A stretch of 64,000 nt of DNA. Origin: an uncultured Eubacterium sp. GTDB lineage: Bacteria; Bacillota; Clostridia; Oscillospirales; Acutalibacteraceae. Where the stretch lies: contig CAJOEV010000005.1 in NCBI GenBank assembly GCA_905233545.1, positions 1,425 to 65,424 on the forward strand. The letters are read 5' to 3'. The notes below the pieces were generated by a model. That model ran no database searches and was not told where the DNA came from. It saw nothing but the letters and a program-made list of their open reading frames with translations. Position numbers and translations under genes: made by a program. This document shows, one piece after another, positions 1 through 64,000 of this stretch (the stretch's first letter is position 1; every line of letters starts with the position of its first letter).

Positions 1-411
1 ACGCGGAACCTGGCGTGTGGGGGTTGCAAAATGCGGATTGCCCCAGCCCCCTCTGCCACCCTTTGCGGCAATAAAACGCTCGGTTTTGCTCATGTCCGCC
101 ATAACGGCACCGCTGTTTGCCTCCCTTATTATCGTTCCTCTCGGAACACGGATTTCAAGGTCGGCGCCCTTTTTGCCGTTGCAGCGTCCGCCCTTACCGG
201 GCTCACCGTTTGGCGCTTTATATTTTCTTTTGTATCTGAAGTCGGCAAGGGTTGCAAGATTGTCGTCAACAACAAAAACAATATCTCCGCCCTTTCCGCC
301 GTCTCCGCCGTCGGGACCGCCCGAGGCAACATATTTTTCTCTGTGAAAGGCAACGGCGCCGTCTCCGCCGTCCCCGCCTTTGATTTTAATTTTAGCAATG
401 TCTACAAACAT
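1..411 (-). CDS. obg: GTPase Obg/CgtA, N-terminal part (gene continues beyond the left edge)
   Basis: Own minus-strand translation from ATG at 411..409 gives [74 protein letters not shown]..., the glycine-rich Obg fold. It is absent from the ORF track because no stop lies in the window. Confidence 0.9.
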
Positions 412-427
412 GGTGTTCTCCGTTTTT

Positions 428-489
428 AGTTGCGAGTTTCGAGCTGCGAGTTGCAAGTTGTCGGTTACTCGCTTCGCTCGAACAATATT
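428..489. repeat. heptamer-arm element, half module (GAGTTGC-type arm + GGTTACTCGCTTCGCTCGAACAA core)
   Basis: AGTTGCGAGTTTCGAGCTGCGAGTTGCAAGTTG is followed by TCGGTTACTCGCTTCGCTCGAACAATATT. A nested stem TTCGAGC-GCGAGT...ACTCGC-GCTCGAA can form. Confidence 0.7.
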
Positions 490-821
490 TTTGTGTTCTT
501 AATCAGGCTTGGAATTATCATAATAAATCCGTAAAGCGTTATCACCGACAGTGTTATCGGAAAAAAGACGCAGATTGCAATTTTCTGGAATGCCGAAAAC
601 TCTTTGACTTTCCAAAATGCACTGCAAAATCCCGCATATGAAGCGCAGGGAAGCAGCGGCAAAAGCAAAGAGAGCGCAATTACCTGATTTATTTCAAGCG
701 CATTGTTTACATCGTTGCGGCTGCTCAGAAAAAAAAGAAGCAAAAACAGAAAAACCGCACCGACAAAATACAGCGCAAACATTGATATTATATATCTTTT
801 TGCAAACTTCTTATCATTCAT
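465..821 (-). CDS. hypothetical small membrane protein (3-4 TM segments)
   Basis: 118-aa ORF with hydrophobic segments. Its last codons and stop come from a repeat core. Confidence 0.45.
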
Positions 822-962
822 GGCAATAGATTAACACTAATTCAAACTAAAGTCAAATGAAAAACAACCGCCGTTAAAACATCAGCCATTTGTCGGATTG
901 CTTTTTTCGGTACTATAATGTATAATATTTATGAAAATATTTGTAAAAAGGAGAGATTTTTT

Positions 963-3425
963 ATGAAACGAGTTTTAAGTCTGGTTATGACTGCATTGAT
1001 GCTTGTCTCCGCGCTGTCACTGCACGCGTTCTCAGCAAGCGCGCTTGATGCAACGGGCAAGCTCGGAAAAAACATAACTTATGACTATAACTCGGAAACG
1101 GGCGAAGTTTATATCCACGGAAGCGGTGAGATGTACTCTTCAGAAGGTGAATACGAATACTATTCCCCCTTCCAGGAAGAGACGGGCATTAAGCACGTTA
1201 TCATCGACGAGGGCATAACTACCCTGTCCGACGGTCTTTTTAAGGACTGCACGTCTTTAATCAGCGTTGGTCTTCCCGACAGCCTTAAGCTCATCGGCTA
1301 CGACGCTTTTTATAACTGCAGGTCATTAACGGGCATAGTAATTCCGAAGGGCGTTACTCAGCTCAGTTCAAGCGCTTTTTCGGAATGCGCCTCTTTAACA
1401 ACGATTAAGGTAGACAGCGCAAACCCGAAATACGACAGCAGAAACGACTGCAACGGAATCATTGAAACAGAAAAAAATCTCTTGGTAAAAGGCTGTAACA
1501 ACACAACCATTCCGAACGAAATAACGGAAATCGGCTTTATGGCTTTCGCAGACTGCGAAGAGTTAACAAGTATGACCGTTCCCGATTCAGTAAAAATCAT
1601 CGGATATGAAGCGTTTATAGGTTGTGTCCGTCTGGAAACAATCAACCTTCCTTCAACTCTTGACCTCATTGACGGCTACGCTTTTGAAAACACCGCGTTT
1701 TACAACGACGCTTCCAATTGGGAAGACGGCGTTTTATACCTTGATAACTATCTTATCAAAGCAAAATCAATCAACGGCGCATATGAGGTTAAAGACGGAA
1801 CAAGGCTTATTGCTTCAAATGCATTTGCAGGCACCTCAATAACCGAAATAACCTTCCCGAACAGCATTAAAGGCGTCGGCGGCGAAGCATTCTATTATTG
1901 CGACGACCTTGAAAGAGTTAATATTTCTTCACTTGAAGCGTGGTGCAATATTGATTTCGATGATTCATATCACGAAGGTGTATCAACCGCAAACCCCGTT
2001 GCGTGTTCGGAAAAGCTTTATGTTAACGGCAAATTGCTCACTTCCTTAGAGATTCCCGACGGAGTTACAAAAATCGGAAACTGGGCTTTTGCAGGATTGA
2101 AAATCACTTCCGTAAAATTCAACGATGAATTAACAAGCATAGGCAACAACGCATTTTATGAATGCTCAAGCCTTTCTTCAATCAATCTTCCTTCGGGAAT
2201 AAAATCAATCGGAAGAGAAGCTTTCTGCTATATTTCATCAAAATTCACAACAATAACCCTTCCCTCAAGCGTAACCAACATCGGCGCCTTCGCTTTCTAC
2301 AATGTCAGAAAAGTTAAGATTTCATCAATGAAGGCATTCTGCAACATAACCTTCGGCGGTTATGCGTTTGACGGAATAGGCGGTAACTATACCCTCTATC
2401 TTAACGGCAACCAGGTTAAGGAAGCAAAAATTCCAAGCTCAATTACGAGAATTAAGAACTATGCTTTTGCAGATTCTTCAATAACCTCAGTCAGCATTCC
2501 GACAAGCGTTACCTCAATCGGCAAATACGCATTCTGCAGCAGCGCTTTATCATCCATTACTATTCCGAAGAGCGTAACTTCAGTCGATGCAACTGCACTC
2601 AGCACAAGAAAGCTTAAGAGCATTAAGGTTGATTCGGCAAACACCAAGTATTCATCAAAAGACGGCGTTTTGTTCAGCAAAAAGAAGAGCAACCTCATTC
2701 TCTACCCCTACGGCAAGAGCTCAACAAGCTACACTATTCCGAGTTCTGTTTCCAAAGTTTGCTCCTATGCATTCTCTGAAACAAGCAATCTTCTCAAGCT
2801 GACAGTTCCGACAAGCGTTAATACCTTTGACCACCGCGCTTTTGACTATACAAGCAGTGTTCGTACAGTTTACTACAAAGGCAAAATGTCGAGCTGGAAC
2901 AAGATTGATATCAGGGTTGATGATTTTGACCACGAGTCCGACGGAGATACCTGGTGGTATGAAAACGAAGTTCTTTTGCACCAGATAAACATTGTTGCAA
3001 CCGATAAATATATCTGCAGAACTCACGAACTCACAAGCGGAGTTGTTAAAAAACAACCCACCTTCAAGGCAACGGGATACAAGCTCTGCAGCTGCACAAT
3101 CTGCAAAAAGAAGAACATAAAAGTAACCCTTAAGAAGCTCGGCTCGCCCACACTTTCATCGGTAAGCGCAAAATCAAAGGGCTTCAAGGCAAACTGGAAT
3201 TCGGTTAAAAATATCGGCGGTTACCAGATTCAATACTCGGTATACAGCAAGTTTAAAAACGCAAAAACCGTAACCGTTTCGGGTTATAAATCAACGGCAA
3301 AAACCGTTTCAAAGCTTAAGGCAAATAAAAAATACTTTGTCCGCATAAGAGGATACAAAAAAATCGGCTCAAAGAAATATTATTCAAACTGGAGCGGCAG
3401 CAAGGCTGTTACAACAAAAAGCTAA
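963..3425 (+). CDS. secreted leucine-rich-repeat (BspA-like) surface protein with C-terminal Fn3-like module
   Basis: ORF 918..3425. Start chosen at ATG 963 (AAAAGGAGAG RBS, signal peptide MKRVLSLVMTALMLVSALSLHAFSASA). It has many ~23-aa repeats of the type IP.SVT.IG..AF..C.SL and a C-terminal GYQIQY...YFVRIRGYKK module. Confidence 0.8.
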   Translation: MKRVLSLVMTALMLVSALSLHAFSASALDATGKLGKNITYDYNSETGEVYIHGSGEMYSSEGEYEYYSPFQEETGIKHVIIDEGITTLSDGLFKDCTSLISVGLPDSLKLIGYDAFYNCRSLTGIVIPKGVTQLSSSAFSECASLTTIKVDSANPKYDSRNDCNGIIETEKNLLVKGCNNTTIPNEITEIGFMAFADCEELTSMTVPDSVKIIGYEAFIGCVRLETINLPSTLDLIDGYAFENTAFYNDASNWEDGVLYLDNYLIKAKSINGAYEVKDGTRLIASNAFAGTSITEITFPNSIKGVGGEAFYYCDDLERVNISSLEAWCNIDFDDSYHEGVSTANPVACSEKLYVNGKLLTSLEIPDGVTKIGNWAFAGLKITSVKFNDELTSIGNNAFYECSSLSSINLPSGIKSIGREAFCYISSKFTTITLPSSVTNIGAFAFYNVRKVKISSMKAFCNITFGGYAFDGIGGNYTLYLNGNQVKEAKIPSSITRIKNYAFADSSITSVSIPTSVTSIGKYAFCSSALSSITIPKSVTSVDATALSTRKLKSIKVDSANTKYSSKDGVLFSKKKSNLILYPYGKSSTSYTIPSSVSKVCSYAFSETSNLLKLTVPTSVNTFDHRAFDYTSSVRTVYYKGKMSSWNKIDIRVDDFDHESDGDTWWYENEVLLHQINIVATDKYICRTHELTSGVVKKQPTFKATGYKLCSCTICKKKNIKVTLKKLGSPTLSSVSAKSKGFKANWNSVKNIGGYQIQYSVYSKFKNAKTVTVSGYKSTAKTVSKLKANKKYFVRIRGYKKIGSKKYYSNWSGSKAVTTKS

Positions 3426-3431
3426 ATAAAC

Positions 3432-3472
3432 AAAAAAGCCTCGGGAATTTAAAATTCCCGGGGCATTTTTTT
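3432..3472. terminator. bidirectional intrinsic terminator
   Basis: AAAAAAGCCTCGGGAATTTAAAATTCCCGGGGCATTTTTTT lies between convergent genes. Confidence 0.8.
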
Positions 3473-3479
3473 GCACTGA

Positions 3480-3680
3480 TTATTTGTTTGCAACATATTC
3501 CTTAATCTGTTCAAGAACATCGTCGCAGTTGATTCCGTGAACCATGCACGCTTCTTCAAGGGTTTCGCCGATTGAAGCAGGACAGCCAACGCAGTGCATT
3601 CCGTTTTGCATAAGAATTACTGCAATTCCTCTGTCAAATTCAAGCATTTCGCCCATTGTTGTCTCTTTTGTTATTTCCAT
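3480..3680 (-). CDS. DUF1858-type redox disulfide protein (hybrid-cluster-protein associated)
   Basis: MEITKETTMGEMLEFDRGIAVILMQNGMHCVGCPASIGETLEEACMVHGI. Start moved to ATG 3680, which is preceded by GGAGG. Confidence 0.75.
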   Translation of the reverse strand: MEITKETTMGEMLEFDRGIAVILMQNGMHCVGCPASIGETLEEACMVHGINCDDVLEQIKEYVANK

Positions 3681-3775
3681 GAGTTTGTCCTCCGTTTTAA
3701 TTCCTATTTGTTTTGTAGGTTTTTCCGCTAAAGATACTAACATAATTATTTTGATATGTCAATGGTTTTTTATTC

Positions 3776-3962
3776 AGGTGTTAGGTGTTAGGTGTTAGGT
3801 GTTAGGTTTTAGGGGTTAGGGGGTTGGTCGCTTAGCGGCGATTATATTTTCAAGAAAGGGGTCAGACCCCTTTCTTGATTTTGTGCTGTCACTGCACCGA
3901 AATTGTAGGGGAGGCTCTCCCGAGCCTCCCACAAATTCAACACCCAACCCCTAAACCCTAAA
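3776..3962. repeat. composite heptamer-arm element (TAGGTGT/TAGGGGT arms, core, terminator-like hairpin, GTAG-REP hairpin)
   Basis: Left arm 3776..3827 is (GGTGTTA)n..GGGGTTAGGGGGTTGG. Core is TCGCTTAGCGGCGATTATA. Hairpin CAAGAAAGGGG-TCAG-ACCCCTTTCTTG follows, then GTAG+GGGAGGCTC-TCCC-GAGCCTCCC at 3905..3930. Right arm 3937..3962 is CAACACCCAACCCCTAAACCCTAAAAA. Confidence 0.8.
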
Positions 3963-4043
3963 AATTTTTTATATTGATATTGAAATATCACATTAATGGT
4001 GATACAATATATCTTGTATTTTTTATGGGGGTGAACAGGCTCA

Positions 4044-5522
4044 ATGTACAAAATAGGCTTTGATAACGACAAATATAAATCACTTCAGTCATCAAGAATC
4101 CGCGAAAGAATTAACGAATTCGGCGGAAAGCTGTATCTTGAATTCGGCGGAAAGCTTTTTGATGACTACCATGCTTCGCGTGTTCTTCCGGGTTTCCAGC
4201 CCGACAGTAAGCTCCAGATGCTTCTTCAGCTCAAGGACGAGGCGGAAATAGTTATTGTTATTAACGCTCAGGACATTGAAAAGGCAAAACTGCGCGGTGA
4301 CCTCGGAATCACATATGACGATGATGTTGTTCGCCTTATCGGTGAATTCACGGATATCGGGCTTATGGTCGGAAGCGTTGTCTTAACAAAATACACTCCC
4401 TCCTCACGCGTTGAAGCGTTTGAAAAAAGACTTGAGTCAATGGGCTATCCCGTTTATCATCACTATGTTATCGAGGGCTATCCTTCAAATATTTCACAGA
4501 TTGTAAGCGACGAGGGATACGGCAAAAACGACTATATCGAAACCTCAAGAAAGCTTGTTATCATTACCGCACCGGGTCCCGGAAGCGGAAAAATGGCAAC
4601 CTGTCTCTCCCAGCTCTATCACGAAAACAAAAGAGGAATCAAAGCGGGATACGCAAAATTTGAAACCTTCCCGATTTGGAATTTACCTCTGCGCCACCCC
4701 GTTAATATCGCATACGAAGCTGCAACCGCGGACCTCAACGATGTTAATATGATAGACCCGTGGCACCTTGAGGCATACGGAAAAACAACGGTTAACTACA
4801 ACCGCGATGTTGAAATCTTCCCCGTTTTAAAGGCAACCTTTGATAAGATTTACGGCGAATGCCCCTATAAATCACCCACCGATATGGGCGTTAATATGGC
4901 TGGCAAGTGCATTATTGACGACGACGCGTGCAAAGAAGCTTCGAATCAGGAGATAATCCGCCGTTATTTCAAAGCACTTTGTGCAAGCGTTAATTCGCCT
5001 GCTGCAAAGGAAGAAGTATATAAGCTTGAGCTTCTTATGAACCAGGCAGGAATAACGGAAACACACAGAAAATGTATTCTTCCTGCAAGAAAGGTTGAAA
5101 AAAGAACAAAACAGCCCGCTGCAGCTATTGAGCTTAACAACGGCGAAATTATAACGGGCAAAACAAGCGAGCTTCTCGGCTGTTCGTCCGCAATGCTTCT
5201 CAACGCGCTTAAAACGCTTGCAGGCATTGACGATGAAACATTACTCATTCTTCCCGAGGTTATCAAGCCCGTTCAGACGCTTAAGGTAAATTATCTCGGC
5301 AACCACAACCCGAGACTTCATACGGACGAAACTCTGCTTGCGCTTTCTGTTTCGGCTGCAACGGATAAAAATGCAGCTGCAGCGCTTGCACAGCTTAAAA
5401 ATCTTAAAAATACGGAAATGCATTCAACGGTTATGCTCTCTCCCGTTGATGACAGCACGCTCAAAAAGCTCGGAATCAGAGTAACCTGCGACGCAAAGAC
5501 AAAAAAGCAGGCTATTCAGTAG
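4044..5522 (+). CDS. DUF1846 (UPF0371) family protein
   Basis: 492 aa starting MYKIGFDNDKYKSLQSSRIRERINEFGGKLYLEFGGKLFDDYHASRVLPGF, typical of the family. Confidence 0.85.
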   Translation: MYKIGFDNDKYKSLQSSRIRERINEFGGKLYLEFGGKLFDDYHASRVLPGFQPDSKLQMLLQLKDEAEIVIVINAQDIEKAKLRGDLGITYDDDVVRLIGEFTDIGLMVGSVVLTKYTPSSRVEAFEKRLESMGYPVYHHYVIEGYPSNISQIVSDEGYGKNDYIETSRKLVIITAPGPGSGKMATCLSQLYHENKRGIKAGYAKFETFPIWNLPLRHPVNIAYEAATADLNDVNMIDPWHLEAYGKTTVNYNRDVEIFPVLKATFDKIYGECPYKSPTDMGVNMAGKCIIDDDACKEASNQEIIRRYFKALCASVNSPAAKEEVYKLELLMNQAGITETHRKCILPARKVEKRTKQPAAAIELNNGEIITGKTSELLGCSSAMLLNALKTLAGIDDETLLILPEVIKPVQTLKVNYLGNHNPRLHTDETLLALSVSAATDKNAAAALAQLKNLKNTEMHSTVMLSPVDDSTLKKLGIRVTCDAKTKKQAIQ

Positions 5523-5616
5523 GCAGCAGGTAGCTATATGTTTGCTGCGCTCCGAAATTATAAATAAAAGCAGTCGGATTTCCGACTGCTTTTTTACTGC
5601 CTGTGCCTGCCTTTAA
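5520..5616. repeat. heptamer-arm element (GGCAGCA/GGCAGGC arms) enclosing a bidirectional terminator
   Basis: TAGGCAGCAGGTAGC is followed by core TTTGCTGCGCTCCGAAATTATAAAT. Terminator AAAAGCAGTCGGATTTCCGACTGCTTTTTT lies at 5567..5596, then ACTGCCTGTGCCTGCC. The two ends touch both convergent stop codons. Confidence 0.7.
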
Positions 5617-6456
5617 TTATTCCTCTGTTGTATAGCTGAACGAGGACGCATTATATCCGAAATACTTTTCAACAAGCGGAGTGAATCTGTCGCCGTCGCC
5701 GTATGCTTCGTCCTTGAGCTCTTTTATTGCTTCGTTAATTGAGTCCTTCCATCCGCTGTGCTTAGCGCAGGCAATAACATATTCAATAGTATCAAGCTCA
5801 TGCTCCATTACAGAATAGTTCTTTTCCTGCTTGAGCGGATTGAAGCTGAATTCATCCGTTACAAGAATATCTGCACTGCCCTCATCAAGCATTTTCAGCG
5901 CTTCCTCGGCGCTCTTTGCAACTGATTTCGACTTGCAGACAGATGATATTGCCGAATTTGCTTCAAACGCAGACTGTGCGTCGGCGCTTACGATAACAAC
6001 CTTTGCCCCTTTGAAGTCGCCGAAGGTTTTTCTTTTACTGTTTTTCGCTGTTAATGCAATAACTCTGTTGGTTATAATCGGCTCGGTAAAGGAATAATCT
6101 TCATTAAAAGTTCCCCTGTTTTTAGAAACACCGCCCATAAGAAGCGCCGCGCTGTATTCCTTATCTTTTGAATCAAAGAAACCGCCGTCATCTTCAAGGG
6201 TGTAGCCCTCGTCAACCTTTTCAAAGGTATAGCTCTTTAAATCGCCCTTGACATCATCAAAAATCGCCTTGAAAAGCTCAGCCTCAAAGCCCGTTACCTT
6301 GCCGTTTTTGTCAATATTAAGAAACGGAGAAACAGCTTCGGTATAACCGATAATCAGCTTTTCATCGCTGTACTTTTCCTTTTTCTCAGATGAACAGCCC
6401 GAAAAAGCCGCACAAATAAGAAAAACGGATAAAAGAATTGCAAGAAGTTTTTTCAT
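5617..6456 (-). CDS. ABC transporter substrate-binding lipoprotein (family 3, amino-acid type)
   Basis: MKKLLAILLSVFLICAAFSGC lipobox. SBP_bac_3-like body. Start at ATG 6456. Confidence 0.75.
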   Translation of the reverse strand: MKKLLAILLSVFLICAAFSGCSSEKKEKYSDEKLIIGYTEAVSPFLNIDKNGKVTGFEAELFKAIFDDVKGDLKSYTFEKVDEGYTLEDDGGFFDSKDKEYSAALLMGGVSKNRGTFNEDYSFTEPIITNRVIALTAKNSKRKTFGDFKGAKVVIVSADAQSAFEANSAISSVCKSKSVAKSAEEALKMLDEGSADILVTDEFSFNPLKQEKNYSVMEHELDTIEYVIACAKHSGWKDSINEAIKELKDEAYGDGDRFTPLVEKYFGYNASSFSYTTEE

Positions 6457-6588
6457 AACAATCACCTTCAACATAAGTATAAGATAATTTTATCTTATAA
6501 CTATTTATAAGTCAAGCAAAACAAAATATTTGACTTTGAATTATAATAGTATTAAAATATCTATTAATCTAAAAAAGTAGGTGGATAT

Positions 6589-7785
6589 ATGTTAACACTT
6601 GATAAGGTATACAAAGCCTCACGGGTTCTCAGCGAAGTTGTCCGTCAGACCGATATGATTGCCGCACCGAAGCTCAATCCTTCGGCGGATATCTATCTTA
6701 AAACTGAAAACCTTCAGGTAACGGGCTCGTTCAAGGTAAGGGGCTCATACTATAAAATCAGCCAGCTTTCCGACGAGGAAAAGAAAAACGGCGTTATTGC
6801 CTGCTCCGCAGGTAACCACGCGCAGGGCGTTGCGCTTGCAGCGGCAAAAAGCGGAATAAATTCGCTGATTTGTCTGCCCGAGGGCGCTCCGATAAGCAAG
6901 GTTGAGGCAACAAGAAAATACGGCGCCGAAATCTGTATGGTAAAGGGCGTTTACGACGACGCATATAATAAAGCGCTCGAACTCCAGAAGGAAAAGGGCA
7001 TGGCGTTCATCCATCCCTTCAACGACCCCGATGTTATCGCAGGTCAGGGCACAATCGGTCTTGAGATTCTGAATCAGCTTCCCGAGGCGGACATTGTTGT
7101 TGTTCCCGTCGGCGGCGGCGGACTTATCGCAGGCGTTGCATATGCAATCAAACAGCTTAAGCCCTCCTGCAAGGTATACGGCGTTCAGGCAAGCGGTGCG
7201 CCCTCAATGCAAAAGAGCATTGACGACGGCGAGATTGAAACACTTTCAAAGGTCAACACTATTGCCGACGGTATTGCCGTTAAAACTCCGGGCACTCTTA
7301 CATATGATATCTGCAAGGAATATGTTGACGGAATTATAACCGTAACAGATGATGAAATTGCCCTTGCAATCCTGACCCTGCTTGAACAGCAGAAGCTTAT
7401 TGCAGAAGGCGCGGGCGCTGTTCCCGTTGCAGCTGTTATGAACGGAAAAATTCCCGATATGAAGGGCAAAAAGGTCTGCTGTCTTGTTTCGGGCGGAAAT
7501 ATTGATGTAACAATTCTTTCAAGAGTTATTGAAAGAGGACTTCTTATGGGCGGAAGAACAGCCGATATCGTTATTGCGCTTTCGGATAAACCCGGTCAGC
7601 TCGCAGGAGTCAGCCGTATTATTGCAGAACAGGGCGCAAATGTTGTTTCGGTTAATTACGACTCAACCGACCTCGACATGAATATAACCGACTGCTATTT
7701 GAAAATCGGCGTTGAAACAAGGAACTTTGAGCATATCGCCTCGGTTAAAAAGGCACTTACCGACGCAGGCTTTCAGGTCTGTTAA
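6589..7785 (+). CDS. ilvA: threonine ammonia-lyase (threonine dehydratase) with C-terminal ACT-like domain
   Basis: PLP motif LQVTGSFKVRG and GGGGLIAG are present. 398 aa. Confidence 0.9.
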   Translation: MLTLDKVYKASRVLSEVVRQTDMIAAPKLNPSADIYLKTENLQVTGSFKVRGSYYKISQLSDEEKKNGVIACSAGNHAQGVALAAAKSGINSLICLPEGAPISKVEATRKYGAEICMVKGVYDDAYNKALELQKEKGMAFIHPFNDPDVIAGQGTIGLEILNQLPEADIVVVPVGGGGLIAGVAYAIKQLKPSCKVYGVQASGAPSMQKSIDDGEIETLSKVNTIADGIAVKTPGTLTYDICKEYVDGIITVTDDEIALAILTLLEQQKLIAEGAGAVPVAAVMNGKIPDMKGKKVCCLVSGGNIDVTILSRVIERGLLMGGRTADIVIALSDKPGQLAGVSRIIAEQGANVVSVNYDSTDLDMNITDCYLKIGVETRNFEHIASVKKALTDAGFQVC

Positions 7786-7900
7786 TAATTAGGAATTAGA
7801 AATGAGGAATGAGGAATTTCGGGTCGCTTTGCTCCGATTATAATCGGGTGAGGGCGGAGCCCTCCCAAAACTCCTAATTCCTAACTCCTAATTCCTCATT
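7786..7900. repeat. heptamer-arm element, full (GGAATTA/GGAATGA arms, core TTCGGGTCGCTTTGCTCCGATTATAATCG + GC hairpin)
   Basis: AATTAGGAATTAGAAATGAGGAATGAGGAAT, then the core with the perfect palindrome CGATTATAATCG. GAGGGCGGAGCCCTCCC follows, then CTCCTAATTCCTAACTCCTAATTCCTCATT. Confidence 0.8.
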
Positions 7901-7916
7901 AATAAGGAGAATAACT

Positions 7917-8288
7917 ATGGAATACGTAGCAACAACTAACGCACCGAATGCAATCGGTCCTTATTCCCAGGCGGTTAAGGCAAACGGATTGCTTTTCACC
8001 TCGGGACAAATTGCAATCAACCCGAAAACAAACACCGTTGAAGCAAAAACCATTGAGGAGCAGACAACTCAGGTCTGCGAAAACCTCAAGGCAGTTGTTG
8101 AGGCGGCAGGAACATCAATGGAAAAGGTTGTTAAAACCGTTTGCTTCCTCGCCGACATAAATGACTTTAGCGCTTTCAACGAAATCTACGGCAAATATTT
8201 TGTTTCAAAGCCTGCGCGCTCCTGCGTTGCGGTCAAGGATTTGCCAAAAGGCGTTTTGTGTGAAGTGGAACTTATAGCAGAGCTTTAA
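7917..8288 (+). CDS. ridA: RidA family reactive-intermediate (enamine/imine) deaminase
   Basis: 123 aa with APNAIGPYSQAV...GQI motif. Sits downstream of ilvA. Confidence 0.9.
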   Translation: MEYVATTNAPNAIGPYSQAVKANGLLFTSGQIAINPKTNTVEAKTIEEQTTQVCENLKAVVEAAGTSMEKVVKTVCFLADINDFSAFNEIYGKYFVSKPARSCVAVKDLPKGVLCEVELIAEL

Positions 8289-8301
8289 GCTCTGCTTTTT
8301 T
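8277..8301 (+). terminator. intrinsic terminator of ridA
   Basis: GCAGAGC-TTTAA-GCTCTGC followed by TTTTTT. The stop codon lies in the loop. Confidence 0.8.
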
Positions 8302-8302
8302 A

Positions 8303-8387
8303 ATTGAGAATGGAGAATTGAGAATGGAGAATTTCGGGTCGCTTCGCTCCGCACCCCTAAAACCTAACACCTAACACCTAAAAAACC
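8303..8387. repeat. heptamer-arm element with non-matching arms (GAGAATG left, CCTAACA right)
   Basis: ATTGAGAATGGAGAATTGAGAATGGAGAAT, then core TTCGGGTCGCTTCGCTCCGC, then ACCCCTAAAACCTAACACCTAACACCTAAAAAACC. Confidence 0.75.
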
Positions 8388-8389
8388 TA

Positions 8390-8418
8390 TTGCCATAAGT
8401 CTTGTATAATGCTATAAT
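8390..8418 (+). promoter_or_regulatory. sigma-A-like promoter (TTGCCA-17-TATAAT)
   Basis: TTGCCA at 8390..8395 and TATAAT at 8413..8418 with a 17-nt spacer. It lies about 28 nt upstream of the structured element. Confidence 0.55.
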
Positions 8419-8445
8419 GTAATGTGGAATATATTGTGGTGGTAT

Positions 8446-8724
8446 TAAGCAGGCTGAATCCGAAACACAAGCGGTTTTCAGATGCATATTTCCCTTTATA
8501 CTTCACAAAATTTCTTGAAAGACGCAAGTCTTCCTTCAAAATCTTGTTTCGCCTAAAAGAAAATCTGCTATCTGAAAACTGCTGCGCATTTCTCAGCCAG
8601 TCATTTTTTAGATAGTTTCGTCGTTAATCGACGAAGTTTTACCGGCGTAAATCGAGGAGATTATGGCGAAAATATCAGGAAAGGACGGCTGAGAAACGAT
8701 TGGATTTCGGGTTCAGCCTGCTTA
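8446..8724 (+). ncRNA. structured repeated element, copy 1 (unclassified; 5' leader of rlmB)
   Basis: 20-bp terminal helix TAAGCAGGCTGAATCCGAAA / TTTCGGGTTCAGCCTGCTTA. Internal helices are CGGTTTTCAGAT/ATCTGAAAACTG and TTCTCAGCC/GGCTGAGAA, plus hairpin TTTCGTCG-TTAA-TCGACGAA. Homologous to 63494..63715 on the other strand. Confidence 0.7.
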
Positions 8725-8727
8725 TTT

Positions 8728-9483
8728 ATGAAAAATGAAAATATAAAGAATAACGATAATTTAATAATCGGCAGAAATGCGGTGCTTGAACTTCTCAAAA
8801 GCGGACGCGAAATTGAAAATGTTCTTGTTGCCAAGGGCGAAAGAGAGGGCTCGATTAACCATATTCTTTCGCTTTGCAGGGAGAAAAAGATTGTTGTGAA
8901 AACCGTTGACAGAAGAAAGCTCGATTCGCTTTGTGCAGGCGCAAATCATCAGGGTGTTGCGGCAAATGTTCCCTCCCATGAATATTCGAGCGTTGATGAT
9001 ATTCTTGCTCTTGCCGAAGAAAAAGGCGAGCCCCCATTCATAATCATCTGCGACGAGATTGAGGACAGCCACAATTTAGGCGCAATAATAAGAACTGCCG
9101 AAGCGTGCGGAGCGCACGGAATAATTATTCCCAAAAGGCGCAATGTCGGGCTGAATTTTGTTGTTGCAAAAACAAGCTGCGGCGCGCTTGAATATATGAA
9201 GGTTGCAAGAGTCGGCAACCTTGCACAGACGATTGACGATTTGAAAAAGAAAAACATCTGGGTTTATGCCGCCGATATGGACGGACAGCGCTGGGACAAA
9301 ACCGATTTTTCGGGCGGTGCGGCGCTTGTTGTCGGAAGTGAGGGCAGCGGAGTGGGCAGGCTGATAAAAGAAAAATGCGATGTTACCGTTTCGCTTCCGA
9401 TGCTCGGCAAGGTCAATTCCCTCAACGCTTCCGTTGCAGCAGGAATAATTATGTACGAAATTGCGAGACAGCGGTTGGATTAG
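8728..9483 (+). CDS. rlmB: 23S rRNA (guanosine-2'-O)-methyltransferase RlmB (SpoU/TrmH family)
   Basis: 251 aa with IIGRNAVLELLKSG N-terminal domain and a SpoU C-terminal part (LVVGSEGSGV...SLNASVAAGI). Confidence 0.85.
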   Translation: MKNENIKNNDNLIIGRNAVLELLKSGREIENVLVAKGEREGSINHILSLCREKKIVVKTVDRRKLDSLCAGANHQGVAANVPSHEYSSVDDILALAEEKGEPPFIIICDEIEDSHNLGAIIRTAEACGAHGIIIPKRRNVGLNFVVAKTSCGALEYMKVARVGNLAQTIDDLKKKNIWVYAADMDGQRWDKTDFSGGAALVVGSEGSGVGRLIKEKCDVTVSLPMLGKVNSLNASVAAGIIMYEIARQRLD

Positions 9484-9524
9484 GTGTTAGGTGTTAGGTG
9501 TTAGTGTGGCGATTCAGAATCGCC
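9481..9524. repeat. heptamer array (TAGGTGT x3.5) + GGCGATTC-AGA-ATCGCC hairpin
   Basis: TAGGTGTTAGGTGTTAGGTGTTAGTGTGGCGATTCAGAATCGCC. The first TAG is the rlmB stop codon. Confidence 0.75.
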
Positions 9525-9543
9525 TGCAACTTGGAGAATATGT

Positions 9544-12087
9544 ATGAGTGAAAATTTATCAATTGAAGAAATAATTGCAAAAGCCGAAGAAATCAAGGCG
9601 CAGGCTGAAAAACAGCTAAAAAGCGCCGAGCAAAAGCTCGATGAACAGGCTAAGGCTGCAATTGACGAGGTTGTTGTTGACGAAAAAGCCGTTGTCGACA
9701 AGATAACAAGGGCTTTTGAGCGCATTGAAGAGGAAGAAACAGTTAAAGAGTTCATACCTTCAAAGGATAAGAAAACAAAAACGGTTACTCTTCCGAATGA
9801 TGATGACATTAAAATCGCTGAGCCCGTTGTCAGCAGTGATAAAACAATAACTGTCAACATTAAGGAAAACGACAGCGACACAAAGATTGCAGAGCCCGCT
9901 GTCAACAGCGACAAAACAATAACCGTTAACATTAAGGAAAACGACGACGATACAAAGATTGCAAAGCCCGTTGTCAACAGCGAAAAAACAATAACTGTTA
10001 ACATTAAGGAAACCGACGATGATACAAAGATTGCCGATCCCGTCGGTGATGACGAAAAAACAAAGCAGATTGCATTTGTTTCAAAGGCAAAGCACAATAA
10101 GGAGAGCGACCTTCACGAAATTCCGACAATTGTTGCAAAGGAAAACCTTATTGACGGATTTGATGTTGCTCCCGAGGGTGATTTTGTTCCCGAAACGGGC
10201 GACCAGATAACCTTTGAGGGCTTTGATGACGAAATCGAAGAGGTCCCGACGATTGACGAGGATGTTGCCGAGCAGATTCTTGAGGAGCGCAGGCGCGAAA
10301 AAGTTGTAAAATTCCGTTTGTTCGGTCCCGATGAAACGGATTTGAAGCTCGGAAACGACAACGAAATTGAAGAGGAATATGTTTCTCGAAACGAAACAAA
10401 CGAATTCTTAAGAAATCTGCTTGCAAGCAGAAGGGCTCAGAAGCTCCGCACAATATTAACGGGAGTTATTGAAATATTCCTCATTCTTCTGACCGTATTT
10501 AAAAACAGCGGCAGGCTTCATCCCGACTTTTTGAACAGTCCGACTCCGTTTTTTATTACGGCAATAATTCTTTATGTCGGCGCTCTTGCAATCAATTTCA
10601 ATTCGATTGTTCAGGGATTCAGAATCAAAAAACATATCAATTTTGATTTTTGCACCAATATAATCTGCATTGCGGTGCTCGTTCACACTGTGGCAATGCT
10701 GTTTAATAACTTCCTTTGGATTGATAACGGCATACTGTTTGCCGCATTCGGCTGTTTTGCGCTTCTGATGTCGTCGCTCGGCAAATCAAAAATGCTCAGC
10801 CGTACCATTGATAACTTCAAATTTGTAACCTCGTCAAGCAATAATTTCACACTTGAAAATGTTGCAAACGATATCGACGCCGAACGAATCTGCCGCGGAC
10901 TTGTTGAGGGCGAGGCAAACGTGATAACAAGTGTTCAGACTGATTTCCCGACGAACTTCCTTGAAATTTCATATAAAAACGAGCCCGCAAACAAGATTTC
11001 AAGAAAAATTCTTCCGATTTCCATTGTCCTGAATCTGATATTGTTTGTTGTTGTCGGCTTCCTCGATAATTTCAACACGGCATTCAATATGCTGATGTGC
11101 GGACTCTGTGTTTCGCTTCCCTGCTGCGGATTGTTTTTAACAAATTCAACCCTCTGCGATGTGAGCAGTGCGCTTAATGAATACGGCGCAAGAGTTTGCG
11201 GATACGAGGGTGCGGCTATGGCGTACAGCGCAAACACAATGGTTATGGAGGCAAGCGACCTCTTCGGCAAAAACAGCTGTGAAATGCACGGAATCAAGAC
11301 CTTTGACAATGCAAAGGTTGACGACGCAATCATTCATGCTGCGGCGGTTATGACCCAGACAAAAAGTCCGCTTGCCCATGTTTTTGATGATGTTATCATC
11401 GGCAAGCAATCAATTCTTCCGAGGGTTGACAAGATAAGCTATGAGGATAAACAGGGCACTTCGGGCTGGATTTATAACAAAAAAGTTCTTGTCGGAAACC
11501 GCACAATGCTGAAAAATCACGGCGTTCCCGTTCCGAGTGAGAGCTTTGAGAAAAAGCATTCAATAAGAGGAAGAAAGGTGCTTTATCTTTCAATCGATTC
11601 AAAGCTTACGGCAATGTTTGTTGTCAGCTACTCAGCCGAGCCGAATCTTAAAAGAGAGCTGAGAAAGCTTGAAAAAAGCGGAATCACAATTCTTGTTAAA
11701 AGCACCGACCCGTATATCAACGAAGAGAGCATGGCAAAGCTTTTCTCGCTTCCGAAGGGCTTTATAAGAGTTCTTAATTCTTCCTCCGCAATGGTTTATG
11801 AAAAGTATTCTAATATGCATGTTGACAAATCTCCCGCATATGTTGTTCACAACGGAACAGCGCTCGGCTTTGTTTCGGCAATGCGTGCTTCGGAAGTTAT
11901 TATCAGCCAGAGAAAGCTCATTTCCTTCCTCTCGCTCTTTGGCTCTGCGCTCGGGTTCGGCGTTGTTGCTCTTCTTGCAATACTCGGCGCATATACCCAG
12001 CTTTCGGCAGTCAGCATAATTATTTTCCAGCTGATATGGAACGCATTTGTTCTTGCAATATCCAAAATCAGAGGTATCAGCTTATAA
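9544..12087 (+). CDS. P-type-ATPase-like membrane protein lacking the DKTGT phosphorylation motif, with a long repeat-containing acidic N-terminus
   Basis: 847 aa. The C-terminal half resembles P1B-ATPase TM/HAD regions (SLPCCG in a TM segment; ...NTMVMEASDLFGKN... where DKTGT is expected; LYLSIDSKLTAMFVVSYSAEPNLKRELRKLEKSGITILV). Confidence 0.55.
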   Translation: MSENLSIEEIIAKAEEIKAQAEKQLKSAEQKLDEQAKAAIDEVVVDEKAVVDKITRAFERIEEEETVKEFIPSKDKKTKTVTLPNDDDIKIAEPVVSSDKTITVNIKENDSDTKIAEPAVNSDKTITVNIKENDDDTKIAKPVVNSEKTITVNIKETDDDTKIADPVGDDEKTKQIAFVSKAKHNKESDLHEIPTIVAKENLIDGFDVAPEGDFVPETGDQITFEGFDDEIEEVPTIDEDVAEQILEERRREKVVKFRLFGPDETDLKLGNDNEIEEEYVSRNETNEFLRNLLASRRAQKLRTILTGVIEIFLILLTVFKNSGRLHPDFLNSPTPFFITAIILYVGALAINFNSIVQGFRIKKHINFDFCTNIICIAVLVHTVAMLFNNFLWIDNGILFAAFGCFALLMSSLGKSKMLSRTIDNFKFVTSSSNNFTLENVANDIDAERICRGLVEGEANVITSVQTDFPTNFLEISYKNEPANKISRKILPISIVLNLILFVVVGFLDNFNTAFNMLMCGLCVSLPCCGLFLTNSTLCDVSSALNEYGARVCGYEGAAMAYSANTMVMEASDLFGKNSCEMHGIKTFDNAKVDDAIIHAAAVMTQTKSPLAHVFDDVIIGKQSILPRVDKISYEDKQGTSGWIYNKKVLVGNRTMLKNHGVPVPSESFEKKHSIRGRKVLYLSIDSKLTAMFVVSYSAEPNLKRELRKLEKSGITILVKSTDPYINEESMAKLFSLPKGFIRVLNSSSAMVYEKYSNMHVDKSPAYVVHNGTALGFVSAMRASEVIISQRKLISFLSLFGSALGFGVVALLAILGAYTQLSAVSIIIFQLIWNAFVLAISKIRGISL
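9799..10066 (+). repeat. 72-bp in-frame tandem repeat x3.7 (24-aa unit DDDTKIAEPVVNSDKTITVNIKEN)
   Basis: Units start at 9799, 9871, 9943 and 10015 (the last is partial). Confidence 0.85.
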
Positions 12088-12153
12088 ATGCAAAGTGCAA
12101 AATGCATAATGCAAAATGACCTAAAACCTAACACCTAACACCTAAAACCTAAA
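12087..12153. repeat. two abutting heptamer arrays without core (AATGCAA-type then CCTAACA-type)
   Basis: AATGCAAAGTGCAAAATGCATAATGCAAAATG + ACCTAAAACCTAACACCTAACACCTAAAACCTAAA. It spans the gap between two convergent stop codons. Confidence 0.7.
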
Positions 12154-12847
12154 TATCATACTCATCATTGAACATTGCTTCATATTCAAGTTTTTTGATG
12201 TCAAAGCTCGGTTTGCAGGACAGTTTATTTCTGTCAGCATTCTGAGCTTTTTCTTTTTCTCTTTTCCTGCTCCAGCTCAGAAGCGTTGCATAGTGAGAAG
12301 CATAGTCCTTGCCCGTTGAGGCAATATATGTTGAAAGCTCGTCTATCAGATAAATAAGTCCCAGATTTTTGAGCTTTTCATATTCTTCATCTGATAAAAT
12401 TATATTTTCAAAATCTCCATATTTCTTGTTTGTCTTATCATTCTTATCATTATTATCATTCTTATCATTATTGTTTGTCGTTAGCTCTGCGTTATCACTG
12501 CGTTGATACTGCGTTAACGGTGCGTTAGAAATGATTTCAGTTTCCTGATAAGTGCAGTAATTAAGCAGTTTTATCCGCGAATAGCGGTGCGTTGAAATTA
12601 TTGAAATTTCGCCAGAGCTTTCAAGCTTTTTTAATGCCGTTCTGACTTGCTGATATGTTATCCCAAGTTCCTCTGCAAGCCTATATGCCGAGGTCACCCG
12701 TTCCCCCGTTCCGACTTCAATGCCCTTCCATCTTTTCGGCATGTGATTCACCGTTAAAAGAAGGTGCAAAAATACCGCCTTGACATTGTTATCCTGGTAC
12801 CATTCCCAATTTACCATTTTTCTGTGTAGCTTAATCCAGCCGTCCAT
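12149..12847 (-). CDS. phage/plasmid-type replication-organizer-like protein (N-terminal wHTH, C-terminal DnaD-like domain)
   Basis: MDGWIKLHRKMVNWEWYQDNNVKAVFLHLLL... is typical of Firmicute phage replication proteins. The C-terminus YASHYATLLSWSRKR is DnaD-like. It has a low-complexity NNDKNDNNDKNDK linker. Confidence 0.55.
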   Translation of the reverse strand: MDGWIKLHRKMVNWEWYQDNNVKAVFLHLLLTVNHMPKRWKGIEVGTGERVTSAYRLAEELGITYQQVRTALKKLESSGEISIISTHRYSRIKLLNYCTYQETEIISNAPLTQYQRSDNAELTTNNNDKNDNNDKNDKTNKKYGDFENIILSDEEYEKLKNLGLIYLIDELSTYIASTGKDYASHYATLLSWSRKREKEKAQNADRNKLSCKPSFDIKKLEYEAMFNDEYDI

Positions 12848-12872
12848 TTATTCCTCCTGTATCGACAAATTA

Positions 12873-12988
12873 ATTGCGTTTCGTACTGTTTATAGCAAAA
12901 AAATAATTTATACCAAAATAAGCGCATTGATATGCGCTGTTTGGATTGCGTTTCGCTACATACATAATAGCACAACGCATTGCGTTTG
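12873..12988. promoter_or_regulatory. three direct ATTGCGTTT(C)G repeats (iteron-like) upstream of the Rep-like gene
   Basis: Copies at 12873..12883, 12945..12955 and 12979..12988. Palindrome AGCGCAT-TGAT-ATGCGCT lies between them. Confidence 0.45.
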
Positions 12989-13043
12989 TCAATACCTTTT
13001 GCAACATTTGTTTTTTCAATTTGCAACCATTGGGCAACAAAAA

Positions 13044-13131
13044 GGGAGGGTCGGGAGACCCTCCCCTACAATTTTTAATTGTCCGGGTAAAGCGAGAAAC
13101 CAAAAACTCGCAACTCGGAGCTCGCAACTTT
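13044..13131. repeat. REP hairpin with CTAC tail + half module (core + GAGTTGC-type arm)
   Basis: GGGAGGGTC-GGGA-GACCCTCCC-CTAC, then ACAATTTTTAATTGT, then CCGGGTAAAGCGAGAAACC, then AAAAACTCGCAACTCGGAGCTCGCAACTTT. It ends at the GH95 stop codon. Confidence 0.8.
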
Positions 13132-15229
13132 AAAAGACTTCTTCTTTAATAATCTTTCCGTTTTCAAACTCAAGATTAAGCGTTTTATTTCCGTAGAGCT
13201 TGATTCCCTTAACATATCCGCTCCAGTTTTTCGGAACACATCTTCTCTTAAACATCTCGGCAATGCCTGCTGCAACGCCGAAGTTTCCGTCAATCTGGAA
13301 GGGCGGATGAGCGTCGAACATATTGGGATAGCTTCCGCCGTGCCTGTATCCCACGCCCTCGGTAAATATCGGATACAGCTGATTTTTAATAAGAGTCATT
13401 GCATTTTCGGGATTATCCAGCCTTGCCCAGAGGCAAACCTTCCAGCCGAGCGACCAGCCCGTACCTCCGAAGCCTCTTGCATAGAGTGACGCTCTTGTTG
13501 CCTCTCTGATTTCCTCGCTCTGCTGAACGGCGGAGGGATAAACGCAGTAAAGATGGCTGACATGGCGGTGTTCGGGCTCTTTTTCCTCGTACTCCTTAAT
13601 CCACTCGTTGATTCTTCCGTCGCTTCCAATCGGAATGGGCGGAATTTCGGGTGTTTCAAATCCGAAGGCTCTGCAGTTTTCGAAGAATTCTTCAAGTATT
13701 CCGATATCCATTGTCGGCATATATGTAAGGCAAGCCCTTGTTCCGTTGTCAATAAAGGTGTTTTCGGGTGATGAACTCGGACAGGTTACATTAACGCCGT
13801 CCTTTTCAACAAGATAATCGTTGTAGAAATCAAGCACCTCTTTGAAACATGGCTTCATTTCTTCAAAAAGCGCCTTGTCCTCGGTATATCTGTAGTGTTC
13901 AAAAACCTGGTTGAGCATCCACGGAAGTGAACTGTTCCAATATGCGTAGCTCTCGGCGTGCGCTTTTCCGAGCGGGTCGCCTGCAGGACAGCTTGCTCCC
14001 CAGATATCGCTGTTATGATGTGCAACCGAGCCCGAGCAGTTATAGTAGTCCTTTGCGGTAACTCTTCCGTTTTCAATCATATGCTTAACCTGCTCGAAGA
14101 ACGGGCTGAAGCATTCCGAAAGATTGCAGATATCGGTGCACCAATAGTTCATTTCGGTGTTGATGTTCGTTGTGTAGTTCGATGACCAGGGCGCTCTGAG
14201 ATGTTCGTTGAAAATTCCCTGGAGGTTTGTTGCCTGAGTACCCTCTCGCGAGGAGGCAATGGTTAAATATCTTCCGTACTGGAACAGAAGTGCGGCAAGA
14301 TTGTTGTCCTTGTTTGGATGTTTTTGAAAACGCCTGATTCTTCTGTCCGTCGGAAGCTCTGTTTCCTCGCTGCCCAAATCGATTTCAACTCTGTTAAACA
14401 GCGAAGAATGGTCGGCAATATGCTCTTTGAGCATTTCACCGTAGTTTTTCGCATTTGAAAGATACGAAAGTGCGCGCGCTTTTGCGTCCGCTGTGGGCAT
14501 TGATTTATAATCAACAAAGCTTGTTGCAAGAGAAACGAAAATTGTTGTCTCTTCCTGCGAATTAATCAATATGCGGTCCTTTACGAACTCAGCGTTTCCG
14601 ACAACTCTTACGGCTGCACAGCAATTCATTGCGTTTTTTCCGTAATCGAAAACAACGCCGGTGTTATAATAAGGAGGCATACAAATTTCGGGAGCACGCC
14701 CCTCCATAAAGAGCGTTCTTTCGTCACAGTAAACCTTGTGCTTGAGCTGGCTCTTAAATCTGATTTTAAGAGATACATCCTCTTTGCACTTTATGTTAAT
14801 AACAAGAAGCTGGGCGGGATGGCTTACAAAAACAGTCTGACAAACAGCGTCATTCTCTGTTTTTGAAACGCCTGTTTCAAGGTCGAGTTCCCTTGTGTAG
14901 CCCTGCGCCTTTGCGCCTTCGTAGTCAATAATCAAATCCCCGAAAGGAAGATATGCTTCGCTCCAGTGACCGTGAAATTCAGTGTTTGCAATGCGGTTTG
15001 CTTCGTCGTGGTCCTCGTGAAATATCGCTGTTCTGAGCGCTTCGAGGTATTCGCCCGCGTCCTTTTTGTTGTGGTCCTTCGGATATCCCGACCAAAGGGA
15101 GTCCTCGTTAAGAGCAATTCTCTCCCTTTTAAGATTTCCGAAAACCATTGCGCCGATTCTGCCGTTGCCGACGGGCAGCGCTTCTTCCCATCTGATTGCT
15201 CTTCTCTTGTACCAAAGCTTGTTCTGCAT
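13130..15229 (-). CDS. glycoside hydrolase family 95 (alpha-L-fucosidase-like)
   Basis: MQNKLWYKRRAIRWEEALPVGNGRIGAMVFGN...NEDSLWSG is a GH95 N-terminal signature. Start at ATG 15229, preceded by GGGAGGTGG. Confidence 0.85.
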   Translation of the reverse strand: MQNKLWYKRRAIRWEEALPVGNGRIGAMVFGNLKRERIALNEDSLWSGYPKDHNKKDAGEYLEALRTAIFHEDHDEANRIANTEFHGHWSEAYLPFGDLIIDYEGAKAQGYTRELDLETGVSKTENDAVCQTVFVSHPAQLLVINIKCKEDVSLKIRFKSQLKHKVYCDERTLFMEGRAPEICMPPYYNTGVVFDYGKNAMNCCAAVRVVGNAEFVKDRILINSQEETTIFVSLATSFVDYKSMPTADAKARALSYLSNAKNYGEMLKEHIADHSSLFNRVEIDLGSEETELPTDRRIRRFQKHPNKDNNLAALLFQYGRYLTIASSREGTQATNLQGIFNEHLRAPWSSNYTTNINTEMNYWCTDICNLSECFSPFFEQVKHMIENGRVTAKDYYNCSGSVAHHNSDIWGASCPAGDPLGKAHAESYAYWNSSLPWMLNQVFEHYRYTEDKALFEEMKPCFKEVLDFYNDYLVEKDGVNVTCPSSSPENTFIDNGTRACLTYMPTMDIGILEEFFENCRAFGFETPEIPPIPIGSDGRINEWIKEYEEKEPEHRHVSHLYCVYPSAVQQSEEIREATRASLYARGFGGTGWSLGWKVCLWARLDNPENAMTLIKNQLYPIFTEGVGYRHGGSYPNMFDAHPPFQIDGNFGVAAGIAEMFKRRCVPKNWSGYVKGIKLYGNKTLNLEFENGKIIKEEVF

Positions 15230-15397
15230 AATCCACCTCCCGTGGAACAATTCCTTCTAACTGTTATTTGCCTTAGAAGCGCTTAGATTATACTTTATTA
15301 ATAAAATAAAGTAAATATGTTTTTTTATACAAAAATTTCGTTGATTATTAGTGAATATCATCAAATTTATGTAAAATGTCACAAATATTCAAAAAAC

Positions 15398-15426
15398 AAA
15401 GCCGACGGAAACGCCGTCGGCTTTTA
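15398..15426. terminator. bidirectional intrinsic terminator
   Basis: AAAGCCGACGGAAACGCCGTCGGCTTTT. Confidence 0.75.
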
Positions 15427-15434
15427 GTTGATAT

Positions 15435-15523
15435 CAGGTAGTTGGTAGTAGTGGCGATTCTCGAATCGCCCGGATCACGGACCACGAACCACGAACCACG
15501 AACCACGGATCACGGACCACGGG
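15435..15523. repeat. heptamer-arm element (GTAGTTG left, CACGAAC/CACGGAC right) around GGCGATTC-TC-GAATCGCC hairpin
   Basis: CAGGTAGTTGGTAGTAGTG, then GCGATTCTCGAATCGC, then CCGGATCACGGACCACGAACCACGAACCACGAACCACGGATCACGGACCACGGG. It ends at the serS stop. Confidence 0.75.
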
Positions 15524-16810
15524 TTATTCCTTCGGGTAAATTTTATCCTTACCGCCCATATACATTCTCAGTGCTTCGGGGATGTTTACGCTTCCGTCGG
15601 CGTTGAGGTTGTTTTCAAGGAACGCAATAAGCATTCTCGGCGGTGCAACAACTGTATTGTTGAGGGTATGAGCAAGATAGTTGCCCTTTTCGCCCTTGAT
15701 TCTTATTTTAAGTCTGCGTGCCTGTGCGTCGGTAAGGTTTGAGCAGGAGCCGACTTCAAAATACTTCTGCTGGCGCGGTGACCAAGCTTCAACATCAACG
15801 CTCTTAACCTTGAGGTCAGCAAGGTCGCCCGAACAGCATTCAAGCGTTCTAACGGGGATATCAAGCGTTCTGAAAAGGTCAACGGTATTCTGCCAGAGCT
15901 GGTCGAACCAATAGCGTGATTCCTCGGGCTTGCAGACAACAACCATTTCCTGCTTTTCAAACTGATGAATTCTGTAAACGCCTCTTTCCTCTATTCCGTG
16001 AGCGCCCTTTTCCTTTCTGAAACAGGGTGAATATGAGGTTAATGTGAGCGGAAGCTGTGCTTCGGGGGTGATTGTATCGATAAACTTACCAATCATTGAA
16101 TGTTCGCTTGTTCCGATGAGATATAAGTCCTCACCCTCGATTTTATACATCATTGCATCCATTTCTTCAAAGCTCATAACGCCCGTTACAACATTTGAGC
16201 GAATCATAAACGGCGGAACAACATAGGTGAAACCTCTGTCTATCATAAAATCGCGCGCATAGCTGATAACCGCGCTGTGGAGTCTTGCGATATCGCCCAT
16301 GAGATAGTAGAAACCGTTGCCTGCAACTCTTCCTGCAGCGTCCATATCAATTCCGTTAAATGTTTCCATAATATCGGTATGATATGGAATTTCATAATCG
16401 GGAACAACGGGCTCGCCGTACTTCTGAACTTCAACATTTTCACTGTCGTCCTTACCAATCGGAACGCTGGAATCAATGATGTTGGGAATGCTCATCATTA
16501 TTTTGGTAACCTTTTCGCCGAGCTCGTTTTCTTTCTTTGCAAGCTCCTCAAGCTCCTTTGCCTGAGCAGTTACCTTGTCTTTGAGCGCCATTCCCTCTTC
16601 GCGCTTGCCCTGGGACATTAAAACGCCGATTTCCTTTGAAATCTTGTTTCTGTTTGCGCGAAGCTCGTCCGCCTTTGCAATAGCCCCTCTTCTCTCTTCG
16701 TCAAGCTTGATTACCTCATCAACGAGCTCAAGCTTGTGCTCCTGGAACTTCTTTTTAATATTTTCCTTAACTATTTCGGGATTTTCCCTTACAAATTTAA
16801 TATCAAGCAT
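15524..16810 (-). CDS. serS: serine--tRNA ligase
   Basis: 428 aa starting MLDIKFVRENPEIVKENIKKK, with class II core motifs. Confidence 0.95.
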   Translation of the reverse strand: MLDIKFVRENPEIVKENIKKKFQEHKLELVDEVIKLDEERRGAIAKADELRANRNKISKEIGVLMSQGKREEGMALKDKVTAQAKELEELAKKENELGEKVTKIMMSIPNIIDSSVPIGKDDSENVEVQKYGEPVVPDYEIPYHTDIMETFNGIDMDAAGRVAGNGFYYLMGDIARLHSAVISYARDFMIDRGFTYVVPPFMIRSNVVTGVMSFEEMDAMMYKIEGEDLYLIGTSEHSMIGKFIDTITPEAQLPLTLTSYSPCFRKEKGAHGIEERGVYRIHQFEKQEMVVVCKPEESRYWFDQLWQNTVDLFRTLDIPVRTLECCSGDLADLKVKSVDVEAWSPRQQKYFEVGSCSNLTDAQARRLKIRIKGEKGNYLAHTLNNTVVAPPRMLIAFLENNLNADGSVNIPEALRMYMGGKDKIYPKE

Positions 16811-16821
16811 TTTGTGTCCTC

Positions 16822-17664
16822 CTATTTGCCAAGTGTGTTTGCTATGTCTTTCAAATCTTCAAGTGAATAGAACTCAATTTCAAGAGTTCCCTTGCTTCTG
16901 CCGTTGATTACCTTAACCTTTCTTCCGAGGGTTTCGCTGAGCGAAAGTTCAACCTCGTCATAGAAAGAATCGCGCCGTTTAGCCGTTTTTGTGCGCTGAG
17001 TCTTAGGTTTCTGCGCCATTTTTTCAACATCACGAACGGTGAGTTTATGTGAAACAATCCTGTCAGCAACCTCAAGTATCAATGCGTCATTATCGAATGC
17101 AAGCAGAGCTCTCGCGTGTCCTGCGCTGATTGTTCCCTCCCTTGTCATATCCCTGACCTCGGGCGGAAGCTTTAAAAGTCTTAAAGCGTTCGTTATTGCA
17201 GGTCGGGATTTTCCAACGGAAGCGGCTGCCTCCTCCTGATTGAATCCGCACTTATCAATAAGCGCCTGCAGTCCTTCCGCTTCTTCAATGGGGTTTAAGT
17301 CCTCGCGCTGAAGGTTTTCTATAATTGCAAGCTGCATTGCTTCGGTGTCGGAAAGCTCCTTAATTATTACCGGTACTTCCTTAAGTCCTGCAATTCTTGA
17401 AGCACGCCATCTTCTTTCACCTGCAACAAGCTGATAACCGCCTCCAGCAAGAGGTCTTACAAGCAGGGGCTGAAGAACTCCGTGCTGTGAAATTGAGTCG
17501 GCAAGCTCGTTCAAAGCCGCTTCATCAAAGGTTTTTCTCGGCTGTTCCTTATTAGGTGTTATCTCATTAATCGGAAGTGTTGACGACGATAGTTCCTCTG
17601 AAACACTATTTTCAAGAAGAAGCGCGTCAAGTCCTTTCCCAAGTCCCGATTGCTTCTTTGCCAT
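16822..17664 (-). CDS. parB: chromosome partitioning protein ParB/Spo0J
   Basis: 280 aa with GVLQPLLVRP and AGERRWRA motifs. Confidence 0.9.
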   Translation of the reverse strand: MAKKQSGLGKGLDALLLENSVSEELSSSTLPINEITPNKEQPRKTFDEAALNELADSISQHGVLQPLLVRPLAGGGYQLVAGERRWRASRIAGLKEVPVIIKELSDTEAMQLAIIENLQREDLNPIEEAEGLQALIDKCGFNQEEAAASVGKSRPAITNALRLLKLPPEVRDMTREGTISAGHARALLAFDNDALILEVADRIVSHKLTVRDVEKMAQKPKTQRTKTAKRRDSFYDEVELSLSETLGRKVKVINGRSKGTLEIEFYSLEDLKDIANTLGK

Positions 17665-17667
17665 AAA

Positions 17668-18432
17668 TTATACTCCTCTCTTCAAGAATTCATCAACAAA
17701 TTTTCTGTATGCAAAAGCAGGCTTTGAGTATTTCTCATAATATATAATCGGTTTGCCGAAGCTCGGAGCCTCAGCAATCTTAACACTTCTCGGAATCATT
17801 GTTTTATAAGTTTTGTTCGGGAAGTATTTGTTAACCTCATCAATAACCTGCTGTGTGAGCTTCAATCTGCTGTCATACATTGTAAAAAGCACGCCCTCAA
17901 GCTCTAAATGTTCATTATAGTGCTGTTTTATTGTTCTGACAGTGCTTACAAGCTGGCTGAGTCCCTCCAAAGCATAGTATTCACACTGCAAAGGAACAAT
18001 AAGAGTATCCGCAGCAACAAGTGCATTTATTGAAAGTATGCCCAGGGAAGGCGGACAATCTATAATAATATAGTCGAATTCCATCACAAGACTTGCGATT
18101 GCCTTCTTAAGTGCTCTGTTTCTGTTCTCTTTTTCAGCAAGTTCAAGCTCTGCGCCTGCAAGATTTATACTTGAAGGGAGCAAAAACAGGTTTTTATACT
18201 CAGTTTCAATCATAATTGCGCGTGCAGATACATCATCCACAAGCATATCATAGGTTGAATATTCAACCTCACTTTTATCCACTCCAACACCCGATGTTGT
18301 GTTTCCCTGGGGGTCAACATCAATAAGTAGCGTTTTTTTGCCCTTTGCGCCAAGTGCTGCAGCCATATTTACACAGGTTGTTGTTTTTCCGACACCGCCT
18401 TTTTGGTTGAAAACCGCGACTGTTTTTCCCAT
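17668..18432 (-). CDS. soj: chromosome partitioning ATPase ParA/Soj
   Basis: 254 aa with deviant Walker A NQKGGVGKTT. Confidence 0.9.
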   Translation of the reverse strand: MGKTVAVFNQKGGVGKTTTCVNMAAALGAKGKKTLLIDVDPQGNTTSGVGVDKSEVEYSTYDMLVDDVSARAIMIETEYKNLFLLPSSINLAGAELELAEKENRNRALKKAIASLVMEFDYIIIDCPPSLGILSINALVAADTLIVPLQCEYYALEGLSQLVSTVRTIKQHYNEHLELEGVLFTMYDSRLKLTQQVIDEVNKYFPNKTYKTMIPRSVKIAEAPSFGKPIIYYEKYSKPAFAYRKFVDEFLKRGV

Positions 18433-18496
18433 TTGCTCACCTCATTGTCAATTTTCTCTATTATACACTATAAATATTGCTTTATCAAGCAATATT

Positions 18497-18528
18497 TTAG
18501 GTATTAGGTGTTAGGTTTTAGGTTTTAG
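18497..18528. repeat. isolated heptamer array (TAGGTNT x4.5)
   Basis: TTAGGTATTAGGTGTTAGGTTTTAGGTTTTAG, 10 nt from a parS site. Confidence 0.65.
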
Positions 18529-18538
18529 TTAATATAAA

Positions 18539-18554
18539 TGTTTCACATGAAACA
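18539..18554. promoter_or_regulatory. parS site (one mismatch)
   Basis: TGTTTCACATGAAACA compared with the B. subtilis consensus TGTTNCACGTGAAACA. Confidence 0.75.
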
Positions 18555-18671
18555 TTAATTTACAATCGAAAAAGCAGGCTTTGCCGAATTTTCGATTGAG
18601 AGGAGAAACATTCGTAGTGATTCTTAGCGTTTTGCTTGCAAAATGCTTTAATCACGGAGATTGTTTGGACG

Positions 18672-18687
18672 AGTTTCACGTGAAACA
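18672..18687. promoter_or_regulatory. parS site
   Basis: AGTTTCACGTGAAACA. The 14-bp palindromic core is perfect. Confidence 0.8.
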
Positions 18688-18766
18688 TAAGCGCAAAGCG
18701 GACAGGCATAGCCTGTCCGCTCCGCGTGATGAAAAGAGGAGAATATGTTTAAAACGGTTGCCCGTT

Positions 18767-19585
18767 TTAAGCCTGATTGACTTTTTTCAGCTTTATTATA
18801 TTGTCGGTTTGTGCCGATTTAGGTATTTTTACATTAAATTCAATATATTCATCGGTTTCTGTTTTGTTTGAAACTGCTTCAATTCCCGAAGCTTTCATTG
18901 TTTCTATTGCCTTGTTGAACGTGTTTACGAAGATTCTTATGTCCCTGTATGCTTTTTGCCTTGTTTTTCTATGTTTCGGCTTCTTTTCAAACATTCTGTC
19001 TATAAGCTGTTCGCTTTGTTCAACATTAAGATTTCTTTCCTTTATTATATTCAGAACGCTCCAGATGTCTTTTTCATCTTCAATTCTCAGCAGGGCTCTT
19101 GCATGTCGCTCGGTTAAGCCTTCCTTTTCAATGAAATAGCGCACATCAACGGGGAGCTTCAACAGACGGAGCTTATTTGAAAGAGCACTCTGACTTTTTG
19201 AAAGTTTCTTTGAAACTTCACTTTGGCTCATTCCGAAGTGCTCAACAAGCTGACCTATTGCCGCCGCCTCTTCAAAAAAGCTTAAATCGCTTCGCTGTAT
19301 ATTTTCAAGTATTGAAAGAACTGCGCTTTGCTCATAGCCTATGTCCATTTCAATGCAGGGAACGCTCTGAATGTTTGCAAGAATTGCGGCTCTCAGCCTT
19401 CTTTCTCCTGCAACAACTTCAAAATAGTCAGAATTATTTATTCTTCTTATTAATAAGGGTTGAAGAACGCCGTTTTCTTTTATTGATTCTGCAAGCGAAA
19501 GCATTTCGTCGCTTTCAAACTTCCGTCTTGGCTGATATGGATTAGGGAGCAGTTTGCCCGTTTGTATATATGATATTTCTTCCAT
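18767..19585 (-). CDS. noc: ParB-like protein (Noc-type paralog)
   Basis: MEEISYIQTGKLLPNPYQPRRKF...GVLQPLLIRR..AGERRLRA. Start moved to ATG 19585. Confidence 0.75.
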   Translation of the reverse strand: MEEISYIQTGKLLPNPYQPRRKFESDEMLSLAESIKENGVLQPLLIRRINNSDYFEVVAGERRLRAAILANIQSVPCIEMDIGYEQSAVLSILENIQRSDLSFFEEAAAIGQLVEHFGMSQSEVSKKLSKSQSALSNKLRLLKLPVDVRYFIEKEGLTERHARALLRIEDEKDIWSVLNIIKERNLNVEQSEQLIDRMFEKKPKHRKTRQKAYRDIRIFVNTFNKAIETMKASGIEAVSNKTETDEYIEFNVKIPKSAQTDNIIKLKKVNQA

Positions 19586-19623
19586 TGGCTCACCCCTGTC
19601 CTGAATAAATAATATCACGATAA

Positions 19624-19661
19624 TTCAAAAAATAAAAGGATTTCCCGTCGTGAGAAATCCT
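19624..19661 (-). terminator. intrinsic terminator after rsmG
   Basis: Minus strand reads AGGATTTC-loop-GAAATCCT followed by TTTATTTTTT. Confidence 0.65.
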
Positions 19662-19683
19662 TGGTTTTCGACTGTTTAAGCAG

Positions 19684-20391
19684 TTATCCGAGAGGGGAGG
19701 AGGCTATTTTTTTCGGCTTCCTCGGATACTGTGTCGAAGTCTGCGATATCTTTTTTATAATTACTATTGACCTGGGGTCATTATTTGGAAGTTTATATGA
19801 AACAACACTCTCAATTTCGCCTCCGAGAAGGGATACAGCGTTTTTCGCTGTTTCGGTTTCCTCGCCGTTTCCTTTAAGTGCGGCGAAATATCCGCCTACC
19901 TTAACAAAGGGTAAGCAGTATTCACAAAGCACATTCAGCGGTGCCACGGCCCTCGCCGCTGCAAAATCGAATGTTTCACGAAGCTCCGCATCCTTTCCTG
20001 CGTCCTCAGCTCTTGCATGAACAAGCGTTGCGCTGAGACTGCATTCATCAAGAACACTTTCAAGAAAACCGAGCCTTTTGCTCAGCGAATCAAGAAGGGT
20101 GAGCTCAATTCCGTTTTTTGCAATCAGAAGGGGAACGCCGGGGAAGCCTGCGCCCGTTCCTACATCAATAAGCTTCGCACCCTCGGGTATGTCAACATAT
20201 TTAAGCAGTGCAAGTGAATCAACAAAATGCTTGATAACTATTTCGTCGGGCTCGGTTATCGCAGTTAAATTCATAACCTTATTGGTTTCAACAAGCTCTG
20301 CGGCATATTTATCAAAGCTTTCAAGCGCATTTTCACTAAGATTAACGCCGAAATCCTTTGCATATTCCTTTAAAAGCTCTTTGTTTATCAT
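19684..20391 (-). CDS. rsmG: 16S rRNA (guanine527-N7)-methyltransferase
   Basis: 235 aa with LIDVGTGAGFPGVPLLI SAM motif. Confidence 0.9.
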   Translation of the reverse strand: MINKELLKEYAKDFGVNLSENALESFDKYAAELVETNKVMNLTAITEPDEIVIKHFVDSLALLKYVDIPEGAKLIDVGTGAGFPGVPLLIAKNGIELTLLDSLSKRLGFLESVLDECSLSATLVHARAEDAGKDAELRETFDFAAARAVAPLNVLCEYCLPFVKVGGYFAALKGNGEETETAKNAVSLLGGEIESVVSYKLPNNDPRSIVIIKKISQTSTQYPRKPKKIASSPLG

Positions 20392-22250
20392 AAACTCTCC
20401 AAAATAATATTGAGTGCGGTTATATCGGCAGGGTTAACACCGCTTATTCGGCTTGCCTGGCCGAGATTCTGCGGTCTGATTTTTGAAAGCTTTTCAACTG
20501 CTTCAAGTCTCAGTCCCTTCAAAGCGGAATAATCAATGTCCTCGGGTATTTGTTTTTCTTCTATACGGCGCATTTCTTTAATCTGCGCCTCCTGCTTTTT
20601 GATATAACCCTCGTATTTTATTGAAATTTCAACCTGCTCAAAGATTTCATACGGCAAATCGGGACGGTTGACATCAACTTCCTTCAAATGTTCGTATGTT
20701 ATCTGAGGTCTGCGAAGAAGTTCAATCATCTTGCATCCCGTTTTAAGCGGTGCCGTTCCTGCATCAACAAGAATTTCCTGCAATCTGTCGGAGAGGGGGA
20801 TTGAGGTTTTTTCAACCCTTTTCACCTCTTCTTTGATAAGCTCCTGCTTTTTGAGGAACTTATTGTATCTTTCTTCGCTTATGAGTCCGATTTTATACCC
20901 TATCGGCGTTAAGCGTACATCCGCGTTGTCCTGGCGCAGTACAAGGCGGTATTCGCTTCTTGAGGTCATCATTCTGTACGGGTCGGAACAGCCCTTTGTA
21001 ACAAGGTCGTCAATAAGCGTTCCGATATATGAGCCGCCTCTGTCGAGAATAATCTCGTCGAGTCCCTTAATCTTTCTTGCGGCGTTAATTCCTGCAACAA
21101 GTCCCTGTGCGGCAGCTTCCTCATATCCGCTTGAGCCGTTAAACTGTCCTGCGCCGTAAAGACCTTCGATACCGTTGAACTCAAGAGTTGCCCTGAGCGC
21201 TGTCGGGTCAACGCAGTCGTATTCAATGGCATATGCACATCTCATAACCTGAGCGTTTTCAAGCCCGGGGATTGTGTGGATAAAGTCAAGCTGTACCTCT
21301 TCGGGGAGGGAGGATGAAAGACCTTGCAAATACATCTCCTCAGTATTCTCTCCGCAGGGCTCAATAAAGAGCTGGTGGCGCTGTTTGTCGGCAAAGCGGA
21401 CAATTTTGTCCTCAAAGCTCGGACAGTAGCGCGGTCCCTTGCCCTCAATTTTACCGCTGTACATCGGTGAGCGGTGGAGATTGTTTAAAATAACCTCTTT
21501 GGTTTTATCATTTGTATATGTTATGTGGCACAAAACCTTGTTTTCAGGCGCTTTTTCGGTTTCAAAAGAAAACGGCTGAGTGCGCGCGTCGCCGTGCTGT
21601 TCTTCAAGGTTTTCAAAATTAATCGAGCGTCTGTTTACACGGCTGGGTGTGCCCGTTTTAAATCTTCTCAGCGGAATATTCAGCTTTTTAAGCGATTTTG
21701 CAAGCTCCGTTGCAGGGAACATACCGTCGGGACCGCTTTCATACGACACCTCGCCGATATAAACCCTTCCGCCGAGGAAAGTTCCCGTTGCAATAATAAC
21801 CGCTTTGCATATAAATTCTGCGCCGAGCCTTGTAACCGCGTGCCAGTTTTTGTCATCATCTTGGAACAAATCAACAATTTCGCCCTGGCGTATATCAAGA
21901 TTCTCGCATGTTTCAAGGGTGTGTTTCATCCCGGCGGAATATTCGCGTCGGTCAATCTGCGCTCTCAGGGAGTGCACTGCAGGACCTTTGCCGAGATTGA
22001 GCATTCTTGACTGGAGGGTATATCTGTCAGCCGCTTTGCCCATTTCACCGCCGAGCGCGTCTATTTCACGCACAAGATGACCCTTTGATGTTCCTCCGAT
22101 TGAGGGATTGCAGGGCATATTGCCGACCCAGTCGAGATTGATTGTGAAAACAGCGGTTTTTGCGCCGAGGCGCGCCGAAGCAAGGGCAGCCTCAATACCT
22201 GCGTGCCCTGCACCGATTACTATTACATCATATTTACCGCCTGAATACAT
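20388..22250 (-). CDS. mnmG: tRNA uridine-5-carboxymethylaminomethyl synthesis enzyme MnmG (GidA)
   Basis: 620 aa starting YDVIVIGAGHAGIEAA. Confidence 0.95.
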   Translation of the reverse strand: MYSGGKYDVIVIGAGHAGIEAALASARLGAKTAVFTINLDWVGNMPCNPSIGGTSKGHLVREIDALGGEMGKAADRYTLQSRMLNLGKGPAVHSLRAQIDRREYSAGMKHTLETCENLDIRQGEIVDLFQDDDKNWHAVTRLGAEFICKAVIIATGTFLGGRVYIGEVSYESGPDGMFPATELAKSLKKLNIPLRRFKTGTPSRVNRRSINFENLEEQHGDARTQPFSFETEKAPENKVLCHITYTNDKTKEVILNNLHRSPMYSGKIEGKGPRYCPSFEDKIVRFADKQRHQLFIEPCGENTEEMYLQGLSSSLPEEVQLDFIHTIPGLENAQVMRCAYAIEYDCVDPTALRATLEFNGIEGLYGAGQFNGSSGYEEAAAQGLVAGINAARKIKGLDEIILDRGGSYIGTLIDDLVTKGCSDPYRMMTSRSEYRLVLRQDNADVRLTPIGYKIGLISEERYNKFLKKQELIKEEVKRVEKTSIPLSDRLQEILVDAGTAPLKTGCKMIELLRRPQITYEHLKEVDVNRPDLPYEIFEQVEISIKYEGYIKKQEAQIKEMRRIEEKQIPEDIDYSALKGLRLEAVEKLSKIRPQNLGQASRISGVNPADITALNIILESL

Positions 22251-22270
22251 ACTTAACCTCTAATTTATTT

Positions 22271-22328
22271 GTTCGAGCGAAGCGAGTAACCGAAAACTCG
22301 GAACTCGGGGCTCGAAACTCGCAACTTT
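22271..22328. repeat. half module in the mnmE-mnmG junction (core + GAGTTNC arm)
   Basis: GTTCGAGCGAAGCGAGTAACC + GAAAACTCGGAACTCGGGGCTCGAAACTCGCAACTTTT. It ends at the mnmE stop. Confidence 0.75.
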
Positions 22329-23692
22329 TACTTGCCTACGCAAAACTTACTGAATATATTATTAACAACCTCGCTTGTTGCCTTTTTCCCCGTCAGCGAA
22401 AGGAGTTCGTCCGCCGCTGAATCAATCATAACATTGATTGCATCAAAGGTTACTCCTGCGTTAACGCCGTCAAGCGCCTCGCAAATGCTTTCATAAGCTC
22501 TCTGACAATTCTGTTTCTGTCTGAGATTTGCAAGCAGGGGAGCGTTTGAATCAAAATCGGCAACTCCGAGAAGATTATAAACTGTTTTCGAGAGCTCCTC
22601 AAGCCCTTCGTTGTTCTTTGCGCTGATGAAAACAACGCAATCAAACGCGTTTTCAATTGTTTTTACATCAATTTTTGTTTCAAGGTCGGTTTTGTTGATA
22701 ACCGCAACGGCGTTTTTGCCCCTGCATTTTTCAATCAAATCAAAATCGTCCTTTGAAAGCTCCTGCGAGGAATCAAAAACCGCAAGAACAAGCTGTGCGT
22801 TTTCAATCGCGTTATACGCCTTTTCAATTCCAATGGACTCAACAAAATCGTCACTGTTTCTGAGCCCTGCAGTATCTTTTAGATGAAGAACAATGTCGCC
22901 GAGGCGAACACTGTCCTCAACAATATCCCTTGTTGTTCCCTCGATATGGGTAACAATGCTCTTTTCGGTTTTCGAGAGCATATTCATAAGGCTGGATTTG
23001 CCCGCGTTCGGCCTGCCTGCGATAACCGTATCGACTCCGCAGGTGATTGTCTGACCGCTTTCGTAATTATCGAGCAGTTTTTTAAGCTTCTGCGCCGAGT
23101 ATTCAAGAGCGCTTTCAAGCTCGGTTTCGGAGAGCTCGGGAATTTCCTCGTCGGGATAATCAACCCAAGCCGCCATAAGCGCGCTCATATCAAGGAGCTT
23201 TTCAAGAACTCCGTTGATTTCGTCGCTCAGAACACCGTGAAGCGCGTTAAACGAAGCTTTTAACTCCGCTTCACCCTGCGCCGAGATAATCTGAGCCACG
23301 CTCTCCGCCTGGGTTAAGTCGATTTTTCCGTTCAAAAAGGCTCTTTTTGTGAATTCTCCTGCCTCGGCAGGCACTGCGCCGGCTGCAAAAACCGCGTCAA
23401 GAGTATTCTTAAGCGCAAGCATACCGCCGTGAATTGAAAGCTCGGCAACATCTTCGCCCGTATAGCTTTTAGGCGCACGGAAAACAAGGGCAACAGCGTT
23501 GTCCGCTTTGCTGCCGTTTAATATAATGTTTCCGAATTTTGCTCTGTAGCCCTTGAGCTCCTCAAGTGAAGAGCCGTCGGCAGGGGAGAAAACACAGGAG
23601 GCAATTTTTATTGCATTATCTCCGCTTATTCTTATAACTCCGATACCGCCGGGGGCATTTCCGCTTGATATTGCGGCGATGGTCTTGGACAT
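22328..23692 (-). CDS. mnmE: tRNA modification GTPase MnmE (TrmE)
   Basis: MSKTIAAISSGNAPGGIGVIRISG..., ending in the C-terminal FCVGK. Confidence 0.95.
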   Translation of the reverse strand: MSKTIAAISSGNAPGGIGVIRISGDNAIKIASCVFSPADGSSLEELKGYRAKFGNIILNGSKADNAVALVFRAPKSYTGEDVAELSIHGGMLALKNTLDAVFAAGAVPAEAGEFTKRAFLNGKIDLTQAESVAQIISAQGEAELKASFNALHGVLSDEINGVLEKLLDMSALMAAWVDYPDEEIPELSETELESALEYSAQKLKKLLDNYESGQTITCGVDTVIAGRPNAGKSSLMNMLSKTEKSIVTHIEGTTRDIVEDSVRLGDIVLHLKDTAGLRNSDDFVESIGIEKAYNAIENAQLVLAVFDSSQELSKDDFDLIEKCRGKNAVAVINKTDLETKIDVKTIENAFDCVVFISAKNNEGLEELSKTVYNLLGVADFDSNAPLLANLRQKQNCQRAYESICEALDGVNAGVTFDAINVMIDSAADELLSLTGKKATSEVVNNIFSKFCVGK

Positions 23693-23712
23693 AAAAACTC
23701 CGTTTATAATAG

Positions 23713-23796
23713 CCGTGCGCAGCACCCGACAACTCGGAACTCGGGGCTCGCAACTCGCAACTTATTAATGGCGAACGCCAACCGTCCGCCATTAAT
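23713..23796. repeat. half module in the jag-mnmE junction (core GTGCGCAGCACCCG + GAGTTNC arm + ATTAATGGCG palindrome)
   Basis: CCGTGCGCAGCACCCG + ACAACTCGGAACTCGGGGCTCGCAACTCGCAACTT + ATTAATGGCG...CGCCATTAAT. Confidence 0.7.
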
Positions 23797-23797
23797 C

Positions 23798-24685
23798 TTA
23801 GTCTTTATTAACTTCGATTTTTCCGAATTTCGGTAAATCCGCTCTGTCCGCCTTGGGTGCACGGTCTGCTGACGGTGCGCTCTGAGCAGGCTTTGAGCCT
23901 CTGCGTCTGCTCGGCTTAACTCCGCCAACGGGCTCAAGAACAACTCTTCTGTCCTGATTATAGCCGATTGAACGAGATTCAACACCGTCAATTTCCTGAA
24001 CTGCAGTGTGAATAATTCTTCTTTCATAGGGATTCATCGGCTCGAAAGTATATCTTCTTCCCGTTCTCTGAACATAGGAAGCGTGCTTTCTTGCAAGTGC
24101 TCTGAGTGTTTCGTTTCTCTTTTCTCTGTAGTCACCGACATTGATTGAAACGCGGACATAGCCGTTTGATTTCTTTTTCATTGCCAGAGAGAGAAGATAC
24201 TGAATTGAGTCAAGGGTTTCGCCCCTTCTTCCGATAACAATTCCGAAGTCCTCGCACTCTAAATCCATTGTTACAACGCCGTTTTCATAAGAAGCGTCGA
24301 TTTTTGCATCGCTAATATTGAGACCTTTGAGAATCTCGGTAAGATAGCTCTTTGCATATTCAAGGTCAACGCTCTTGGGAGAATCGTTTTTAGCTTCTTC
24401 GGCAGCCTTTTTGTTTTCCTTCTTGGGAGCTTCTTTTTTAGGAGCTTCCTTTTTAGCGCCGCTTTTTTTGTTTTGCTTTTTGTTTGGTTTTTTCTCTTTA
24501 ACTCCGTCGTCGTAGCTTGCCTTAACCTGAGCGTCTGCACCGCCGAAAAGACCTAAAAACTTCTTCTGCGGCATGGTGATAACTTCGATTTTTATATCGG
24601 CAGTCAACGGAGCGTTTAAACCGGCTTTTGCAACTGCTGTTGCTTCTTCAATTGTTTTGCCGGTTCCGATATATTCTTTTAACAT
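23798..24685 (-). CDS. jag: Jag/KhpB RNA-binding protein (KH + R3H domains)
   Basis: 295 aa with a lysine-rich linker and C-terminal ...FEPMNPYERRIIHTAV. Confidence 0.85.
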   Translation of the reverse strand: MLKEYIGTGKTIEEATAVAKAGLNAPLTADIKIEVITMPQKKFLGLFGGADAQVKASYDDGVKEKKPNKKQNKKSGAKKEAPKKEAPKKENKKAAEEAKNDSPKSVDLEYAKSYLTEILKGLNISDAKIDASYENGVVTMDLECEDFGIVIGRRGETLDSIQYLLSLAMKKKSNGYVRVSINVGDYREKRNETLRALARKHASYVQRTGRRYTFEPMNPYERRIIHTAVQEIDGVESRSIGYNQDRRVVLEPVGGVKPSRRRGSKPAQSAPSADRAPKADRADLPKFGKIEVNKD

Positions 24686-24703
24686 ATATCCTCCGGTTTT
24701 ATA

Positions 24704-25723
24704 CTAATTATTAATCTTCTTAATGCTTTCTTCCCTTGAACGCCTTTCAATAGTGTTCTCAACCATTTCTCTTGCGATATTCTTTCTCGGCGGGAAGAAT
24801 TTTGCCATAACAAGCTGCTGAACAACTGCAACTAAGTTTGAAATCATCCAGTAAAAACCAACTGCTGCCGAAACCTTGAATGAAATATAGAATGAAAACA
24901 GCGGCATCATTAACATCATCATCATCATTGATGACTGCTGCTGAGCGGTTGCGGGATTGGTTTTTCTCTGAATAAGTGTTGAAATAACCGATGATGCCAG
25001 TGAGGTAACAAGACATAAAATCGGTATAATAATGATAATTCCGCCCTTCCATGTGGGAATGCGTGTCATATCGAGCGAGCCGATGAACATATGGCTCTTG
25101 TAGTTCTCGATTGCGGCAATTTTTTCCTCTGTAAACAGATTCGGGAGTTCTTTTGCAAGGATATCCTTGTAGCTGTCAAAATTCTGAAGAATCTGAATCT
25201 GAAAATATCCGTTGTTTTTGAATCCTGCGCCCTCAAGAACCTTTAAAATCGCGTCGGTGTTGCCTGAAATATCAACTCCGAGAATGTACTGAATCGGATA
25301 ATAGATAATTCCGATAATACCCATTAAGAAAAGCATCTGGAATGCCATCGGTCCGCAGCCCATATTCATCGGGTTGTGGCCCTCTCTTGCATAAAGAGCC
25401 TGAATTTCTTCCTGCTGCTTCTGGTTTGCCTTCTGGCGCTGTTTCGGGTCGGAAATGCTGTTTACGTTATACTTTTTCTGAATTTTCTGGATTTTCGGCT
25501 GAATTCTTGACGTTTTCGCCATGGTTTTCTGCTGCTTTAAGTTAAAGGGGAAGAGAACCACTCTTGTTAAAATCGTGAAAACAATCAGCGAAAGGAAATA
25601 GTTATCGTTAAATAAGAAGAGAAGTCCCTTCATGCATTCGCCGAACAACCAGTACAGCGGTTTTAAGAAAGCCATTCCGTTTGAAACGCCTCTCGCCGCC
25701 AATGTTATTGTTTCAATAAACAC
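24704..25723 (-). CDS. yidC: membrane protein insertase YidC/SpoIIIJ
   Basis: 339 aa with a 60-kDa-IMP core (...RQKANQKQQEEIQALYAREGHNPMNMGCGPM...). Confidence 0.9.
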   Translation of the reverse strand: MFIETITLAARGVSNGMAFLKPLYWLFGECMKGLLFLFNDNYFLSLIVFTILTRVVLFPFNLKQQKTMAKTSRIQPKIQKIQKKYNVNSISDPKQRQKANQKQQEEIQALYAREGHNPMNMGCGPMAFQMLFLMGIIGIIYYPIQYILGVDISGNTDAILKVLEGAGFKNNGYFQIQILQNFDSYKDILAKELPNLFTEEKIAAIENYKSHMFIGSLDMTRIPTWKGGIIIIIPILCLVTSLASSVISTLIQRKTNPATAQQQSSMMMMMLMMPLFSFYISFKVSAAVGFYWMISNLVAVVQQLVMAKFFPPRKNIAREMVENTIERRSREESIKKINN

Positions 25724-25987
25724 TTACTTTTCCTTTTTTCCTTTTTCTTTTTTTGGCGGAACGGGGTCATATCCTCCCTTGAAAAACGGGTTGCATCTCA
25801 TAATACGCAAAAAAGCAAGCCAGCAGCCTTTGAAAACGCCGTGTATTTCAACGGCTTCCAGGGCATACTGAGAGCAGGTCGGAGTATATCGGCACGCGCC
25901 GTGAGAAAATCGGGGCGACAGGGTAAGCTGATAGGTTCTTATCAGAAATATCGCCGCCTTTTTAAGAAGGCTGTTAATCTTTTTCAT
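25724..25987 (-). CDS. yidD: membrane protein insertion efficiency factor YidD
   Basis: [32 protein letters not shown]. Confidence 0.9.
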
Positions 25988-26315
25988 CAATAACACCCAA
26001 TGCCTTAAAATGATTTTCCATATCTTTTAGTACCGACTGCATTTTAACCTTGCTTGTAAGCCCCCTTGCAACAAAAACAAAGTCCCAATTTCCGACAATC
26101 TTCGGCTCAAGCTCAGAAAAGGCGGCTCTGATAACGCGCCTTGAACGGTTGCGCTGAACAGCGTTTCCGATTTTCTTTGAGGTTGTTATGCCGATTCTGG
26201 TGGTTTTTTCTCTGTTTTTCTTCGCATAGGTAACAAGGGTTTTTGATGCAATTGAATCCGCGCGGTGATAAAGCCTGCGGAAATCCTTGTTCTCTTTAAG
26301 GGTCTGACTTTTCAT
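25974..26315 (-). CDS. rnpA: ribonuclease P protein component
   Basis: 113 aa containing ...[24 protein letters not shown].... Confidence 0.9.
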
Positions 26316-26358
26316 AAAGTCCCCATTCCTGTTTCGTTTTGTTTAAGCAGATTAAAGA

Positions 26359-26493
26359 TTAGTAAGAAAGCTTTTTTCTGCCCTTTGCTCTTCTGCGAGC
26401 AAGTACTTTTCTTCCGTTTCTTGTTGACATTCTTTTTCTGAAGCCGTGTTCTTTCTTAGCATGTCTTTTCTTTGGCTGGAAAGTTCTTTTCAT
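26359..26493 (-). CDS. rpmH: 50S ribosomal protein L34
   Basis: Own translation gives [44 protein letters not shown]. It is below the ORF-track length cut-off. Confidence 0.95.
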
Positions 26494-26706
26494 TTTGTTC
26501 ACTCCTGTCCAAGACTAAACTGGTCTTAATCTTTATTTTCTCTACGCGGTATAGCGCAGGCATTTTTTCGCTTTTATATCTTATATTTTTAAATAGATAT
26601 ACTAACAGCCTTGATATTATAGTACAAATAATCTCAATTTGTCAACTAAAACTTGTATTTATTTTAGTTATATTATATAATGTACCATATATTGGGGTGA
26701 GCGCCT

Positions 26707-27531
26707 ATGAAAACAACAAGCTATCTTAAAACAATAAGCCGTATACTGTTTTTTGTATGCGTTTTCTTCATTGTTGTTTTCTTTGCAGACTGGTTCTGGG
26801 GACCGTTTTTCTTCAATCGGGACTATCGCGTGCTGAAATACTGTCTTAGCGTTGTTGTTCCTGCAGGACTCACGGTTTTCAATTATAAAACGGAAAAATC
26901 GCTGAAATTTATCGGATATTCAATGATAATTGTTATGAGCTCTTTCGTCTTAGGCTTTCTGGCGTTCAATTATCTGAAAATTTCTCCCTTTTTATTTCGG
27001 GAAATAAGCTCGCTCTATCATATAACATATGCGCTTGTTGCTTCTTTCAGCGTTTTTACTGCCGCAACGGTTATTGCGCATATCGAAAAAACCGACTACG
27101 GTTTTTTCTACAATTCCTTCTTTCTCGGATATGTTCCGATGATGATTATGCTGTATGCGCTGCTTTATTTTGTCTACAGAAACACCGAAACAATGCAGTA
27201 TACCGTTAATCTCATTCCGTTTCAGGGGGAACTCAAAAACCTGTTCGGCGGTTTCAATACCCTTTCGGCTATGAGAACGCTCGGCAATATTGCATACTAT
27301 TCAACAATTTCGCTCACAGCGGCAAGATTTTTCAAAAAAACTCGGGCGCTGTTTGCATTTTGGGCTCCGTTTGCGCTCTGTGTTGTGAGTGAAGCGGTGC
27401 AGGGAATATTCAGTATCGGCGACGCTGATATTGATGATATAATTCTGAATTCACTGGGCGCGTTAATCGGCGCTCTGATATATAAGTTTTTCATTGAAAA
27501 ATTAAGGAGAAATAATCAATGCTTGGAATAA
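26707..27531 (+). CDS. VanZ-like family membrane protein
   Basis: 274 aa, multi-TM, with C-terminal ...SEAVQGIFSIGDADIDDIILNSLGALIGALIY. Confidence 0.7.
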   Translation: MKTTSYLKTISRILFFVCVFFIVVFFADWFWGPFFFNRDYRVLKYCLSVVVPAGLTVFNYKTEKSLKFIGYSMIIVMSSFVLGFLAFNYLKISPFLFREISSLYHITYALVASFSVFTAATVIAHIEKTDYGFFYNSFFLGYVPMMIMLYALLYFVYRNTETMQYTVNLIPFQGELKNLFGGFNTLSAMRTLGNIAYYSTISLTAARFFKKTRALFAFWAPFALCVVSEAVQGIFSIGDADIDDIILNSLGALIGALIYKFFIEKLRRNNQCLE

Positions 27532-28205
27532 TCGGCGCAATGGATGTTGAAGTAAACACGCTAAAAAGCAGGGTTTCGGACAAAAAAATAAAAACCTTTG
27601 CAAATATTGATTTTGTCATAGGCTTTCTTAAGGGAAAAGAGGTCTGCATTGCTCAGTGTTCACCCGGTAAGGTCAATGCCGCGCTTTGCACCCAGCTTAT
27701 GATTGATAAATTTGATGTTGAAAAAATAATCAATATCGGCGTTGGCTGTTCGCTTGATAAAAGCGTTGTTATAAGGGATATTGTTGTCGGCAACAAGCTC
27801 TGCCAGTATGATATCGACATAACCGCACTCGGCGAAGAGAGGGGACTTATCAACGGAATCAACAAGGTTATGATTGAAAGTGATTCAGATTTATCGTCCG
27901 AGCTTGAAACCGCCGCAAAGGACTGCGGATATAACGTTCATATCGGAGCAATTGCAAGCGGTGACACCTTTATCGGAAGCAGCGAGCTTAAAAAAAGCAT
28001 AAATAAAGAGTTTTCAGCCCTCTGCGGAGAGATGGAGGGCGGCGCAATCGCGCAGGTTTGCTATATAAATAACGTTCCCTTTGCCGTTTTGAGAACAATA
28101 AGCGACGGCGGAGACGAAAACGTACAGATGAACTATCCCGAGTTCAAGGAAATCGCCGCAAAGCAGTCCTGCGAGATAATGCTCGGTTTTCTTGGGAATA
28201 AATAA
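27519..28205 (+). CDS. mtnN: 5'-methylthioadenosine/S-adenosylhomocysteine nucleosidase
   Basis: 228 aa with MLGIIGAMDVEV... and GEMEGGAIAQV. Confidence 0.9.
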   Translation: MLGIIGAMDVEVNTLKSRVSDKKIKTFANIDFVIGFLKGKEVCIAQCSPGKVNAALCTQLMIDKFDVEKIINIGVGCSLDKSVVIRDIVVGNKLCQYDIDITALGEERGLINGINKVMIESDSDLSSELETAAKDCGYNVHIGAIASGDTFIGSSELKKSINKEFSALCGEMEGGAIAQVCYINNVPFAVLRTISDGGDENVQMNYPEFKEIAAKQSCEIMLGFLGNK

Positions 28206-28206
28206 A

Positions 28207-28250
28207 AGGGCGATTCTAAAATCGCCCCTACATCCTAACACCTAACACCT
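28207..28250. repeat. REP-like hairpin with CTAC tail + CCTAACA array
   Basis: GGGCGATT-CTAA-AATCGCCC-CTAC at 28208..28231, then ATCCTAACACCTAACACCT. It fills the gap between two convergent stops. Confidence 0.75.
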
Positions 28251-28892
28251 TTATTCAGGAATGTATGTGTGAAGGTCTTCCATAATAAGACTTTCTGCCT
28301 CTTCAATAAGCTCGTTTAGAACCGTTCTCTGTGATGAGTCAACGCCCGTTCTTGAACGGTCCTCAATCAAAACGAATTTTGCATCCTGGATTGCAATTGC
28401 CGCGGAAGCTAAATCCTTGGCAACGGAATAATCGATTTTAAACAGCTCTTTGGGAATAATGCCCGCTTTTGCAAGAGTCAGCGCACCGCGGTAGAGAGTT
28501 AAAAGATAGTAGTCGTATACAAAACTCTTCTCGGCAGTGTCCGATGAGCTTGCGGAAACAGTATCAAGAAGATATTTTGTTGCCTTTGAGAGCATTGAAA
28601 CGGAATACATCTTGTCGCTTGAAAACGCTGTGAGATAGTTATCGTCAATACCGTTTCTGTTTTCGCTGACACCGAGAAGGTAATCGGTTGTAACACCGTA
28701 GTATTCACTGCATCTGATAATAAAATCAAGTCCGCATTCCCTTATACCTTTTTCGTAGTGCGAAAGAAGAGCCTGGGAAATTCCAAGCTCGGTAGCTGCC
28801 TTTTTCTGGCTTATTCCGCGTTCCTTTCTCAGCTGGGAAAGGACGGACGCAAATTTGGTAATCTTTTCTTTGTTCTTTTCCATTAATGTCAC
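28251..28892 (-). CDS. XRE-family helix-turn-helix transcriptional regulator
   Basis: LSQLRKERGISQKKAATELGISQALLSHYEKG HTH motif. 213 aa. Confidence 0.8.
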   Translation of the reverse strand: MTLMEKNKEKITKFASVLSQLRKERGISQKKAATELGISQALLSHYEKGIRECGLDFIIRCSEYYGVTTDYLLGVSENRNGIDDNYLTAFSSDKMYSVSMLSKATKYLLDTVSASSSDTAEKSFVYDYYLLTLYRGALTLAKAGIIPKELFKIDYSVAKDLASAAIAIQDAKFVLIEDRSRTGVDSSQRTVLNELIEEAESLIMEDLHTYIPE

Positions 28893-29054
28893 TCGATTTT
28901 TCTATATTTGGTATATCGCTCAAAAGCGAATTTATACTCATTGTAATTCAAAATAATTATACGCGCAATTATACTTATTGTAAATAATCAATTCGGATTT
29001 GTTATATTTTTGTAACATTGCAAGGAATCATCCCGTTTTCAGGAGGTTTTTAAT

Positions 29055-29693
29055 ATGAAAACATACACGCTGTATTTGTTCCGTCACGGACTGACAAAAG
29101 GAAATATCAACGCACAGTATATTGGGCATACTGATTATCCGTTAACTATGGATAGTATTCAGAGCCTTCAGAACATCAAGGCAAAGCACCACTATCCGAC
29201 GGTTGACGCGGTCTTTGTTTCACCCCTGAAAAGGGCTCAGCAGAGCGCGGATATTATGTTCCCAAAAAATAACAAAATTGTAATAGATGGATTTATTGAA
29301 TACAATTTCGGCGAGTTTGAAGAGCTCACTGCCGAGGATTTAAAAGACAATGAAGATTTTCAGGAATGGTTCCGCGGAGATATCAACGCCGCACCTCCTC
29401 ACGGTGAATCAAACGCCGAGTTTGTTCAGCGTATCTGCGCCTCGTTTGAGAAGGTTATCAACGGCTGCATTTCAAGCGGAGTTGAAAACATTGCAATCGT
29501 ATCCCACGCAGGAGTACTTATGACAATTCTTGCCTGCTACGGTCTACCCGAAGCGCCCATGCCCCATTGGCAGATGGACGCGGGATACGGATATAAGCTG
29601 AGAATAACCCCGTCGCTCTGGATGCAGACGAATAAAATTGAGGTTGTTGACACCTCGCCCGAAAGTCTTGCAGATATGAAAGCGGAAGAATAA
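29055..29693 (+). CDS. histidine phosphatase (phosphoglycerate mutase-like) family protein
   Basis: LYLFRHGLTKGN catalytic RHG motif. 212 aa. Confidence 0.85.
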   Translation: MKTYTLYLFRHGLTKGNINAQYIGHTDYPLTMDSIQSLQNIKAKHHYPTVDAVFVSPLKRAQQSADIMFPKNNKIVIDGFIEYNFGEFEELTAEDLKDNEDFQEWFRGDINAAPPHGESNAEFVQRICASFEKVINGCISSGVENIAIVSHAGVLMTILACYGLPEAPMPHWQMDAGYGYKLRITPSLWMQTNKIEVVDTSPESLADMKAEE

Positions 29694-29803
29694 AAGCCCC
29701 GTGTTAAAACCAATATGTCACTTCTGTTTTGTTGACAAATTACTGTTATTTGGTATAATTATACTATCAGATTCAATCTGAAAAATTCTAAAGGAGAGAT
29801 AAA

Positions 29804-30205
29804 ATGAAAAAATTATTATGCATTCTGCTTTCGCTTATCGCAATTATCAGCGTATTTTCGATTGCACTCACTTCCGAGGCTGCTTCAAAGCCGGGCAAAG
29901 TAACAGGTCTTGAAGGCTACACAACAGCAAGGAATGTTTACACTTGTGCCGTGTGGAATAAAAAGAAAGGCGTAACAGGTTATCAGGTTCAGTACGGTAA
30001 GCTCACCGGTCTTAAGAACGGCGAGTATACTAAAACAAAATGGACAAGCAAGAAGTATAAGGTTAAGGGCTATAAGAAACACAAGCACAAGATTAAAACA
30101 AACGGTTGGAAATACGGCCGCGTAAGAGTTCGCGCTTATAAAGTTAAGAACGGAAAAACTCTTTATGGTAAATGGGCATACAGCGATGTTTATGAGTATA
30201 ATTAA
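29804..30205 (+). CDS. small secreted lysine-rich Fn3-like protein
   Basis: Signal peptide MKKLLCILLSLIAIISVFSIALTSEA. The GYQVQYG...VRVRAYKVKNGKTLYGKW module is shared with the ORF ending at 3425. Confidence 0.6.
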   Translation: MKKLLCILLSLIAIISVFSIALTSEAASKPGKVTGLEGYTTARNVYTCAVWNKKKGVTGYQVQYGKLTGLKNGEYTKTKWTSKKYKVKGYKKHKHKIKTNGWKYGRVRVRAYKVKNGKTLYGKWAYSDVYEYN

Positions 30206-30222
30206 GCTCAGATAAAACAGTA

Positions 30223-30251
30223 GCAGACGGAAAATTCCGTCTGCTTTTTTT
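30223..30251 (+). terminator. intrinsic terminator
   Basis: GCAGACGG-AAAATT-CCGTCTGC followed by TTTTTTT. Confidence 0.8.
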
Positions 30252-30690
30252 ATGCATAATATTCATCCTTGCCGATTAGCCATTTTCTTGGGTTTTCATC
30301 AATGTATTGAAGATGATAAAAATAATCTTCGTCGTCGCGGATAATGTGGTCGTAGAATCCCGTTTGCCATATGTTTTCACCGATTTGTTTATTGCAAAAT
30401 CGTTTTAATGTTCCAATATGCCTTGAAAGAAGTGAATTTGTAGGGAGCGGCGACCTCGACGCTCCATTGGTATCCGTTTTCTCAACCGAAACAATCAAAT
30501 GAATGTGATTCGGCATTATCACATATTTTTCAAATTTTATTTCTTCGTATCTTTTGTTCATCTCGATGATGTTGTTCTCAACAATTATGCCGTTTTTTGA
30601 TAAAACAATTTGCGGAGCGTCGGGGTCGCCGCTCCCTACAATAAAAAACGGGCGATTCGCGAATCGCTCCCACTGCCTAAAACCTAACAC
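30250..30690 (-). CDS. REP-associated tyrosine transposase (RAYT, IS200-like HUH), probably N-terminally truncated
   Basis: HUH motif in VIMPNHIHLIVSV. C-terminus is WQTGFYDHIIRDDEDYFYHLQYIDENPRKW. It lacks the YDYS..YFITICT N-terminal strand present in the paralog at 58958..59449. The N-terminal 17 aa are read from repeat sequence. Confidence 0.75.
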   Translation of the reverse strand: MLGFRQWERFANRPFFIVGSGDPDAPQIVLSKNGIIVENNIIEMNKRYEEIKFEKYVIMPNHIHLIVSVEKTDTNGASRSPLPTNSLLSRHIGTLKRFCNKQIGENIWQTGFYDHIIRDDEDYFYHLQYIDENPRKWLIGKDEYYA

Positions 30691-30712
30691 CTAAAACCTA
30701 ACACCTAAAAAA
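30614..30712. repeat. REP hairpin (CTAC tail) + GGGCGATTCGCGAATCGCTCCC hairpin + CCTAAAA/CCTAACA array
   Basis: GGAGCG-TCGGGGTCGC-CGCTCC-CTACAAT, then GGGCGATTCGCGAATCGCTCCC, then ACTGCCTAAAACCTAACACCTAAAACCTAACACCTAAAAAAA. It overlaps the 5' end of the RAYT ORF. Confidence 0.8.
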
Positions 30713-30736
30713 AACTGCCTCAAATGAGGCAGTTTT
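30707..30736 (-). terminator. intrinsic terminator after the LCP gene
   Basis: CTGCCTCA-AA-TGAGGCAG flanked by A/T runs. Confidence 0.75.
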
Positions 30737-32443
30737 TTAATTGGATGTCGTTGTTTCTTTATGTTTCTTCGTTGTTGTTTCAACAACTGTAACCTCGCCG
30801 TAGTTTGTGTTTGAAATCGTGTACTGCAAATCCATTGCCGCGTCGCCGTCTTCAAAGAAGCCTTCTTCAGGACATGTTGCGGTGTTTGGTCTGATATGAG
30901 CAAGGGTTATATTGGACTCACCGTAAATTATATACTGAAGATTATATGCATCGGCGGGGAAGTCGCATTTCCAAATCCATGCGCCGTATCCCATTCCGCC
31001 TTTGAGATTCTGTTCGGGCATGGTCTGCATATAAATATCAAAATCAAGCCAGCCCTGGGACATTGCATATTTTGCAATTTTCAGAATTTCGTTTTTACCG
31101 AAATTCGTGTTTACATAGGGAATCAGCTTTTTAATGATTCTGATAAGGCGAACCTTTGATGCCTTTCTTGTCTGCTTGAATATCTCGCTTATGCAGGTTT
31201 TCTGGCGGTCGGCTCTCATATTATCCGAATCAAGCTTTCTGATTCTGCAGTATGCAAGCGCCTGTTTGCCCGTCAGCTTCATTTTGCCCTTATCGCCCTC
31301 AAAGGTTTTTTCGATTGTAACATGGCCGTATCTTATCTGGTGATTGTTTATTTCATCAATTTCAGCCTGGGTGAGTGTAAGGGTTACACCGCCGAGAGTG
31401 TCAACAATTGTTTCAAAAGAATCAAAATTAACTATTGCATAGTTATCAATCTTGATTTTATACATATTTTCAATGCAGTTGATATATGCGTTTATGTCTC
31501 CCGTTGACATTGCGCCGTTGACTTTTCCGAACTGACCTGTTGACTCGTCGCCCTCCTTGGTTTCCCAATAGGTGTATGCATCTCTCAAAACGGAGGTCAG
31601 GGTAACAACTTTCGTGTCGATATTAACGCTGACAATAATCGCGGAGTCGGCTCTTGTTCCCTCGTCGAGAATTTCGCTTCCCCTTGTGTCCTCGCCGATA
31701 AACAGAACATTGAGAACATGGGTTGAAGAACAGGGCTTGCCGTTATAGTACCAGCTTTTAATCATATCCTTGAGTGATGAGAGCTGGGTTGCCTCGGTTT
31801 CATCAATCGGAGCAAAATCCTTAATCAGCTTATCCATACCCTGCCACGGCTCTTCGGTTGTTGCAACCGTATTTCCGCCGTTTTTGATAATCTTGTCGAG
31901 CATATCGTTTGCAAAAATAGCACCAACGGCAACTGCAATAACAACAATCAGCGCAATAATTCCGATAATGATTTTTGCGATTTTCTTTTTATTCTTTTTT
32001 TCTTTTTCTTCGGGCTCGTCCGTTTCAGAAAGAATTTCTTCGTCATTTATGAAGTCGGGAACATCATCATCGGAAAGCGAAAGAATATCAATCATACCCT
32101 CGGGAGCTTCTTCCTCTTCGGATTCTGAAATTTCTTCCTCTGTCTGCTCTTCTTCAGAAGTTTCTTCCTGAGCAGGCTCCTCTTCGGGTGCTTCTTCCTC
32201 AGCTTCAGTCTCTTCCTCTGAAACAGATTCATCCTCAGCTTCGGTCTCTTCCGGTTTAGCCTCTTCTTCAATAATCGGCTCTTCCTCTGCCGTATCTTCC
32301 TGAACAGGTTCTTCAGCAGTCGGTGCGGCAGCTGCCTGCTCTTCAACAGCCTGCTCGGCTGTTTTCTCAAGTTTGTCGGCACCGTCCCTATGAGCTTTTA
32401 TTTCAGACAGAATATCGTCAATATTATAATTATCCTTGCTCAC
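30737..32443 (-). CDS. LytR-CpsA-Psr (LCP) family protein with acidic E-rich N-terminus and one TM segment
   Basis: LCP core LNVLFIGEDTRG...RADSAIIVSVNIDTKVVTLTSVLRD...VNGAMSTG...DNYAIVNFDSFETIVDTLGGV. Confidence 0.85.
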   Translation of the reverse strand: MSKDNYNIDDILSEIKAHRDGADKLEKTAEQAVEEQAAAAPTAEEPVQEDTAEEEPIIEEEAKPEETEAEDESVSEEETEAEEEAPEEEPAQEETSEEEQTEEEISESEEEEAPEGMIDILSLSDDDVPDFINDEEILSETDEPEEKEKKNKKKIAKIIIGIIALIVVIAVAVGAIFANDMLDKIIKNGGNTVATTEEPWQGMDKLIKDFAPIDETEATQLSSLKDMIKSWYYNGKPCSSTHVLNVLFIGEDTRGSEILDEGTRADSAIIVSVNIDTKVVTLTSVLRDAYTYWETKEGDESTGQFGKVNGAMSTGDINAYINCIENMYKIKIDNYAIVNFDSFETIVDTLGGVTLTLTQAEIDEINNHQIRYGHVTIEKTFEGDKGKMKLTGKQALAYCRIRKLDSDNMRADRQKTCISEIFKQTRKASKVRLIRIIKKLIPYVNTNFGKNEILKIAKYAMSQGWLDFDIYMQTMPEQNLKGGMGYGAWIWKCDFPADAYNLQYIIYGESNITLAHIRPNTATCPEEGFFEDGDAAMDLQYTISNTNYGEVTVVETTTKKHKETTTSN

Positions 32444-32491
32444 TGCGATTCTCCTCTTTTGATTTTATATAATGAATTGTTTTCAGGCGGA

Positions 32492-34993
32492 TTATTCTTC
32501 CTGAGCTTCTGCTGTTTCTTCCTGGGGAAGCTCCTGAATTTCTTCATCGTCTTCCTCCTCATATTTATCAACAATGCTCAGTGTTGCAAGTCTTTCGCCA
32601 TCATTAACACGCATTACCTTAACTCCCTTGCTCGGGCGTTTGAAGGATGAAATCTGCTGTGCATGAGTTCTGATAACAATTCCGTCGGTTGTTATCATAA
32701 TAACATCATTATCATCGTTAACAGGGGCAATCATTGCAACCTTTCCGAACTGTTCACAACGATAGTTAATAAGTCCCTTGCCCGCTCTTGACTGAACGCG
32801 GTAGTCGGAAAAATCGCTCTTTCTTCCGTATCCCGTTTCGGAAACGGTGAGAAGCTGCTTGTCGGACTGGGCAACCGCAAAGCCGACAACATAGTCGTCC
32901 TCTTTGAGCTGAATAGCTTTAACGCCCCTTGCAGTTCTTCCGATTAATCTTGCGTCGGATTCATTAAAGCAGATTGCCATTCCGTTGTGAGTTGAAACAA
33001 CAAGCTGGCGCTCGCCGTCGGTTACATCAACCCAGCAGAGCTCGTCGCCCTCATCAAGATTGATTGCAATAATACCTGTTTTTCTTATATGGTCGTACTG
33101 GTTAATCGCCGTTCTCTTTATGATACCGTTTCTTGTTACCATACAGAGATATGCTCTTTCTTCCTCTTTCGGAATCTTAACCATTGCGGAAACGGTTTCC
33201 TCCTGTTCAATCGGAAGAAGGTTAACAACGTTCATTCCCTTGCTTGTTCTTGAGGATTCGGGAATCTGATATCCCTTGAGCTTGAAAACCCGTCCCTTAT
33301 TGGTGAATATCATAACAAAATCGTGGGTTGAGCATGCAAACATTGTTTTTGCATAGTCCTCTTCGCGTCTGCTCATTCCCATAATTCCCTTACCGCCTCG
33401 GTTCTGAGCCCTGTATGTATCAACAGTCTGGCGCTTGATATAGCCCTTTTCGGTTAAGGTTAAAATACAATCCTCAACGGGAATCAAATCTTCATCGTCA
33501 ACATCGCCCGTGAACGCCGAAATCTGAGTTCTTCTCTCATCACCGTACTTTTCGGCAATTTCGCGTGACTCGGATTTGATTATCTCTTCAATTCTTGTTT
33601 CGTGTTCAAGAATATCGGTTAAATCCTTGATTTTTTCGTGGAGTTCATCGAGTTCGTTTAATATCTTTTCAATTTCAAGTCCTGCAAGCTGACCTAAACG
33701 GTATGCAACAATTGCGCTTGCCTGCGGGTCGTCGAAACCGAACTTGTCCATAATTGCCTGCTTGGCTTCACTCTGTCCGCCCCTGCAGGCTCTGATTGTT
33801 GCGATAACCTCATCAACAATATCAATAGCTTTTGCAAGACCTTCTAAAATATGCGCTCTTTCCTGAGCCTTCTTCAAATCGAAGATTGTTCTTCTTCTGA
33901 TAACATCCTTCTGGAAAACAATATATTTCTGAAGAATTTCCTTTAAGGTCATAACCTTCGGAACGCCGTCGTCAAGGGCGAGCATAATTGCACCGAAGGT
34001 AACCTGCATATCGGTCATCTTATAGAGATTGTTAAGAACAACCTGCGCGTTTGCGTCCCTTTTGATAACGATTTCAATATGCATTCCGCGTCTGTCGGAA
34101 TAATCCTGAATATCTGCAATGCCGTCAAGGCGTTTTTCTTTAACAAGGTCGGCTATTCTTGAAATAAGGCGCGCTTTGTTTACTCCGTAGGGAATTTCGT
34201 TAACAACAATCTTGAAACGGTCGCCCTTTGTTTCAACAATTTCTGCGTTTGCGCGGACATAAATCTTACCGCGTCCCGTTGCATAGGCTTCCCTTATGCC
34301 CTTTGCGCCCATAATAATGCCTGCCGTCGGAAAATCGGGGCCCTTGATATGCTCCATTAATTCCTCAAGCTCAGCGTCGGGGTTGTCGATAAGACAGCAC
34401 ATACCCTCAACAACCTCTCTCATATTATGAGGAGGAATGTTTGTTGCCATACCTACGGCAATACCCGAAGAACCGTTTACAAGAAGATTCGGGAATCTTG
34501 CAGGAAGAACAACGGGCTCTTTTGTTGTATCGTCAAAGTTGGGAGCCCAGTCAACGGTTTCCTTTTTGATATCGTCGAGCATTTTAAGAGCGGTTTTGCT
34601 CATTCTGCTTTCGGTATATCTGTATGCAGCAGGCGGGTCGCCGTCGATTGAGCCGAAGTTTCCGTGACCGTCAACAAGGGTATATCTCATTGAAAACGGC
34701 TGTGCAAGACGAACCATTGCGTCGTAAACAGAAGCATCACCGTGGGGGTGATAATGACCTAAAACGGCACCGACAGTTGTTGCACACTTTCTGTATGCGG
34801 TCTGCGGAGTCAATCCGTTTTCATACATGGTATAAAGAATTCTTCTGTGAACGGGCTTCAAGCCGTCGCGGACATCGGGCAGTGCACGGGAAACGATAAC
34901 GCTCATCGAATAATCGAGAAACGCCTTTCTTATTTCACTGCTTATTTCAACATCTACGATTTTTTGATTGTCATAGCGTATTTCTTCGTTCAT
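32492..34993 (-). CDS. gyrA: DNA gyrase subunit A
   Basis: 833 aa containing [21 protein letters not shown] and AAYRYTE. Confidence 0.97.
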
Positions 34994-35020
34994 ATATTTT
35001 TTCTCCTATCGTCGAAAAAC

Positions 35021-35145
35021 AGTTGCGCGTTACGAGTTTCGCGTTGCGCGTTTTCGGTTTCTCGGCTTTGCCTCGTTCAATTATTATTGTCTGAGCGCAG
35101 CGAGTAACCAACAACTCGGAGCTCGGGGCTTGCAATTCGAAACTT
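35021..35145. repeat. heptamer-arm element, full copy A (GAGTTGC-type arms, palindromic double core)
   Basis: AGTTGCGCGTTACGAGTTTCGCGTTGCGCG, then TTTTCGGTTTCTCGGCTTTGCCTCGTTCAATTATTATTGTCTGAGCGCAGCGAGTAACC, then AACAACTCGGAGCTCGGGGCTTGCAATTCGAAACTT. Confidence 0.85.
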
Positions 35146-35147
35146 TT

Positions 35148-37564
<2,417 letters not shown>

Positions 37565-37565
<1 letters not shown>

Positions 37566-38653
37566 TAATCTATAAGATTTCCTTTTTGAATGTGGAAGGT
37601 CTTGCCTTCTTTAAGTCTTAGTATTGTTTCTTTATCGCAGCAGGTAATAAATACCTGGCGGTTTTTTATATGATTTAAAATATAGTCCTGACGCTTTTCA
37701 TCAAGTTCGCTCATAACATCATCAAGAAGTGCAATGGGCTCTTTTTTTGTTATCTGTTCAAGCAGATTTGCCTCTGCAAGCTTGAGTGCAAGAACACAGC
37801 TTCTTTGCTGACCCTGGGAACCGTAAACTCTTGCGCTGACTCCATTTATAAGGATTTCAACATCATCCCTGTGCGGTCCGACAGAGGTTGCTTTGTTCAT
37901 CATATCCTGATATTTATTGTTTTCAAGCGCTCTCAAAAGCTTTTTTTCAATGCTTTCAACATCATCCGAATATTCAACCGAACTGCTGTATACCAAATCT
38001 ATTTTTTCATTTCCGCTGCTTATTCCGCTGAAAATATCTTTTACAAACGGCGAAAGTGCTTCAATGTATTTAATTCTCTGATATATAATTTTTGCACCGC
38101 TTATCGCGCAGTTTTTATTCCAAATATATAAAAGTGAATCAAGCTCGGGATTGTTTTTCAAATCCTTTAAAAGAATATTTCTCTGATTCAAACAGCGATT
38201 GTATTCCTTCAGCAGATTTCTGTAGTTTGATTTGAGCTGACAGAGTGCCGAGTCGATAAATTTTCTTCTTTCGCTCGGTCCGTCCTTAATCATATTGAGA
38301 TGAACGGGGGAAAAAATAACCGCTTTTATTTCATCGGACAGCAGGGAGGTACTTTTTTTCTTAACACCGTTAAGAGAGGCAACTCTTTTGTTTTTTATAT
38401 TTATTTCGGCGAACTGTTCTCTGCCGCTGCCTTCAAAATTGATTTTAAGACGGCTTTGTTCCTCGCCCATCATAACGAGCTGATTATCTTTTGCTCCTCT
38501 GAAGCTTTTTCCGCCCGTAAACAAATATATTGCCTCAATTAAATTGGTTTTTCCCTGAGCATTTTCACCCCAGATAATATTAACATCCTCAAATTTAAGA
38601 TTAAGCTCTTTAATATTTCTGAAATTTTCAATACTTATGTTTTTAATTTTCAT
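37565..38653 (-). CDS. recF: DNA replication and repair protein RecF
   Basis: MKIKNISIENFRNIKELNLKFEDVNIIWGENAQGKTN. Start moved to ATG 38653. Confidence 0.9.
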
Positions 38654-38891
38654 TTTCAATATAATAATCTGTTCCAAAGGCTGAAACAACATCGCCGTTT
38701 CTCAGCTTTTTGCCCCTTGCGGTGCAGATTTCGCCGTTAACACGAATTATTCCGTCCTGAATAAATTCCTTTGCCTGACCGCCCGTTTCACAGATTCCTT
38801 TAAATTTTAAAAATGACTGAAGCTGAATAAAATCAGTATTAATTTTAACTGTTTCTTTATTATGCTGAGCTGTTTTAACCTTAATTTTCAT
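38643..38891 (-). CDS. yaaA: S4-domain RNA-binding protein YaaA
   Basis: 82 aa. Conserved dnaN-yaaA-recF position. Contains ...GGQAKEFIQDGIIRVNGE.... Confidence 0.8.
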   Translation of the reverse strand: MKIKVKTAQHNKETVKINTDFIQLQSFLKFKGICETGGQAKEFIQDGIIRVNGEICTARGKKLRNGDVVSAFGTDYYIENEN

Positions 38892-39993
38892 TTTTAAGCC
38901 TCATCGGAAGAACAAGGAATAAGAAACTGTCGGAATTAACGGACATAATCTTAACGGGACTTACAGGTCCGCAAAGCTCAATCTTAACTTCATCGGCATC
39001 GGCTGCATTAAGCGCATCCAAAACAAATTTTGAATTGAAACCGATTTCAACTCTGTCTCCGCTTGTGTTTGCATGAGTTCTGTCAACAACTCTTCCGAGA
39101 CTTGAAACAGTTGAAACTCTCATTTCGTCGTTATCAAATAAACATCTAATCGGGTTTTTCTGATTGTTTTCAATAACGGGAAGTGTTCTTTCAATGCAGT
39201 CAATTGCATCATTTGTATTGATAAGCACAGTTGTTGAAATAGTTTTTGGAACTGCACTTGTGTAATCTAAAAATTCACCGTCAAGAAGTCGACTGATAAT
39301 TGAATAGTTTTCAACTTCAAAAACAATATGTCTTTTGCCTATGCTGATTGAAATAGGTTTATCGCTTTCAACATCAAGAAGCTTAATAATTTCTCTGATA
39401 GTTTTTTTAGGTACAATGAAGGTTAAATCCTGTTCATTATATTCAATTTTTTCTTTTCTTATTGCAAGTCTGTATCCGTCAACACCGATAAGAGTTATTT
39501 CACCATTTGAAATTTCAAATTTAAGTCCTGTATAAACGGGCTTTGAATTCTCTGTTTCAGCAACGGCAAAAACAGTCTGAATAATCATTGAATATAAAAG
39601 CTTCTGATTGAAATCAAGCGGAATGCCTCCATTAACAGAAGGAAGTTCGGGATAATCATCAGCATCAATACCCGTTATATTATACTGAGCAGCTCCGCTG
39701 ATAATTGAAACAGAAACGCCGTTTGTTTCAATAGTAACCTCTTCATCCGAAAGCTTTCTTATAATTTCACAGAGAATTTTTGCATTAATAACTATTGCAC
39801 CGGGTTCAATAACTTCGGCATCCATAATAGTATTAATTCCAAATTCAAAGTCATATCCTGTTAAGCTCAAAGTATCTGAACCGCATTCAATAAGTATTCC
39901 TTCAATGGTCGGAATTGTAACCTTTGTTCCGACTGCTCTTATAACAGTATTACAAGCGCTGCTCAATTCTTTGGTGTTGCATACAAATTTCAT
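38881..39993 (-). CDS. dnaN: DNA polymerase III beta sliding clamp
   Basis: MKFVCNTKELSSACNTVIRAV.... Start at ATG 39993. Confidence 0.95.
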   Translation of the reverse strand: MKFVCNTKELSSACNTVIRAVGTKVTIPTIEGILIECGSDTLSLTGYDFEFGINTIMDAEVIEPGAIVINAKILCEIIRKLSDEEVTIETNGVSVSIISGAAQYNITGIDADDYPELPSVNGGIPLDFNQKLLYSMIIQTVFAVAETENSKPVYTGLKFEISNGEITLIGVDGYRLAIRKEKIEYNEQDLTFIVPKKTIREIIKLLDVESDKPISISIGKRHIVFEVENYSIISRLLDGEFLDYTSAVPKTISTTVLINTNDAIDCIERTLPVIENNQKNPIRCLFDNDEMRVSTVSSLGRVVDRTHANTSGDRVEIGFNSKFVLDALNAADADEVKIELCGPVSPVKIMSVNSDSFLFLVLPMRLKNEN

Positions 39994-40049
39994 AATTTTG
40001 CCTTTCTCTTTTATCAAATAAATTAACTTTTAATAATAGTAATAGGAGA

Positions 40050-40213
40050 TGTGGAAAATGTTAAAAAATATGATTTTTATTTTTATTACTTGTTTTTTTG
40101 TCAACAATACGATATTTAAAATTTTTGAAAAATTGTTGAGACTGTTGAAAATTATTTTTTTCAACATAGGGTGTTAAAAAATAATTGTTGAAAAATGAAA
40201 AAACTGTTGAAAA
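40050..40213. promoter_or_regulatory. dnaA-dnaN spacer with DnaA-box-like 9-mers (probable oriC half)
   Basis: TGTGGAAAA at 40050..40058. TGTTGAAAA at 40143, 40186 and 40205. TTTTCAACA at 40158. Weaker variants at 40098, 40133 and 40171. Confidence 0.6.
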
Positions 40214-41557
40214 CTAATTAACATCCTTTATGTTATTTATGATATCCAGAACATGTGAATTAAGATTTGAATCGGTCTTTAAAAGCTTCTCCATTTTCTG
40301 AATATTGTATAAAACAGAGGAATGGTCCATATCATTGAATTCTTTTCCTATTGCTTCATAGCTCATTCCCGTTATTTCTCTGATAATATAAATACACATT
40401 TTTCTTGAATTTGAGATATTTGCAGTTCTTTTTTTGCTGTAAATATCTTCAACGGATATACCGGTTGTTCGGCTTACCTCTTCAACAATTCTGTTAATTG
40501 TTATCGGAATTGGCTGAACATCCTGAATAATATCCTTTATTGCAGTTTGAGCAAGCGATATTGTCGGAACCTGATTTGAAAAAACGCACATTGCCTGAAG
40601 TCTTTTTGTTGTTCCCTCAAGCTGACGGATATTTGATTTGATTCTTTCAGCAATGTAATTTACAACATTGTCGGGAATTTCAAAATTAAGAAGTTCGGCT
40701 TTTCTTTTGATAATTGCACATCTTGTTTCATATTCGGGAGTCTGAATATCGGCAAGAAGTCCGCTTACAAATCTTGAACGGAGTCTGTCTGCAAGGGTGT
40801 GAATTTCCTTCGGAGGTCTGTCGGAGGTTAAAACAACCTGCTTTCCGTTATCAACAAGTGAATTGAAGGTGTGGAAAAATTCCTCCTCGGTTGAAATCTT
40901 ACCTGCAATAAACTGGATATCGTCAACAAGAAAAACATCAATATTATTTCTGTATTTATTATGAAATTCATCAATGGTATGTTTTCCGAGGCAGGATATG
41001 AATTCATTTGCAAATTCTTCAGCCTTAACATAAACAACTTTCATTTCGGGAAAGTTTTTCTTGATTTCATAGCTGATTGCATTAAGAATATGGGTTTTTC
41101 CAAGACCTGAATTACCGTAGATGAAAAGGGGATTGTAGTTTGTTAAATTATTGCCCCTGCTTATCTGTCCGCCCGGGTCTGCAGCGATTGCTTTTGCAGC
41201 GGTATATGCAAATTTATTTGACGGACCGACGATAAAATTATCAAATGTTAAAATATCATTTTTTAAATCTTCAAGTCCCTGGTCGGTTTTTGATTCTTCC
41301 GAAGCAATATCCTCGGGTGAAGAATAAATGATTTCAACAGGAAAACCGCAGATTTTTTCAAATGCTTCGCTGATAAGGTCACCGTATTGGGTTACAACGG
41401 TACTCTTTTTGAATTCATTTGAAAATAAAAGAGTTGCGCTTCCGTTTTCAAAGCTTTCTATTTCAATTTTTGAAAGCCACAAATCATATGCGGTTTTTGT
41501 TATCCTCTCTTTGCAGTATGCCAAAACGCTCTGCCATAATTCATTTAAATTATCCAT
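40214..41557 (-). CDS. dnaA: chromosomal replication initiator protein DnaA
   Basis: 447 aa with Walker A GNSGLGKTH and C-terminal HTH ...RKMCIYIIREITGMSYEAIGKEFNDMDHSSVLYNIQKM. Confidence 0.97.
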   Translation of the reverse strand: MDNLNELWQSVLAYCKERITKTAYDLWLSKIEIESFENGSATLLFSNEFKKSTVVTQYGDLISEAFEKICGFPVEIIYSSPEDIASEESKTDQGLEDLKNDILTFDNFIVGPSNKFAYTAAKAIAADPGGQISRGNNLTNYNPLFIYGNSGLGKTHILNAISYEIKKNFPEMKVVYVKAEEFANEFISCLGKHTIDEFHNKYRNNIDVFLVDDIQFIAGKISTEEEFFHTFNSLVDNGKQVVLTSDRPPKEIHTLADRLRSRFVSGLLADIQTPEYETRCAIIKRKAELLNFEIPDNVVNYIAERIKSNIRQLEGTTKRLQAMCVFSNQVPTISLAQTAIKDIIQDVQPIPITINRIVEEVSRTTGISVEDIYSKKRTANISNSRKMCIYIIREITGMSYEAIGKEFNDMDHSSVLYNIQKMEKLLKTDSNLNSHVLDIINNIKDVN

Positions 41558-41767
41558 TTATATTCAAGTCCTTATATAATTATAAAATAACATTATAATT
41601 ATATAATAATATATATATTAAGTCAATATTATATTTTAAATATTTTAATAATTATAAACATTATAATAACACTTTTGTGGAAAACTTGTGCTTGTGCAAA
41701 CAGTGCTATTGCATTTTGAATATTTATAAGATATAATTAACTAAAATAATGAAAAAGGAGGGCAAAA
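41558..41767. promoter_or_regulatory. dnaA upstream region: extremely AT-rich tract + one DnaA box (probable oriC half / dnaA promoter)
   Basis: About 100 nt (41575..41670) is almost pure A/T. TGTGGAAAA lies at 41676..41684. Gene orientation switches here. Confidence 0.6.
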
Positions 41768-42691
41768 ATGAAGCTTTTTAAAAATCGCGGAGACATCTAT
41801 ATTCCAAAGAGTGAATACAAGAAAAGCAAAGAAGAAATGATACTGAAAATTCTTCTTATTTTCATAATAATTTTCACTGTTATTTTCATTGTCCTTCTCA
41901 ATCATAAATATAAAAATATAGCGCAGTTTTTCGGTGAAGGCGAAGTAACAACCACTCAGATTGCAATGGAAGAGGAAGAATTGCCTAATATTTCGGGAAA
42001 AACAAATTTTCTGTTTTTTGAAACGGATGACAGAAAGGAAACCATTCATTATATCATTCTTCTTCAGGCGGATAAGGATACTATGGCATATAAGGTTTGT
42101 TCTCTTTCTCCTGATATGAAAATTGACAAACAAAGTCTTTTTGATATCTATAAAATCGGCGGCGGAGCTTCGCTTCAGACAAAACTGACTGAATATTTCG
42201 GATTTGAAATTGATAATTGGGCTGAATTTGATAATTCTTCATTTGTTGATTTTATTTCAAAATTCGGAAGTATGGTTTATTATTCGGATGAAGATATCAG
42301 TTTTTCGGGCGGAGGAGAAAACGATAAATATACAATTCATGTAAGTGACGGCGAGCAGAATATCAACGGCAAGGAGCTTTCAAATCTTTTAAGATATTAT
42401 TCCGTTGAGAAAAAGCAGTACGGATTGGAAAATGAGCTTGTTTTGTCCGCATTAACCCAGTTATTAAATGAAGAAAACTATGAAAACTGCGATTCGCTTT
42501 TCAGATTATTTATCAAATCATCATCAAGCAATATAACCGTCCGTGATTTTGAAAATTCAAAAAATGCAATTATGATTTTCTGTTTGAAAAATGAAGATAT
42601 AACGGTTTACAGCACGGTTAGTGAGTATAACAAGAAAAATATTTTAACTCAGCAGTCGGTTAAGCAGATAAAAGGCTATTTCAGTAAATAA
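41768..42691 (+). CDS. membrane-anchored protein with degenerate LCP-like domain
   Basis: One N-terminal TM segment. TNFLFFETDDRKETIHYIILLQADKD...IGGGASLQTKLTEYFGFEIDNWAEFDNSSFVDFISKFG follows the LCP pattern loosely. Confidence 0.45.
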   Translation: MKLFKNRGDIYIPKSEYKKSKEEMILKILLIFIIIFTVIFIVLLNHKYKNIAQFFGEGEVTTTQIAMEEEELPNISGKTNFLFFETDDRKETIHYIILLQADKDTMAYKVCSLSPDMKIDKQSLFDIYKIGGGASLQTKLTEYFGFEIDNWAEFDNSSFVDFISKFGSMVYYSDEDISFSGGGENDKYTIHVSDGEQNINGKELSNLLRYYSVEKKQYGLENELVLSALTQLLNEENYENCDSLFRLFIKSSSSNITVRDFENSKNAIMIFCLKNEDITVYSTVSEYNKKNILTQQSVKQIKGYFSK

Positions 42692-42728
42692 TTATTGATT
42701 TCTGACTTGTGATTAATGGAGAAAACTT

Positions 42729-43298
42729 ATGATTAGTGATGAAAATAAAAAGATTATAATGAAGGCTGTTGAGGATATTCTTGTTGCTGTCGGCGAGAAT
42801 CCTAACAGAGAAGGTCTTAAAGAAACTCCCAAAAGAGTTGCAAATATGTATGAAGAAATGTTCCGCGGACTTGATGAGGACCCGAAACAGCATCTTAAAT
42901 TATTTAATGAAAAATCAAACGACGAAATGGTTATTGTTCGCGATATCCCGTTTTCATCAATGTGTGAGCACCATCTTCTTCCCTTTGTCGGAAAAGCGCA
43001 TATTGCATATATTCCGAGCGACAATAAGATAATCGGGCTTTCAAAGCTTGCAAGAATTGTTGATAATTTTGCAAAAAAGCCACAGGTTCAGGAGCGTTTA
43101 ACTCACGATATTGCGGATTTTCTGAATGATAATTTATCTCCCCGCGGAGTTGCGGTTATTATCGAAGCCGAGCATATGTGTATGAGCATAAGGGGAGCAA
43201 AAGCTTCGGGCTCAATCACCCAGACCTCCGCTTTAAGAGGAATTATGAGAAACGACGCAAGGTCAAGGGCAGAGGTTTTGGCTCTGCTGAATAAATAG
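42729..43298 (+). CDS. folE: GTP cyclohydrolase I
   Basis: 189 aa containing ...[22 protein letters not shown].... Confidence 0.95.
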
Positions 43299-43302
43299 TA
43301 AA

Positions 43303-44106
43303 ATGATTTGGAATTGCAGAGATAAAAAAATTGAATACGGAGAAAAAACCGTTTTAATGGGAATAGTCAATGTGACTCCCGATTCATTTTCGGACGGCGG
43401 AAAGTTTTTTGATGAAGAAAATGCCGTTTCACACTCGCTGAAACTGATTGAGGAGGGTGCAGATATAATTGATATCGGCGCTCAGTCAACAAGACCCGGA
43501 TATAATGAAATATCCGATAAAGAAGAGTGGGAAAGATTGGCGGGCGTTTTAACAAAACTCAGGGAAAAAACTGAAATTCCGATATCCGTTGACACATATT
43601 TTCCCTATGTTGCCGAAAAAGCGCTTGAAAACGGTGCAGATATTATTAATGATGTATCGGGAATAGTAAATCCCGAAATGGCGCGTATAATCAAAAATAC
43701 GGGCGCAGGCTGGGTTATAATGCACAGCGGAGCGGGCTCGGTAACCGAGGTTAACGCGTTTTTCAAAGAAGCCGAAAAGAAAATAAGCGATTATAATATC
43801 AATAAAAATCAGATTTGTTTTGATATGGGAATCGGATTCGGCAAAAGCTATGAGCAAAATCTGGAATTAATTGCAAACATAGGTGAATATAAATTAAAAG
43901 GATATCCGCTTCTTCTCGGAACAAGCAGAAAGCGAGTTATCGGAAAATCAAGCAATCAGGAAAATCCCACCCAGAGAATATACGGAAATATTGCAGCCGA
44001 CACAGTTGCAATACTCGGCGGTGCCGATATAATCCGTCTTCATGATATCAAAAATGAAAAGCAGGGAATTAATACAGCCGGGGAGATAAGAAAATGGATA
44101 AAATAA
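43303..44106 (+). CDS. folP: dihydropteroate synthase
   Basis: MGIVNVTPDSFSDGG and DIGAQSTRPG. Confidence 0.95.
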   Translation: MIWNCRDKKIEYGEKTVLMGIVNVTPDSFSDGGKFFDEENAVSHSLKLIEEGADIIDIGAQSTRPGYNEISDKEEWERLAGVLTKLREKTEIPISVDTYFPYVAEKALENGADIINDVSGIVNPEMARIIKNTGAGWVIMHSGAGSVTEVNAFFKEAEKKISDYNINKNQICFDMGIGFGKSYEQNLELIANIGEYKLKGYPLLLGTSRKRVIGKSSNQENPTQRIYGNIAADTVAILGGADIIRLHDIKNEKQGINTAGEIRKWIK

Positions 44107-44456
44107 CAATAAAAAATCTTAAAATCTTTGCTTATCACGGCGTAAATCCCGAGGAAAAAGAAAACGGACAGAATTTTTTTATTGATGTTGATTACTATGT
44201 CAACATTGTTAAAGCCTGCAAAAGCGATAATATTGATGACACTGTGAGCTATGCAAAGGTCGTTAAGGTTATAAGAAAGGCGTTCACCGAAGAGAAGTAT
44301 AATCTCATCGAAAAAGCCGCTCAGAAGGTTGCAGACGCAATTTTTGAAAGCTTTGAGAGCATATACAGGGTTGAAATAACCCTGAAAAAGCCTGAAGCGC
44401 CCGTTAAAGCCGATTTTGATTACATGGCAGTAACTATTACAAGAGAAAGAGAATGA
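44094..44456 (+). CDS. folB: dihydroneopterin aldolase
   Basis: 120 aa starting MDKITIKNLKIFAYHGVNPEEKENGQNF. Ends with TGA. Confidence 0.9.
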   Translation: MDKITIKNLKIFAYHGVNPEEKENGQNFFIDVDYYVNIVKACKSDNIDDTVSYAKVVKVIRKAFTEEKYNLIEKAAQKVADAIFESFESIYRVEITLKKPEAPVKADFDYMAVTITRERE

Positions 44457-44463
44457 TTAAGAA

Positions 44464-44949
44464 ATGCACTATATATTATCTATTGGCACTAATATAGGAG
44501 ACAGAAAGAAAAATCTTGAAAAAGCGATTGATTCTTTAAACAACATTCCCTATACGGATGTTCTTAAAGCCTCGTCAGTTTATGAAACGGCTCCCGTTGA
44601 TTATTTAAGACAGGATAATTTCTATAATATTGTTATTGAAGTAAGAAGCCAGTTTGAACCGAATGAAATGCTCGGAATATGCATGGGCGTTGAAGCGGGA
44701 CTCGGAAGAATTCGGGGAATAAAAAACGGACCGAGAATAATCGACCTCGACATTGTTTTTGCAGAAGAAAAGAAAATAAAAACAAAAAATCTCATTATTC
44801 CTCATCTTAGATATAATGAAAGAAATTTTGTTCTTACTCCGCTGCTTGAAATATATCCCGAGGGTGAATACTGCGGAAGGAATTTTAAAAAGTACATAGA
44901 CGGCGTTAAGGACCAGAAAATCAAAATCATTGATAAAATTTTGGTATAA
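44464..44949 (+). CDS. folK: 2-amino-4-hydroxy-6-hydroxymethyldihydropteridine diphosphokinase
   Basis: 161 aa containing ...GPRIIDLDIVF...IIPHLRYNERNFVLTPL. Confidence 0.9.
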   Translation: MHYILSIGTNIGDRKKNLEKAIDSLNNIPYTDVLKASSVYETAPVDYLRQDNFYNIVIEVRSQFEPNEMLGICMGVEAGLGRIRGIKNGPRIIDLDIVFAEEKKIKTKNLIIPHLRYNERNFVLTPLLEIYPEGEYCGRNFKKYIDGVKDQKIKIIDKILV

Positions 44950-45037
44950 ATTGAATTAATTTTCAAAACTAATTAAACTCCCCGTGCAAATAATATAATT
45001 ACCGAAAGGTAATTTGTTTGCAAAGGGAGTTTTCTTT

Positions 45038-45214
45038 ATGAAAATGAACACAACAAAAAACATAATGAAGGGAATAGGGGCAACTCTTGCAGTTTGTTCT
45101 GCGGTAACGATGATGGCAAGTGCAAAATCATCGGGCGCAACAACCAAAAAAGCGATTAAGAAAACAGCGGACAAGGTTGCCGATATTGTTGATTCAATTT
45201 CTTCATTTATGTAA
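45038..45214 (+). CDS. small secreted hypothetical protein
   Basis: MKMNTTKNIMKGIGATLAVCSAVTMMASA signal peptide. ATG 45038 follows AAGGGAG. Confidence 0.5.
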   Translation: MKMNTTKNIMKGIGATLAVCSAVTMMASAKSSGATTKKAIKKTADKVADIVDSISSFM

Positions 45215-45250
45215 AAAAATAAACCCGTGAATTTTTCACGGGTTTATTCT
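45214..45250. terminator. bidirectional intrinsic terminator
   Basis: AAAAAAATAAACCCGTGAATTTTTCACGGGTTTATT. Confidence 0.8.
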
Positions 45251-45992
45251 ATTGAATGTATTCGTCGTTTTTTGAGGTTTTGTTTACAAGAATGTATGAA
45301 ACAATAAACAGTACGGCAACAAATCCGAGGAAATATAATCCGCTGACCTCGTTGCCCATCGAAGCAATAAAGTCGTATGTTCCGTGGAGAAGCGCAGGGA
45401 AGATTATTGAAAACCACCTGAACAATCCCGACATGGATTTATTGCCCTTGATATCGTATCTTTTAGCAATGCCATAGAAAATTCCCATAAACACGCCGAA
45501 GCATGCGTGACCCGGAACAGCAGTTAACGCTCTGACAATGGCGGTTGCAAAGCCGTAGCTCAGTACATAGCTTATGTTTTCCCAAAGCGCAAAGCCAAGC
45601 GAAACGAAAGTTGCGTAAACCACGGCGTCGAACTTGCTGTCAAACTCAAAGCTTCTCCAGGTTTTTCTTTTCATAAAGATGTATTTCGAGCTCTCTTCCG
45701 CGCCTGCAACAATAATAAAATTAAGAATAATGTTATATGCAAGGGATTTTGAATCCAGTGCAGAATCAAGAAAATAGATTAAAATCCTCTCCTCAACAAG
45801 TGCAAGAAGCGATGAAAGAATACCTGCTTTAACAAGCGACCACAGCAAACGGGAGCTTTCTTTTTCCAGACGGTCGGATTTATAGACCTTAATCATCAAA
45901 AGCACCGCAGGAATAATTGCCGCTATTATAAGAATAAAATTTGATGTGACTTCAGGTTTGATAAAATATGATGTCATTTCTGTTATCTCCAA
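45249..45992 (-). CDS. prsW: PrsW-family intramembrane metalloprotease
   Basis: 247 aa containing AGAEESSKY and ...PGHACFGVFMG...LLHGTYDF. Confidence 0.8.
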   Translation of the reverse strand: MEITEMTSYFIKPEVTSNFILIIAAIIPAVLLMIKVYKSDRLEKESSRLLWSLVKAGILSSLLALVEERILIYFLDSALDSKSLAYNIILNFIIVAGAEESSKYIFMKRKTWRSFEFDSKFDAVVYATFVSLGFALWENISYVLSYGFATAIVRALTAVPGHACFGVFMGIFYGIAKRYDIKGNKSMSGLFRWFSIIFPALLHGTYDFIASMGNEVSGLYFLGFVAVLFIVSYILVNKTSKNDEYIQ

Positions 45993-46049
45993 TTAATGAA
46001 AAAAGCCTCGGATAGAGTATGAGACTAAAATAAGTTTACTATCAAAATG

Positions 46050-46394
46050 TTAATTATTATTCTTTGCGGTATTAACAGACGCAATCAATAATCTGCGAAT
46101 GGTTCCGCATTGATTTAATAACACCTTTGCTGTCTCATCATTAAGAAGAGCAGTTTTTTGGAAAAGCTTTAACCAATATTCGGTTTCATATGTTTCTTTC
46201 AGAGCTATTTGTAATTTTGATATAAAGTCCGCTTTGCTTTGAGCGTAGTTGGCTTCATGAATATTTGCACCGATACTTGTAGCAGAGCGCTCAATTTGAT
46301 TAACGAGCGCATAATGCCCTTTTATTGATTCAACTGCATTTAATATAGAAACAGAAAAATCCATTGATAAATCAATAAGCTTGTTTTCTTTCAC
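46050..46394 (-). CDS. four-helix-bundle protein (23S rRNA intervening-sequence protein family)
   Basis: SIGANIHEANYAQSKADFISKLQIALKETYETEYWLKL. GTG start after GAGGTGG. Confidence 0.8.
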   Translation of the reverse strand: MKENKLIDLSMDFSVSILNAVESIKGHYALVNQIERSATSIGANIHEANYAQSKADFISKLQIALKETYETEYWLKLFQKTALLNDETAKVLLNQCGTIRRLLIASVNTAKNNN

Positions 46395-46424
46395 AATACC
46401 ACCTCATAAGTATTTTATCATATT

Positions 46425-46600
46425 AAATGAAATATTGATATACAATATGAAATAATTTGCTAAAGAAAATTGTGAAATATCTCGTTTTGCTCGATATGAA
46501 ATAAAATTAATCCATTATACGCCGCAGGCGTATTTCATTGCAAAGCAATTTCATATTCTGAAAGAATATTTCATTAATCCGCAAGGATTAATTTAATTGG
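46425..46600. repeat. probable heptamer-arm element (ATGAAAT-type arms, TCGTTTTGCTCGAT core, small palindromes)
   Basis: TGAAAT/ATTTCA units occur on both sides. The centre carries TACGCC-GCA-GGCGTA and ATTAATCC-GCAA-GGATTAAT. Confidence 0.5.
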
Positions 46601-46640
46601 GAGACCTTCCGTAAAGAAGGTCTCCCAAGAGGCTTTTTTA

Positions 46641-47582
46641 TTAGTCAAATGCGTGACCTGATGAACCGAATACAACATCAATCTTATGAGCAACAACCTC
46701 TTCAATGAGATTTCTTGCAGGAGTAAGATACTGACGGGGGTCGAAATGAGTCGGATTCTCTGCAAAGTGCTTTCTTAAAGCAGCAGTCATTGCAATACGG
46801 ATATCCGAGTCAACATTAACCTTACAAACAGCCATCGAAGCAGCTTCTCTGAGCATATCCTCGGGAATGCCGATTGCGTCGGGCATTGAGCCGCCGAATT
46901 CATTAATCATCTTAATGTGCTCCTGGTTAACCGAGCTTGCGCCGTGAAGAACAATCGGGAAGTCGGGAAGCTGTTTTCCAACCTCTTCAAGAATGTCAAA
47001 ACGAAGCTGGGGTTTCTGACCTGGCTTGAATTTGTATGCACCGTGGCTTGTTCCGATTGCAATTGCAAGTGAATCAACGCCCGTTCTTGTTGCAAAGTCA
47101 TATACCTCTTCGGGTCTTGTGTATGATTCGTTGCCTGCTTCAACAACAACATCATCCTCAACGCCTGCAAGTGTTCCAAGCTCACCCTCAACAACAACGC
47201 CGTGAGCGTGGGCATATTCAACAACCTGCTTTGTGAGTTTGATATTCTCTTCATAGGGAAGAGATGAGCCGTCAATCATAACTGATGTAAATCCGCCGTC
47301 AATGCAGGATTTGCAGGTTTCAAAATCGGGACCGTGGTCAAGATGAAGAGCAATCGGAAGTCATGTTTCCTCTGCTGCAGCCTTAACCATGGCAACAAGG
47401 TAATCGTGGGAAGCATATTTTCTTGCGCCCGATGAGCATTGAAGAATAACCGGAGCTTCAAGTTTTTTTGCAGCTCTTGTGATTCCCTGAACGATTTCCA
47501 TATTGTTTACATTAAAAGCGCCGATAGCGTATCCGCCGTCATATGCTTTCTTAAACATTTCAGTGGTTGTTACAAGTGGCAT
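46641..47582 (-). pseudogene. fba: class II fructose-1,6-bisphosphate aldolase interrupted by a single in-frame TGA
   Basis: ORFs 47361..47582 and 46641..47279 are in the same frame. Own translation across the gap gives ...[41 protein letters not shown].... Confidence 0.85.
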
Positions 47583-47650
47583 AATAGTACCCTCCTAATA
47601 ATTAATACTTATATATTATACAACATTATATATGGTAATGCAATAAAAAA

Positions 47651-47707
47651 GTTGAGAGTTCCGAGTCCCGAGTTGCAAGTTTTCGCATCGTTTTGCTCCG
47701 ATTATAT
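47651..47707. repeat. half module (GAGTTCC/GAGTTGC arm + core TTTCGCATCGTTTTGCTCCGATTATA)
   Basis: GTTGAGAGTTCCGAGTCCCGAGTTGCAAG + TTTTCGCATCGTTTTGCTCCGATTATA. It ends at the ribU stop. Confidence 0.7.
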
Positions 47708-48303
47708 TAATCTTTGCTTCTGCCGTGCAGAACGCCGGACAGGGGTTTGTAAATCAGCATTGAAATCACAACGCAGATTAAACCTTTTATAAATGTAAAC
47801 GGAACATTGAAAACGAGAAGCGCCTCTTCAATGTTTTTAATGCTCGGAAGAATTGCCTGATACATTCCGAGAACAGCTGCTTTATTCATAAAATTATAAT
47901 AGAAAGGATAAACTATAAATTCATTGAGCGGAAAGCTGACTGCCGCCATGCAAAGCGCGCCGACAGCACCGCCGATAAATGCGCCTTTTTTATTATTGTG
48001 CTTCTTATATATAATTCCTGCAACAAAAGCAAATACCGCACCGAGCATAAAGTTTGAAAGCTCGCCCACATATCCGCTCTGGCTTACGGCAAGGTGAATG
48101 ATGTTTTTTACAAGCGCAATAATAACGCCCGCAACAGGTCCGTAGGCAAATGCGCCGATTAATTCGGGCAAATCCGAGAAGTCGAGCTTAATGAAGCTTG
48201 GTATTATCGGAATGGGTACCTCAAGATATTGGAGTGCGATTGCAGCAGCCGAAAGCATTCCGCATCCTGCAAGAAGTCTTGTTTTTGAATTTGTTTTTGA
48301 CAT
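47707..48303 (-). CDS. ribU: ECF transporter S component, riboflavin type (RibU-like)
   Basis: ...FIKLDFSDLPELIGAFAYGPVAGVIIALVKNIIH.... An FMN riboswitch lies upstream. Start at ATG 48303. Confidence 0.8.
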   Translation of the reverse strand: MSKTNSKTRLLAGCGMLSAAAIALQYLEVPIPIIPSFIKLDFSDLPELIGAFAYGPVAGVIIALVKNIIHLAVSQSGYVGELSNFMLGAVFAFVAGIIYKKHNNKKGAFIGGAVGALCMAAVSFPLNEFIVYPFYYNFMNKAAVLGMYQAILPSIKNIEEALLVFNVPFTFIKGLICVVISMLIYKPLSGVLHGRSKD

Positions 48304-48325
48304 AGTTTTTCTCCTTTTCTCTGGA

Positions 48326-48566
48326 GCAAAAAGAGAACCCCGACAGTTTCTGTCGGGGTGATATTGTTTTAACAATATGATTTCTCTCGTCCGGACTTAT
48401 GATTTTCATCAATTACCGTCGGTTACGGAATTCCACCGTATCAGTCCTAAAAATTGTATCAATTTTTTGGAGTCGCAGACTTTTACTGCCGGTGAGGAAT
48501 AGGCATTCGATTACATTTTTTGTTACACAATATGTAGTTGAACGCTGCACCTCGCCCCGAAATATT
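48326..48566 (-). ncRNA. FMN riboswitch (RFN element) with terminator expression platform
   Basis: The minus strand carries CACCGGCAGTAAAAGTCTGCGAC, GGTGGAATTCCGTAACCGACGGTAA and AGTCCGGACGAGAGAA. The terminator is CCCCGACAG-AAA-CTGTCGGGG followed by TTCTCTTTTT (48326..48359). Confidence 0.85.
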
Positions 48567-48840
48567 TTGTGTTTTTGGTGCTTTTATTATAGCAAAAACC
48601 CCGATTTTGTCAATTTTTGTATTACATAATTAAATAAGTGTAATACAAAATACCCATTTTTATACACATAATTCGAAAATTGTCTATTAAACTATATTGA
48701 AATTTGACAACACCGATTAAATCTGTTATAAACTTAGCCGTTGCGAAGATATTACAAATTTGTAACAAAAAAACCAAAAAGGAGTAATTGTTATTAGTAT
48801 CAAAGTTAAAGCAGTTTCCGTTGTTCTTGCTGCAGCGTTC

Positions 48841-49890
48841 ATGTTTACAGGCGCAGCGTATGCTAATGCGGCAGAACTCAGTGCTAACAATTCACAGGCA
48901 GAATTTTCATCAGTAGAACCGATTAAATCAGTTCTTGAAAAAAGCGGCTTTGAAATTGAAGCAGAAGATGTAACGGAACACAGTGCGATTTTAAAATGGA
49001 ACACTGATAAGAGTTATATAGCATACAAGGTTTGCAAGTTGAACATCCTTACAAATAAATGGGAAGAATACGCGCAGACAACAGACAACAGTATTAAAGT
49101 AACAAACCTTTCGGCTGGCGCTGAATATAACTTCTGCGTGCTGAACAATGTTACAAACGACCTTCTTGGTGCAGCTAAGGTTAAAACAAAAATCAAAAGG
49201 CCCAAGCTTAAGGTTAAGGTAAGAACATCAAAGAAGATTGTTCTTTCACTCGGAAAACACGCTAAAAACGAAACCGTTGTTATCTACAGAAAAACCCAGG
49301 GCAAGAAATATAAGAAGATTGCTTCTGTCAAGGGTAAGTCAACCTACACCGATAAAAAGGTTAAGGGCTCAACAACTTATTCATACAAAGCAAAGCTCAA
49401 GGTTAAAAACGGTAAGAAAACAACAACAAGCAGATATTCTTCTCCTCTTAAAACGAAGACACTGCTTTCAATGGGACTTCCCGCAGTAAGCGGAAGCACC
49501 AAAACCTATGCATACTACACTGCAGTAACAGTCAGAAATTCACCTCAGTACAGACTTCTTAATTCATCAAATTGCTATACTGATTCCGAAACAGGAATAA
49601 GAATGGTTGACGGTTGCTACTGTGTTGCACTCGGTTCCTACTACGGAACAACAATCGGAACAAAATACAGAGTAACATTTTCAACAGGAAAATCAATAAA
49701 TGTTATTCTCTGTGACCAGAAGGCAGACTGCCATACAGATTCAAGACATCAGTATGCAGTTAACAACAACGATATTCTTGAATTCTATGTTCAGGGAAGC
49801 GCAATGCCCTCTTCAATAAGAAGAGCAGGAAACTTCGGAAGCTATCCCAAGTTTGCAGGAAGCGTTACAAGCATTGAAAAATATGTTTAA
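48841..49890 (+). CDS. secreted Fn3-domain protein with C-terminal cysteine-containing domain of unknown function; true start probably upstream at a non-canonical codon
   Basis: The ORF track starts at ATG 48841. The frame is open from 48766 and encodes ISIKVKAVSVVLAAAF before MFTGAAYA, which completes a signal peptide. GGAG lies at 48781. Confidence 0.65.
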   Translation: MFTGAAYANAAELSANNSQAEFSSVEPIKSVLEKSGFEIEAEDVTEHSAILKWNTDKSYIAYKVCKLNILTNKWEEYAQTTDNSIKVTNLSAGAEYNFCVLNNVTNDLLGAAKVKTKIKRPKLKVKVRTSKKIVLSLGKHAKNETVVIYRKTQGKKYKKIASVKGKSTYTDKKVKGSTTYSYKAKLKVKNGKKTTTSRYSSPLKTKTLLSMGLPAVSGSTKTYAYYTAVTVRNSPQYRLLNSSNCYTDSETGIRMVDGCYCVALGSYYGTTIGTKYRVTFSTGKSINVILCDQKADCHTDSRHQYAVNNNDILEFYVQGSAMPSSIRRAGNFGSYPKFAGSVTSIEKYV

Positions 49891-49897
49891 TATCAAC

Positions 49898-49932
49898 ACC
49901 GCGAAGTCAATCTTCGCGGTTTTTCTTTTTTT
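49898..49932 (+). terminator. intrinsic terminator
   Basis: ACCGCGAAG-TCAATC-TTCGCGGT followed by TTTTCTTTTTTT. Confidence 0.8.
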
Positions 49933-50008
49933 ACAGATATTATTTATTGAATTAAAACCTTTTATGGTATATAATTATTATTTGTAAACCGAAAAAAGGA
50001 GAGAGAAT

Positions 50009-51838
50009 ATGTTTATACTCTTAGCAGCAATTTCCGCCGTAATTTGTGCGGCAGTAGAAATAAGGTTTTTCAGCAGAAAAAAATCCTTCAAAAACGGAGC
50101 TATAATAACGCTGAAAAATCTTGTGTTGGTTGAATTTCTTTCGTTGGCTGCAGCAAAATATGTTTTAAAATATCCGCATTTTGTCAGCACCGAGGGAAGC
50201 GGAACAAAGGAATTCATAGTTTTTTTCATCATTTCGCTTTTAATCGGAATTGTTATGAGACTGCTTTCGGCACTGGTTATTGGCTACCTTTCAATCTGGG
50301 AGGTTAAGGAAACCGAGAAAAAGAGCAAGGTTGCAATCAGAATAATTTCAATAGTTTTGTTTTTCTTCGGATGTGTTTTGCTTTTTGGAACAATGTGGGG
50401 AGCCGACACCTTCGGAAAGCTTACGGGCGACCAGGTTATAATTAATATGATGTCTCCTGCAGAGGGCTCGGACACAAGCACCTACATAACTGTTGTTGAG
50501 GGTCCCGTGTTTAATACACTTCTTTTAACAACGCTTTTTGCATTCTTTAATTTCAGAAAATTCAAAATAGTTTACAAAAAGCCGAGAGAATCAAAAACTG
50601 TTTTCGGCTACGGCGCAAAGAGAGTAGTTTGCTTTATTCTTGCGCTTGCAATGCTTATCGGCGGCGGTTACTACGGATACAAGGGATACAGCCTTGAAAA
50701 GCTTACAAACGGCTATTTCGAAGACTCAAAGGTTATTGATGAGCTCTATGTTAGTCCAAAGGAAACAAAAATAACCTTCCCGAAAGAGAAAAGAAATCTT
50801 ATCCACATCTATCTTGAATCCCTTGAAAACAGCTATTTTTCAAAGGATCTCGGCGGTAATATGGATATGAACTTAATGCCCGAGCTTGAAAAGCTTTCAT
50901 ACGGGGGAGTTGTTTTCTCGAATAACGAAAACTTTTTCGGCGGTCCCATTGAAGGAACGGGTACCCAGTGGTCCTGCGCTTCAATGATTAATCAGACAAC
51001 AGGACTTCCGATGAAAGTTCCCGCAGAGGCGGACAGCTTCAGCAGCGAGGATGAATTCCTTCCCGGAGCATATACGCTTTCCGATATTCTTCACGATCAG
51101 GGATACGAACAAACGGTTATGTTCGGCGCAGACGCCACATTCGGCGGACTTTATACATACTACACAACTCACGGAAATGTTAAGGTTTTCGACTATAAAT
51201 ACGCAAAAGAAAACGGTCTTATTCCCGAGGACTACAGAGTCTGGTGGGGATATGAGGATGATAAGCTCTATGAGTTTGCAAAAGAAGAGATAACAAGGCT
51301 TTATAAAACGGGCAAGCCGTTCAGCTTCACAATGGAAACTGCCGACACGCATATGCCAAACGGCTATCTCAGCAAAAATGCCAAAACCCCGTACGATAAT
51401 CAGTATGCAAATGTTATTGCATACAGCACCGCGCAGGCTTCGGCGTTTATCGAGTGGATTATGCAGCAGCCGTTTTATGAAAACACAACGATTGTTATAA
51501 TCGGCGACCATGTAAGCATGGAAACAAATTTCTTCAAGCACTATAATTTCACCGATGATTATTTAAGGACTCAGTATAACTGCATACTCAACCCCGCTTC
51601 AAGCGTTGCAAATCCGTCAAAGGACACAACCCGCAACAGACAGTGGACAAACTGGGACTATTTCCCGACAATTCTTGCCTCAATGGGCTGTGAAATCGAG
51701 GGCGACAGACTCGGAGTCGGAACAAATCTTTTCAGCGGAAAGGATACTGTTTTTGAAGAAAAAGGCGTTGAATATATCAACAAGGAATTTGAAAAGAAGA
51801 GTAAGCTTTACAACAAAGAAATCTTTATGGCAGAATAA
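50009..51838 (+). CDS. LTA synthase / sulfatase-family membrane protein
   Basis: 609 aa. N-terminal multi-TM region and an extracellular sulfatase domain (...IHIYLESLENSY..., ...ETADTHMPNGY...). Confidence 0.8.
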   Translation: MFILLAAISAVICAAVEIRFFSRKKSFKNGAIITLKNLVLVEFLSLAAAKYVLKYPHFVSTEGSGTKEFIVFFIISLLIGIVMRLLSALVIGYLSIWEVKETEKKSKVAIRIISIVLFFFGCVLLFGTMWGADTFGKLTGDQVIINMMSPAEGSDTSTYITVVEGPVFNTLLLTTLFAFFNFRKFKIVYKKPRESKTVFGYGAKRVVCFILALAMLIGGGYYGYKGYSLEKLTNGYFEDSKVIDELYVSPKETKITFPKEKRNLIHIYLESLENSYFSKDLGGNMDMNLMPELEKLSYGGVVFSNNENFFGGPIEGTGTQWSCASMINQTTGLPMKVPAEADSFSSEDEFLPGAYTLSDILHDQGYEQTVMFGADATFGGLYTYYTTHGNVKVFDYKYAKENGLIPEDYRVWWGYEDDKLYEFAKEEITRLYKTGKPFSFTMETADTHMPNGYLSKNAKTPYDNQYANVIAYSTAQASAFIEWIMQQPFYENTTIVIIGDHVSMETNFFKHYNFTDDYLRTQYNCILNPASSVANPSKDTTRNRQWTNWDYFPTILASMGCEIEGDRLGVGTNLFSGKDTVFEEKGVEYINKEFEKKSKLYNKEIFMAE

Positions 51839-51841
51839 AGA

Positions 51842-51875
51842 ATACGGGACGCGTTAATCGTCCCGTATTTTTATT
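51842..51875. terminator. bidirectional intrinsic terminator
   Basis: ATACGGGAC-GCGTTAATC-GTCCCGTAT followed by TTTTTATT. Confidence 0.75.
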
Positions 51876-51886
51876 ATAACCAAAAT

Positions 51887-53188
51887 TTATTCTGCTGTTT
51901 CCTTGAGAGGACTTTCAACCGCACCCTCAATGTCTCGCATATCATTTTCAAGGTCAACTGTTTCTTTCTTGTTTATCGGCATATATTTATACTGATAATA
52001 GTTTTCTCCGACATTATCAAAGCCTCCGTCGGGGTGAACAGTGATATTTGTACAGCCTCTTTGAAGTCCGTATTTATTGATTCCGCTGTATGCAAGATAG
52101 TCTATTGAATATCCGTATGTAAGGCGAACGCCTTTATATTCAACGCAGAGATTATTGAGGTGGTCATGACCGAAGAATGCGCCCTGAGTGCCGTTTTGCA
52201 TGAATGCATTGAAGATTCCGAAATTATAGTTGCTGCAGCAAATAGCGTCGTTGCCTTCGCCGATTTTTCCATAGATAAACTTAACATTTTCGGTGTCCTT
52301 CAATCCGGCTTTCTGATATTCAACAAACGCATCCTTCATTTCTGCAGGAGGAATATGGAAGAAAGCAAGGGATTTGGGAGTTTCACCGCCGTTTTCCTTT
52401 GTTAAGTTTTCGACGGTCTCTTTATACCATTCAACCTGGTCCTCGTGAATGCAGTCGTATTTCCACTTTATTCCAAGATAGTCGCCGTCGGTGTATGAGT
52501 GTGAATCAAACATAAACAGACTCTGGGTTATTTTGCCCTCGCTGTTTTTTACATTGATAACATAGTTTCCGTATCCGCTGACAGTGCTCGGTCCGCTTTG
52601 ATAAAGGCAATGGGGATATTTCTCCTTATCAAGATACATACTTGAAATTCCTGCTCTTGAATAGTAGGAATAAGCCTCGGTATCGTGGTTACCGAAAGAA
52701 AGACACCAGTAAACTCCGAGCTTTTCCATCATCTCTGCGAAAAGAGCCGCGCTTTGTTTGTTGTTGAATGTTCCTGCGGAATACGGAACGGGGAACACAA
52801 CATCACCCGTTACAATAACCAGGTCGGGTTTTTCGGCTTTTATCATTGCCGAAACTGCATTGAGCGCCATATTGTCGTTTTTAACGCTGAGCATTCCTCC
52901 GCCGATATGAATATCGGTTATCTGGGTGATTTTAAAATCTTTGTCGGTTGTAAATGTATAATAACCGTCTTCTGCAATATCGGGAACAAGCTGGGAATCA
53001 TATTTAACTCTGCTGACATTGTTTCTGACAAACGCTTTGTTTGAGCTGAGCGCAACAGCGTTAACAATAACCATGATTAATGTTAAAACCGCAAGAGAAA
53101 AAACAATCCAGAAAAGAACCTTTTTAAATGCCTCTTTTCTCTCCTCGGCGGATTTTTTATTTCTGGTTTTTGCTGTGGATTCAGCCAT
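51887..53188 (-). CDS. membrane-anchored metallophosphoesterase
   Basis: ITDIHIGG, VTGDVV and FGNHDTE calcineurin-like motifs. Confidence 0.8.
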   Translation of the reverse strand: MAESTAKTRNKKSAEERKEAFKKVLFWIVFSLAVLTLIMVIVNAVALSSNKAFVRNNVSRVKYDSQLVPDIAEDGYYTFTTDKDFKITQITDIHIGGGMLSVKNDNMALNAVSAMIKAEKPDLVIVTGDVVFPVPYSAGTFNNKQSAALFAEMMEKLGVYWCLSFGNHDTEAYSYYSRAGISSMYLDKEKYPHCLYQSGPSTVSGYGNYVINVKNSEGKITQSLFMFDSHSYTDGDYLGIKWKYDCIHEDQVEWYKETVENLTKENGGETPKSLAFFHIPPAEMKDAFVEYQKAGLKDTENVKFIYGKIGEGNDAICCSNYNFGIFNAFMQNGTQGAFFGHDHLNNLCVEYKGVRLTYGYSIDYLAYSGINKYGLQRGCTNITVHPDGGFDNVGENYYQYKYMPINKKETVDLENDMRDIEGAVESPLKETAE

Positions 53189-53192
53189 AATA

Positions 53193-53804
53193 TTACCTCC
53201 TGTCGGTGATTAAAAACTTTGTTTCTTTAATTATGTTTTTTATTGCGGAAACCGTTATTGCCAAACCGCTGATTACAGCGAAAAAGCCGTCAACGGCAAG
53301 ATTAATTCTGTTAACAAGGAACATACCCATTATTGCAAACAGCGTTATAAAACAATCAAGAAAACTGTCGAGCAAAAGCGCCCTGAAAATCGGCGAGGGC
53401 ATTTTTTTATTTGTAAAATAAAAGAAAATCCCTAAGAAGATTTTAACAAAAATTGTTGCAACAATAACAAGCGCATATTTTGTGGAATATGTTATCGGAA
53501 GGGGATAAAAAATTCTGTCCGCACCGTTATATATAAAATATACTCCGCACGCTGCAATAAACATGCTGATAACAAAATCTGCAAGTCCCTGCGCTCTCTG
53601 TGATTCCTGCTCGCCGAGCTTCATACTGAGCGAAATTCCCATTATTGCTATAAAGCAGGCAAAGGTGTCGCCGAGATTGTTTATTGAATCGCAGTAAATT
53701 GCAAGAGAATTTGAAGCAATTCCGATATAAAGCTTTATTAAAAATAAAACAAAATTAACCGCGCATCCTGTTATTCCTGCCCATATTGCAGGTTTTTTTA
53801 GCAT
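53193..53804 (-). CDS. cation diffusion facilitator-like membrane protein (TM domain only)
   Basis: 203 aa with six predicted TM segments. CDSINNLGD (TM2) and LLDSFLD (TM5) sit at the positions of the CDF metal site. There is no C-terminal cytoplasmic domain. Confidence 0.6.
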   Translation of the reverse strand: MLKKPAIWAGITGCAVNFVLFLIKLYIGIASNSLAIYCDSINNLGDTFACFIAIMGISLSMKLGEQESQRAQGLADFVISMFIAACGVYFIYNGADRIFYPLPITYSTKYALVIVATIFVKIFLGIFFYFTNKKMPSPIFRALLLDSFLDCFITLFAIMGMFLVNRINLAVDGFFAVISGLAITVSAIKNIIKETKFLITDRR

Positions 53805-53903
53805 AATCAGGCTCCGAAAACAATAGAATTATTATTCATTATAACATATATGTTTTGATTTTGCTATATAATAATTTATAAAAAGCGAAGCATAATAAAA
53901 CGG

Positions 53904-54395
53904 GTGACAGATATGGATGTTTTATATGTTGTTTTGTTGACTCTTATAACAATTCTGCTTTTGTTTTTGCTTTTTAATAACAGCAAAAAAGCGCTTAAAG
54001 AGCCGATAATTCTTATGGAAAATTCGAAAATAAGCATTGAAGGCATGAAAAAAGCCAAAATCTCATTCGAGGAATTAATGAGCAGAGCAAGGCTTTCGGG
54101 ATTTTTTAATATCGGTGATATCGACTGTGCAATTATGGAAAAAAACGGAGAAATAAGCTTTCTTTTAAATCCGTCAAAACGCCGGCTCAGTCCAAAGGAT
54201 TTCAATTTTTCACCCTTCAGAGAGGGCATAAGCAGAATTATTATTTCGCAGGGAACAATTAATGAAAAAAATCTTGCTCTTTCGGGAATAGATAAAAACG
54301 AGCTGTTCAGGCTTATTGAAGAGAGAGGGAGCAAACTTGAATGTATTTCTTTTGCAACTGCAAATGAAGCAGGAAGGATTGACTTCTTTGAATAA
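53904..54395 (+). CDS. DUF421 (YetF-like) membrane protein
   Basis: 163 aa containing ...ISFEELMSRARLSGFFNIGDIDCAIMEKNGEISFL.... Confidence 0.7.
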   Translation: MTDMDVLYVVLLTLITILLLFLLFNNSKKALKEPIILMENSKISIEGMKKAKISFEELMSRARLSGFFNIGDIDCAIMEKNGEISFLLNPSKRRLSPKDFNFSPFREGISRIIISQGTINEKNLALSGIDKNELFRLIEERGSKLECISFATANEAGRIDFFE

Positions 54396-54403
54396 TATAA
54401 TTG

Positions 54404-54450
54404 GCGTGCGTAGCACCCGAAGCCTAACCCAAAATTTTACACCTGAAAAA
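54404..54450. repeat. degenerate half module (core GTGCGTAGCACCCG + CCTAACC-type arm)
   Basis: GCGTGCGTAGCACCCGAAGCCTAACCCAAAATTTTACACCTGAAAAAC. Compare 23713..23763. Confidence 0.45.
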
Positions 54451-54455
54451 CTTCC

Positions 54456-54530
54456 TTGACAAATTGAATAAAAGACACTATAATCCTCATATGAGTGGTT
54501 CCAACATATGAACATACCACTCATATGAGG
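54456..54530 (+). promoter_or_regulatory. promoter TTGACA-17-TATAAT followed by a 14-bp inverted-repeat operator
   Basis: TTGACA at 54456..54461 and TATAAT at 54479..54484. CCTCATATGAGTGG (54485..54498) pairs with CCACTCATATGAGG (54517..54530), overlapping the arsR RBS. Confidence 0.7.
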
Positions 54531-54538
54531 TGTTTTTT

Positions 54539-54820
54539 ATGGATGAACAGGAAATTTTTGATTTAGCCGAGTTTTTCAAGGCTTTTTCAGACTCAACAAG
54601 AGTTAAAATTCTTCTTGCTCTTTTTGAAGAGGAGCTCAATGTTTCGCAGATTGTTGAAAAAATCGGCGTTTCGCAGACCGCCGCATCCCATCAGCTCAGG
54701 TCCTTGAAGCAGAGCCATCTGGTCCGCTGCAGAAGAGAGGGGAAAAATATGTTTTATTCCCTTGCCGACGACCATGTTAAAATAATAATAAACTGCGCCA
54801 TTGAACATATTGAGGAGTGA
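54539..54820 (+). CDS. ArsR/SmtB-family metalloregulator
   Basis: MDEQEIFDLAEFFKAFSDSTRVKILLAL...VSQTAASHQLRSLK. Ends with TGA. Confidence 0.85.
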   Translation: MDEQEIFDLAEFFKAFSDSTRVKILLALFEEELNVSQIVEKIGVSQTAASHQLRSLKQSHLVRCRREGKNMFYSLADDHVKIIINCAIEHIEE

Positions 54821-54824
54821 TGTT

Positions 54825-55793
54825 ATGAGCGAACATAAACATGAGCATACTCATGAACACGACCATTCCCATAATCACGAAAATTTTGAGCAGTCAAAAA
54901 AAGCGTCGATAATAAAAATGCTTATCAGCGCGCTGTTTTTTGCAGCGGGCTATGTTGCCGATGAATTTCTTTCGTCACCGCAGTTTGTTATTCTGATTTT
55001 ATTCGGAATTGCTTATATTGCAGTTGGTTTTGAGGTTGTTAAGGACGCAATCGAGGATATTTTCGAGGGAAAGGTTTTCAACGAGTGCCTGCTGATGAGC
55101 GTTGCCTCGCTGGGCGCATTCGCAATCGGCGAATACAGCGAGGGCGTTGCCGTTATGCTTCTTTATTCCGTTGGTGAATTCATTCACGGCGCGGCAATAA
55201 GCAAGAGCAAAAAGGCAATAAGAAAGATTGAAAGCGAAAGCGGAAAGCCCCATATTCACGAATCAAGTGAAAACGAAAGCTTTATTTCCGCCTTTGCAAG
55301 GATATACACACCGATTGTCTGCCTTATCGCAATTCTTGTTATATTAATTCCTCCTCTCTTCCTTTCGGAAAGCTGGAGGGAATGGATATACAGGGGATTA
55401 TCCGTTCTTGTAATCGGCTGTCCCTGCGCGATAGTTATATCGGTTCCGCTTAGCTTTTCGTGCGCTATTGACGCCTGCACAAGAAAGGGAATATTTGTTT
55501 ATCACACAAATGCGCTTGAAAAGCTTTATAAAAGCGGAGATGTCAGCGAAGGAATATTTATTGAAGAGAAAACCGAAGAGAAGCTCGGTTTTGTTAAAAA
55601 AGCAGCTAAAAAAGCGGTTATCATTTCACGCGAAAACATTGCAATTGCGCTCAGCGTAAAGCTTGTTGTGCTGATTCTTGCAGTTTTTCTCAACAAAGAG
55701 CTTCCGATGTGGCTTGCCGCTTTCAGTGATGTCGGAATATCCTTTATCGCAATACTCAATTCATTAAGAAGTTTAAGAATAACGCGTGGCTAA
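54825..55793 (+). CDS. P1B-type (CadA/ZntA-like) ATPase membrane core lacking actuator and phosphorylation/nucleotide-binding domains
   Basis: His-rich N-terminus MSEHKHEHTHEHDHSHNHE. CPC motif in LVIGCPCAIVISVP. The segments that flank the A and P/N domains in full-length enzymes are joined by short linkers. The product is about 322 aa; my recollection of full-length CadA/ZntA-type pumps is roughly 600 aa or more. Confidence 0.7.
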   Translation: MSEHKHEHTHEHDHSHNHENFEQSKKASIIKMLISALFFAAGYVADEFLSSPQFVILILFGIAYIAVGFEVVKDAIEDIFEGKVFNECLLMSVASLGAFAIGEYSEGVAVMLLYSVGEFIHGAAISKSKKAIRKIESESGKPHIHESSENESFISAFARIYTPIVCLIAILVILIPPLFLSESWREWIYRGLSVLVIGCPCAIVISVPLSFSCAIDACTRKGIFVYHTNALEKLYKSGDVSEGIFIEEKTEEKLGFVKKAAKKAVIISRENIAIALSVKLVVLILAVFLNKELPMWLAAFSDVGISFIAILNSLRSLRITRG

Positions 55794-55801
55794 GATAGAT
55801 T

Positions 55802-56524
55802 ATGCAGAAATTATTTATTGATTACACACCCGAAAACGAAATAATTCTTGACGGCGAACAGGCGCGCCATATTGCCAGGTCCCTGAGGATGAAAAAGGGC
55901 GATATGCTGATTGTCAACGATTCAAAGGGAAACGATTTCGGCTGTATTATTGAAGAAATAACCAAAGAAACCGTCAGACTTTCGGTTTGCTATCAGCAGG
56001 CAAGCGATTGCGAGCCCGACTGCAAGGTAAGAATTTATCAGGCAAACCCGAAGGGAAGCAAGATCGAAGATATTATTCAGAAATGTGTTGAGCTCGGCGT
56101 TTTCGATATTACACCCGTTTTAACGGCAAGGTGCGTAAGCCGTCCCGACGAAAAAAGCGCGAAAAAGAAAACCGAAAGATATAATAAAATTGCCCTTGAA
56201 GCCGCCCAGCAGAGCGGAAGGGGCATTGTTCCGAAGGTAAACGGGCTTATTCCTCTAAAACAAGCTGTTCGGGAGGACGACAGTGAAGTTAAAATTGTTT
56301 TCTATGAGGGTGGAGGCGCTCCGCTGAGAGAACTTGTCGGCGAAAACACAAAAAGCGTTTCAATCTATATCGGTCCCGAGGGCGGATTTGAAAAAGAAGA
56401 GGTTGATTTGATAGTATCAAACGGTGCCTCAGCCGCAACTCTCGGCAAAAGAATCCTTCGAACTCAGACCGCTCCCGTAGCCGCTCTTTCGGCAATTATG
56501 CTGATAACTAATAATCTTGAATAA
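55802..56524 (+). CDS. rsmE: 16S rRNA (uracil1498-N3)-methyltransferase
   Basis: 240 aa containing ...LDGEQARHIARSLRMKKGD... and IGPEGGFEKEEV. Confidence 0.9.
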   Translation: MQKLFIDYTPENEIILDGEQARHIARSLRMKKGDMLIVNDSKGNDFGCIIEEITKETVRLSVCYQQASDCEPDCKVRIYQANPKGSKIEDIIQKCVELGVFDITPVLTARCVSRPDEKSAKKKTERYNKIALEAAQQSGRGIVPKVNGLIPLKQAVREDDSEVKIVFYEGGGAPLRELVGENTKSVSIYIGPEGGFEKEEVDLIVSNGASAATLGKRILRTQTAPVAALSAIMLITNNLE

Positions 56525-56527
56525 TAG

Positions 56528-56649
56528 TAAAGAGTGAAAAGAGAAGAGTGAAGAGTTTTGGTTTCTCGGCTTTGCCTCGGTCAATAAAAATTATTGTCTG
56601 AGCGCAGCGAGTAACTTCAATTCTTCACTCTTAATTCTTAATTCTTAAC
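56528..56649. repeat. heptamer-arm element, full copy B (AGAGTGA/GAAGAGT arms, same double core as 35051..35109)
   Basis: TAAAGAGTGAAAAGAGAAGAGTGAAGAG, then TTTTGGTTTCTCGGCTTTGCCTCGGTCAATAAAAATTATTGTCTGAGCGCAGCGAGTAAC, then TTCAATTCTTCACTCTTAATTCTTAATTCTTAAC. Confidence 0.85.
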
Positions 56650-57498
56650 TTATAAATTATTCCTTGCCCAGTGGAATAAATACTGCTGAGCAATTCCTTC
56701 AATTCCCTCAAAGCATTCGGGAAGTCCGTCGGGATAATATTCCATAACCCTTTTCATCCAGACATCAACGGGGAAGGCGCTCAAAAAGCCAAAACCGAAC
56801 AGCAAAGCGCAGTTTGCAACCTTTATTCCAACTCCGTATATATTTAACAGCTCTTTCCTCGCGTCGTCGAGCGAAAGGCTTTTTATTTTCTGCAAATCGA
56901 TTTCACCGCAGGCAACATCCTTTGCAAGCTTTTCAAGATATTTTGCGCGGTATCCGCAGCCGAGCGCTTCAAAATCAGCTGTGCTGAGCTGTGAAAGCCT
57001 TTCAGCCGAGGGGAAGGAATAATATCCGTTTCCCAAATCATCGCCGTATGCATTGCAAAGGCGCGAAATAATAAGCTTTATTCTTTTAATATTGTTCTGC
57101 TGGCTTATAACAAACGAGCAAAGCGCTTCCCAGGGCTCCTGGTTCAGTATTCTTATGCCGTAGTATTCATCAATGGTTGAGGAGAGAAGCTCGTCCTCTT
57201 TGAGTTTTTCGCAGATTGCCTTATAATCCCTGTTTAAATCGAAATAGTTAACCCAGAAATTATTGAAAACATCAATATCCGTGTTTTCAAAGATTAAATC
57301 GCCGTTTTCTTTTCTGATTTTAAGGAAATGACCGCCCGCAGCACCGCAGTAGGAGCCGTCCTCCTGCCGTTCCCATCTGAAAGCCTGACCGCAGTCAAGA
57401 GTTAAGTCCAGGTCAAGACAGTCAACGCCTGACACAACAAGCGAATTGTTTAACTTTTTTATCTCCATAATTTTTCTCTTTTCGTCAAAATTATACAA
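56650..57498 (-). CDS. HhH-GPD DNA glycosylase (8-oxoguanine / 3-methyladenine glycosylase type)
   Basis: 282 aa containing ...LDCGQAFRW... and ...LLNIYGVGIKVANCALLFGF...FPVDVW. The start may instead be the internal MEIKKL. Confidence 0.8.
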   Translation of the reverse strand: MYNFDEKRKIMEIKKLNNSLVVSGVDCLDLDLTLDCGQAFRWERQEDGSYCGAAGGHFLKIRKENGDLIFENTDIDVFNNFWVNYFDLNRDYKAICEKLKEDELLSSTIDEYYGIRILNQEPWEALCSFVISQQNNIKRIKLIISRLCNAYGDDLGNGYYSFPSAERLSQLSTADFEALGCGYRAKYLEKLAKDVACGEIDLQKIKSLSLDDARKELLNIYGVGIKVANCALLFGFGFLSAFPVDVWMKRVMEYYPDGLPECFEGIEGIAQQYLFHWARNNL

Positions 57499-57574
57499 AT
57501 AATTATAACATCAATTTGTCAATAGTCAAATTAAAAAACGGCAAAATTCACAAAAAAATATTACTCTTTTGTAA

Positions 57575-57730
57575 TGTTGAAAACTATGTGTAAATTGTTA
57601 AAAAGAAAACGGAGTTGTTTGCAAAATGGGTTTTCAACAGCCAAAAAACCCACAAATAAAGGCGTTTTTCACTGAGTTTTTAACATTTTCCACAGAGTTT
57701 TCCACAAGAGATAATAGACGGTGGATATTA
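57575..57730. promoter_or_regulatory. DnaA-box cluster outside oriC
   Basis: TGTTGAAAA at 57575, TTTTCAACA at 57631, TTTTCCACA at 57686 and 57698 (tandem, 12-bp period), GTGGATATT at 57721. Confidence 0.6.
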
Positions 57731-57862
57731 CAAAGTGTTATTGAAGAGCGTTGTCAAGTAAAAATTTTTGCTCAATTTTAACAAAATTCAAAACATTAAA
57801 AATTGAATAATTATATTGGAAGAACAAACACTATTTGTATAATTTGTCAAGGAGTTGAAGAT

Positions 57863-58132
57863 GTGATTAAAGGAATTAACAAACAGATTTTAGAGGTAAC
57901 AAATACCGAGTCGCCGTACTTTGAAAAAATCATATTTTTTGTGCGCCCGACATCACAGTCGGTGAGTGAAAACAAGCTTCAGGAGGAGGCTGAAAAGCTT
58001 TCACAGAAAATAAAAAAGCCCCCGAAGGAAAAAAGAAGCACCAAGCAAATTGTTTCAACGGGGTTATATATGTTTCTCGGTCTTGGCGCAGGCTGTGCGC
58101 TTACATTTTTAATATCGGGAATAATTAAGTAG
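57863..58132 (+). CDS. hypothetical tail-anchored membrane protein
   Basis: GTG 57863 follows AAGGAG. C-terminal TM segment LYMFLGLGAGCALTFLISGII. Confidence 0.45.
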   Translation: MIKGINKQILEVTNTESPYFEKIIFFVRPTSQSVSENKLQEEAEKLSQKIKKPPKEKRSTKQIVSTGLYMFLGLGAGCALTFLISGIIK

Positions 58133-58148
58133 ATGGGGGGATTTTGTT

Positions 58149-58829
58149 TTGAAAAAGATATTGAACTATTTGTTGATTTTCGTTCTTGTTGCGGCAATAG
58201 GAGCAGGCAGTTTTGCCGTTTTTAACGCAACATTTAAGGAGGAAAGCGTTTATGCGCTTTCAAAATACGGCTCAACGGGGAGCGAGGTTAAAAAAATACA
58301 GAAGGTTTTGAAGAGTTTGGGCTACTATACGGGTTCCGTTGACGGAATATACGGAACAAAAACAAAGAAGGCGGTAACTCAGTTCCAAAGGGACTGCGCG
58401 CTTACTGCCGACGGAATATGCGGACCGAAAACCCTGCTCTATCTCGGACTTTCGGACGATGGAGGAAGCGGCTATTCAAGCCAGGATGTCAATCTGCTTG
58501 CAAAGGTTATTTCGGCTGAAGCAAGGGGAGAGAGCTATGAGGGTCAGGTTGCTGTCGGAGCGGTTATTCTTAACAGAGTGGCGCACCCGAGCTTTCCCGA
58601 TACGGTCAGCGGAGTTGTTTATCAAAACGGCGCATTCTCCTGCGTAAACGATTCAAACTGGTATCAGCCCGTTGCCGATTCGGCAAAAAGAGCCGCTCAG
58701 GACGCCATAAACGGCTGGGACCCGTCGGGCGGAGCAGTTTATTACTACAACCCCGAAAAAACGAGCAATAAGTGGATACGAAGCAGAACGGTAGTAAAGG
58801 TCATCGGGCATCATTATTTTTGTATATAA
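58149..58829 (+). CDS. sleB: SleB-like cell-wall hydrolase (PG_binding_1 + Hydrolase_2 domains)
   Basis: GSEVKKIQKVLKSLGYYTGSVDGIYGTKTKKAVTQFQ and LLAKVISAEARGESYEGQVAVGAVILNR. TTG start. Confidence 0.8.
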   Translation: MKKILNYLLIFVLVAAIGAGSFAVFNATFKEESVYALSKYGSTGSEVKKIQKVLKSLGYYTGSVDGIYGTKTKKAVTQFQRDCALTADGICGPKTLLYLGLSDDGGSGYSSQDVNLLAKVISAEARGESYEGQVAVGAVILNRVAHPSFPDTVSGVVYQNGAFSCVNDSNWYQPVADSAKRAAQDAINGWDPSGGAVYYYNPEKTSNKWIRSRTVVKVIGHHYFCI

Positions 58830-58885
58830 TTATGAATTACGAGTTACGAATTATTGTTACTCGCTTCGCTTGGACGATTATAAGG
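58829..58885. repeat. half module (ACGAGTT/ACGAATT arm + core GTTACTCGCTTCGCTTGGACGATTATAAGG)
   Basis: ATTATGAATTACGAGTTACGAATT + ATTGTTACTCGCTTCGCTTGGACGATTATAAGG. It starts at the sleB stop. Confidence 0.7.
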
Positions 58886-58957
58886 CTCTCCTTAAGGGGA
58901 AGGCAATATATACAAACAGCAGCACCACAAATCCGTGATGCTGCTTTGTATTTTTCT

Positions 58958-59449
58958 TTATGAATAGTATTCGTCTTTGCCCATTATCCACTTTTTTGGG
59001 TTTTCTTCAATATACTGAATATGATATAAATAATCTTCTTCGTTTCTGATAATGTGGTCGTAGTATGAGCGCTGCCAGAGTGTTGAGCCATATTTATGTG
59101 TTGTATATGACTTTATGTCTCTGATGATGTCCTGTAGGGGAGGGTTTCCGCGCCCTCCCATCATAGGTTTGCAGATTGAGACTAACAAATGAATATGATT
59201 AGGCATAATAATGTGTTTTTCAATACATATATTTTTAAACCTTGAATTTGTATATTCGATTGATTTCTGAACCTCAAGACCAATATCGGAAAGTTCTATT
59301 TTGGGGAGGGCGCGGAGACCCTCCCCTACATTTTTTACGGAAGAGAGAACACATTTCATATCCTCAGTACATATAGTTATGAAATATTTTCCGTTTGAGG
59401 AATAATCATAATCCTTCAACCTTGTAGGTTTTCGGTCTTTCTTTTCCAT
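58958..59449 (-). CDS. REP-associated tyrosine transposase (RAYT, IS200-like HUH), full length
   Basis: LKDYDYSSNGKYFITICT N-terminal strand. HUH motif in IIMPNHIHLLVSI. C-terminus WQRSYYDHIIRNEEDYLYHIQYIEENPKKW. Confidence 0.85.
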   Translation of the reverse strand: MEKKDRKPTRLKDYDYSSNGKYFITICTEDMKCVLSSVKNVGEGLRALPKIELSDIGLEVQKSIEYTNSRFKNICIEKHIIMPNHIHLLVSICKPMMGGRGNPPLQDIIRDIKSYTTHKYGSTLWQRSYYDHIIRNEEDYLYHIQYIEENPKKWIMGKDEYYS

Positions 59450-59451
59450 TA

Positions 59452-60852
59452 TTATTTAGTAAAAAATGTCAAGAATGCTTTATATGTCATATAAACATCG
59501 GTTTTTGCAACGATTTCATACGGTGCGTGCATTGAAAGAACGGGAACGCCGACGTCGATTGTGTCAACATCCATATTTGCAATGAAGAGCGCAACCGTTC
59601 CTCCGCCTCCGTTATCAACCTTGCCGAGCTCACCGCTCTGCCAGAGCACGCCGTTATCCTCAAGCATTGCCTTAACAAAGCTAACAAATTCCGCCGATGC
59701 GTCGCTTGTTGAGTATTTTCCGCCGTGGCCTGTGAACTTTGTTACGCAAACGCCCTGATTAACGAAGCTTGCATTATTTTTTTCAAATGCGCTGCCCCAG
59801 GTCGGGTCATATGCAGCGTTAACATCCGCTGAAAGACACATTGAGTTGCGAAGAACATCCCTTCCTTCATATCCCTCAAGTCTTGCTAGGTCCTCGATGA
59901 AGTATTTTAGATAGGATGACGCAAGACCCGTGTTTCCGTCGGAGCCGATTTCTTCTTTATCGGTTAAAACGGTTATTGCCGTATATTCGGGAGCATCCTC
60001 GATATCAAGAATTGCCTGGAGTGCGGGATATGCGCAAACCCTGTCGTCGTGACCGTATCCGCCGATTAAGCTTCTGTCAAAGCCGATATCGTCAACGGCA
60101 AATGCAGGAACAAGCTCAAGCTCTGCTGAAAGAAAATCTCTTTCAACAATTCCGTACTTTTCATAGAGAAGCGAAAGCAGATTGAGCTTTATTCTCTCGC
60201 TTTCCTCGTCATCCTTAAATGGTCTTGAGCCGATAACAACATTGAGCTCCTCGCCCTTGACTATGTCGTTTGCCTTTCTCTGCATCTGCTCTTTATCAAG
60301 GTGGGGAAGAAGGTCGGTTATGCAGAATTTGGGCTCGCCCGGTGCTTCGCCGATTTTAACATCAACAAAGCTTCCGTCGTTTTTGCATATTCTTCCGTGG
60401 AGCGAAAGCGGAATTGCCGTCCATTGATATTTTTTAATACCGCCGTAGTAGTGGGTTTTGAAAAAGCCGAGTCCATCCTCTTCAAAAACGGGGCACTGCT
60501 TAAGGTCGATTCTCGGTGAATCGATATGTGCGGCTGAAATTCTTACGCCGTCCTTAATGCTTCTTTTGCCCTTAACGCAGAGAATTATTGCCTTGCCCCT
60601 GTTTGCGCGGTAAACCTTATCACCTGCACTGAGCGCTTCGCCGAATTCATCAAGCTTAACAAAGCCGTTTGAAAGGGCAATATCCTTAACGAAGGAAGCA
60701 ACCTCTCTTTCGGTTTTGCATTCCTGAAGAAATTCCTTATATCCTTCGCAAAAATCATCGCAAACAGAAAGCTCTTCTTCGCTCATAAAGTCAATTGCAT
60801 TTTCTTTTTTGTTAAAAAGCATTTCTTTGAGCTGTTTTGTTTTTTCACTCAT
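59452..60852 (-). CDS. M18-family aminopeptidase
   Basis: 466 aa containing ISAAHIDSPRIDLK and ...YGHDDRVCAY.... Confidence 0.8.
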   Translation of the reverse strand: MSEKTKQLKEMLFNKKENAIDFMSEEELSVCDDFCEGYKEFLQECKTEREVASFVKDIALSNGFVKLDEFGEALSAGDKVYRANRGKAIILCVKGKRSIKDGVRISAAHIDSPRIDLKQCPVFEEDGLGFFKTHYYGGIKKYQWTAIPLSLHGRICKNDGSFVDVKIGEAPGEPKFCITDLLPHLDKEQMQRKANDIVKGEELNVVIGSRPFKDDEESERIKLNLLSLLYEKYGIVERDFLSAELELVPAFAVDDIGFDRSLIGGYGHDDRVCAYPALQAILDIEDAPEYTAITVLTDKEEIGSDGNTGLASSYLKYFIEDLARLEGYEGRDVLRNSMCLSADVNAAYDPTWGSAFEKNNASFVNQGVCVTKFTGHGGKYSTSDASAEFVSFVKAMLEDNGVLWQSGELGKVDNGGGGTVALFIANMDVDTIDVGVPVLSMHAPYEIVAKTDVYMTYKAFLTFFTK

Positions 60853-62417
60853 AGTATTTCCTCCAGTATATCGTTAATTTGTTCATTTATATTCTGCCCG
60901 TTATTGTAAATAACATAATCACTGTTTTCAATATAATAATCATCAGAAAACTGGGCGTTTATTCTCTGCATCGCCTGCTCGGTTGATATAACATCTCTGC
61001 CGATTATTCTTGAAAGCCTTGTTTCAAGCGGAGCGCTTACGCAGATTATTTTATAGCATTCCTTATCAGCATTAGCCTCAAAAAGCTGGGGCGCGTCCAA
61101 AACGCAGGGAATTTCGCTTTGCTTTTTGCACTCCTCAATAATTACAGGGTGCATAATTTTATTCAAAATTGCGGTGTTTTTCTTGTTTTTAAAGGCTCTT
61201 TCTGCAAGAAGCTTTCGGTTAAGCTCACCGTTTTCAAGAATATCTTTACCGAATGCATTTTTAAGCTCAGTGAGCAGGGGAGAGCCCTTTTCAGTGAGCT
61301 TTTTTGCGATTATATCGCTGTCAATAATCTTGAAACCGCGCTTTTCTAGTTCTTCGCAGACATAGGTTTTTCCTGCGCCCGTCGGTCCCGTAAGACCGAT
61401 TGTGAAGGGCTTGTTCAAATCTATAACATTGAACGCAGCCGCGCGGATAAGCCTGTTGAAAACAGCCGTTCCGACACCGTCTTTATTCGGAATTCTTGCA
61501 TAAACCTTTTGCGCGCCGAGCTCGTCAAGCTCGCGGAGCTTGTCGAAAAGGAGCTTTGCCTGGCTTAAATCGTCGTTTTCCTTTCCGAATGTTACCTTCG
61601 GAACGGTTATGTTATCCTCTTCAAAGCAGAGCGCAAATGCGCCCTTTTTTGAATTGACAAATTTTTCATAGCCTTCCCTGTCAGCGTCAACAACAATAAT
61701 CTTCGCTTTCGGGGAATAGTGCTTGTATTTCATACCCGGGGAGGCGGCTTTTTCGCCCTCTTCCATTTCGCCGAGAACGGCTTTTGCAAGCTCGGTTTCG
61801 CCGATAACGCCTTCAATCATTTCCTTTGTTATCGCACCCGGTCGAAGAATAACGGGAGTTTTCTCAGCAAGGGTTATAACCGTTGATTCAACGCCGAATT
61901 CACAGTCTCCGCCGTCAACAATCGCGTCGATTTTTCCCATCATATCGCTGATAACATGGGACGCTTTTGTGGGCGAGGGAAGTCCGCTTGTGTTTGCGCT
62001 CGGAGCAGCAACGGGAACGCCTGCAGCCTCAATAACGGCTCTTGCAACCTCGTTTTTCGGCATACGGAAGGCAACTGTATCAAGTCCTCCGCTCACCGTA
62101 TCGCCGACAAGAGCACTCTTTTTAAGAATTATTGTCAGCGGAGCGGGGAAAAATGCGTCAATAAGGCGCTGTGCTTTTTCGGGAATTGTTTCAACAAGCT
62201 GATTTATATCCTCTTTTTTTGCAATGTGAACAATCAGCGGATTGTCGCTCGGTCTGCCCTTTGCACGGTAAATGCTTTTAACCGCCTCATCATCAAGGGC
62301 GTTTGCGCCGAGTCCGTAAACCGTTTCAGTCGGAAATGCAACAAGACCGCCGTTTTTGATTATTTCACCTGCAAGCCCGATATCCTGTTTTGAAGTTGAA
62401 AGTATTTTTGTTTTCAT
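60849..62417 (-). CDS. fusion protein: L-threonylcarbamoyladenylate synthase (Sua5/YwlC type) + dephospho-CoA kinase
   Basis: The N-terminal ~340 aa carry GGLVAFPTETVYGLGANA...KGRPSDNPLIVHI plus the Sua5 domain. The C-terminal ~185 aa carry IGLTGPTGAGKT and ...IMHPVIIEE... (CoaE). Confidence 0.8.
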   Translation of the reverse strand: MKTKILSTSKQDIGLAGEIIKNGGLVAFPTETVYGLGANALDDEAVKSIYRAKGRPSDNPLIVHIAKKEDINQLVETIPEKAQRLIDAFFPAPLTIILKKSALVGDTVSGGLDTVAFRMPKNEVARAVIEAAGVPVAAPSANTSGLPSPTKASHVISDMMGKIDAIVDGGDCEFGVESTVITLAEKTPVILRPGAITKEMIEGVIGETELAKAVLGEMEEGEKAASPGMKYKHYSPKAKIIVVDADREGYEKFVNSKKGAFALCFEEDNITVPKVTFGKENDDLSQAKLLFDKLRELDELGAQKVYARIPNKDGVGTAVFNRLIRAAAFNVIDLNKPFTIGLTGPTGAGKTYVCEELEKRGFKIIDSDIIAKKLTEKGSPLLTELKNAFGKDILENGELNRKLLAERAFKNKKNTAILNKIMHPVIIEECKKQSEIPCVLDAPQLFEANADKECYKIICVSAPLETRLSRIIGRDVISTEQAMQRINAQFSDDYYIENSDYVIYNNGQNINEQINDILEEIL

Positions 62418-63490
62418 TATTCTTCGCTTGCCTTGAGCTTTTCGGCTGTGTCGGCGGTGATTAAAGCGTCAATCAGCTCGTCGAGGTCACCGTTTAATAT
62501 CTGCTCAAGCTTATATAATGTCAGATTGATTCTGTGGTCGGAAACTCTGCCCTGGGGATAGTTATATGTTCTTATTCTTTCGCTTCTGTCGCCCGTTCCG
62601 ACCTGGGCTTTTCTTTCGCCTGCAATCTCGGCGTCGTGCTTTGCCTTTTCGGCGTCATAGAGCCTTGCGCGAAGCACCTTCATTGCCTTTTCCTTGTTTT
62701 TGTGCTGGCTTCTTTCGTCCTGGCATTCAACAACCGTTCCTGTTGGAATATGGGTTATTCTGATTGCGGACGAGGTCTTGTTTATGTGCTGACCGCCTGC
62801 ACCGCTTGAACGGAAGGTGTCGATTTCAAGGTCTTTTTCGTTGAGTTCAAAATCAACATCATCCGCCTCGGGAAGCACTGCAACGGTTGTTGTTGAGGTG
62901 TGAATTCTTCCCTGGCTTTCAGTTTCGGGAACACGCTGAACTCTGTGAACGCCCGATTCAAATTTGAAGCGCGAATATGCGCCGTCGCCGTTGACGGAAA
63001 AGCTGACTTCCTTAAATCCGCCGAGTCCCGTTTCGCTTGCGGAAAGAAGCTCGCATTTGAAGCCCTTTGCCTCGGCGTACATATTATACATTCTATATAA
63101 AACGCCTGCGAAAAGGGCGCTTTCCTCTCCGCCTGCACCGCCGCGGATTTCGATAATAACGTTTCTGTCATCGTTGGGGTCACGCGGAAGAAGAAGGATT
63201 TTCAGCTCCTCGCTGATTTTTTCCATATCCTCTTTGCTCTGCTCAAATTCCTCTTTTACCATCTGGGCAAAATCGGAATCAAGAGAGCCGTCACCAAGCA
63301 TTTCCTTTGATTCCTCATAGGTGTCCTTTGCTCTTTTATATTCTCTGAATTTTTCAACAACGGGGGTGAGCTGTTTCAACTCTTTCATAAGCTTTGTATA
63401 TTGCTCCATATCGGCAATAATTTCGCTTTTGCATACAAGCTCGTTTACCTCGTTATATTTTTTTTCAACTTGTTCTAATTTATCAAACAT
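62417..63490 (-). CDS. prfA: peptide chain release factor 1
   Basis: 357 aa starting [15 protein letters not shown], with the [13 protein letters not shown] motif. Confidence 0.97.
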
Positions 63491-63493
63491 AAC

Positions 63494-63715
63494 TAAGCAG
63501 CCTAAAACCGAAACATAATCGTTTCTCAGCCGTCCTTTCTTGATATTTTCGCCGTAATCTTCTCGATTTACGACAGTAAAACTTCGTCGCTTACGACGAA
63601 ACTATCTAATAAACTACTGGCTGAGAAATGCACAGCAGTTTTTAGATACCAGAAATTTACAAATGCAAAAGAATATGCCTCTAAAAACCGATTAGTTTCG
63701 GTTTCAGACTGCTTA
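63494..63715 (-). ncRNA. structured repeated element, copy 2 (fills the DUF951-prfA intercistronic gap)
   Basis: On the minus strand TAAGCAGTCTGAAACCGAAAC pairs with GTTTCGGTTTTAGGCTGCTTA. It aligns with 8446..8724 except for a roughly 55-nt shorter sub-domain. Confidence 0.7.
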
Positions 63716-63889
63716 TTCCTTTATTGCTTTAATGTTTTTTTCAATTTTATTTCGTGCAACCATAACCTCGCGGCTGCATTTGGTACATCTGATTTTGAAA
63801 TCCGCGCCGATTCGCAAAACCTCAAATTCGTTGTTTTTGCAGGGATGGGGCTTTTTCATAATCAGAATATCGCCGACTTTAACATCCAT
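63713..63889 (-). CDS. DUF951 family small protein
   Basis: Own translation gives MDVKVGDILIMKKPHPCKNNEFEVLRIGADFKIRCTKCSREVMVARNKIEKNIKAIKE. It is below the ORF-track cut-off. RBS is GAGGAAG. Confidence 0.8.
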   Translation of the reverse strand: MDVKVGDILIMKKPHPCKNNEFEVLRIGADFKIRCTKCSREVMVARNKIEKNIKAIKE

Positions 63890-64000
63890 TTTCTTTTTCT
63901 TCCTCTGTGCAGTCTGATATCAATCAATATTATAACACCAACTTTTGCCATTATCAACATAATTAGTATTTTTAAATCATAGTTATTTAATATAAATTTA

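Follow-up and report, generated by a model that had tools for sequence, protein, structure and literature searches.

A foldback insertion between the ribosome-loading signals and start codons of rlmB and prfA, possibly kept as a structured leader domain

Two genes in the 64-kb window (the whole stretch of DNA analysed, 64,000 nucleotides) are preceded, almost up to their start codons, by copies of one long, highly structured sequence, which raises the question of where this sequence came from and what it does there. Copy 1 (8446-8724, + strand, 279 nt) lies in front of rlmB (8728-9483, +), which encodes a SpoU-type 23S rRNA methyltransferase (Pfam PF08032 and PF00588; homologues are named RlmB in their sources). 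Copy 2 (63494-63715, - strand, 222 nt) lies in front of prfA (62417-63490, -), the gene for peptide chain release factor 1. A preceding sequence-only reading had offered two answers, namely, a cis-regulatory or processed RNA and a transcribed MITE. As set out below, an origin by insertion stands, given empty sites and inverted repeats, and a role in RNA is favored by paired changes and by conservation of the core; the plain MITE, with many copies in random orientation, does not fit an element found at one to two copies per genome, in one orientation, with a conserved core and five paired changes.

The two copies are homologous and align end to end, and the difference of about 55 nt that had been noticed in one sub-domain was recovered as a 55-column gap in copy 2 that falls inside a single arm, P2. 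Similarity ends sharply at TAAGCAG... and ...CTGCTTA; the element termini are AGCAGKCTGAAWCCGAAAC, and the terminal inverted repeats measure 21-28 nt. Both independent copies are oriented towards the downstream gene and stop 3 nt short of its ATG (rlmB at 8728, prfA at 63490), in agreement with the earlier description, and in all occupied alleles the 3 nt that separate the closing helix from the ATG are TTT, GTT, or ACT.

Compared with dinucleotide shuffles, both copies fold unusually well, with minimum free energies of -112.1 kcal/mol (z = -9.2) for copy 1 and -88.6 kcal/mol (z = -10.2) for copy 2, and 0 of 200 shuffles folded as well as the native sequence for either copy. The RNAalifold consensus of the four distinct copies is a three-way junction, composed of a domain-closing helix P1 of 27 pairs (alignment columns 1-28 with 252-279), a helix P2 with a variable tip (columns 29-41 with 121-134), a mini-hairpin centered on the palindrome TGCGCA (columns 135-143), and a long, irregular P3 arm (columns 144-251). 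In copy 1 (+), the P1 5' strand, which is the left terminal inverted repeat, occupies 8446-8473, and it is followed by the P2 arm (8474-8579, containing the 55 columns absent from the prfA copies), the central mini-hairpin TGCTGCGCA at the dyad center (8580-8588), the P3 arm (8589-8696, the most conserved part), and the P1 3' strand, or right terminal inverted repeat, which ends 3 nt before the ATG (8697-8724). The corresponding parts of copy 2 (-) are the P1 5' strand at 63689-63715, a truncated P2 arm at 63638-63688 with a tip of ~30 nt that evolves at the neutral rate, the P3 arm at 63522-63628, and the P1 3' strand at 63494-63521, with 3 nt left to the prfA ATG. The P2 arm of copy 1 is matched along its entire length, on the opposite strand, by a covariance model built from the P3 arm (8468-8588, 54.7 bits), and an nhmmer profile of the element matches the reverse complement of copy 1 end to end. 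The element is therefore a whole-length dyad, consisting of inverted termini and two related hairpin arms, in which the P2 arm of copy 1 is a diverged full-length inverted duplicate of the P3 arm.

The helices proposed beforehand were largely recovered. The terminal helix is present and, at 27 pairs, longer than had been claimed; the helix CGGTTTTCAGAT/ATCTGAAAACTG is present, with a C-G to U-A double change at columns 34/129; and the helix TTCTCAGCC/GGCTGAGAA is present and invariant. The hairpin TTTCGTCG-loop-CGACGAA is possible as well, but a long-range pairing to CGGCGAAA is more stable and competes with it. The distal P3 arm thus has two mutually exclusive folds, 3-8 kcal/mol apart, in all four sequences: UUUCGUCG partners either CGACGAAG, which gives a local hairpin, or CGGCGAAA, which gives an extended fold, the more stable of the two. 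When the full rlmB leader is folded, the element domain persists autonomously, with GGUGG single-stranded immediately upstream and the AUG 3 nt downstream of the domain. The claim that the element matches no known RNA family was upheld by Rfam 15, in which neither copy hit a family at gathering scores, and a permissive scan at E up to 10 returned plant miRNA and lncRNA models only, at 15-26 bits against cut-offs of 58-119, i.e., noise. ARAGORN found no tRNA or tmRNA. Scans supported neither an internal terminator nor an outward promoter in the element, and a hidden small protein was rejected as well, as the open frames are without start codons, no frame is conserved, and substitutions are mostly non-synonymous.

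Promoters are predicted upstream of each copy, so that both lie within predicted transcription units. For rlmB, the TTGCCA-17-TATAAT promoter pointed out earlier proved sound: it is located at 8390-8418 (+), matches at 11 of 12 positions, has a TG before the -10 box, and is conserved in two contigs of close relatives (L085 and L086), both without the element. The terminator of the gene upstream of this promoter lies at 8276-8296. A mini-ORF at 8422-8448, probably upstream of the transcription start, terminates in the TAA of the element. On the prfA side, a DUF951 gene (63713-63889, -; PF06107 in relatives) directly precedes copy 2, and its TAA stop codon (63713-63715) forms the first 3 nt of the element. 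The promoter of this DUF951-prfA operon, TTGATA-17-TATAAT at 63929-63957 (-), is conserved across lineages in the alignment. In an exact look-up, neither the RlmB nor the DUF951 protein of the window was on record.

Judged by comparison with close relatives that keep the same sites without it, the element is an insertion. The closest RlmB in the protein collection (P0001, 97% identity) is encoded on L085 and L086, where the same promoter is followed by GGTGGT-8 nt-ATG without an insert and the sequence reads ...GGAATATATTGTGGTGGTTAAAAACTATG (empty allele in L085, GGTGGTTAAAAACTATG); the rlmB leaders of the more distant L087, L089, and L102 are short and also contain no insert. At prfA, the site is occupied in the window (identically in L095), in L097-L099, in L001 (Oscillospiraceae MAG SIG609), and in L113, and it is empty in L096, L100-L107, L108-L111, and L112, i.e., in four lineages in which the DUF951 stop is followed after 3-13 nt by the ATG. 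The distribution of occupied and empty prfA alleles over the lineages is patchy. Empty prfA sites have the layout stop-(A)AAGGA-spacer-ATG, e.g., TAATAAGGATTAAATTATG and TAAAAAGGAATTAACTATG, and the comparison of filled and empty alleles places the element where the spacer between Shine-Dalgarno sequence and ATG used to be. The 3' strand of the terminal helix had been suggested to contain the ribosome-binding region; this must accordingly be given up, as the empty sites place the native Shine-Dalgarno sequence just 5' of the element, which therefore splits the ribosome-binding site. In copy 1, copy 2, and L097, a Shine-Dalgarno-like sequence still stands 1-3 nt upstream of P1: GGTGG at 8438-8442 (+), 3 nt 5' of copy 1, and, in copy 2 and L097, AAGGAA at a distance of 1 nt. 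In L001 and L113, the left flank is AAAGAAAATTGA, with no Shine-Dalgarno-like sequence.

L097 and L112 can be compared directly. The empty site of L112 is AAAGGAAT-TA-ACTATG; here, AAAGGAATTAACTATG stands against AAAGGAA[TAAGCAG...CTGCTTA]ACTATG of L097 at the same site. TA is present at both ends of the element, as had been remarked, and is also part of a TAA/TTA palindrome; a TA target duplication is unprovable because filled and empty alleles differ by 1-10 further nucleotides. The empty L096 site TAAGGATTAA was considered as an excision footprint and does not match the expected ends. Import by homologous recombination together with the flanks was likewise rejected, the element-adjacent flanks being as diverged as elsewhere. 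A tree of prfA and the next gene is star-like at ~15% divergence, except that L097 (occupied) pairs with L112 (empty) as its sister (6.5% divergence, bootstrap 1.0, four-fold identity 0.79). Under vertical descent, the element must therefore have been lost precisely at least once, and the occupied lineages do not form one resolved clade, which counts against simple vertical descent. A precise loss is plausible where TA flanks a long palindrome; otherwise, repeated gains at the same specific site would have to be assumed. Slippage across hairpins is one possible route by which a long palindrome can be lost precisely.

The family is small, with two copies in the window and one to two copies per genome, and the element is known from four distinct sequences and two independent loci only. 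A 20-mer invariant in all copies was found at one true locus, in L001 (SIG609), among 185,579 species represented by one genome each; two further 20-mer matches in species genomes (L002 and L003) were due to chance. An 18-mer gave six chance matches only in JGI metagenomes, including one inside a coding region (L007), two 16-mers and an inverted-repeat pattern gave chance matches or none in IMG/VR, and BLAST against plasmids and phages returned no relevant match. When fetched DNA was searched with a profile and a covariance model (1.08 Mb and 285 kb), no further copy emerged, and no additional inverted-repeat match was present in the fetched loci. An autonomous insertion sequence with matching inverted repeats was found neither in the fetched loci nor in IMG/VR, plasmids, or phages. 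A DDE_Tnp_1 insertion sequence just past the window end (seen in L095) was considered as a parent, but its repeat, CAATGTCATTAAGTTAA, is unrelated. Of the features of a MITE derived from IS630/Tc1-mariner, TA occurs at both ends, with its duplication unprovable, and these searches brought up no partner transposase. Since these searches found copies only there, the family appears confined to a narrow Oscillospiraceae clade of gut or rumen bacteria, whose members are labelled in their sources as Eubacterium sp. or as Ruminococcaceae or Oscillospiraceae MAGs.

Selection on the element was assessed with the prfA copies of three lineages, namely, the window, L001, and L097. Among these, the prfA coding sequence has ~90% nucleotide identity and its four-fold degenerate sites have an identity of 0.66-0.71, while the element core (190 columns) is 96.8-98.4% identical, with 3-6 differences (binomial P < 1e-19 against the four-fold rate). 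The P2 tip (30-32 columns) is 60-75% identical and cannot be distinguished from neutral. The alignment gives the same picture, with the element core and the DUF951 promoter near-invariant and the DUF951 5' leader and the P2 tip scrambled; core conservation, loops and internal loops included, equals that of the nearby promoter. In L113 and L001, which belong to the same species (flanks 98.2% identical), the element is identical including the tip. This tip pattern fits vertical descent with selection on the core and drift of the tip. A decaying MITE was rejected, given a core identity of 97-98%, compared with 66-71% at neutral sites. Because the core changes roughly 10 times more slowly than neutral sites, the element is probably functional now, most likely in RNA.

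In the core, copy 1 and the prfA copies are 10-12% diverged, and five pairs are changed on both sides yet still paired (8/272, 14/266, 23/257, 34/129, and 41/121), a number reached by 2 of 500 shuffles; all five double changes are single events between the two paralogues. The stems of the orthologous copies are invariant and do not covary, as expected at this shallow depth, and they offer no independent proof of RNA structure. All three imperfect pairs of the two terminal helices had been read as G-U, which holds for both window copies, but the orthologous copies of relatives also carry A.C mismatches. Over all copies, G-U occurs at 8 positions and A.C at 2 (one-sided p = 0.055), so that the G-U case for strand-specific selection at the RNA level, as argued previously, is only suggestive, and in copy 1 the antisense gives an equally stable fold. 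For the prfA copies, the sense RNA folds 10-20 kcal/mol better than the antisense.

Taken together, these observations lead us to favor, tentatively and short of calling it probable, a foldback MITE-like insert that is kept as a structured leader domain, in which P1 would hold the ribosome-loading site near the AUG. A low-copy foldback insert would have landed in front of prfA and, in a separate event, of rlmB, each time in the few bases that part the start codon from the ribosome-loading signal, and would be transcribed within the mRNA from the predicted promoters. The RNA would then fold into a self-contained three-way junction, with the 27-pair P1 acting as a clamp that rejoins the flanks on either side. 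In rlmB, this would bring the upstream Shine-Dalgarno sequence within a few nucleotides of the AUG, and in prfA it would do the same for the upstream DUF951 stop codon. Counting the helix end as ~3 nt, the path from Shine-Dalgarno sequence to AUG is ~9 nt for rlmB, compared with 9 nt in the empty allele, and by the same count ~7 nt for prfA in the window and L097, compared with 7 nt in L112. In three lineages with differing C-termini, 0-3 nt separate the DUF951 stop from the P1 base, and a ribosome terminating there would therefore have melted the outer half of P1, exposing the AUG; prfA translation would in this way depend on ribosomes arriving from DUF951, and translational coupling would be preserved. 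With the AUG always 3 nt past the helix, downstream translation would depend on correct folding of the element. Misfolding would sever the gene from its ribosome-loading site, a possible reason for the purifying selection on the core, and the dispensable P2 tip would be free to drift.

We infer the bridging or coupling mechanism, from geometry alone, as well as any regulatory input. Since L001 and L113 carry no Shine-Dalgarno-like left flank, bridging of a Shine-Dalgarno sequence would not be general, and coupling to DUF951 termination must be invoked there. Bridging would account for the fixed 3-nt offset and for selection on folding, but not for the near-invariant loops and bulges of P3, which P1 closure does not explain and which leave room for a bound factor. 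Against bridging, a 27-pair, perfect-type helix is likely an RNase III substrate, and cleavage would part the flanks. A stronger version, in which a domesticated, transposon-derived translational bridge leads from a Shine-Dalgarno sequence or a terminating ribosome to the AUG, the conserved arm may sense a translation signal, and the element represents a new cis-acting class, is one that we put forward with low confidence.

Other explanations give different weight to the same evidence. The element could be a selfish, site-preferring MITE, which a transposase moves, or moved until recently, in trans into AT-rich start-codon spacers, with its core kept for mobility and by recent spread and its effects on the host incidental. 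We regard this as doubtful, even though terminal inverted repeats, dyad symmetry over the whole length, TA at both ends, and patchy occupancy all speak for it, as does the invariance, without covariation, of the stems of the orthologous copies. Moreover, L112, the empty sister of L097, keeps the ancestral stop, Shine-Dalgarno sequence, and spacer as in the other empty lineages, for which a site that was never occupied is the easier explanation, and incidental cutting at inverted repeats has a precedent in transcribed Correia repeats, which are documented to be cut by RNase III (PMC10969869, PMC2649163). However, neither an autonomous partner nor an extra copy appeared in 1.08 Mb of fetched DNA, 185,579 species genomes, JGI, IMG/VR, plasmids, or phages, and the paralogues, being 10-12% diverged, give no sign of recent activity. 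Tip divergence that equals host neutral divergence, with an identical tip within a species, is what vertical descent predicts; the element-adjacent flanks show no imported tract; and three independent insertions at the same base would be needed. The size of less than ~500 bp, the non-coding sequence, the inverted termini, and the filled and empty sites are those of a MITE, but the many dispersed copies were not found. An action at the DNA level, as a cruciform, a protein-binding site, or an outward promoter, would suit the dyad symmetry, the equally stable antisense fold of copy 1, and some weak promoter-like hexamers within copy 1. It is nevertheless very improbable in view of the sense-strand excess of G-U over A.C, the greater stability of the prfA copies as sense RNA, the lack of a good outward promoter near the 3' end, and the position of both copies inside predicted transcription units in a single orientation.

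Two further explanations accept a function in RNA. In the first, the element would be a new ligand- or protein-sensing leader for translation genes, with P3 and the junction binding a factor and P1 serving as the expression platform. The promoter-like conservation of the core with its loops and internal loops, the two exclusive distal P3 folds within 3-8 kcal/mol in four of four sequences, the action of both downstream genes on the peptidyl-transferase center and termination, and the same orientation and 3-nt offset in both copies are all in its favor. We consider it unlikely, as a P1 of 27 pairs is far too stable to switch. Riboswitch P1 helices usually comprise just a few base pairs. The restriction to two loci in one narrow clade, whose close relatives thrive without the element, the lack of an Rfam match, the lack of covariation among orthologous copies (their divergence is too low), and the lack of a candidate ligand or binding protein also count against sensing. 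In the other explanation, RNase III would cut P1 and free the core as a stable, trans-acting or protein-binding small RNA, and the mRNA would be left with a short, unstructured leader. P1 is longer than two helical turns, the conserved core points beyond a spacing role, and RNase III-family proteins are encoded in relatives (L085, PF00636). The exact distance of 3 nt to the AUG would be left unexplained, however, and divergence of 10-12% in the core of the rlmB copy is unexpected for one trans-acting RNA species, which makes this processed RNA quite unlikely.

Transcribed palindromic repeats are usually seen as junk that occasionally disturbs nearby genes. The filled and empty alleles of two essential-pathway genes in closely related genomes provide a natural experiment in this respect, as the core of the insert in filled alleles is near-unchanged while silent sites have changed by ~30%. 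If the tentatively favored bridging or coupling is true, bacterial ribosome-binding sites would tolerate, and then depend on, a large folded domain between Shine-Dalgarno sequence and AUG, and the element would be a clean example of a mobile element turned leader RNA; if the domesticated bridge is true, it would be a new cis-acting class that controls release factor 1 and a 23S rRNA methyltransferase. If instead the selfish model is true, the element would point to a transposon with start-codon spacers as its target. In both cases, it lacks an annotation, and gene callers will get the ribosome-binding sites of rlmB and prfA wrong.

In its behavior, judged by analogy, the element is most like the transcribed palindromic repeats of the ERIC and Correia type (PMC10969869, PMC2649163, PMC3184786). 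The ERIC/IRU repeats of Enterobacteria are 127-bp imperfect palindromes that are co-transcribed with genes and can adjoin start codons and affect the transcript (PMC10969869, PMC3184786). The element shares with them an imperfect palindrome over the whole length that folds as RNA, an intergenic site in DNA that is transcribed (for the element, by prediction), a possible position beside start codons, and presence/absence polymorphism. It differs in being unrelated in sequence, in residing in another host phylum, in being twice as long, and in forming a three-way junction instead of one hairpin; it is further found at one to two copies per genome, whereas ERIC reaches tens to hundreds, and its orthologues are under strong purifying selection. 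Work by De Gregorio and colleagues reportedly contributed to this picture of ERIC. With the Correia/CREE/NEMIS repeats of Neisseria, the element has in common terminal inverted repeats of ~26 bp, TA at both ends, and transcription, predicted in its own case, together with neighboring genes (PMC2649163, PMC10969869), as well as a long terminal duplex that is a candidate RNase III substrate, for which the 27-pair P1 qualifies by length only. In contrast to Correia repeats, it is low-copy, no IHF site or outward promoter was found in it, and its TA duplication is not demonstrable.

The predicted geometry has a parallel outside the palindromic repeats. Phage T4 genes 38 and 25 have split ribosome-binding sites closed by hairpins of ~20 nt that are not mobile. 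There, as predicted for the element, a stable structure brings the Shine-Dalgarno sequence and the AUG to working distance. In the element, the flanks around the helix are 3 + 3 nt (rlmB) or 1 + 3 nt (prfA), where the empty alleles have 9 nt and 7 nt. The intervening domain of the element differs from the T4 hairpins in being 220-280 nt long and of transposon type. The REP2 repeats of Neisseria and the group C 'bcr' repeats of the Bacillus cereus group occur immediately upstream of genes or are conserved at fixed places in the genome, and some are thought to act as RNA (PMC3184786). REP2 has its own promoter, ribosome-binding site, and ATG and no terminal inverted repeats; the element is the reverse, having none of those and long inverted repeats. 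What is new here, compared with these systems, is a low-copy, selectively maintained foldback insert that lies inside ribosome-binding sites and outside all Rfam families.

In both copies of the palindromic element, the frame of the downstream gene (rlmB or prfA), followed backwards from its start codon, runs 36-56 codons into the element before meeting a stop (window 8625-8727 and 63491-63601). Because no ATG, GTG, or TTG occurs in this open frame within the element, and because the substitutions in it are non-synonymous, the frame is probably open by chance. Short frames are also found at the element edges. A 9-codon frame (ATG...TAA, window 8422-8448) has as its stop the first TAA of copy 1, the copy preceding rlmB, but it begins upstream of the point where transcription is predicted to start. 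Another short frame, AUGUUUCGG..., is found in the prfA copies within the 3' strand of P1, the 27-pair closing helix (e.g., window 63512-63498). In L001 and L097, two relatives with an occupied prfA site, this frame stops 2 nt short of the prfA ATG; it is absent from copy 1.

Several repeat families occur in the window. Short, intergenic tandem arrays of the heptamer CCTAACA/TGTTAGG are located at 3767-3826, 8301-8385, 9480-9511, 12101-12155, 18496-18533, 28208-28254, and 30657-30714, and are adjoined by a GC-rich motif, GGGTCGCTTCGCTCCG or GAGCGAAGCGAGTAACCGAAA. The rlmB unit is flanked on both sides by such arrays, which are mutually inverted (8350-8381 versus 9480-9511). Tandem heptamer arrays are likewise present in relatives with an empty rlmB site (L085, 9745-9935) or an empty prfA site (L096, 14130-14300); the layout is kept across relatives but the repeat unit is not, being AATTACG/CGTAATT and others rather than the CCTAACA/TGTTAGG of the window. 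A further array family, of the GAGTTGC/AACTCGG type (428-485, 13095-13137, 22269-22327, 23721-23763, 35021-35145, and 47650-47685), has the same GC-rich companion motif. Downstream of rlmB, an ORF of 847 aa (9544-12087) contains three 72-nt tandem repeats (9796-10063; 76-82% identical). Two 114-nt stretches, at 30245-30358 and 58953-59066, are direct repeats of each other with 83% identity.

About 1.3-2.6 kb past the right end of the window, at 1-1671 of L095 (a locus whose prfA copy is identical to that of the window), lies an IS that encodes a 492-aa DDE_Tnp_1 transposase, has perfect 17-bp inverted repeats (CAATGTCATTAAGTTAA), and adjoins an S1-domain gene; it is not related to the palindromic element. 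Rfam matches in the window that exceed their gathering thresholds include an FMN riboswitch (48375-48568, minus strand; 70.8 bits) and a Gut-1 RNA (46527-46599, minus strand; 63.4 bits).

Follow-up and report, generated by a model that had tools for sequence, protein, structure and literature searches.

A family of small non-coding palindromes with REP-type hairpins between inverted 7-base repeat runs in an uncultured Eubacterium sp.

Results

Organisation of the element at 35021-35144 and of the other loci

The DNA analysed (hereafter the window) is a stretch of 64,000 nucleotides from an uncultured Eubacterium sp. and carries a genuine family of small non-coding palindromes, in which GC hairpins of the REP type lie between inverted runs (arms) of 7-base repeats (heptads). 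The member under study is composed of the following parts:

35021-35055: left arm, five heptads AGTTGCG CGTTACG AGTTTCG CGTTGCG CGTTTTC (sequence; TRF period 7)
35056-35081, plus strand: core A', GGTTTCTCGGCTTTGCCTCGTTCAAT, containing the mini-hairpin GGC-TTT-GCC (core census)
35082-35085: AT-rich centre TATT between the tail-to-tail cores (sequence; apex of the predicted hairpin)
35086-35109, minus strand: core A inverted, GGTTACTCGCTGCGCTCAGACAAT on the minus strand (sequence comparison; core census)
35110-35144: right arm, five heptads AACAACT CGGAGCT CGGGGCT TGCAATT CGAAACT (family D3; alignment)

Further copies of the left arm, at 428 and 47650, place it in direct-repeat family D5, and an 86% identical copy of core A' was found at 56556-56592 (family D8). 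Core A differed at three positions from the copies at 463 and 22268, and the right arm (family D3) had copies at 13095, 22285 and 23721 that were 74-91% identical. The other loci, together with two genes for RAYT-like proteins, are listed below:

428-486, plus strand: half element, AGTTGCG-type arm and core A, 91% complementary to 22269-22326
3770-3966: full composite of an (AGGTGTT)n arm, small core, terminator-like hairpin, GTAG REP (3904-3930) and inverted arm (TRF, terminator scan)
5520-5611: short-armed member with GGCAGCA/GGTAGCT units from the stop codon, GCTGCGC core with ATTATAA, terminator and inverted short arm (sequence; terminator scan)
7782-7906: full element with an (AATTAGG/AATGAGG) arm, core B, TATAAT, REP-type hairpin GGGTGAGGGCGGAGCCCTCCC and inverted arm (TRF, fold, covariation), between two same-strand genes
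8297-8386: unlike arms, (AATTGAG/AATGGAG) and (CCTAACA), with a core B variant between them, starting at a terminator T-run (TRF; families D6 and D2)
9474-9522, plus strand: half element, (TTAGGTG) arm overlapping the stop codon and hairpin GGCGATTCAGAATCGCC (core D, three mismatches, missed by the core D pattern search; TRF)
12084-12158: coreless pair of adjoining arms, (AAATGCA)n and (ACCTAAA)n, flanked by convergent genes (TRF)
13042-13129, minus strand: half element, arm, core A variant and GTAG REP (TGTAGGGGAGGGTCTCCCGACCCTCCC) with T-run (core census, terminator scan)
15435-15524: weak left arm, core D hairpin and long (CGGACCA)n arm that extends to the stop codon of serS (TRF)
18492-18535, plus strand: lone arm (TTAGGTN)n (TRF)
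22268-22327, minus strand: half element (arm and core A) filling the mnmE/mnmG junction, a site that is empty in six related species
23713-23762, minus strand: half element, arm and core C (GGGTGCTGCGCACGGCTATTATAA), just upstream of mnmE (core census, alignment)
28206-28250, minus strand: short (AGGTGTT) arm and core D with TGTAG tag, a probable HTH gene terminator (core D and GTAG searches)
30614-30712, minus strand: arm with core D and GTAG REP, joined to truncated RAYT2 at its 5' end (core and REP searches)
47650-47706, plus strand: half element, arm and core B variant (alignment; family D5)
54404-54435, plus strand: core C variant with degenerate arm, no copy in relative L162
56523-56662: full element with core A'/core A doublet; the convergent neighbours are rsmE and ogg, and the L162 orthologue is 93% identical
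58826-58880, plus strand: half element (AATTACG arm and core A) from the hydrolase stop codon, 3' of RAYT1; orthologous copy in relative L165
30253-30690, minus strand: RAYT2, 5'-truncated paralogue, 46% identical to RAYT1, conserved motifs lost, fused to arm and core
58958-59449, minus strand: RAYT1, intact HUH/Y1 transposase-like gene with an inverted pair of GTAG REP sequences inside the ORF

Heptamer arrays in the window

When the window was matched against itself, calling an array at a minimum of 18 matches in 21 positions (at least 18/21), 12 arrays with period 7 and one with period 9 were obtained, none with periods 4-6, 8 or 10-12, and about zero in shuffled sequences. TRF gave 23 period-7 rows in the window, and tandem heptamer arrays were present where the sequence-only reading had described them. 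Non-coding DNA makes up about 12% of the window (87.7% is coding) and holds 92% of the arm bases, and 12-13 of the 23 arms touch a stop codon, in agreement with the placement at gene 3' ends and between genes that had been proposed. Elements lie directly after stop codons or terminator T-runs, several arms beginning at the latter, and some copies follow a complete terminator or occupy a divergent promoter region.

The arms adjoin a small set of GC-rich cores common to many loci, whose recurrence in the window is far above chance. Three core types had been named; these do recur, but the set is larger and includes the bulged-T REP-type hairpin and the GTAG REPs. Over the 64-68 kb of the source genome covered, about 20 loci were counted per 64 kb, and both arms are present at only about seven loci of the window, the remainder being half elements or lone arms. 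From the 20 loci originally listed 18-19 belong to the family. The locus at 46425 was rejected, as it is a Gut-1 RNA region with irregularly spaced ATGAAAT and no tandem heptamer array, and the arm at 54404 is merely degenerate.

With the Rfam covariance models only FMN and Gut-1 matched in the window at the gathering score, and nothing credible was obtained on the elements at E values up to 1. Core A gave seven matches in viral contigs, none of them with arms or the full core; these look like chance matches and a phage origin was rejected, as was a plasmid origin, for which the plasmid search gave no match. Integron attC sites were also discarded, the flanking genes being core housekeeping genes in conserved synteny, with no integrase among the ORFs scanned.

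The repeated unit

All heptamers fit the scaffold A-R-T-K-N-N-G, with frequencies in 365 units of A.81, R.89, T.92, K.88, N, N and G.73; the conserved positions are 1-4 and 7, whereas positions 5-6 drift. The heptad sequence varies strongly among the subfamilies AGTTGCG, TGTTAGG and AATTAAG, and subfamilies AGTTGCG and TTAGGTG together cover 13-14 loci of the window. The heptamers are therefore not locus-specific, as had been thought, but variants of one scaffold grouped in subfamilies, and the order of units is common to copies.

The last heptad always directly adjoins the G of the core, and the arms stand in a single register with it. Eleven half elements from different loci and species were aligned over about 70 nt with a mean column identity of 72%, each having exactly five heptads in identical order. 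The copies at 428 and 22269, 21.8 kb apart, are 91% identical over 58 nt, further dispersed copies make up families D2, D3, D5, D6 and D8, and in relative L010 two loci share an identical arm and core A of about 70 nt but have different partner modules. Cores are common to several loci and species, and true core A copies, which occur only in arm-bearing genomes, are directly preceded by an arm in about 27 of about 30 cases. Copies are thus dispersed within the genome with the heptad order preserved, which indicates that the repeated unit is the half element of arm, core and AT-rich tag, about 65 nt long. It also contradicts the suggestion that every locus makes its own arms.

The REP-type hairpin is formed by an 8-bp stem that contains a bulged T; 95.8% of the cells of the alignment are paired. 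Its stems co-vary, 15 double-change cells being counted against 4.6 +/- 1.7 in shuffles. Most cores of armed elements are tagged TATAAT/ATTATA and not GTAG. Two sources for the arms were tried and rejected, namely the outermost heptad of the core (GGTTACT versus AGTTACG) and the RAYT sequence beside the internal REP (CCC-AAAA), because these similarities are too short to count.

Arm pairing and predicted folding

The two arms of a locus had been said to use the same heptamer in inverted orientation. Consensus heptads of partner arms agreed within one mismatch in 15 of 27 elements, compared with 25% for random partners (p = 5e-5, inflated by species-specific dominant heptads), and ungapped identity between an arm and its partner was 68% versus 62%; the pairing is significant, but the match is moderate. 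Because all arms have the scaffold in common, ungapped identity discriminates poorly, and the consensus-heptad and duplex-energy tests (the latter inflated in the same way) are more informative.

Folding into a long hairpin, which had been predicted for each locus, was supported in two full copies (z = -3.3 to -8.3; -4.2 to -8.3 for 7782-7906), whereas the element at 35021-35144 folds weakly, with z = -0.7 and -1.7 as DNA, hardly exceeding shuffles, and -2.9 and -0.95 as RNA. The core A'/core A doublets of 35021-35144 and 56523-56662 pair in the predicted folds, and the other full elements show two unlike hairpins, tail to tail. Some cores with their T-runs (13042-13067, 28206-28229 and 30652-30667) scored as terminators; no T-run follows the paired arms of full elements.

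RAYT genes and GTAG REPs

The two RAYT-like genes noticed from the letters alone were confirmed, the one at 58958-59449 being intact and the one at 30253-30690 truncated. RAYT1 has HUH and Y motifs and matched NCBIfam REP_Tyr_transpos with E = 2.8e-16 and 59.7 bits, below the 80-bit cut-off. It is single-copy, operon-embedded and syntenic in relatives at 75-83% identity, and homologues at about 60% identity are part of housekeeping operons and have no repeats beside them. RAYT1 directly adjoins the upstream gene, and a half element is present only on its 3' side; neither its orthologues in L162-L166 nor its homologues in L167-L176 are flanked by arms or cores. A look-up of RAYT1 returned only the contig of the window itself.

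TGTAG was found at 3904, 13070, 28232 and 30640 of the window and in many relatives. The free GTAG REPs at 3904 and 13070 lie inside composites and match the RAYT1-internal sequence nearly identically, so the association with GTAG hairpins, and the view of a REP-like family in a RAYT-bearing genome, were borne out. GTAG REPs also occur widely among more distant relatives without heptad arms, which indicates that the RAYT/REP background alone does not produce arms. Circumstantially, the elements may possibly be handled or mobilised by RAYT.

Empty and filled sites in related genomes

In a set of 80 related genomes, 46 arrays were detected in 11, all of which have a GyrA at least 87% identical to that of the window, and none in the more distant genomes of the set; the arms are restricted to a subclade of rumen bacteria within the Eubacterium coprostanoligenes group. 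The mnmE/mnmG gap measures 3-15 nt in six species, as opposed to 77-258 nt in the four that carry the element, and the same pattern was observed at gyrB/gyrA, pnp/hth, jag/mnmE and ogg/rsmE. Orthologous intergenic sites are therefore either empty or filled. No target-site duplication was visible at comparable empty and filled sites, the flanks of which are highly diverged.

At one orthologous site the window has core C (23713) and L001 has core A, and a second swap distinguishes L003 from L006. Cores can thus be replaced with the arms left in place, for which recombination between copies at their homologous arms is the simplest explanation. Exact-protein look-ups of GyrA and RidA gave no second strain of the same species, and the best GyrA in the GTDB and metagenome scans was 95-96% identical.

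Discussion

The explanation that we consider rather probable is that these elements form a lineage-specific, non-coding mosaic repeat family of the REP/BIME/REPIN kind, with heptad arms, possibly copied via a hairpin that the RAYT recognises. The unit is a half element of about 60-70 nt, made of an arm, a small GC-rich hairpin and an AT-rich tag. The arm comprises 4-6 degenerate heptads on A-R-T-K-N-N-G, always in fixed register with the core, the hairpin module is a core A/B/C mini-hairpin, a bulged-T REP-type hairpin or a GTAG REP, and the tag is (A)TTATA(AT) or CTACAA. Two half elements placed tail to tail give a palindrome of 110-200 nt, which as ssDNA or RNA may fold into a long imperfect stem of paired arms, capped by two small hairpins or by the paired cores. 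The copying intermediate would be a single-stranded hairpin, and the resident HUH transposase (RAYT), a domesticated enzyme whose gene bears the GTAG hairpins found in composites, would recognise it. Period 7 may be kept because it gives stop codons in all three frames (41 of 78 arms have them), which would make insertions beside gene ends harmless. Settled copies might serve as 3'-end or intercistronic hairpins and terminators, some of them under selection.

The earlier statement that the family is unlike REP/BIME was too strong, since the centres are REP-type hairpins placed tail to tail, as in BIME and REPIN. As in REP/BIME/REPIN and RAYT systems (PMC3116915, PMC3733652, PMC5581495), the hairpins are short, GC-rich and imperfect, carry a short tag, lie between genes, occur singly or as inverted doublets foldable into a long hairpin and form module mosaics, in a genome with a single-copy, vertically inherited RAYT gene; some modules of the window are tagged (T/C)GTAG. 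In contrast to those systems, the window hairpins are preceded by 4-6 phased heptads that form most of the stem, and most tags are TATAAT/ATTATA, unlike the GTAG that defines classical RAYT-bound REPs. Unlike REPIN systems, RAYT1 is not flanked by repeats and contains an inverted REP pair within the coding sequence. The host, a Firmicute of the Oscillospirales, is not one of the Enterobacteria or Pseudomonas; clostridial RAYTs have been reported in Group 1, with a weak REP link (PMC5581495).

The nearest published parallel is that of Xanthomonas, for which inverted pairs of intergenic heptamer arrays by gene ends have already been described. The (GGGAATC)n/(GGGANTN)n arrays, often inverted convergent pairs, have mostly about four units, are 89-93% intergenic, lie near the end of the upstream gene and sometimes overlap its stop codon; about 70-75 of them in each genome are arranged as inverted pairs that could fold into stem-loops (Rehm et al. 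2015, PMC4692102). The window likewise has degenerate intergenic tandem heptamers near the upstream gene end, often in inverted pairs, and after rotation the Xanthomonas units (AATCGGG, AGTCGGG, AATGGGG, AATCGAG) fit the A-R-T-...-G scaffold. However, the Xanthomonas arrays are rich in G-tracts and were read as G-quadruplexes, whereas G3 runs are missing from most window units and only 3776-3827 approaches TTAGGGG; common cores, REP hairpins or a transposase link were not described for them (PMC4692102). One heptamer dominates the Xanthomonas genome, whereas the window has several subfamilies. 

Cyanobacteria reportedly carry heptamer repeats termed STRR, and the hairpin-forming small dispersed repeats (SDR) of Nostoc are said to be embedded in tandem heptamer arrays. 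These repeats and those of the Beggiatoaceae are intergenic tandem heptamers like those of the window, but their arrays are mostly direct, their heptamers differ, and the window arms are inverted pairs around a core; to our knowledge, no fixed arm-plus-core unit has been reported for them. The Beggiatoaceae repeat is TAACTGA (PMC4679880).

One important question is whether the elements are instead selected cis-acting RNAs, i.e. intercistronic or 3'-UTR terminators, RNase III or decay barriers, or translation-coupling devices, repeated through common function and not mobility. In two species with only 57-66% identity at 4-fold sites, the ogg/rsmE copy (56523-56662) is 93% identical, and at this site relatives have a plain bidirectional terminator; selected function fits this better than a purely selfish repeat. 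Many elements also start at stop codons, several cores with T-runs score as terminators, and REPs near stop codons reportedly affect expression in E. coli. Nevertheless, the better-folding RNA strand was sense or antisense in 6-7 cases each in 17 co-directional contexts, and no consistent bias with the direction of transcription or replication was found in 28 elements, so that an explanation by RNA alone is unsupported. Many orthologous sites lack an element, junctions of housekeeping operons included, some copies stand behind a complete terminator or in a divergent promoter region, and no Rfam family matches. We regard this explanation as unlikely.

Inverted terminal repeats of AAV have a long stem with short tandem repeats and two small GC hairpins, bound as ssDNA by the HUH protein Rep. 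The likeness is one of shape, with no sequence relationship, and the AAV repeats are of 4 nt. By analogy, the heptads could be an assembly track for the HUH protein, one protomer per heptad, and the composite a T- or Y-shaped ssDNA hairpin like a parvoviral terminal repeat. The RAYT gene, with its inverted REP pair inside the reading frame, would then be both enzyme and master template for the REP modules, and the intergenic heptamer excess in Xanthomonas, cyanobacteria and other bacteria the footprint of that RAYT-linked system. This chain of suppositions is rather improbable.

Local microsatellites, in which slipped-strand mispairing builds arrays beside ordinary terminator hairpins and no element is copied, seem improbable to us. 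Slippage does occur, as had been proposed, since TRF showed perfect 14-nt duplications within the arms at 7869, 8302 and 30676; duplications of 7 or 14 nt lengthen the arms in place. Some arms begin at terminator T-runs, and intergenic heptamer excess exists in many bacteria without known mobile origin (PMC4692102, PMC4679880). Slippage alone is nevertheless opposed by dispersed copies that keep the order of diverged heptads plus the adjoining core, the identical 70-nt units at two L010 loci, the sharing of cores by loci and species, and the constant register of arm and core.

An equally doubtful alternative is that the arms are iteron-like protein-binding arrays, with one protein per 7 nt beside the hairpin, the candidates being RAYT, a cold-shock-type protein or a nucleoid protein. 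The conservation of positions 1-4 and 7 with drift at 5-6, the fixed register with the hairpin, and the A-R-T-...-G scaffold found also in the Xanthomonas arrays speak in its favour. Viral and plasmid HUH proteins bind short tandem repeats beside their hairpins. CspB, as quoted in PMC4679880, binds one heptamer per protein. Against this, heptads differ strongly between the subfamilies, and the candidate proteins are only putative. Ordinary MITEs of a DDE transposon, with the arms as terminal inverted repeats, are very improbable and already largely refuted: the inverted-repeat architecture, the small size and an IS4-like transposase on the same contig, just beyond the window, would suit them, but the inverted ends of that element (CAATGTCATTAAGTTAA) are unrelated to arms or cores, no target-site duplication was seen (flanks highly diverged), half elements are common, and arm divergence between copies goes far beyond that of transposase-bound ends.

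Returning to a REP-like family with heptad arms, possibly copied by RAYT, the elements occupy operon junctions and 3' ends of core genes, e.g. gyrB/gyrA and mnmE/mnmG. They cause breaks in MAG assemblies, are liable to be annotated wrongly as ORFs, and could be used as strain markers. An excess of heptamers between bacterial genes is known but, according to Mrazek 2007 as cited in PMC4692102, unexplained. In the window, a REP-like unit that is copied includes the heptads as an integral and phased component, and a RAYT gene holds the same hairpins; the family of the window therefore suggests one explanation for the excess of intergenic 7-base repeats. If this is true, REPIN-type elements extend to uncultured rumen Firmicutes, and the literatures on REP/RAYT systems and on heptamer simple repeats would become one testable problem.

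Heptad arrays at gene ends near the replication origin

The window (G+C 41.6%) covers the surroundings of a Firmicute replication origin (dnaA, dnaN, recF, gyrB, gyrA, parAB, rsmG, mnmG, mnmE, yidC, rnpA), and its GyrA is 96% identical to that of a rumen Oscillospiraceae MAG and 78% to that of Eubacterium coprostanoligenes. The focal element (35021-35144) lies in the gap that separates the stop codon of gyrB from the start codon of gyrA. Short AT-rich repeats between dnaA and the next gene (41572-41669) are probably the replication origin.

Twenty-three period-7 rows were obtained with TRF. A self-match scan detected 12 arrays of period 7, one of period 9 and none of periods 4-6, 8 or 10-12, and the shuffled window gave ~0 arrays. 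These arms (runs of degenerate heptads) have 92% of their bases in non-coding DNA, though 87.7% of the window is coding, and 12-13 of 23 touch or overlap a stop codon, in agreement with the gene 3'-end location proposed in the sequence-only reading. The recurrence of the cores (the small GC-rich hairpin modules behind the arms) was likewise confirmed, being far above a chance expectation of zero, and a separate repeat search returned the same families of elements. The observation of a heptad-armed palindrome family is real. Arms and/or shared cores were present at 18-19 of the 20 loci originally listed, the arm at 54404 being only degenerate. Locus 46425 was removed from the family; ATGAAAT is irregularly spaced there, without a tandem heptamer array, in the region of a Gut-1 RNA:

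46527-46599, minus strand, Gut-1 RNA (Rfam RF01706), 63 bits
46050-46394, 23S-rRNA-IVP/Avd-like four-helix-bundle gene, adjoining the Gut-1 RNA

Small hairpins spaced by ATGAAAT/ATTTCAT succeed one another through 46050-46620.

Other features were recorded in the window. An FMN riboswitch (Rfam, 70.8 bits; 48375-48568) precedes an ECF-transporter S-component gene, an ordinary arrangement. The membrane protein gene at 9544-12087 (847 residues) contains a 72-nt tandem repeat (9796-10063; 3 copies, 76-88% identical) encoding a 24-residue repeated segment. Two non-coding stretches of ~190-280 nt, 8446-8730 and 63488-63676, are 80-88% identical in inverted orientation. They precede prfA and a gene for an rRNA methyltransferase, and each is closed by a long stem (8446-8481 pairs with 8689-8724); they may be a shared leader RNA and matched no Rfam family. 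The stretch 35144-35343, between gyrB and the focal element, holds a ~130-nt insert with a 37-nt piece of the gyrB 3' end, directly duplicated, on either side (spacing 163, 97% identical). The same insert is present in five related contigs (L001, L002, L008, L016, L019) and missing from several relatives. It folds into three stems, in which 10 of 30 pairs show compensatory changes, and matches no Rfam family.

Anatomy of the elements

Alignment of 365 units on the G-rich strand gave the heptad scaffold A (.81), A/G (.89), T (.92), T/G (.88), N, N, G (.73). Because the G of a GC-rich module always follows directly on the last heptad, the register between arm and core does not vary. Four kinds of module were found behind arms:

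Core A: GGTTWCTCG(G)C-NNN-G(C)CTCRNWCAAT
Cores B and C: e.g. GGTGC-TGC-GCAC
REP-type hairpin: GGGTG-N-GGGC...GCCC-N'-CCC, with a bulged T
GTAG REPs

Behind every module comes an AT-rich tag, either (A)TTATA(AT) or CTACAA, and a full element consists of two such half units (arm, module, tag) placed tail to tail. In the central mini-hairpin of core A, a pair is gained or lost on both sides together. The stem of the REP-type hairpin co-varies: 95.8% of aligned cells are paired, dropping to 38-55% once the two partners are shifted against each other, and two-sided changes occur in 15 cells against 4.6 +/- 1.7 in shuffles (0/500). Two full copies folded better than shuffles (z -3.3 to -8.3); folding of the focal copy was weak (z = -0.7 and -1.7 as DNA, -2.9 and -0.95 as RNA).

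In relatives, a further ~75-100-nt repeated module (gggctccccttggagcgggcgccagaccc ttttgtccgcaagcggacatttcccctagcaggggaatcgcccgt) forms the centre of some heptad-armed elements, and in L005 the whole element stands in three tandem copies. Core A was also seen armless, with a different repeated hairpin, CCTCCCTTTGACAAGGGAGG, immediately before it.

Additional modules in contigs of related species
gggctccccttggagcgggcgccagaccc ttttgtccgcaagcggacatttcccctagcaggggaatcgcccgt module: L005 16700-17290; L006 7830-7930, 21700-21800; L010 9890-9970; L165 11540-11650
Armless core A with CCTCCCTTTGACAAGGGAGG: L002 6690-6740; L008 19500-19560; L010 2240-2290, 15200-15250; L010/L014 upstream of gyrA

The two arms of one locus had been said usually to use the same heptamer, which holds in part. 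In 15 of 27 full elements the two consensus heptads differed at no more than one position, versus 25% of random partners (p = 5e-5), and duplex energy was -20.6 kcal/mol for true partners versus -15.6 for others (p = 4e-4); the arms are unlike in several elements (8297, 12084, L062 14158). Ungapped identity (68% for true partners versus 62%) separates partners poorly because the scaffold is common to all arms.

Arms are copied together with their cores

Locus-specific heptamers, generated at each locus, were not borne out, since all arms follow one scaffold and the same heptad order recurs at different loci. Eleven half elements from different loci in three species, aligned over ~70 nt, carry exactly five heptads each in the order AGTTGCG AGTTnCG AGCCCCG AGTTCCG AGTTTTC, followed by the core. 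Segments 428-485 and 22269-22326 are 91% identical over 58 nt, and the TTAGGTG arms (families D2, I4-I7) share the order CCTAAAA CCTAACA CCTAACA CCTAAAA. An arm directly precedes ~27 of ~30 true core A copies. Two L010 loci 1 kb apart have an identical ~70-nt arm plus core A with different partner modules. This common heptad order and core in dispersed copies, together with the identical L010 units, indicates that the copied unit is arm plus core. Slippage, seen as perfect 14-nt duplications, is secondary to this copying. The dominant heptad differs by genome (AATTATG in L014, AATTAAG in L005, AATTGAG in L006 and L010), as lineage-specific amplification would give.

Orthologous sites and distribution

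Conserved synteny around gyrA makes orthologous junctions directly comparable. The mnmE|mnmG junction is just 3-15 nt in six species; it is occupied by a 77-nt half element in the window and by full elements of 126-258 nt, with all arms and cores different, in L008, L014 and L006. The gyrB|gyrA junction is ~20 nt in L003, L004, L006, L011 and L074 and is filled in the window, L001, L002, L008 and L062. At jag|mnmE the window and L001 share an arm followed by core C and core A, respectively, and at pnp|hth L003 and L006 have the same arms with both cores different. The full element at ogg|rsmE is 93% identical between the window and L162, versus 57-58% at 4-fold sites of the flanking genes and 66% at 4-fold sites overall; this copy is thus far better conserved than neutral sites. 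In L164 and L165 its place is taken by a plain terminator.

Arms were found in 11 of 80 related GTDB species, every one with GyrA at least 87% identical, and in none of the more distant GTDB species nor in most metagenome relatives searched. Armless GTAG REPs are common in distant relatives. The arms therefore arose within a single rumen subclade, upon a GTAG-REP background that is older.

The RAYT genes

Two REP-associated tyrosine transposase (RAYT) genes are present:

58958-59449, minus strand, RAYT1, intact
30253-30690, minus strand, RAYT2, 5'-truncated paralogue

RAYT1 has the HUH and tyrosine motifs and matched the NCBIfam REP-associated tyrosine transposase model with E = 2.8e-16, at a score under the model's cut-off. 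Its homologues number thousands. Its chromosomal place is the same in relatives (75-83% identity), and more distant homologues lie inside housekeeping operons, which is the domesticated, vertically inherited pattern of published RAYTs (PMC5581495). RAYT1 is not bracketed by heptad-armed elements.

Both ORFs contain an inverted pair of internal GTAG REP sequences with the HUH motif between them, an arrangement of which no report was found in the literature. These REPs encode the invariant motifs VGEGLxALP and GGxGxPPLQ. In a comparison of RAYT1, RAYT2 and sequences from L162, L164, L165, L167 and L173, their codons were invariant among homologues to ~60% identity, whereas other invariant residues used 2-5 codons; RAYT2 has its own, different, co-varying pair. 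Free REPs at 3904 and 13070, within heptad-armed composites, nearly match the RAYT internal REP, which upholds the proposed RAYT context, and the 5' end of RAYT2 is fused to an arm plus core. Sequence likeness of this kind ties the hairpin modules to RAYT, a tie that does not show RAYT to be the mover of the elements. Downstream of the RAYT orthologue in L164 (8824-9060), another repeat pattern, CAATTCATG / ATGAATAG, spaced at 16-17 nt, occurs on both sides of a GCTGCGC core.

Comparison with known repeats

The elements matched no Rfam family. The REP-likeness first suggested stands for their centres, which agree with REP/BIME/REPIN definitions except that most copies lack the GTAG tag and no RAYT-flanking arrangement exists. 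In Xanthomonas, ~185 intergenic (GGGANTN)n arrays of ~four units, near upstream gene ends, have been described, with 70-75 heptamer arrays per genome in inverted pairs; they were interpreted as G-quadruplexes, and no cores or mobile-element link were reported (PMC4692102). Once rotated, those units fit the A-R-T-...-G scaffold, and they are the nearest published parallel for the arms. Further relatives of the heptamer phenomenon are the Beggiatoa TAACTGA repeats and the cyanobacterial STRR/SDR repeats, the latter reportedly treated by Elhai in 2008. A literature search turned up no account of REP-like elements with heptad arms in Firmicutes.

Stop codons and possible function

The better-folding RNA strand was sense about as often as antisense and showed no agreement with replication direction either; these results lend no support to a role at the RNA level alone. 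Some cores with T-runs look like terminators of the upstream gene. How the elements spread, and what the heptads do, is inferred. All three reading frames meet a stop codon in 41 of 78 arms, since 7 is not a multiple of 3 and most units contain TAA, TAG or TGA. With such three-frame stops, an element inserted right at a gene's end would do no harm, which would fit the location pattern of the elements.

Follow-up and report, generated by a model that had tools for sequence, protein, structure and literature searches.

The RAYT gene and its genomic context

The gene at positions 58958–59449 (minus strand) of the window, i.e., of the whole 64-kb stretch of DNA that was analysed, codes for a full-length RAYT (TnpA-REP) protein of 163 aa, here termed W1. 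It is of the HUH/Tyr type, with the HUH, WQ, and Y-x-x-x-N-P motifs all present in the translation and in alignment A1. The HUH codons (P83-N-H-I-H87; 59189–59203, minus strand) are situated between the two internal REPs described below; M82, P83, and N84 are invariant in alignment A1, and H85, I86, and H87 are conserved at 90% or more. The codons of the catalytic tyrosine motif (Y146-I-E-E-N-P151; 58997–59014, minus strand), which aligns to YIYINP of 4ER8, are intact as are those of the HUH motif, and the tyrosine motif is conserved in alignment A1 as well.

Concerning the family assignment, the top NCBIfam match of W1 is REP_Tyr_transpos (NF047646 equivalog, E=2.8e-16), with a score of 59.7 bits that stays below the curated cutoff of 80. 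A Pfam search with the W1 protein gave no match to Y1_Tnp (PF01797), and a match to this model is precomputed for many close homologs of W1. These sub-cutoff scores mark a divergent member with two loop insertions and are not counter-evidence to homology. The sole sequence match of the family profile in the PDB is 4er8_A, i.e., E. coli TnpA-REP (E=1.1e-9), and a Foldseek search with the AF2 model of W1 (pLDDT 81.9) likewise placed 4er8_A first (E=2e-7, TM 0.58), followed by ISDra2 and IS608 TnpA. Judged by its sequence and its predicted fold, W1 is a RAYT-type HUH/Tyr protein nearest to TnpA-REP.

Upstream of W1 lies a gene for an M18 aminopeptidase (59452–60852, minus strand), an arrangement kept in the orthologs. 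Since its stop codon is situated 2 nt ahead of the ATG of the RAYT gene, the M18 gene is a likely operon partner; the start of W1 adjoins this stop codon and has no obvious Shine-Dalgarno sequence. Orthologs with 75–83% identity to W1 are syntenic (M18 peptidase, RAYT, SleB-like hydrolase), and RAYT paralogs within one locus are diverged, not identical. W1 is inherited vertically, at low copy number and at a conserved chromosomal site, and does not spread in the manner of insertion sequences. An IS200/IS605 insertion sequence was considered and rejected, as the hairpins lie within the gene, relatives have it at a syntenic position, and the tyrosine motif is of the Y...NP and not of the Y...Q type. 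At gathering thresholds, Rfam yielded no match at the W1 locus or at that of its paralog W2. A promoter-like site is present at 60931–60903 and a terminator-like hairpin after the W1 stop codon at 58945–58918 (both minus strand).

The internal REP pair of W1

The coding sequence of W1 contains two GTAG-tailed hairpins, both in frame and inverted relative to each other; the original prediction of such a pair inside the RAYT reading frame was confirmed in its coordinates as well as in the inverted repeat. REP 1, the 5' copy in the gene (approximately 59303–59330, minus strand; hairpin −9.3 kcal/mol), reads TGTAG-GGGAGGG-TCTCCGCG-CCCTCCCC on the coding strand and GGGAGGG-CGCGGAGA-CCCTCCC-CTACA on the plus strand. 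It encodes V41–P49 (VGEGLRALP), with GTAG read as GTA-GGx (Val-Gly), and is placed by the AF2 model at the tip of a beta-hairpin (strands 36–41 and 48–53) between beta1 and alphaA. REP 2, the inverted copy (59133–59159, GTAG on the plus strand; hairpin −7.4 kcal/mol), reads TGTAG-GGGAGGG-TTTCCGCG-CCCTCCC on the plus strand and GGGAGGG-CGCGGAAA-CCCTCCC-CTACA on the coding strand; it encodes G98–Q106 (GGRGNPPLQ), which the model places in a low-confidence loop (93–104) before helix alphaC. DNA hairpin energies per internal arm lie between −6.7 and −10.4 kcal/mol.

Taken together, the two arms constitute one inverted repeat of 27 nt, complementary at 26 of 27 positions (96%), with the arms 144 nt apart and bracketing the HUH codons. 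Inverted repeats of at least 22 nt with at least 96% complementarity and within 400 bp occur only twice in the 64-kb window, namely inside the two RAYT paralogs. The pattern GGGAGGG-N8-CCCTCCC (up to 2 mismatches) is found at four sites in the window, compared with 0.03 expected from shuffled sequences. Besides the two arms in W1, these are the intergenic sites at 3909–3930 and 13044–13065, each with a GTAG/CTAC tail. The earlier claim that the internal palindromes belong to the same family as the intergenic REPs is supported.

The paralog W2

The second RAYT gene of the window, W2 (30250–30690, minus strand), exhibits 46% identity to residues 41–163 of W1 (tblastn). As the homology begins only at residue 41, W2 is without beta1 and is truncated exactly at its own REP 1; from its sequence, it is probably defective. 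The second paralog is thus not of full length, about 40 N-terminal residues including strand beta1 being absent. The predicted occurrence of REP pairs at equivalent positions in two paralogs with different stems is nevertheless seen in W1 and W2: internal REP 1 of W2 (30614–30641, minus strand) reads TTGTAG-GGAGCG-GCGACCCCGA-CGCTCC, and its inverted-repeat partner, REP 2, lies at 30438–30465 (plus strand). The resulting inverted repeat (TTGTAGGGAGCG...CGCTCC) is 28 nt long and 96% complementary, with arms 148 nt apart. On the coding strand, CTACA of REP 2 is read as CCT-ACA (Pro-Thr) in W2, whereas the frame in W1 is CTA-CAG. A further REP-like palindrome, GTGGGAGCGATTCGCGAATCGCCC followed by a T-run (30650–30673, minus strand), is situated directly upstream of REP 1 of W2, where the N-terminal coding region would be expected, and belongs to the same family as the extragenic REP at 28208–28231.

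Extragenic REPs

Extragenic REPs are found in the window as well. One of the W1 type (13044–13069, minus strand; pattern core 13044–13065; −10.6 kcal/mol) has the sequence GTAGGGGAGGG-TCTCCCGA-CCCTCCC, followed by TTTTT, and lies 61 nt beyond the stop codon of the gene at 13130–15250 (minus strand). It was also considered as a remnant of a RAYT gene, given a tblastn similarity (E=0.054) between W1 residues 98–129 and positions 13045–13131; as this similarity consists mainly of nine REP-coded residues, the element is provisionally treated as a solitary REP. A "double-foot" REP (3905–3935, plus strand; pattern core 3909–3930; −12.3 kcal/mol), GTAGGGGAGGC-TCTCCCGA-GCCTCCCACAA, carries GTAG on the plus and GTGG on the minus strand and is situated in a divergent intergenic region. 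The REP of the third type (28208–28231, minus strand; −9.3 kcal/mol, z=−6.2), GTAGGGGCGATTTTAGAATCGCCC followed by TTTT, is located between convergent genes.

At related loci, 31 of 85 GTAG hairpins outside the gene possess the stem of the internal REP of their locus. Of 137 exact W1-type sites in metagenome contigs, 136 are located outside RAYT-like ORFs, and their loops recur; since the 18-base G/C-rich pattern may match by chance in a large collection, loop recurrence and loci with multiple sites were relied upon and not the raw count. Cognate extragenic copies are sparse in the flanks, with 15 extra copies in 0.86 Mb under the strict stem pattern, and only a minority of the genes in this Clostridia clade have flanking REPs. 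The census of a gene's own REP in its flanks (up to 2 mismatches over 24 nt, or the exact stem pattern) likewise gave few extragenic copies, and as its control, the other loci, is contaminated by their own internal copies, no enrichment is claimed.

Apart from the RAYT paralog genes, neither dispersed doublets of about 200 bp nor isolated copies of the HUH segment were found in the 64-kb window or in 1.2 Mb of genome and 0.66 Mb of metagenome loci. The search for doublet copies elsewhere, proposed as a check along with the idea that the internal pair is a master copy for dispersal, was thus negative for the window and about 1.9 Mb of related loci, and the master-copy idea is not favoured.

Pair architecture among homologs

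Of 87 homologous gene copies, most of which come from Clostridia genomes, 78 have a GT[AG]G hairpin on either side of the HUH codons, five have one hairpin, and four have none (pairs counted by an HUH-anchored scan, with manual reading besides). At least 27 different REP sequences occur among these genes, all types beginning with GTAG-GGG or GTAG-GG, such that the compensatory conservation of structure rather than sequence, originally proposed from two paralogs, extends across the family. REP 1 is situated 43 codons before the HUH motif in most genes, REP 2 11–19 or about 17–25 codons after it in the variable beta3-alphaC loop, and some genes (e.g., L007 and L057) contain extra tandem internal REPs.

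The suggestion that the hairpin-coding loops are insertions is in line with the comparison to 4ER8, in which the beta1-alphaA link is extended by about 16 residues and the beta3-alphaC link by about 5, and with the correspondingly shorter loops of the REP-less homologs L072 and L073.1. The four homologs without internal REPs look intact; the pair is therefore not essential for the protein.

A near-perfect inverted repeat of 27 nt around a short intragenic segment could also serve as an inversion switch, in which the gene is switched off or on as recombination between the arms reverses the 144-bp HUH segment. This is very improbable: the HUH segment has the coding orientation in all 89 gene copies examined, neither the locus in the window nor those of the orthologs have an invertase gene next to them, and GTAG-tailed hairpins are a signature of RAYTs and not a recombinase site. 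One natural deletion derivative is present at L049 (5606–5917).

Constraint at the DNA level and co-divergence with the protein

Among the genes of 27 REP clusters, arm 1 and the reverse complement of arm 2 share an identity of 0.89 within a gene but only 0.51 between genes, and the hairpin loops agree as inverted copies (0.84) and not as direct copies (0.30). GTAG is read in frame 0 in all 58 genes scored, whereas CTAC is read in frames 1, 0, and 2 in 35, 20, and 3 genes, respectively, as counted by an automated best-inverted-repeat classifier that under-counts pairs. In four syntenic orthologs, nucleotide identity amounts to 93–94% in the arms compared with 79% elsewhere in the gene, and codons for the same amino acid are identical in 92 of 103 cases in the arms versus 407 of 612 elsewhere (Fisher p=7e-7). 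A matched change in both arms is seen in L081, with CGTG in each, and L084, with CGCG in each. The identity of the proteins, with REP-coded residues excluded, correlates with that of their REPs (Mantel test, r=0.28; reached by 0 of 999 permutations), and the REP-coded peptides differ wholly between REP types (VGSGDPDAP, VGDDAHIVP, VGAIHESP, and others). The three CTAC frames, the conservation at synonymous sites, the inverted agreement of the loops, and the tracking of the protein phylogeny by the REP type indicate that the constraint acts on the DNA and not on the protein.

The opposite reading, that the palindromes arise from protein constraint on Gly-rich and Pro-rich loops coded by GGG and CCC, could appeal to VGEGLxALP and GGHGxPPLQ being the most conserved peptide stretches among close homologs. 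It is hardly credible, as the peptides vary wholly with the REP type while the DNA hairpins and the arm identity persist, CTAC occurs in three frames, rare codons rich in GC have become fixed despite a genomic GC content of 42%, and the same REP DNA is present between genes. Palindromes arising by chance or driven by the protein are ruled out by the shuffles, the three CTAC frames, and the higher share of identical codons within the arms than elsewhere.

Selection might instead act on the mRNA, in which the arms would pair as a G/C-rich duplex of 26 bp enclosing the HUH segment; such a duplex would hold back translation or offer RNase III a place to cut and thereby keep the nuclease scarce. 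When the 226-nt sense RNA is folded, precisely this long-range duplex emerges as the structure of minimum free energy (−79.4 kcal/mol vs. −45.9 kcal/mol for shuffled sequences, z=−7.9), covariation of the loops between the arms is what long-range pairing predicts, and the W1 start described above was counted in favour of such control, too. However, mismatches between the arms comprise 43 G-U and 41 A-C pairs on the sense strand (p=0.91), such that there is no preference for G-U and a role at the mRNA level shows no sign. Moreover, the GTAG/CTAC tails, which the duplex does not need, are strictly conserved and correspond to the tetranucleotide recognized by RAYTs, and the same REP sequences also occur solitary and extragenic. 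Both the selected mRNA structure and its proposed effect on expression are therefore considered unlikely.

The internal REPs could finally be passive passengers, i.e., independent recent insertions into permissive loops by the enzyme acting in cis, with no maintained role. Consistent with this are the in-frame insertion of REPs into many unrelated genes (Di Nocera 2013), the text of Quentin et al. (PMC6006769), according to which the internal copies were inserted in a variable region at the periphery, the REP-less homologs with shorter loops, and the extra tandem internal REPs in L007 and L057. On the other hand, REP 1 occupies one codon position (43 before HUH) in most genes and is in frame 0 in 58/58 scored, the REP type co-diverges with the protein, and the syntenic orthologs have a common pair with conserved synonymous sites and the matched change in two arms. 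A fixed site, co-divergence, and matched arms are not expected from independent insertion, which makes this explanation quite improbable.

Comparison with known systems

The TnpA-Y1 subclass 2.4 is equivalent to group 4 of the RAYTs in Bertels et al. 2017. According to the text of Quentin et al. 2018 (PMC6006769; BMC Genomics 19:475), REPs in frame inside tnpA-REP genes are the hallmark of this subclass, being insertions in the peripheral variable region (beta3-alphaC); its motifs are given there as NH[IFV]H, WQ, and YIxNNP, its REPs as "long canonical" (GT[AG]G and a stem opening with three G-C pairs) or "double foot", and its hosts as mainly Cyanobacteria and Bacteroidetes. W1 resembles the subclass so described in its NHIH and WQ motifs, in its GTAG REPs with a double-foot copy at 3905–3935, and in the in-frame position of REP 2 in the variable beta3-alphaC region, and the subclass 2.4 REPs of Table S1 in that publication are near-identical in style (GTAGGGG...) to those of the present clade. 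The tyrosine motif is YIEENP in W1 and YIENNP, YIDTNP, or YIDSNP in homologs, such that Y-I-x-x-N-P fits all of them, whereas the first N of the published YIxNNP is not conserved. By its NHIH and WQ motifs and its REP features, W1 fits subclass 2.4 as that text defines it.

Unlike in the published description, a further REP occupies a fixed site upstream of the HUH motif and makes up a conserved inverted pair with the other, and the clade belongs to the Clostridia (Oscillospiraceae and Acutalibacteraceae). The original prediction held REPs embedded in a RAYT gene to be undescribed, which is not the case given the in-frame internal REPs already published for subclass 2.4 (PMC6006769). The present finding is hence only partly new: the inverted pair around HUH and its concerted evolution are absent from the text of Quentin et al., and Figure S10 of that work may show part of it. 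Quentin et al. 2018 was the only report on REPs within RAYT genes that PubMed Central and bioRxiv yielded.

The palindromes also recall the Rickettsia palindromic elements and the intragenic GTAG/CGTC REPs inserted in frame in many unrelated genes (Di Nocera et al. 2013), which are likewise translated as surface peptide segments. Those elements reside in unrelated host genes at non-conserved sites, whereas in the W1 clade they occupy conserved sites in the gene of the cognate enzyme itself.

Compared with E. coli TnpA-REP, W1 appears similar in its predicted fold, in the HUH and Tyr motifs, and in the GTAG-plus-hairpin type of its presumed substrate, and the E. coli gene, too, is single-copy and vertically inherited. 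The E. coli system (REPtron) reportedly represents subclass 2.2 (Ton-Hoang 2012; Messing 2012; PDB 4ER8). In contrast to W1, E. coli has its REPs on either flank of the gene, in BIME/REPIN pairs, and none is internal; its TnpA-REP is without the beta1-alphaA insertion of about 16 residues, and its beta3-alphaC loop is shorter than that of W1. As in REPINs, the pair in W1 consists of two inverted REPs with GTAG outward, tied to a RAYT. The arms of W1 can pair over a long range. REPINs are reportedly (Bertels and Rainey 2011) non-coding, with short spacers, and form one long hairpin in tens to hundreds of copies. The spacer in W1, unlike theirs, consists of 144 nt of essential, non-palindromic coding sequence, and the loci scanned contained no dispersed doublets.

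Interpretation

Very probably, W1 is a RAYT gene of subclass 2.4 whose reading frame includes its own cognate GTAG-type REP twice, in opposite orientations. The protein would be a domesticated, vertically inherited HUH/Tyr nuclease for single-stranded DNA, related to the IS200 transposase. The REP-coded peptides (V-G-x-G...P and G...P-P/L) would be by-products of GTA-GGG...CCC, tolerated because they lie in surface loops, while selection or homogenization would preserve the DNA, i.e., GTAG, the G/C-rich stem, and the near-identical arms including their loops. By analogy with the TnpA-REP/REP complex of E. coli, the enzyme may recognize GTAG plus a hairpin on single-stranded DNA, and binding and cleavage at the internal REPs would be expected from this subclass 2.2 system. 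The two internal copies would then provide one recognition site on each strand of the enzyme's own gene. The arms and the dispersed REPs of the genome might be kept alike by the enzyme as it cuts and rejoins them, or through gene conversion that involves the extragenic copies. A regulatory consequence is conceivable. As enzyme and substrate are physically linked, changes of REP type and of protein specificity would be inherited together. Concerning its function, the pair may be a linked seed copy, a means of autoregulation, or a passenger.

A more far-reaching reading, which is possible though rather doubtful, takes the pair as an obligatory co-evolving cis element, a "REPIN" whose spacer codes for the HUH strand, with enzyme and seed pair inseparable and the REP type of the genome fixed by them. 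If so, the unit would homogenize REPs from or to the gene-internal copies, with enzyme specificity and REP sequence changing together, and would constitute a compact, testable model of RAYT-REP co-evolution.

The finding bears on how RAYTs and their REP families are kept matched and on the way in which REPs spread; we know of no demonstration of RAYT-driven REP transposition. Nature has produced thousands of variants of this clade, with about 4,200 homologs on record, in which the enzyme and two copies of its substrate are contained in one gene of about 490 bp, and its REP types, at least 27 and covarying with the protein, form a data set from which one could infer the protein residues that read particular REP features. 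A W1-like gene, holding its own substrates, would also make a simple construct for in vitro work. For annotation, the most conserved "protein motifs" of the family (VGxG...P and G...PP[LT]) in fact mirror an element of the DNA, and such motifs of this RAYT clade break the curated family models.

Organization of the inverted REP pair

The full-length RAYT gene W1 (58958..59449, minus strand; 163 aa) carries two GTAG-tailed REPs within its reading frame. REP 1 (59330..59303, minus strand; coding strand TGTAG-GGGAGGG-TCTCCGCG-CCCTCCCC) codes for V41-P49, and its inverted copy REP 2 (59159..59133; coding strand GGGAGGG-CGCGGAAA-CCCTCCC-CTACA) for G98-Q106, with the HUH codons (59189-59203; P83-NHIH-87) situated between the two arms. 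Such a pair had been noticed on reading the sequence, and the repeat search agrees, returning the arms as a single inverted repeat of 27 nt with 96% complementarity and 144 nt between them. In DNA folding, each arm also forms a hairpin (stem 7-8 bp, loop 8 nt, -7.3 to -9.3 kcal/mol). On the opposite strand (59303-59335, plus), REP 1 runs into TACATTTTTT and gets a terminator-like score; this is probably incidental, since the T-run is not kept in orthologs.

The truncated paralog W2 (30250..30690, minus strand) was rightly expected to contain an equivalent pair with a different stem (GGAGCG...CGCTCC). Its REP 1 (30614-30641; TTGTAG-GGAGCG-...-CGCTCC) and the inverted copy REP 2 (30438-30465), 148 nt away, are complementary at 27 of 28 positions despite the truncation of the gene. 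Besides the W1 and W2 pairs, no inverted repeat in the entire window reaches both 22 nt and 96% complementarity with arms at most 400 bp apart. A longer but looser inverted repeat of 36 nt (8446-8481 / 8689-8724; 83% complementary, 207 nt between arms) is unrelated to REPs.

Identity of the W1 protein and relation to subclass 2.4

The W1 protein exhibits the motifs HUH, WQ, and Y146-IEENP. Its best NCBIfam match is 'REP-associated tyrosine transposase' (E=2.8e-16; 59.7 bits, below the 80-bit equivalog cutoff), and a Pfam search with the protein sequence gave no match. A profile from 23 family members matches one PDB sequence, E. coli TnpA-REP (4ER8; E=1.1e-9), and 4er8_A is also structurally closest to the AlphaFold model (pLDDT 81.9), ranking above the transposases of IS608 and ISDra2. 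The homologs, labelled 'transposase' or 'RayT' in their sources, number more than 4,200, the nearest being in MAGs of Oscillospiraceae, Ruminococcus, and other Clostridia. Orthologs of 75-83% identity share an identical chromosomal context, in which the stop of an M18 aminopeptidase gene abuts the RAYT start and the RAYT gene is convergent with a SleB-like hydrolase gene; W1 is arranged in the same way. The peptidase gene is preceded by a promoter-like site, and the RAYT stop is followed by a terminator-like hairpin. W1 behaves as a domesticated, vertically inherited RAYT, not as an insertion sequence.

Quentin, Siguier, Chandler, and Fichant (2018; PMC6006769) split the TnpA-Y1 family into subclasses. 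According to their text and Table S1, subclass 2.4, which equals group 4 of Bertels et al. (2017), has the motifs NH[IFV]H (HuH), WQ, and YIxNNP, REPs with three G-C pairs at the stem base or a 'double foot' (e.g., GTAGGGGCGACCC...GGGTCGCCC and GTAGGGGCAATTCATGAATTGCCCCTAC), and, as 'a remarkable and unique feature', REPs within the tnpA-REP genes. The view of REPs as confined to the flanks of RAYT genes is thus out of date. Judged by these descriptions, the REPs of W1 and its homologs are of the same kind as those in Table S1, and the W1 protein fits the subclass by its motifs, REP type, and in-gene REPs, departing once (YIEENP versus YIxNNP). Among the texts searched, none was found to describe a REP upstream of HUH, a conserved inverted pair, concerted arm evolution, or a Clostridia clade. 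W1 is a Clostridial member of this published kind, and its architecture is more regular than one would gather from the text of Quentin et al.

Conservation and constraint of the pair

A survey of 80 genome loci with W1 homologs of 37-59% identity yielded 89 gene copies for analysis. In an HUH-anchored scan, GT[AG]G-tailed hairpins flank HUH on both sides in 78 of 87 copies, whereas five have one hairpin and four none. Clustered at a threshold of at least 19/22 identity, the REPs form 27 clusters (e.g., GGGAGGG, GGGGCGATG, GGGACGGCG, GGGCAGGGGCTTGC, GGGCGCGCATTGCGCGCCC, GGGCGATTCATGAATCGCCC), such that the proposed compensatory conservation, with structure kept while stems differ, holds family-wide. 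Over the 22 nt after GTAG, arm 1 matches the reverse complement of arm 2 by 89% within genes, but by 51% between genes. Hairpin loops have no need to pair locally; those of the two arms match by 84% as inverted copies and by 30% as direct copies. One gene copy (locus L021) is the sole case seen with the loop in direct orientation (AGGG in both arms). Additional tandem REPs within the RAYT gene or at its edge (L007, 4234/4264; L057, 8607/8664) lengthen the protein, in agreement with the 'variable length insertions' that Quentin et al. mention for subclass 2.4.

Concerning the reading frame, the GTAG of REP 1 is without exception read as GTA-GGx (Val-Gly), in most genes 43 codons ahead of HUH, whereas the CTAC of REP 2 occurs in frame 1 (35 genes), frame 0 (20), and frame 2 (3); W1 reads CTA-CAG and W2 CCT-ACA. 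The encoded peptides change wholly with REP type (VGEGLRALP, VGSGDPDAP, VGDDAHIVP, VGAIHESP), while the hairpin is kept and so is the identity of the arms. Among four syntenic orthologs, nucleotide identity is 93-94% in the arms versus 79% in the remaining gene, and codons for the same amino acid are identical in 92/103 cases in the arms versus 407/612 elsewhere (Fisher p=7e-7); the arm codons are GC-rich, the window having 42% GC. A matched change, CGTG in both arms of L081 and CGCG in both of L084, comes at the price of an Arg-to-His replacement in arm 2. REP type follows the protein tree (Mantel r=0.28, reached by 0/999 permutations), and REP identity climbs from 0.37 to 0.88 with rising protein identity, REP-coded residues excluded.

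Taken together, these results rule out a chance origin of the pair, palindromy driven by the protein, and repeated recent insertion. They indicate an old element in which the two arms evolve together and diverge along with the enzyme. That the arms are maintained for long-range pairing in the sense RNA is improbable: the RNA fold does pair the distant arms in a 26-bp duplex (z=-7.9), but mismatches exhibit no G-U bias (43 versus 41), and the GTAG tails would be left unexplained. A switch by inversion between the arms is without support, as no flipped copies were seen among the 89 gene copies and no invertase gene lies nearby.

REP-coded segments and rearranged copies

Two links are longer than in E. 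coli TnpA-REP, beta1-alphaA by around 16 residues and beta3-alphaC by around 5, and the REPs coincide with these extensions. In the AlphaFold model, REP 1 encodes a beta-hairpin tip, between strands 36-41 and 48-53, and REP 2 a low-confidence loop (93-104) ahead of helix alphaC. The homolog alignment agrees with the hairpin-coding loops being insertions: the REP-less homologs L072 and L073.1 have correspondingly shorter loops, and since their proteins look intact, the REP-coded peptides are dispensable surface segments. On the flanks of the short-loop RAYT gene of L072 (Acetobacterium fimetarium) lie eight extragenic REPs GTAGGGGCGATCCGYGATCGCCC in arrays (7-224, 2658-2758, 3451-3554; four with a 65-nt period), a classical REPtron layout unlike that of the internal pair.

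W2 is truncated precisely at its own REP 1 and consequently without beta1; its missing N-terminal region is replaced by a REP-like palindrome, GTGGGAGCGATTCGCGAATCGCCC (30650-30673, minus strand), followed by a T-run and preceded on its 5' side by two tandem copies of AGGTGTTAGGTTTT (about 30676-30706). In a RAYT paralog of L049 (5606-5917), an in-frame deletion from REP 1 to past REP 2 takes out the entire HUH segment, leaving the N- and C-terminal parts in one ORF. These two anecdotal copies hint that breaks occur at REPs.

REPs outside RAYT genes and possible mechanism

As noted at the outset, the W1 stem family with GTAG tail is also found extragenically, namely at 13044-13069 (minus strand; just 3' of a gene end) and, as a 'double-foot' variant, at 3905-3935; the window has four copies of the core pattern versus 0.03 expected from shuffles. 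A third type lies at 28208-28231 (minus strand), and the palindrome directly upstream of W2 is a degenerate copy of it. The REPs at 13044-13069 and 28208-28231 are each situated just past a stop codon with a T-run on that strand, and by sequence look like intrinsic terminators as well. At 13045-13131 (plus strand), a weak tblastn match to RAYT residues 98-129 (E=0.054) begins at the REP and may stem from the decayed 3' part of a RAYT gene or just from REP-coded peptide.

In 1.23 Mb of loci plus the window, GTAG hairpins reach 1.9 per kb in RAYT genes versus 0.07 per kb outside; 31 of the 85 extragenic ones share their stem with the internal REP of their own locus, and REP-rich loci include L022 (Synergistaceae), L072, and L073. 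When metagenome contigs were scanned for the exact W1-type pattern, 137 sites matched, a raw count that may contain chance matches, 136 of them outside RAYT-like ORFs and several loci having more than one. Since loops recur (CCTCTGTG 12x, CCTATGTG 8x, CCTCTGCG 8x, TCTCCGTG 7x), real repeat families are among them. The internal palindromes of RAYT genes are REPs. The suggestion that the gene-internal doublet of about 200 bp serves as master copy for dispersal is not favoured, because the search revealed no such doublets in about 1.9 Mb.

The RAYT genes contain an old, in-frame cognate REP pair, constrained at the DNA level, co-diverging with the enzyme and with relatives dispersed extragenically; this arrangement is genuine, is not random, and makes biological sense. 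As in the 4ER8 complex, the enzyme would recognise GTAG and hairpin on single-stranded DNA, and the pair would offer it one site per strand of its own gene. Arms and genomic REP population may be homogenised by cut-and-rejoin activity or by gene conversion with other REPs, and physical linkage might hold enzyme specificity and REP type together. Interest would grow if the pair were a functional cis element and not a tolerated resident.

Besides REPs, the window contains an FMN riboswitch (48375-48568, minus strand; 70.8 bits) and a Gut-1 sRNA (46527-46599, minus strand; 63.4 bits), both over the Rfam gathering score.
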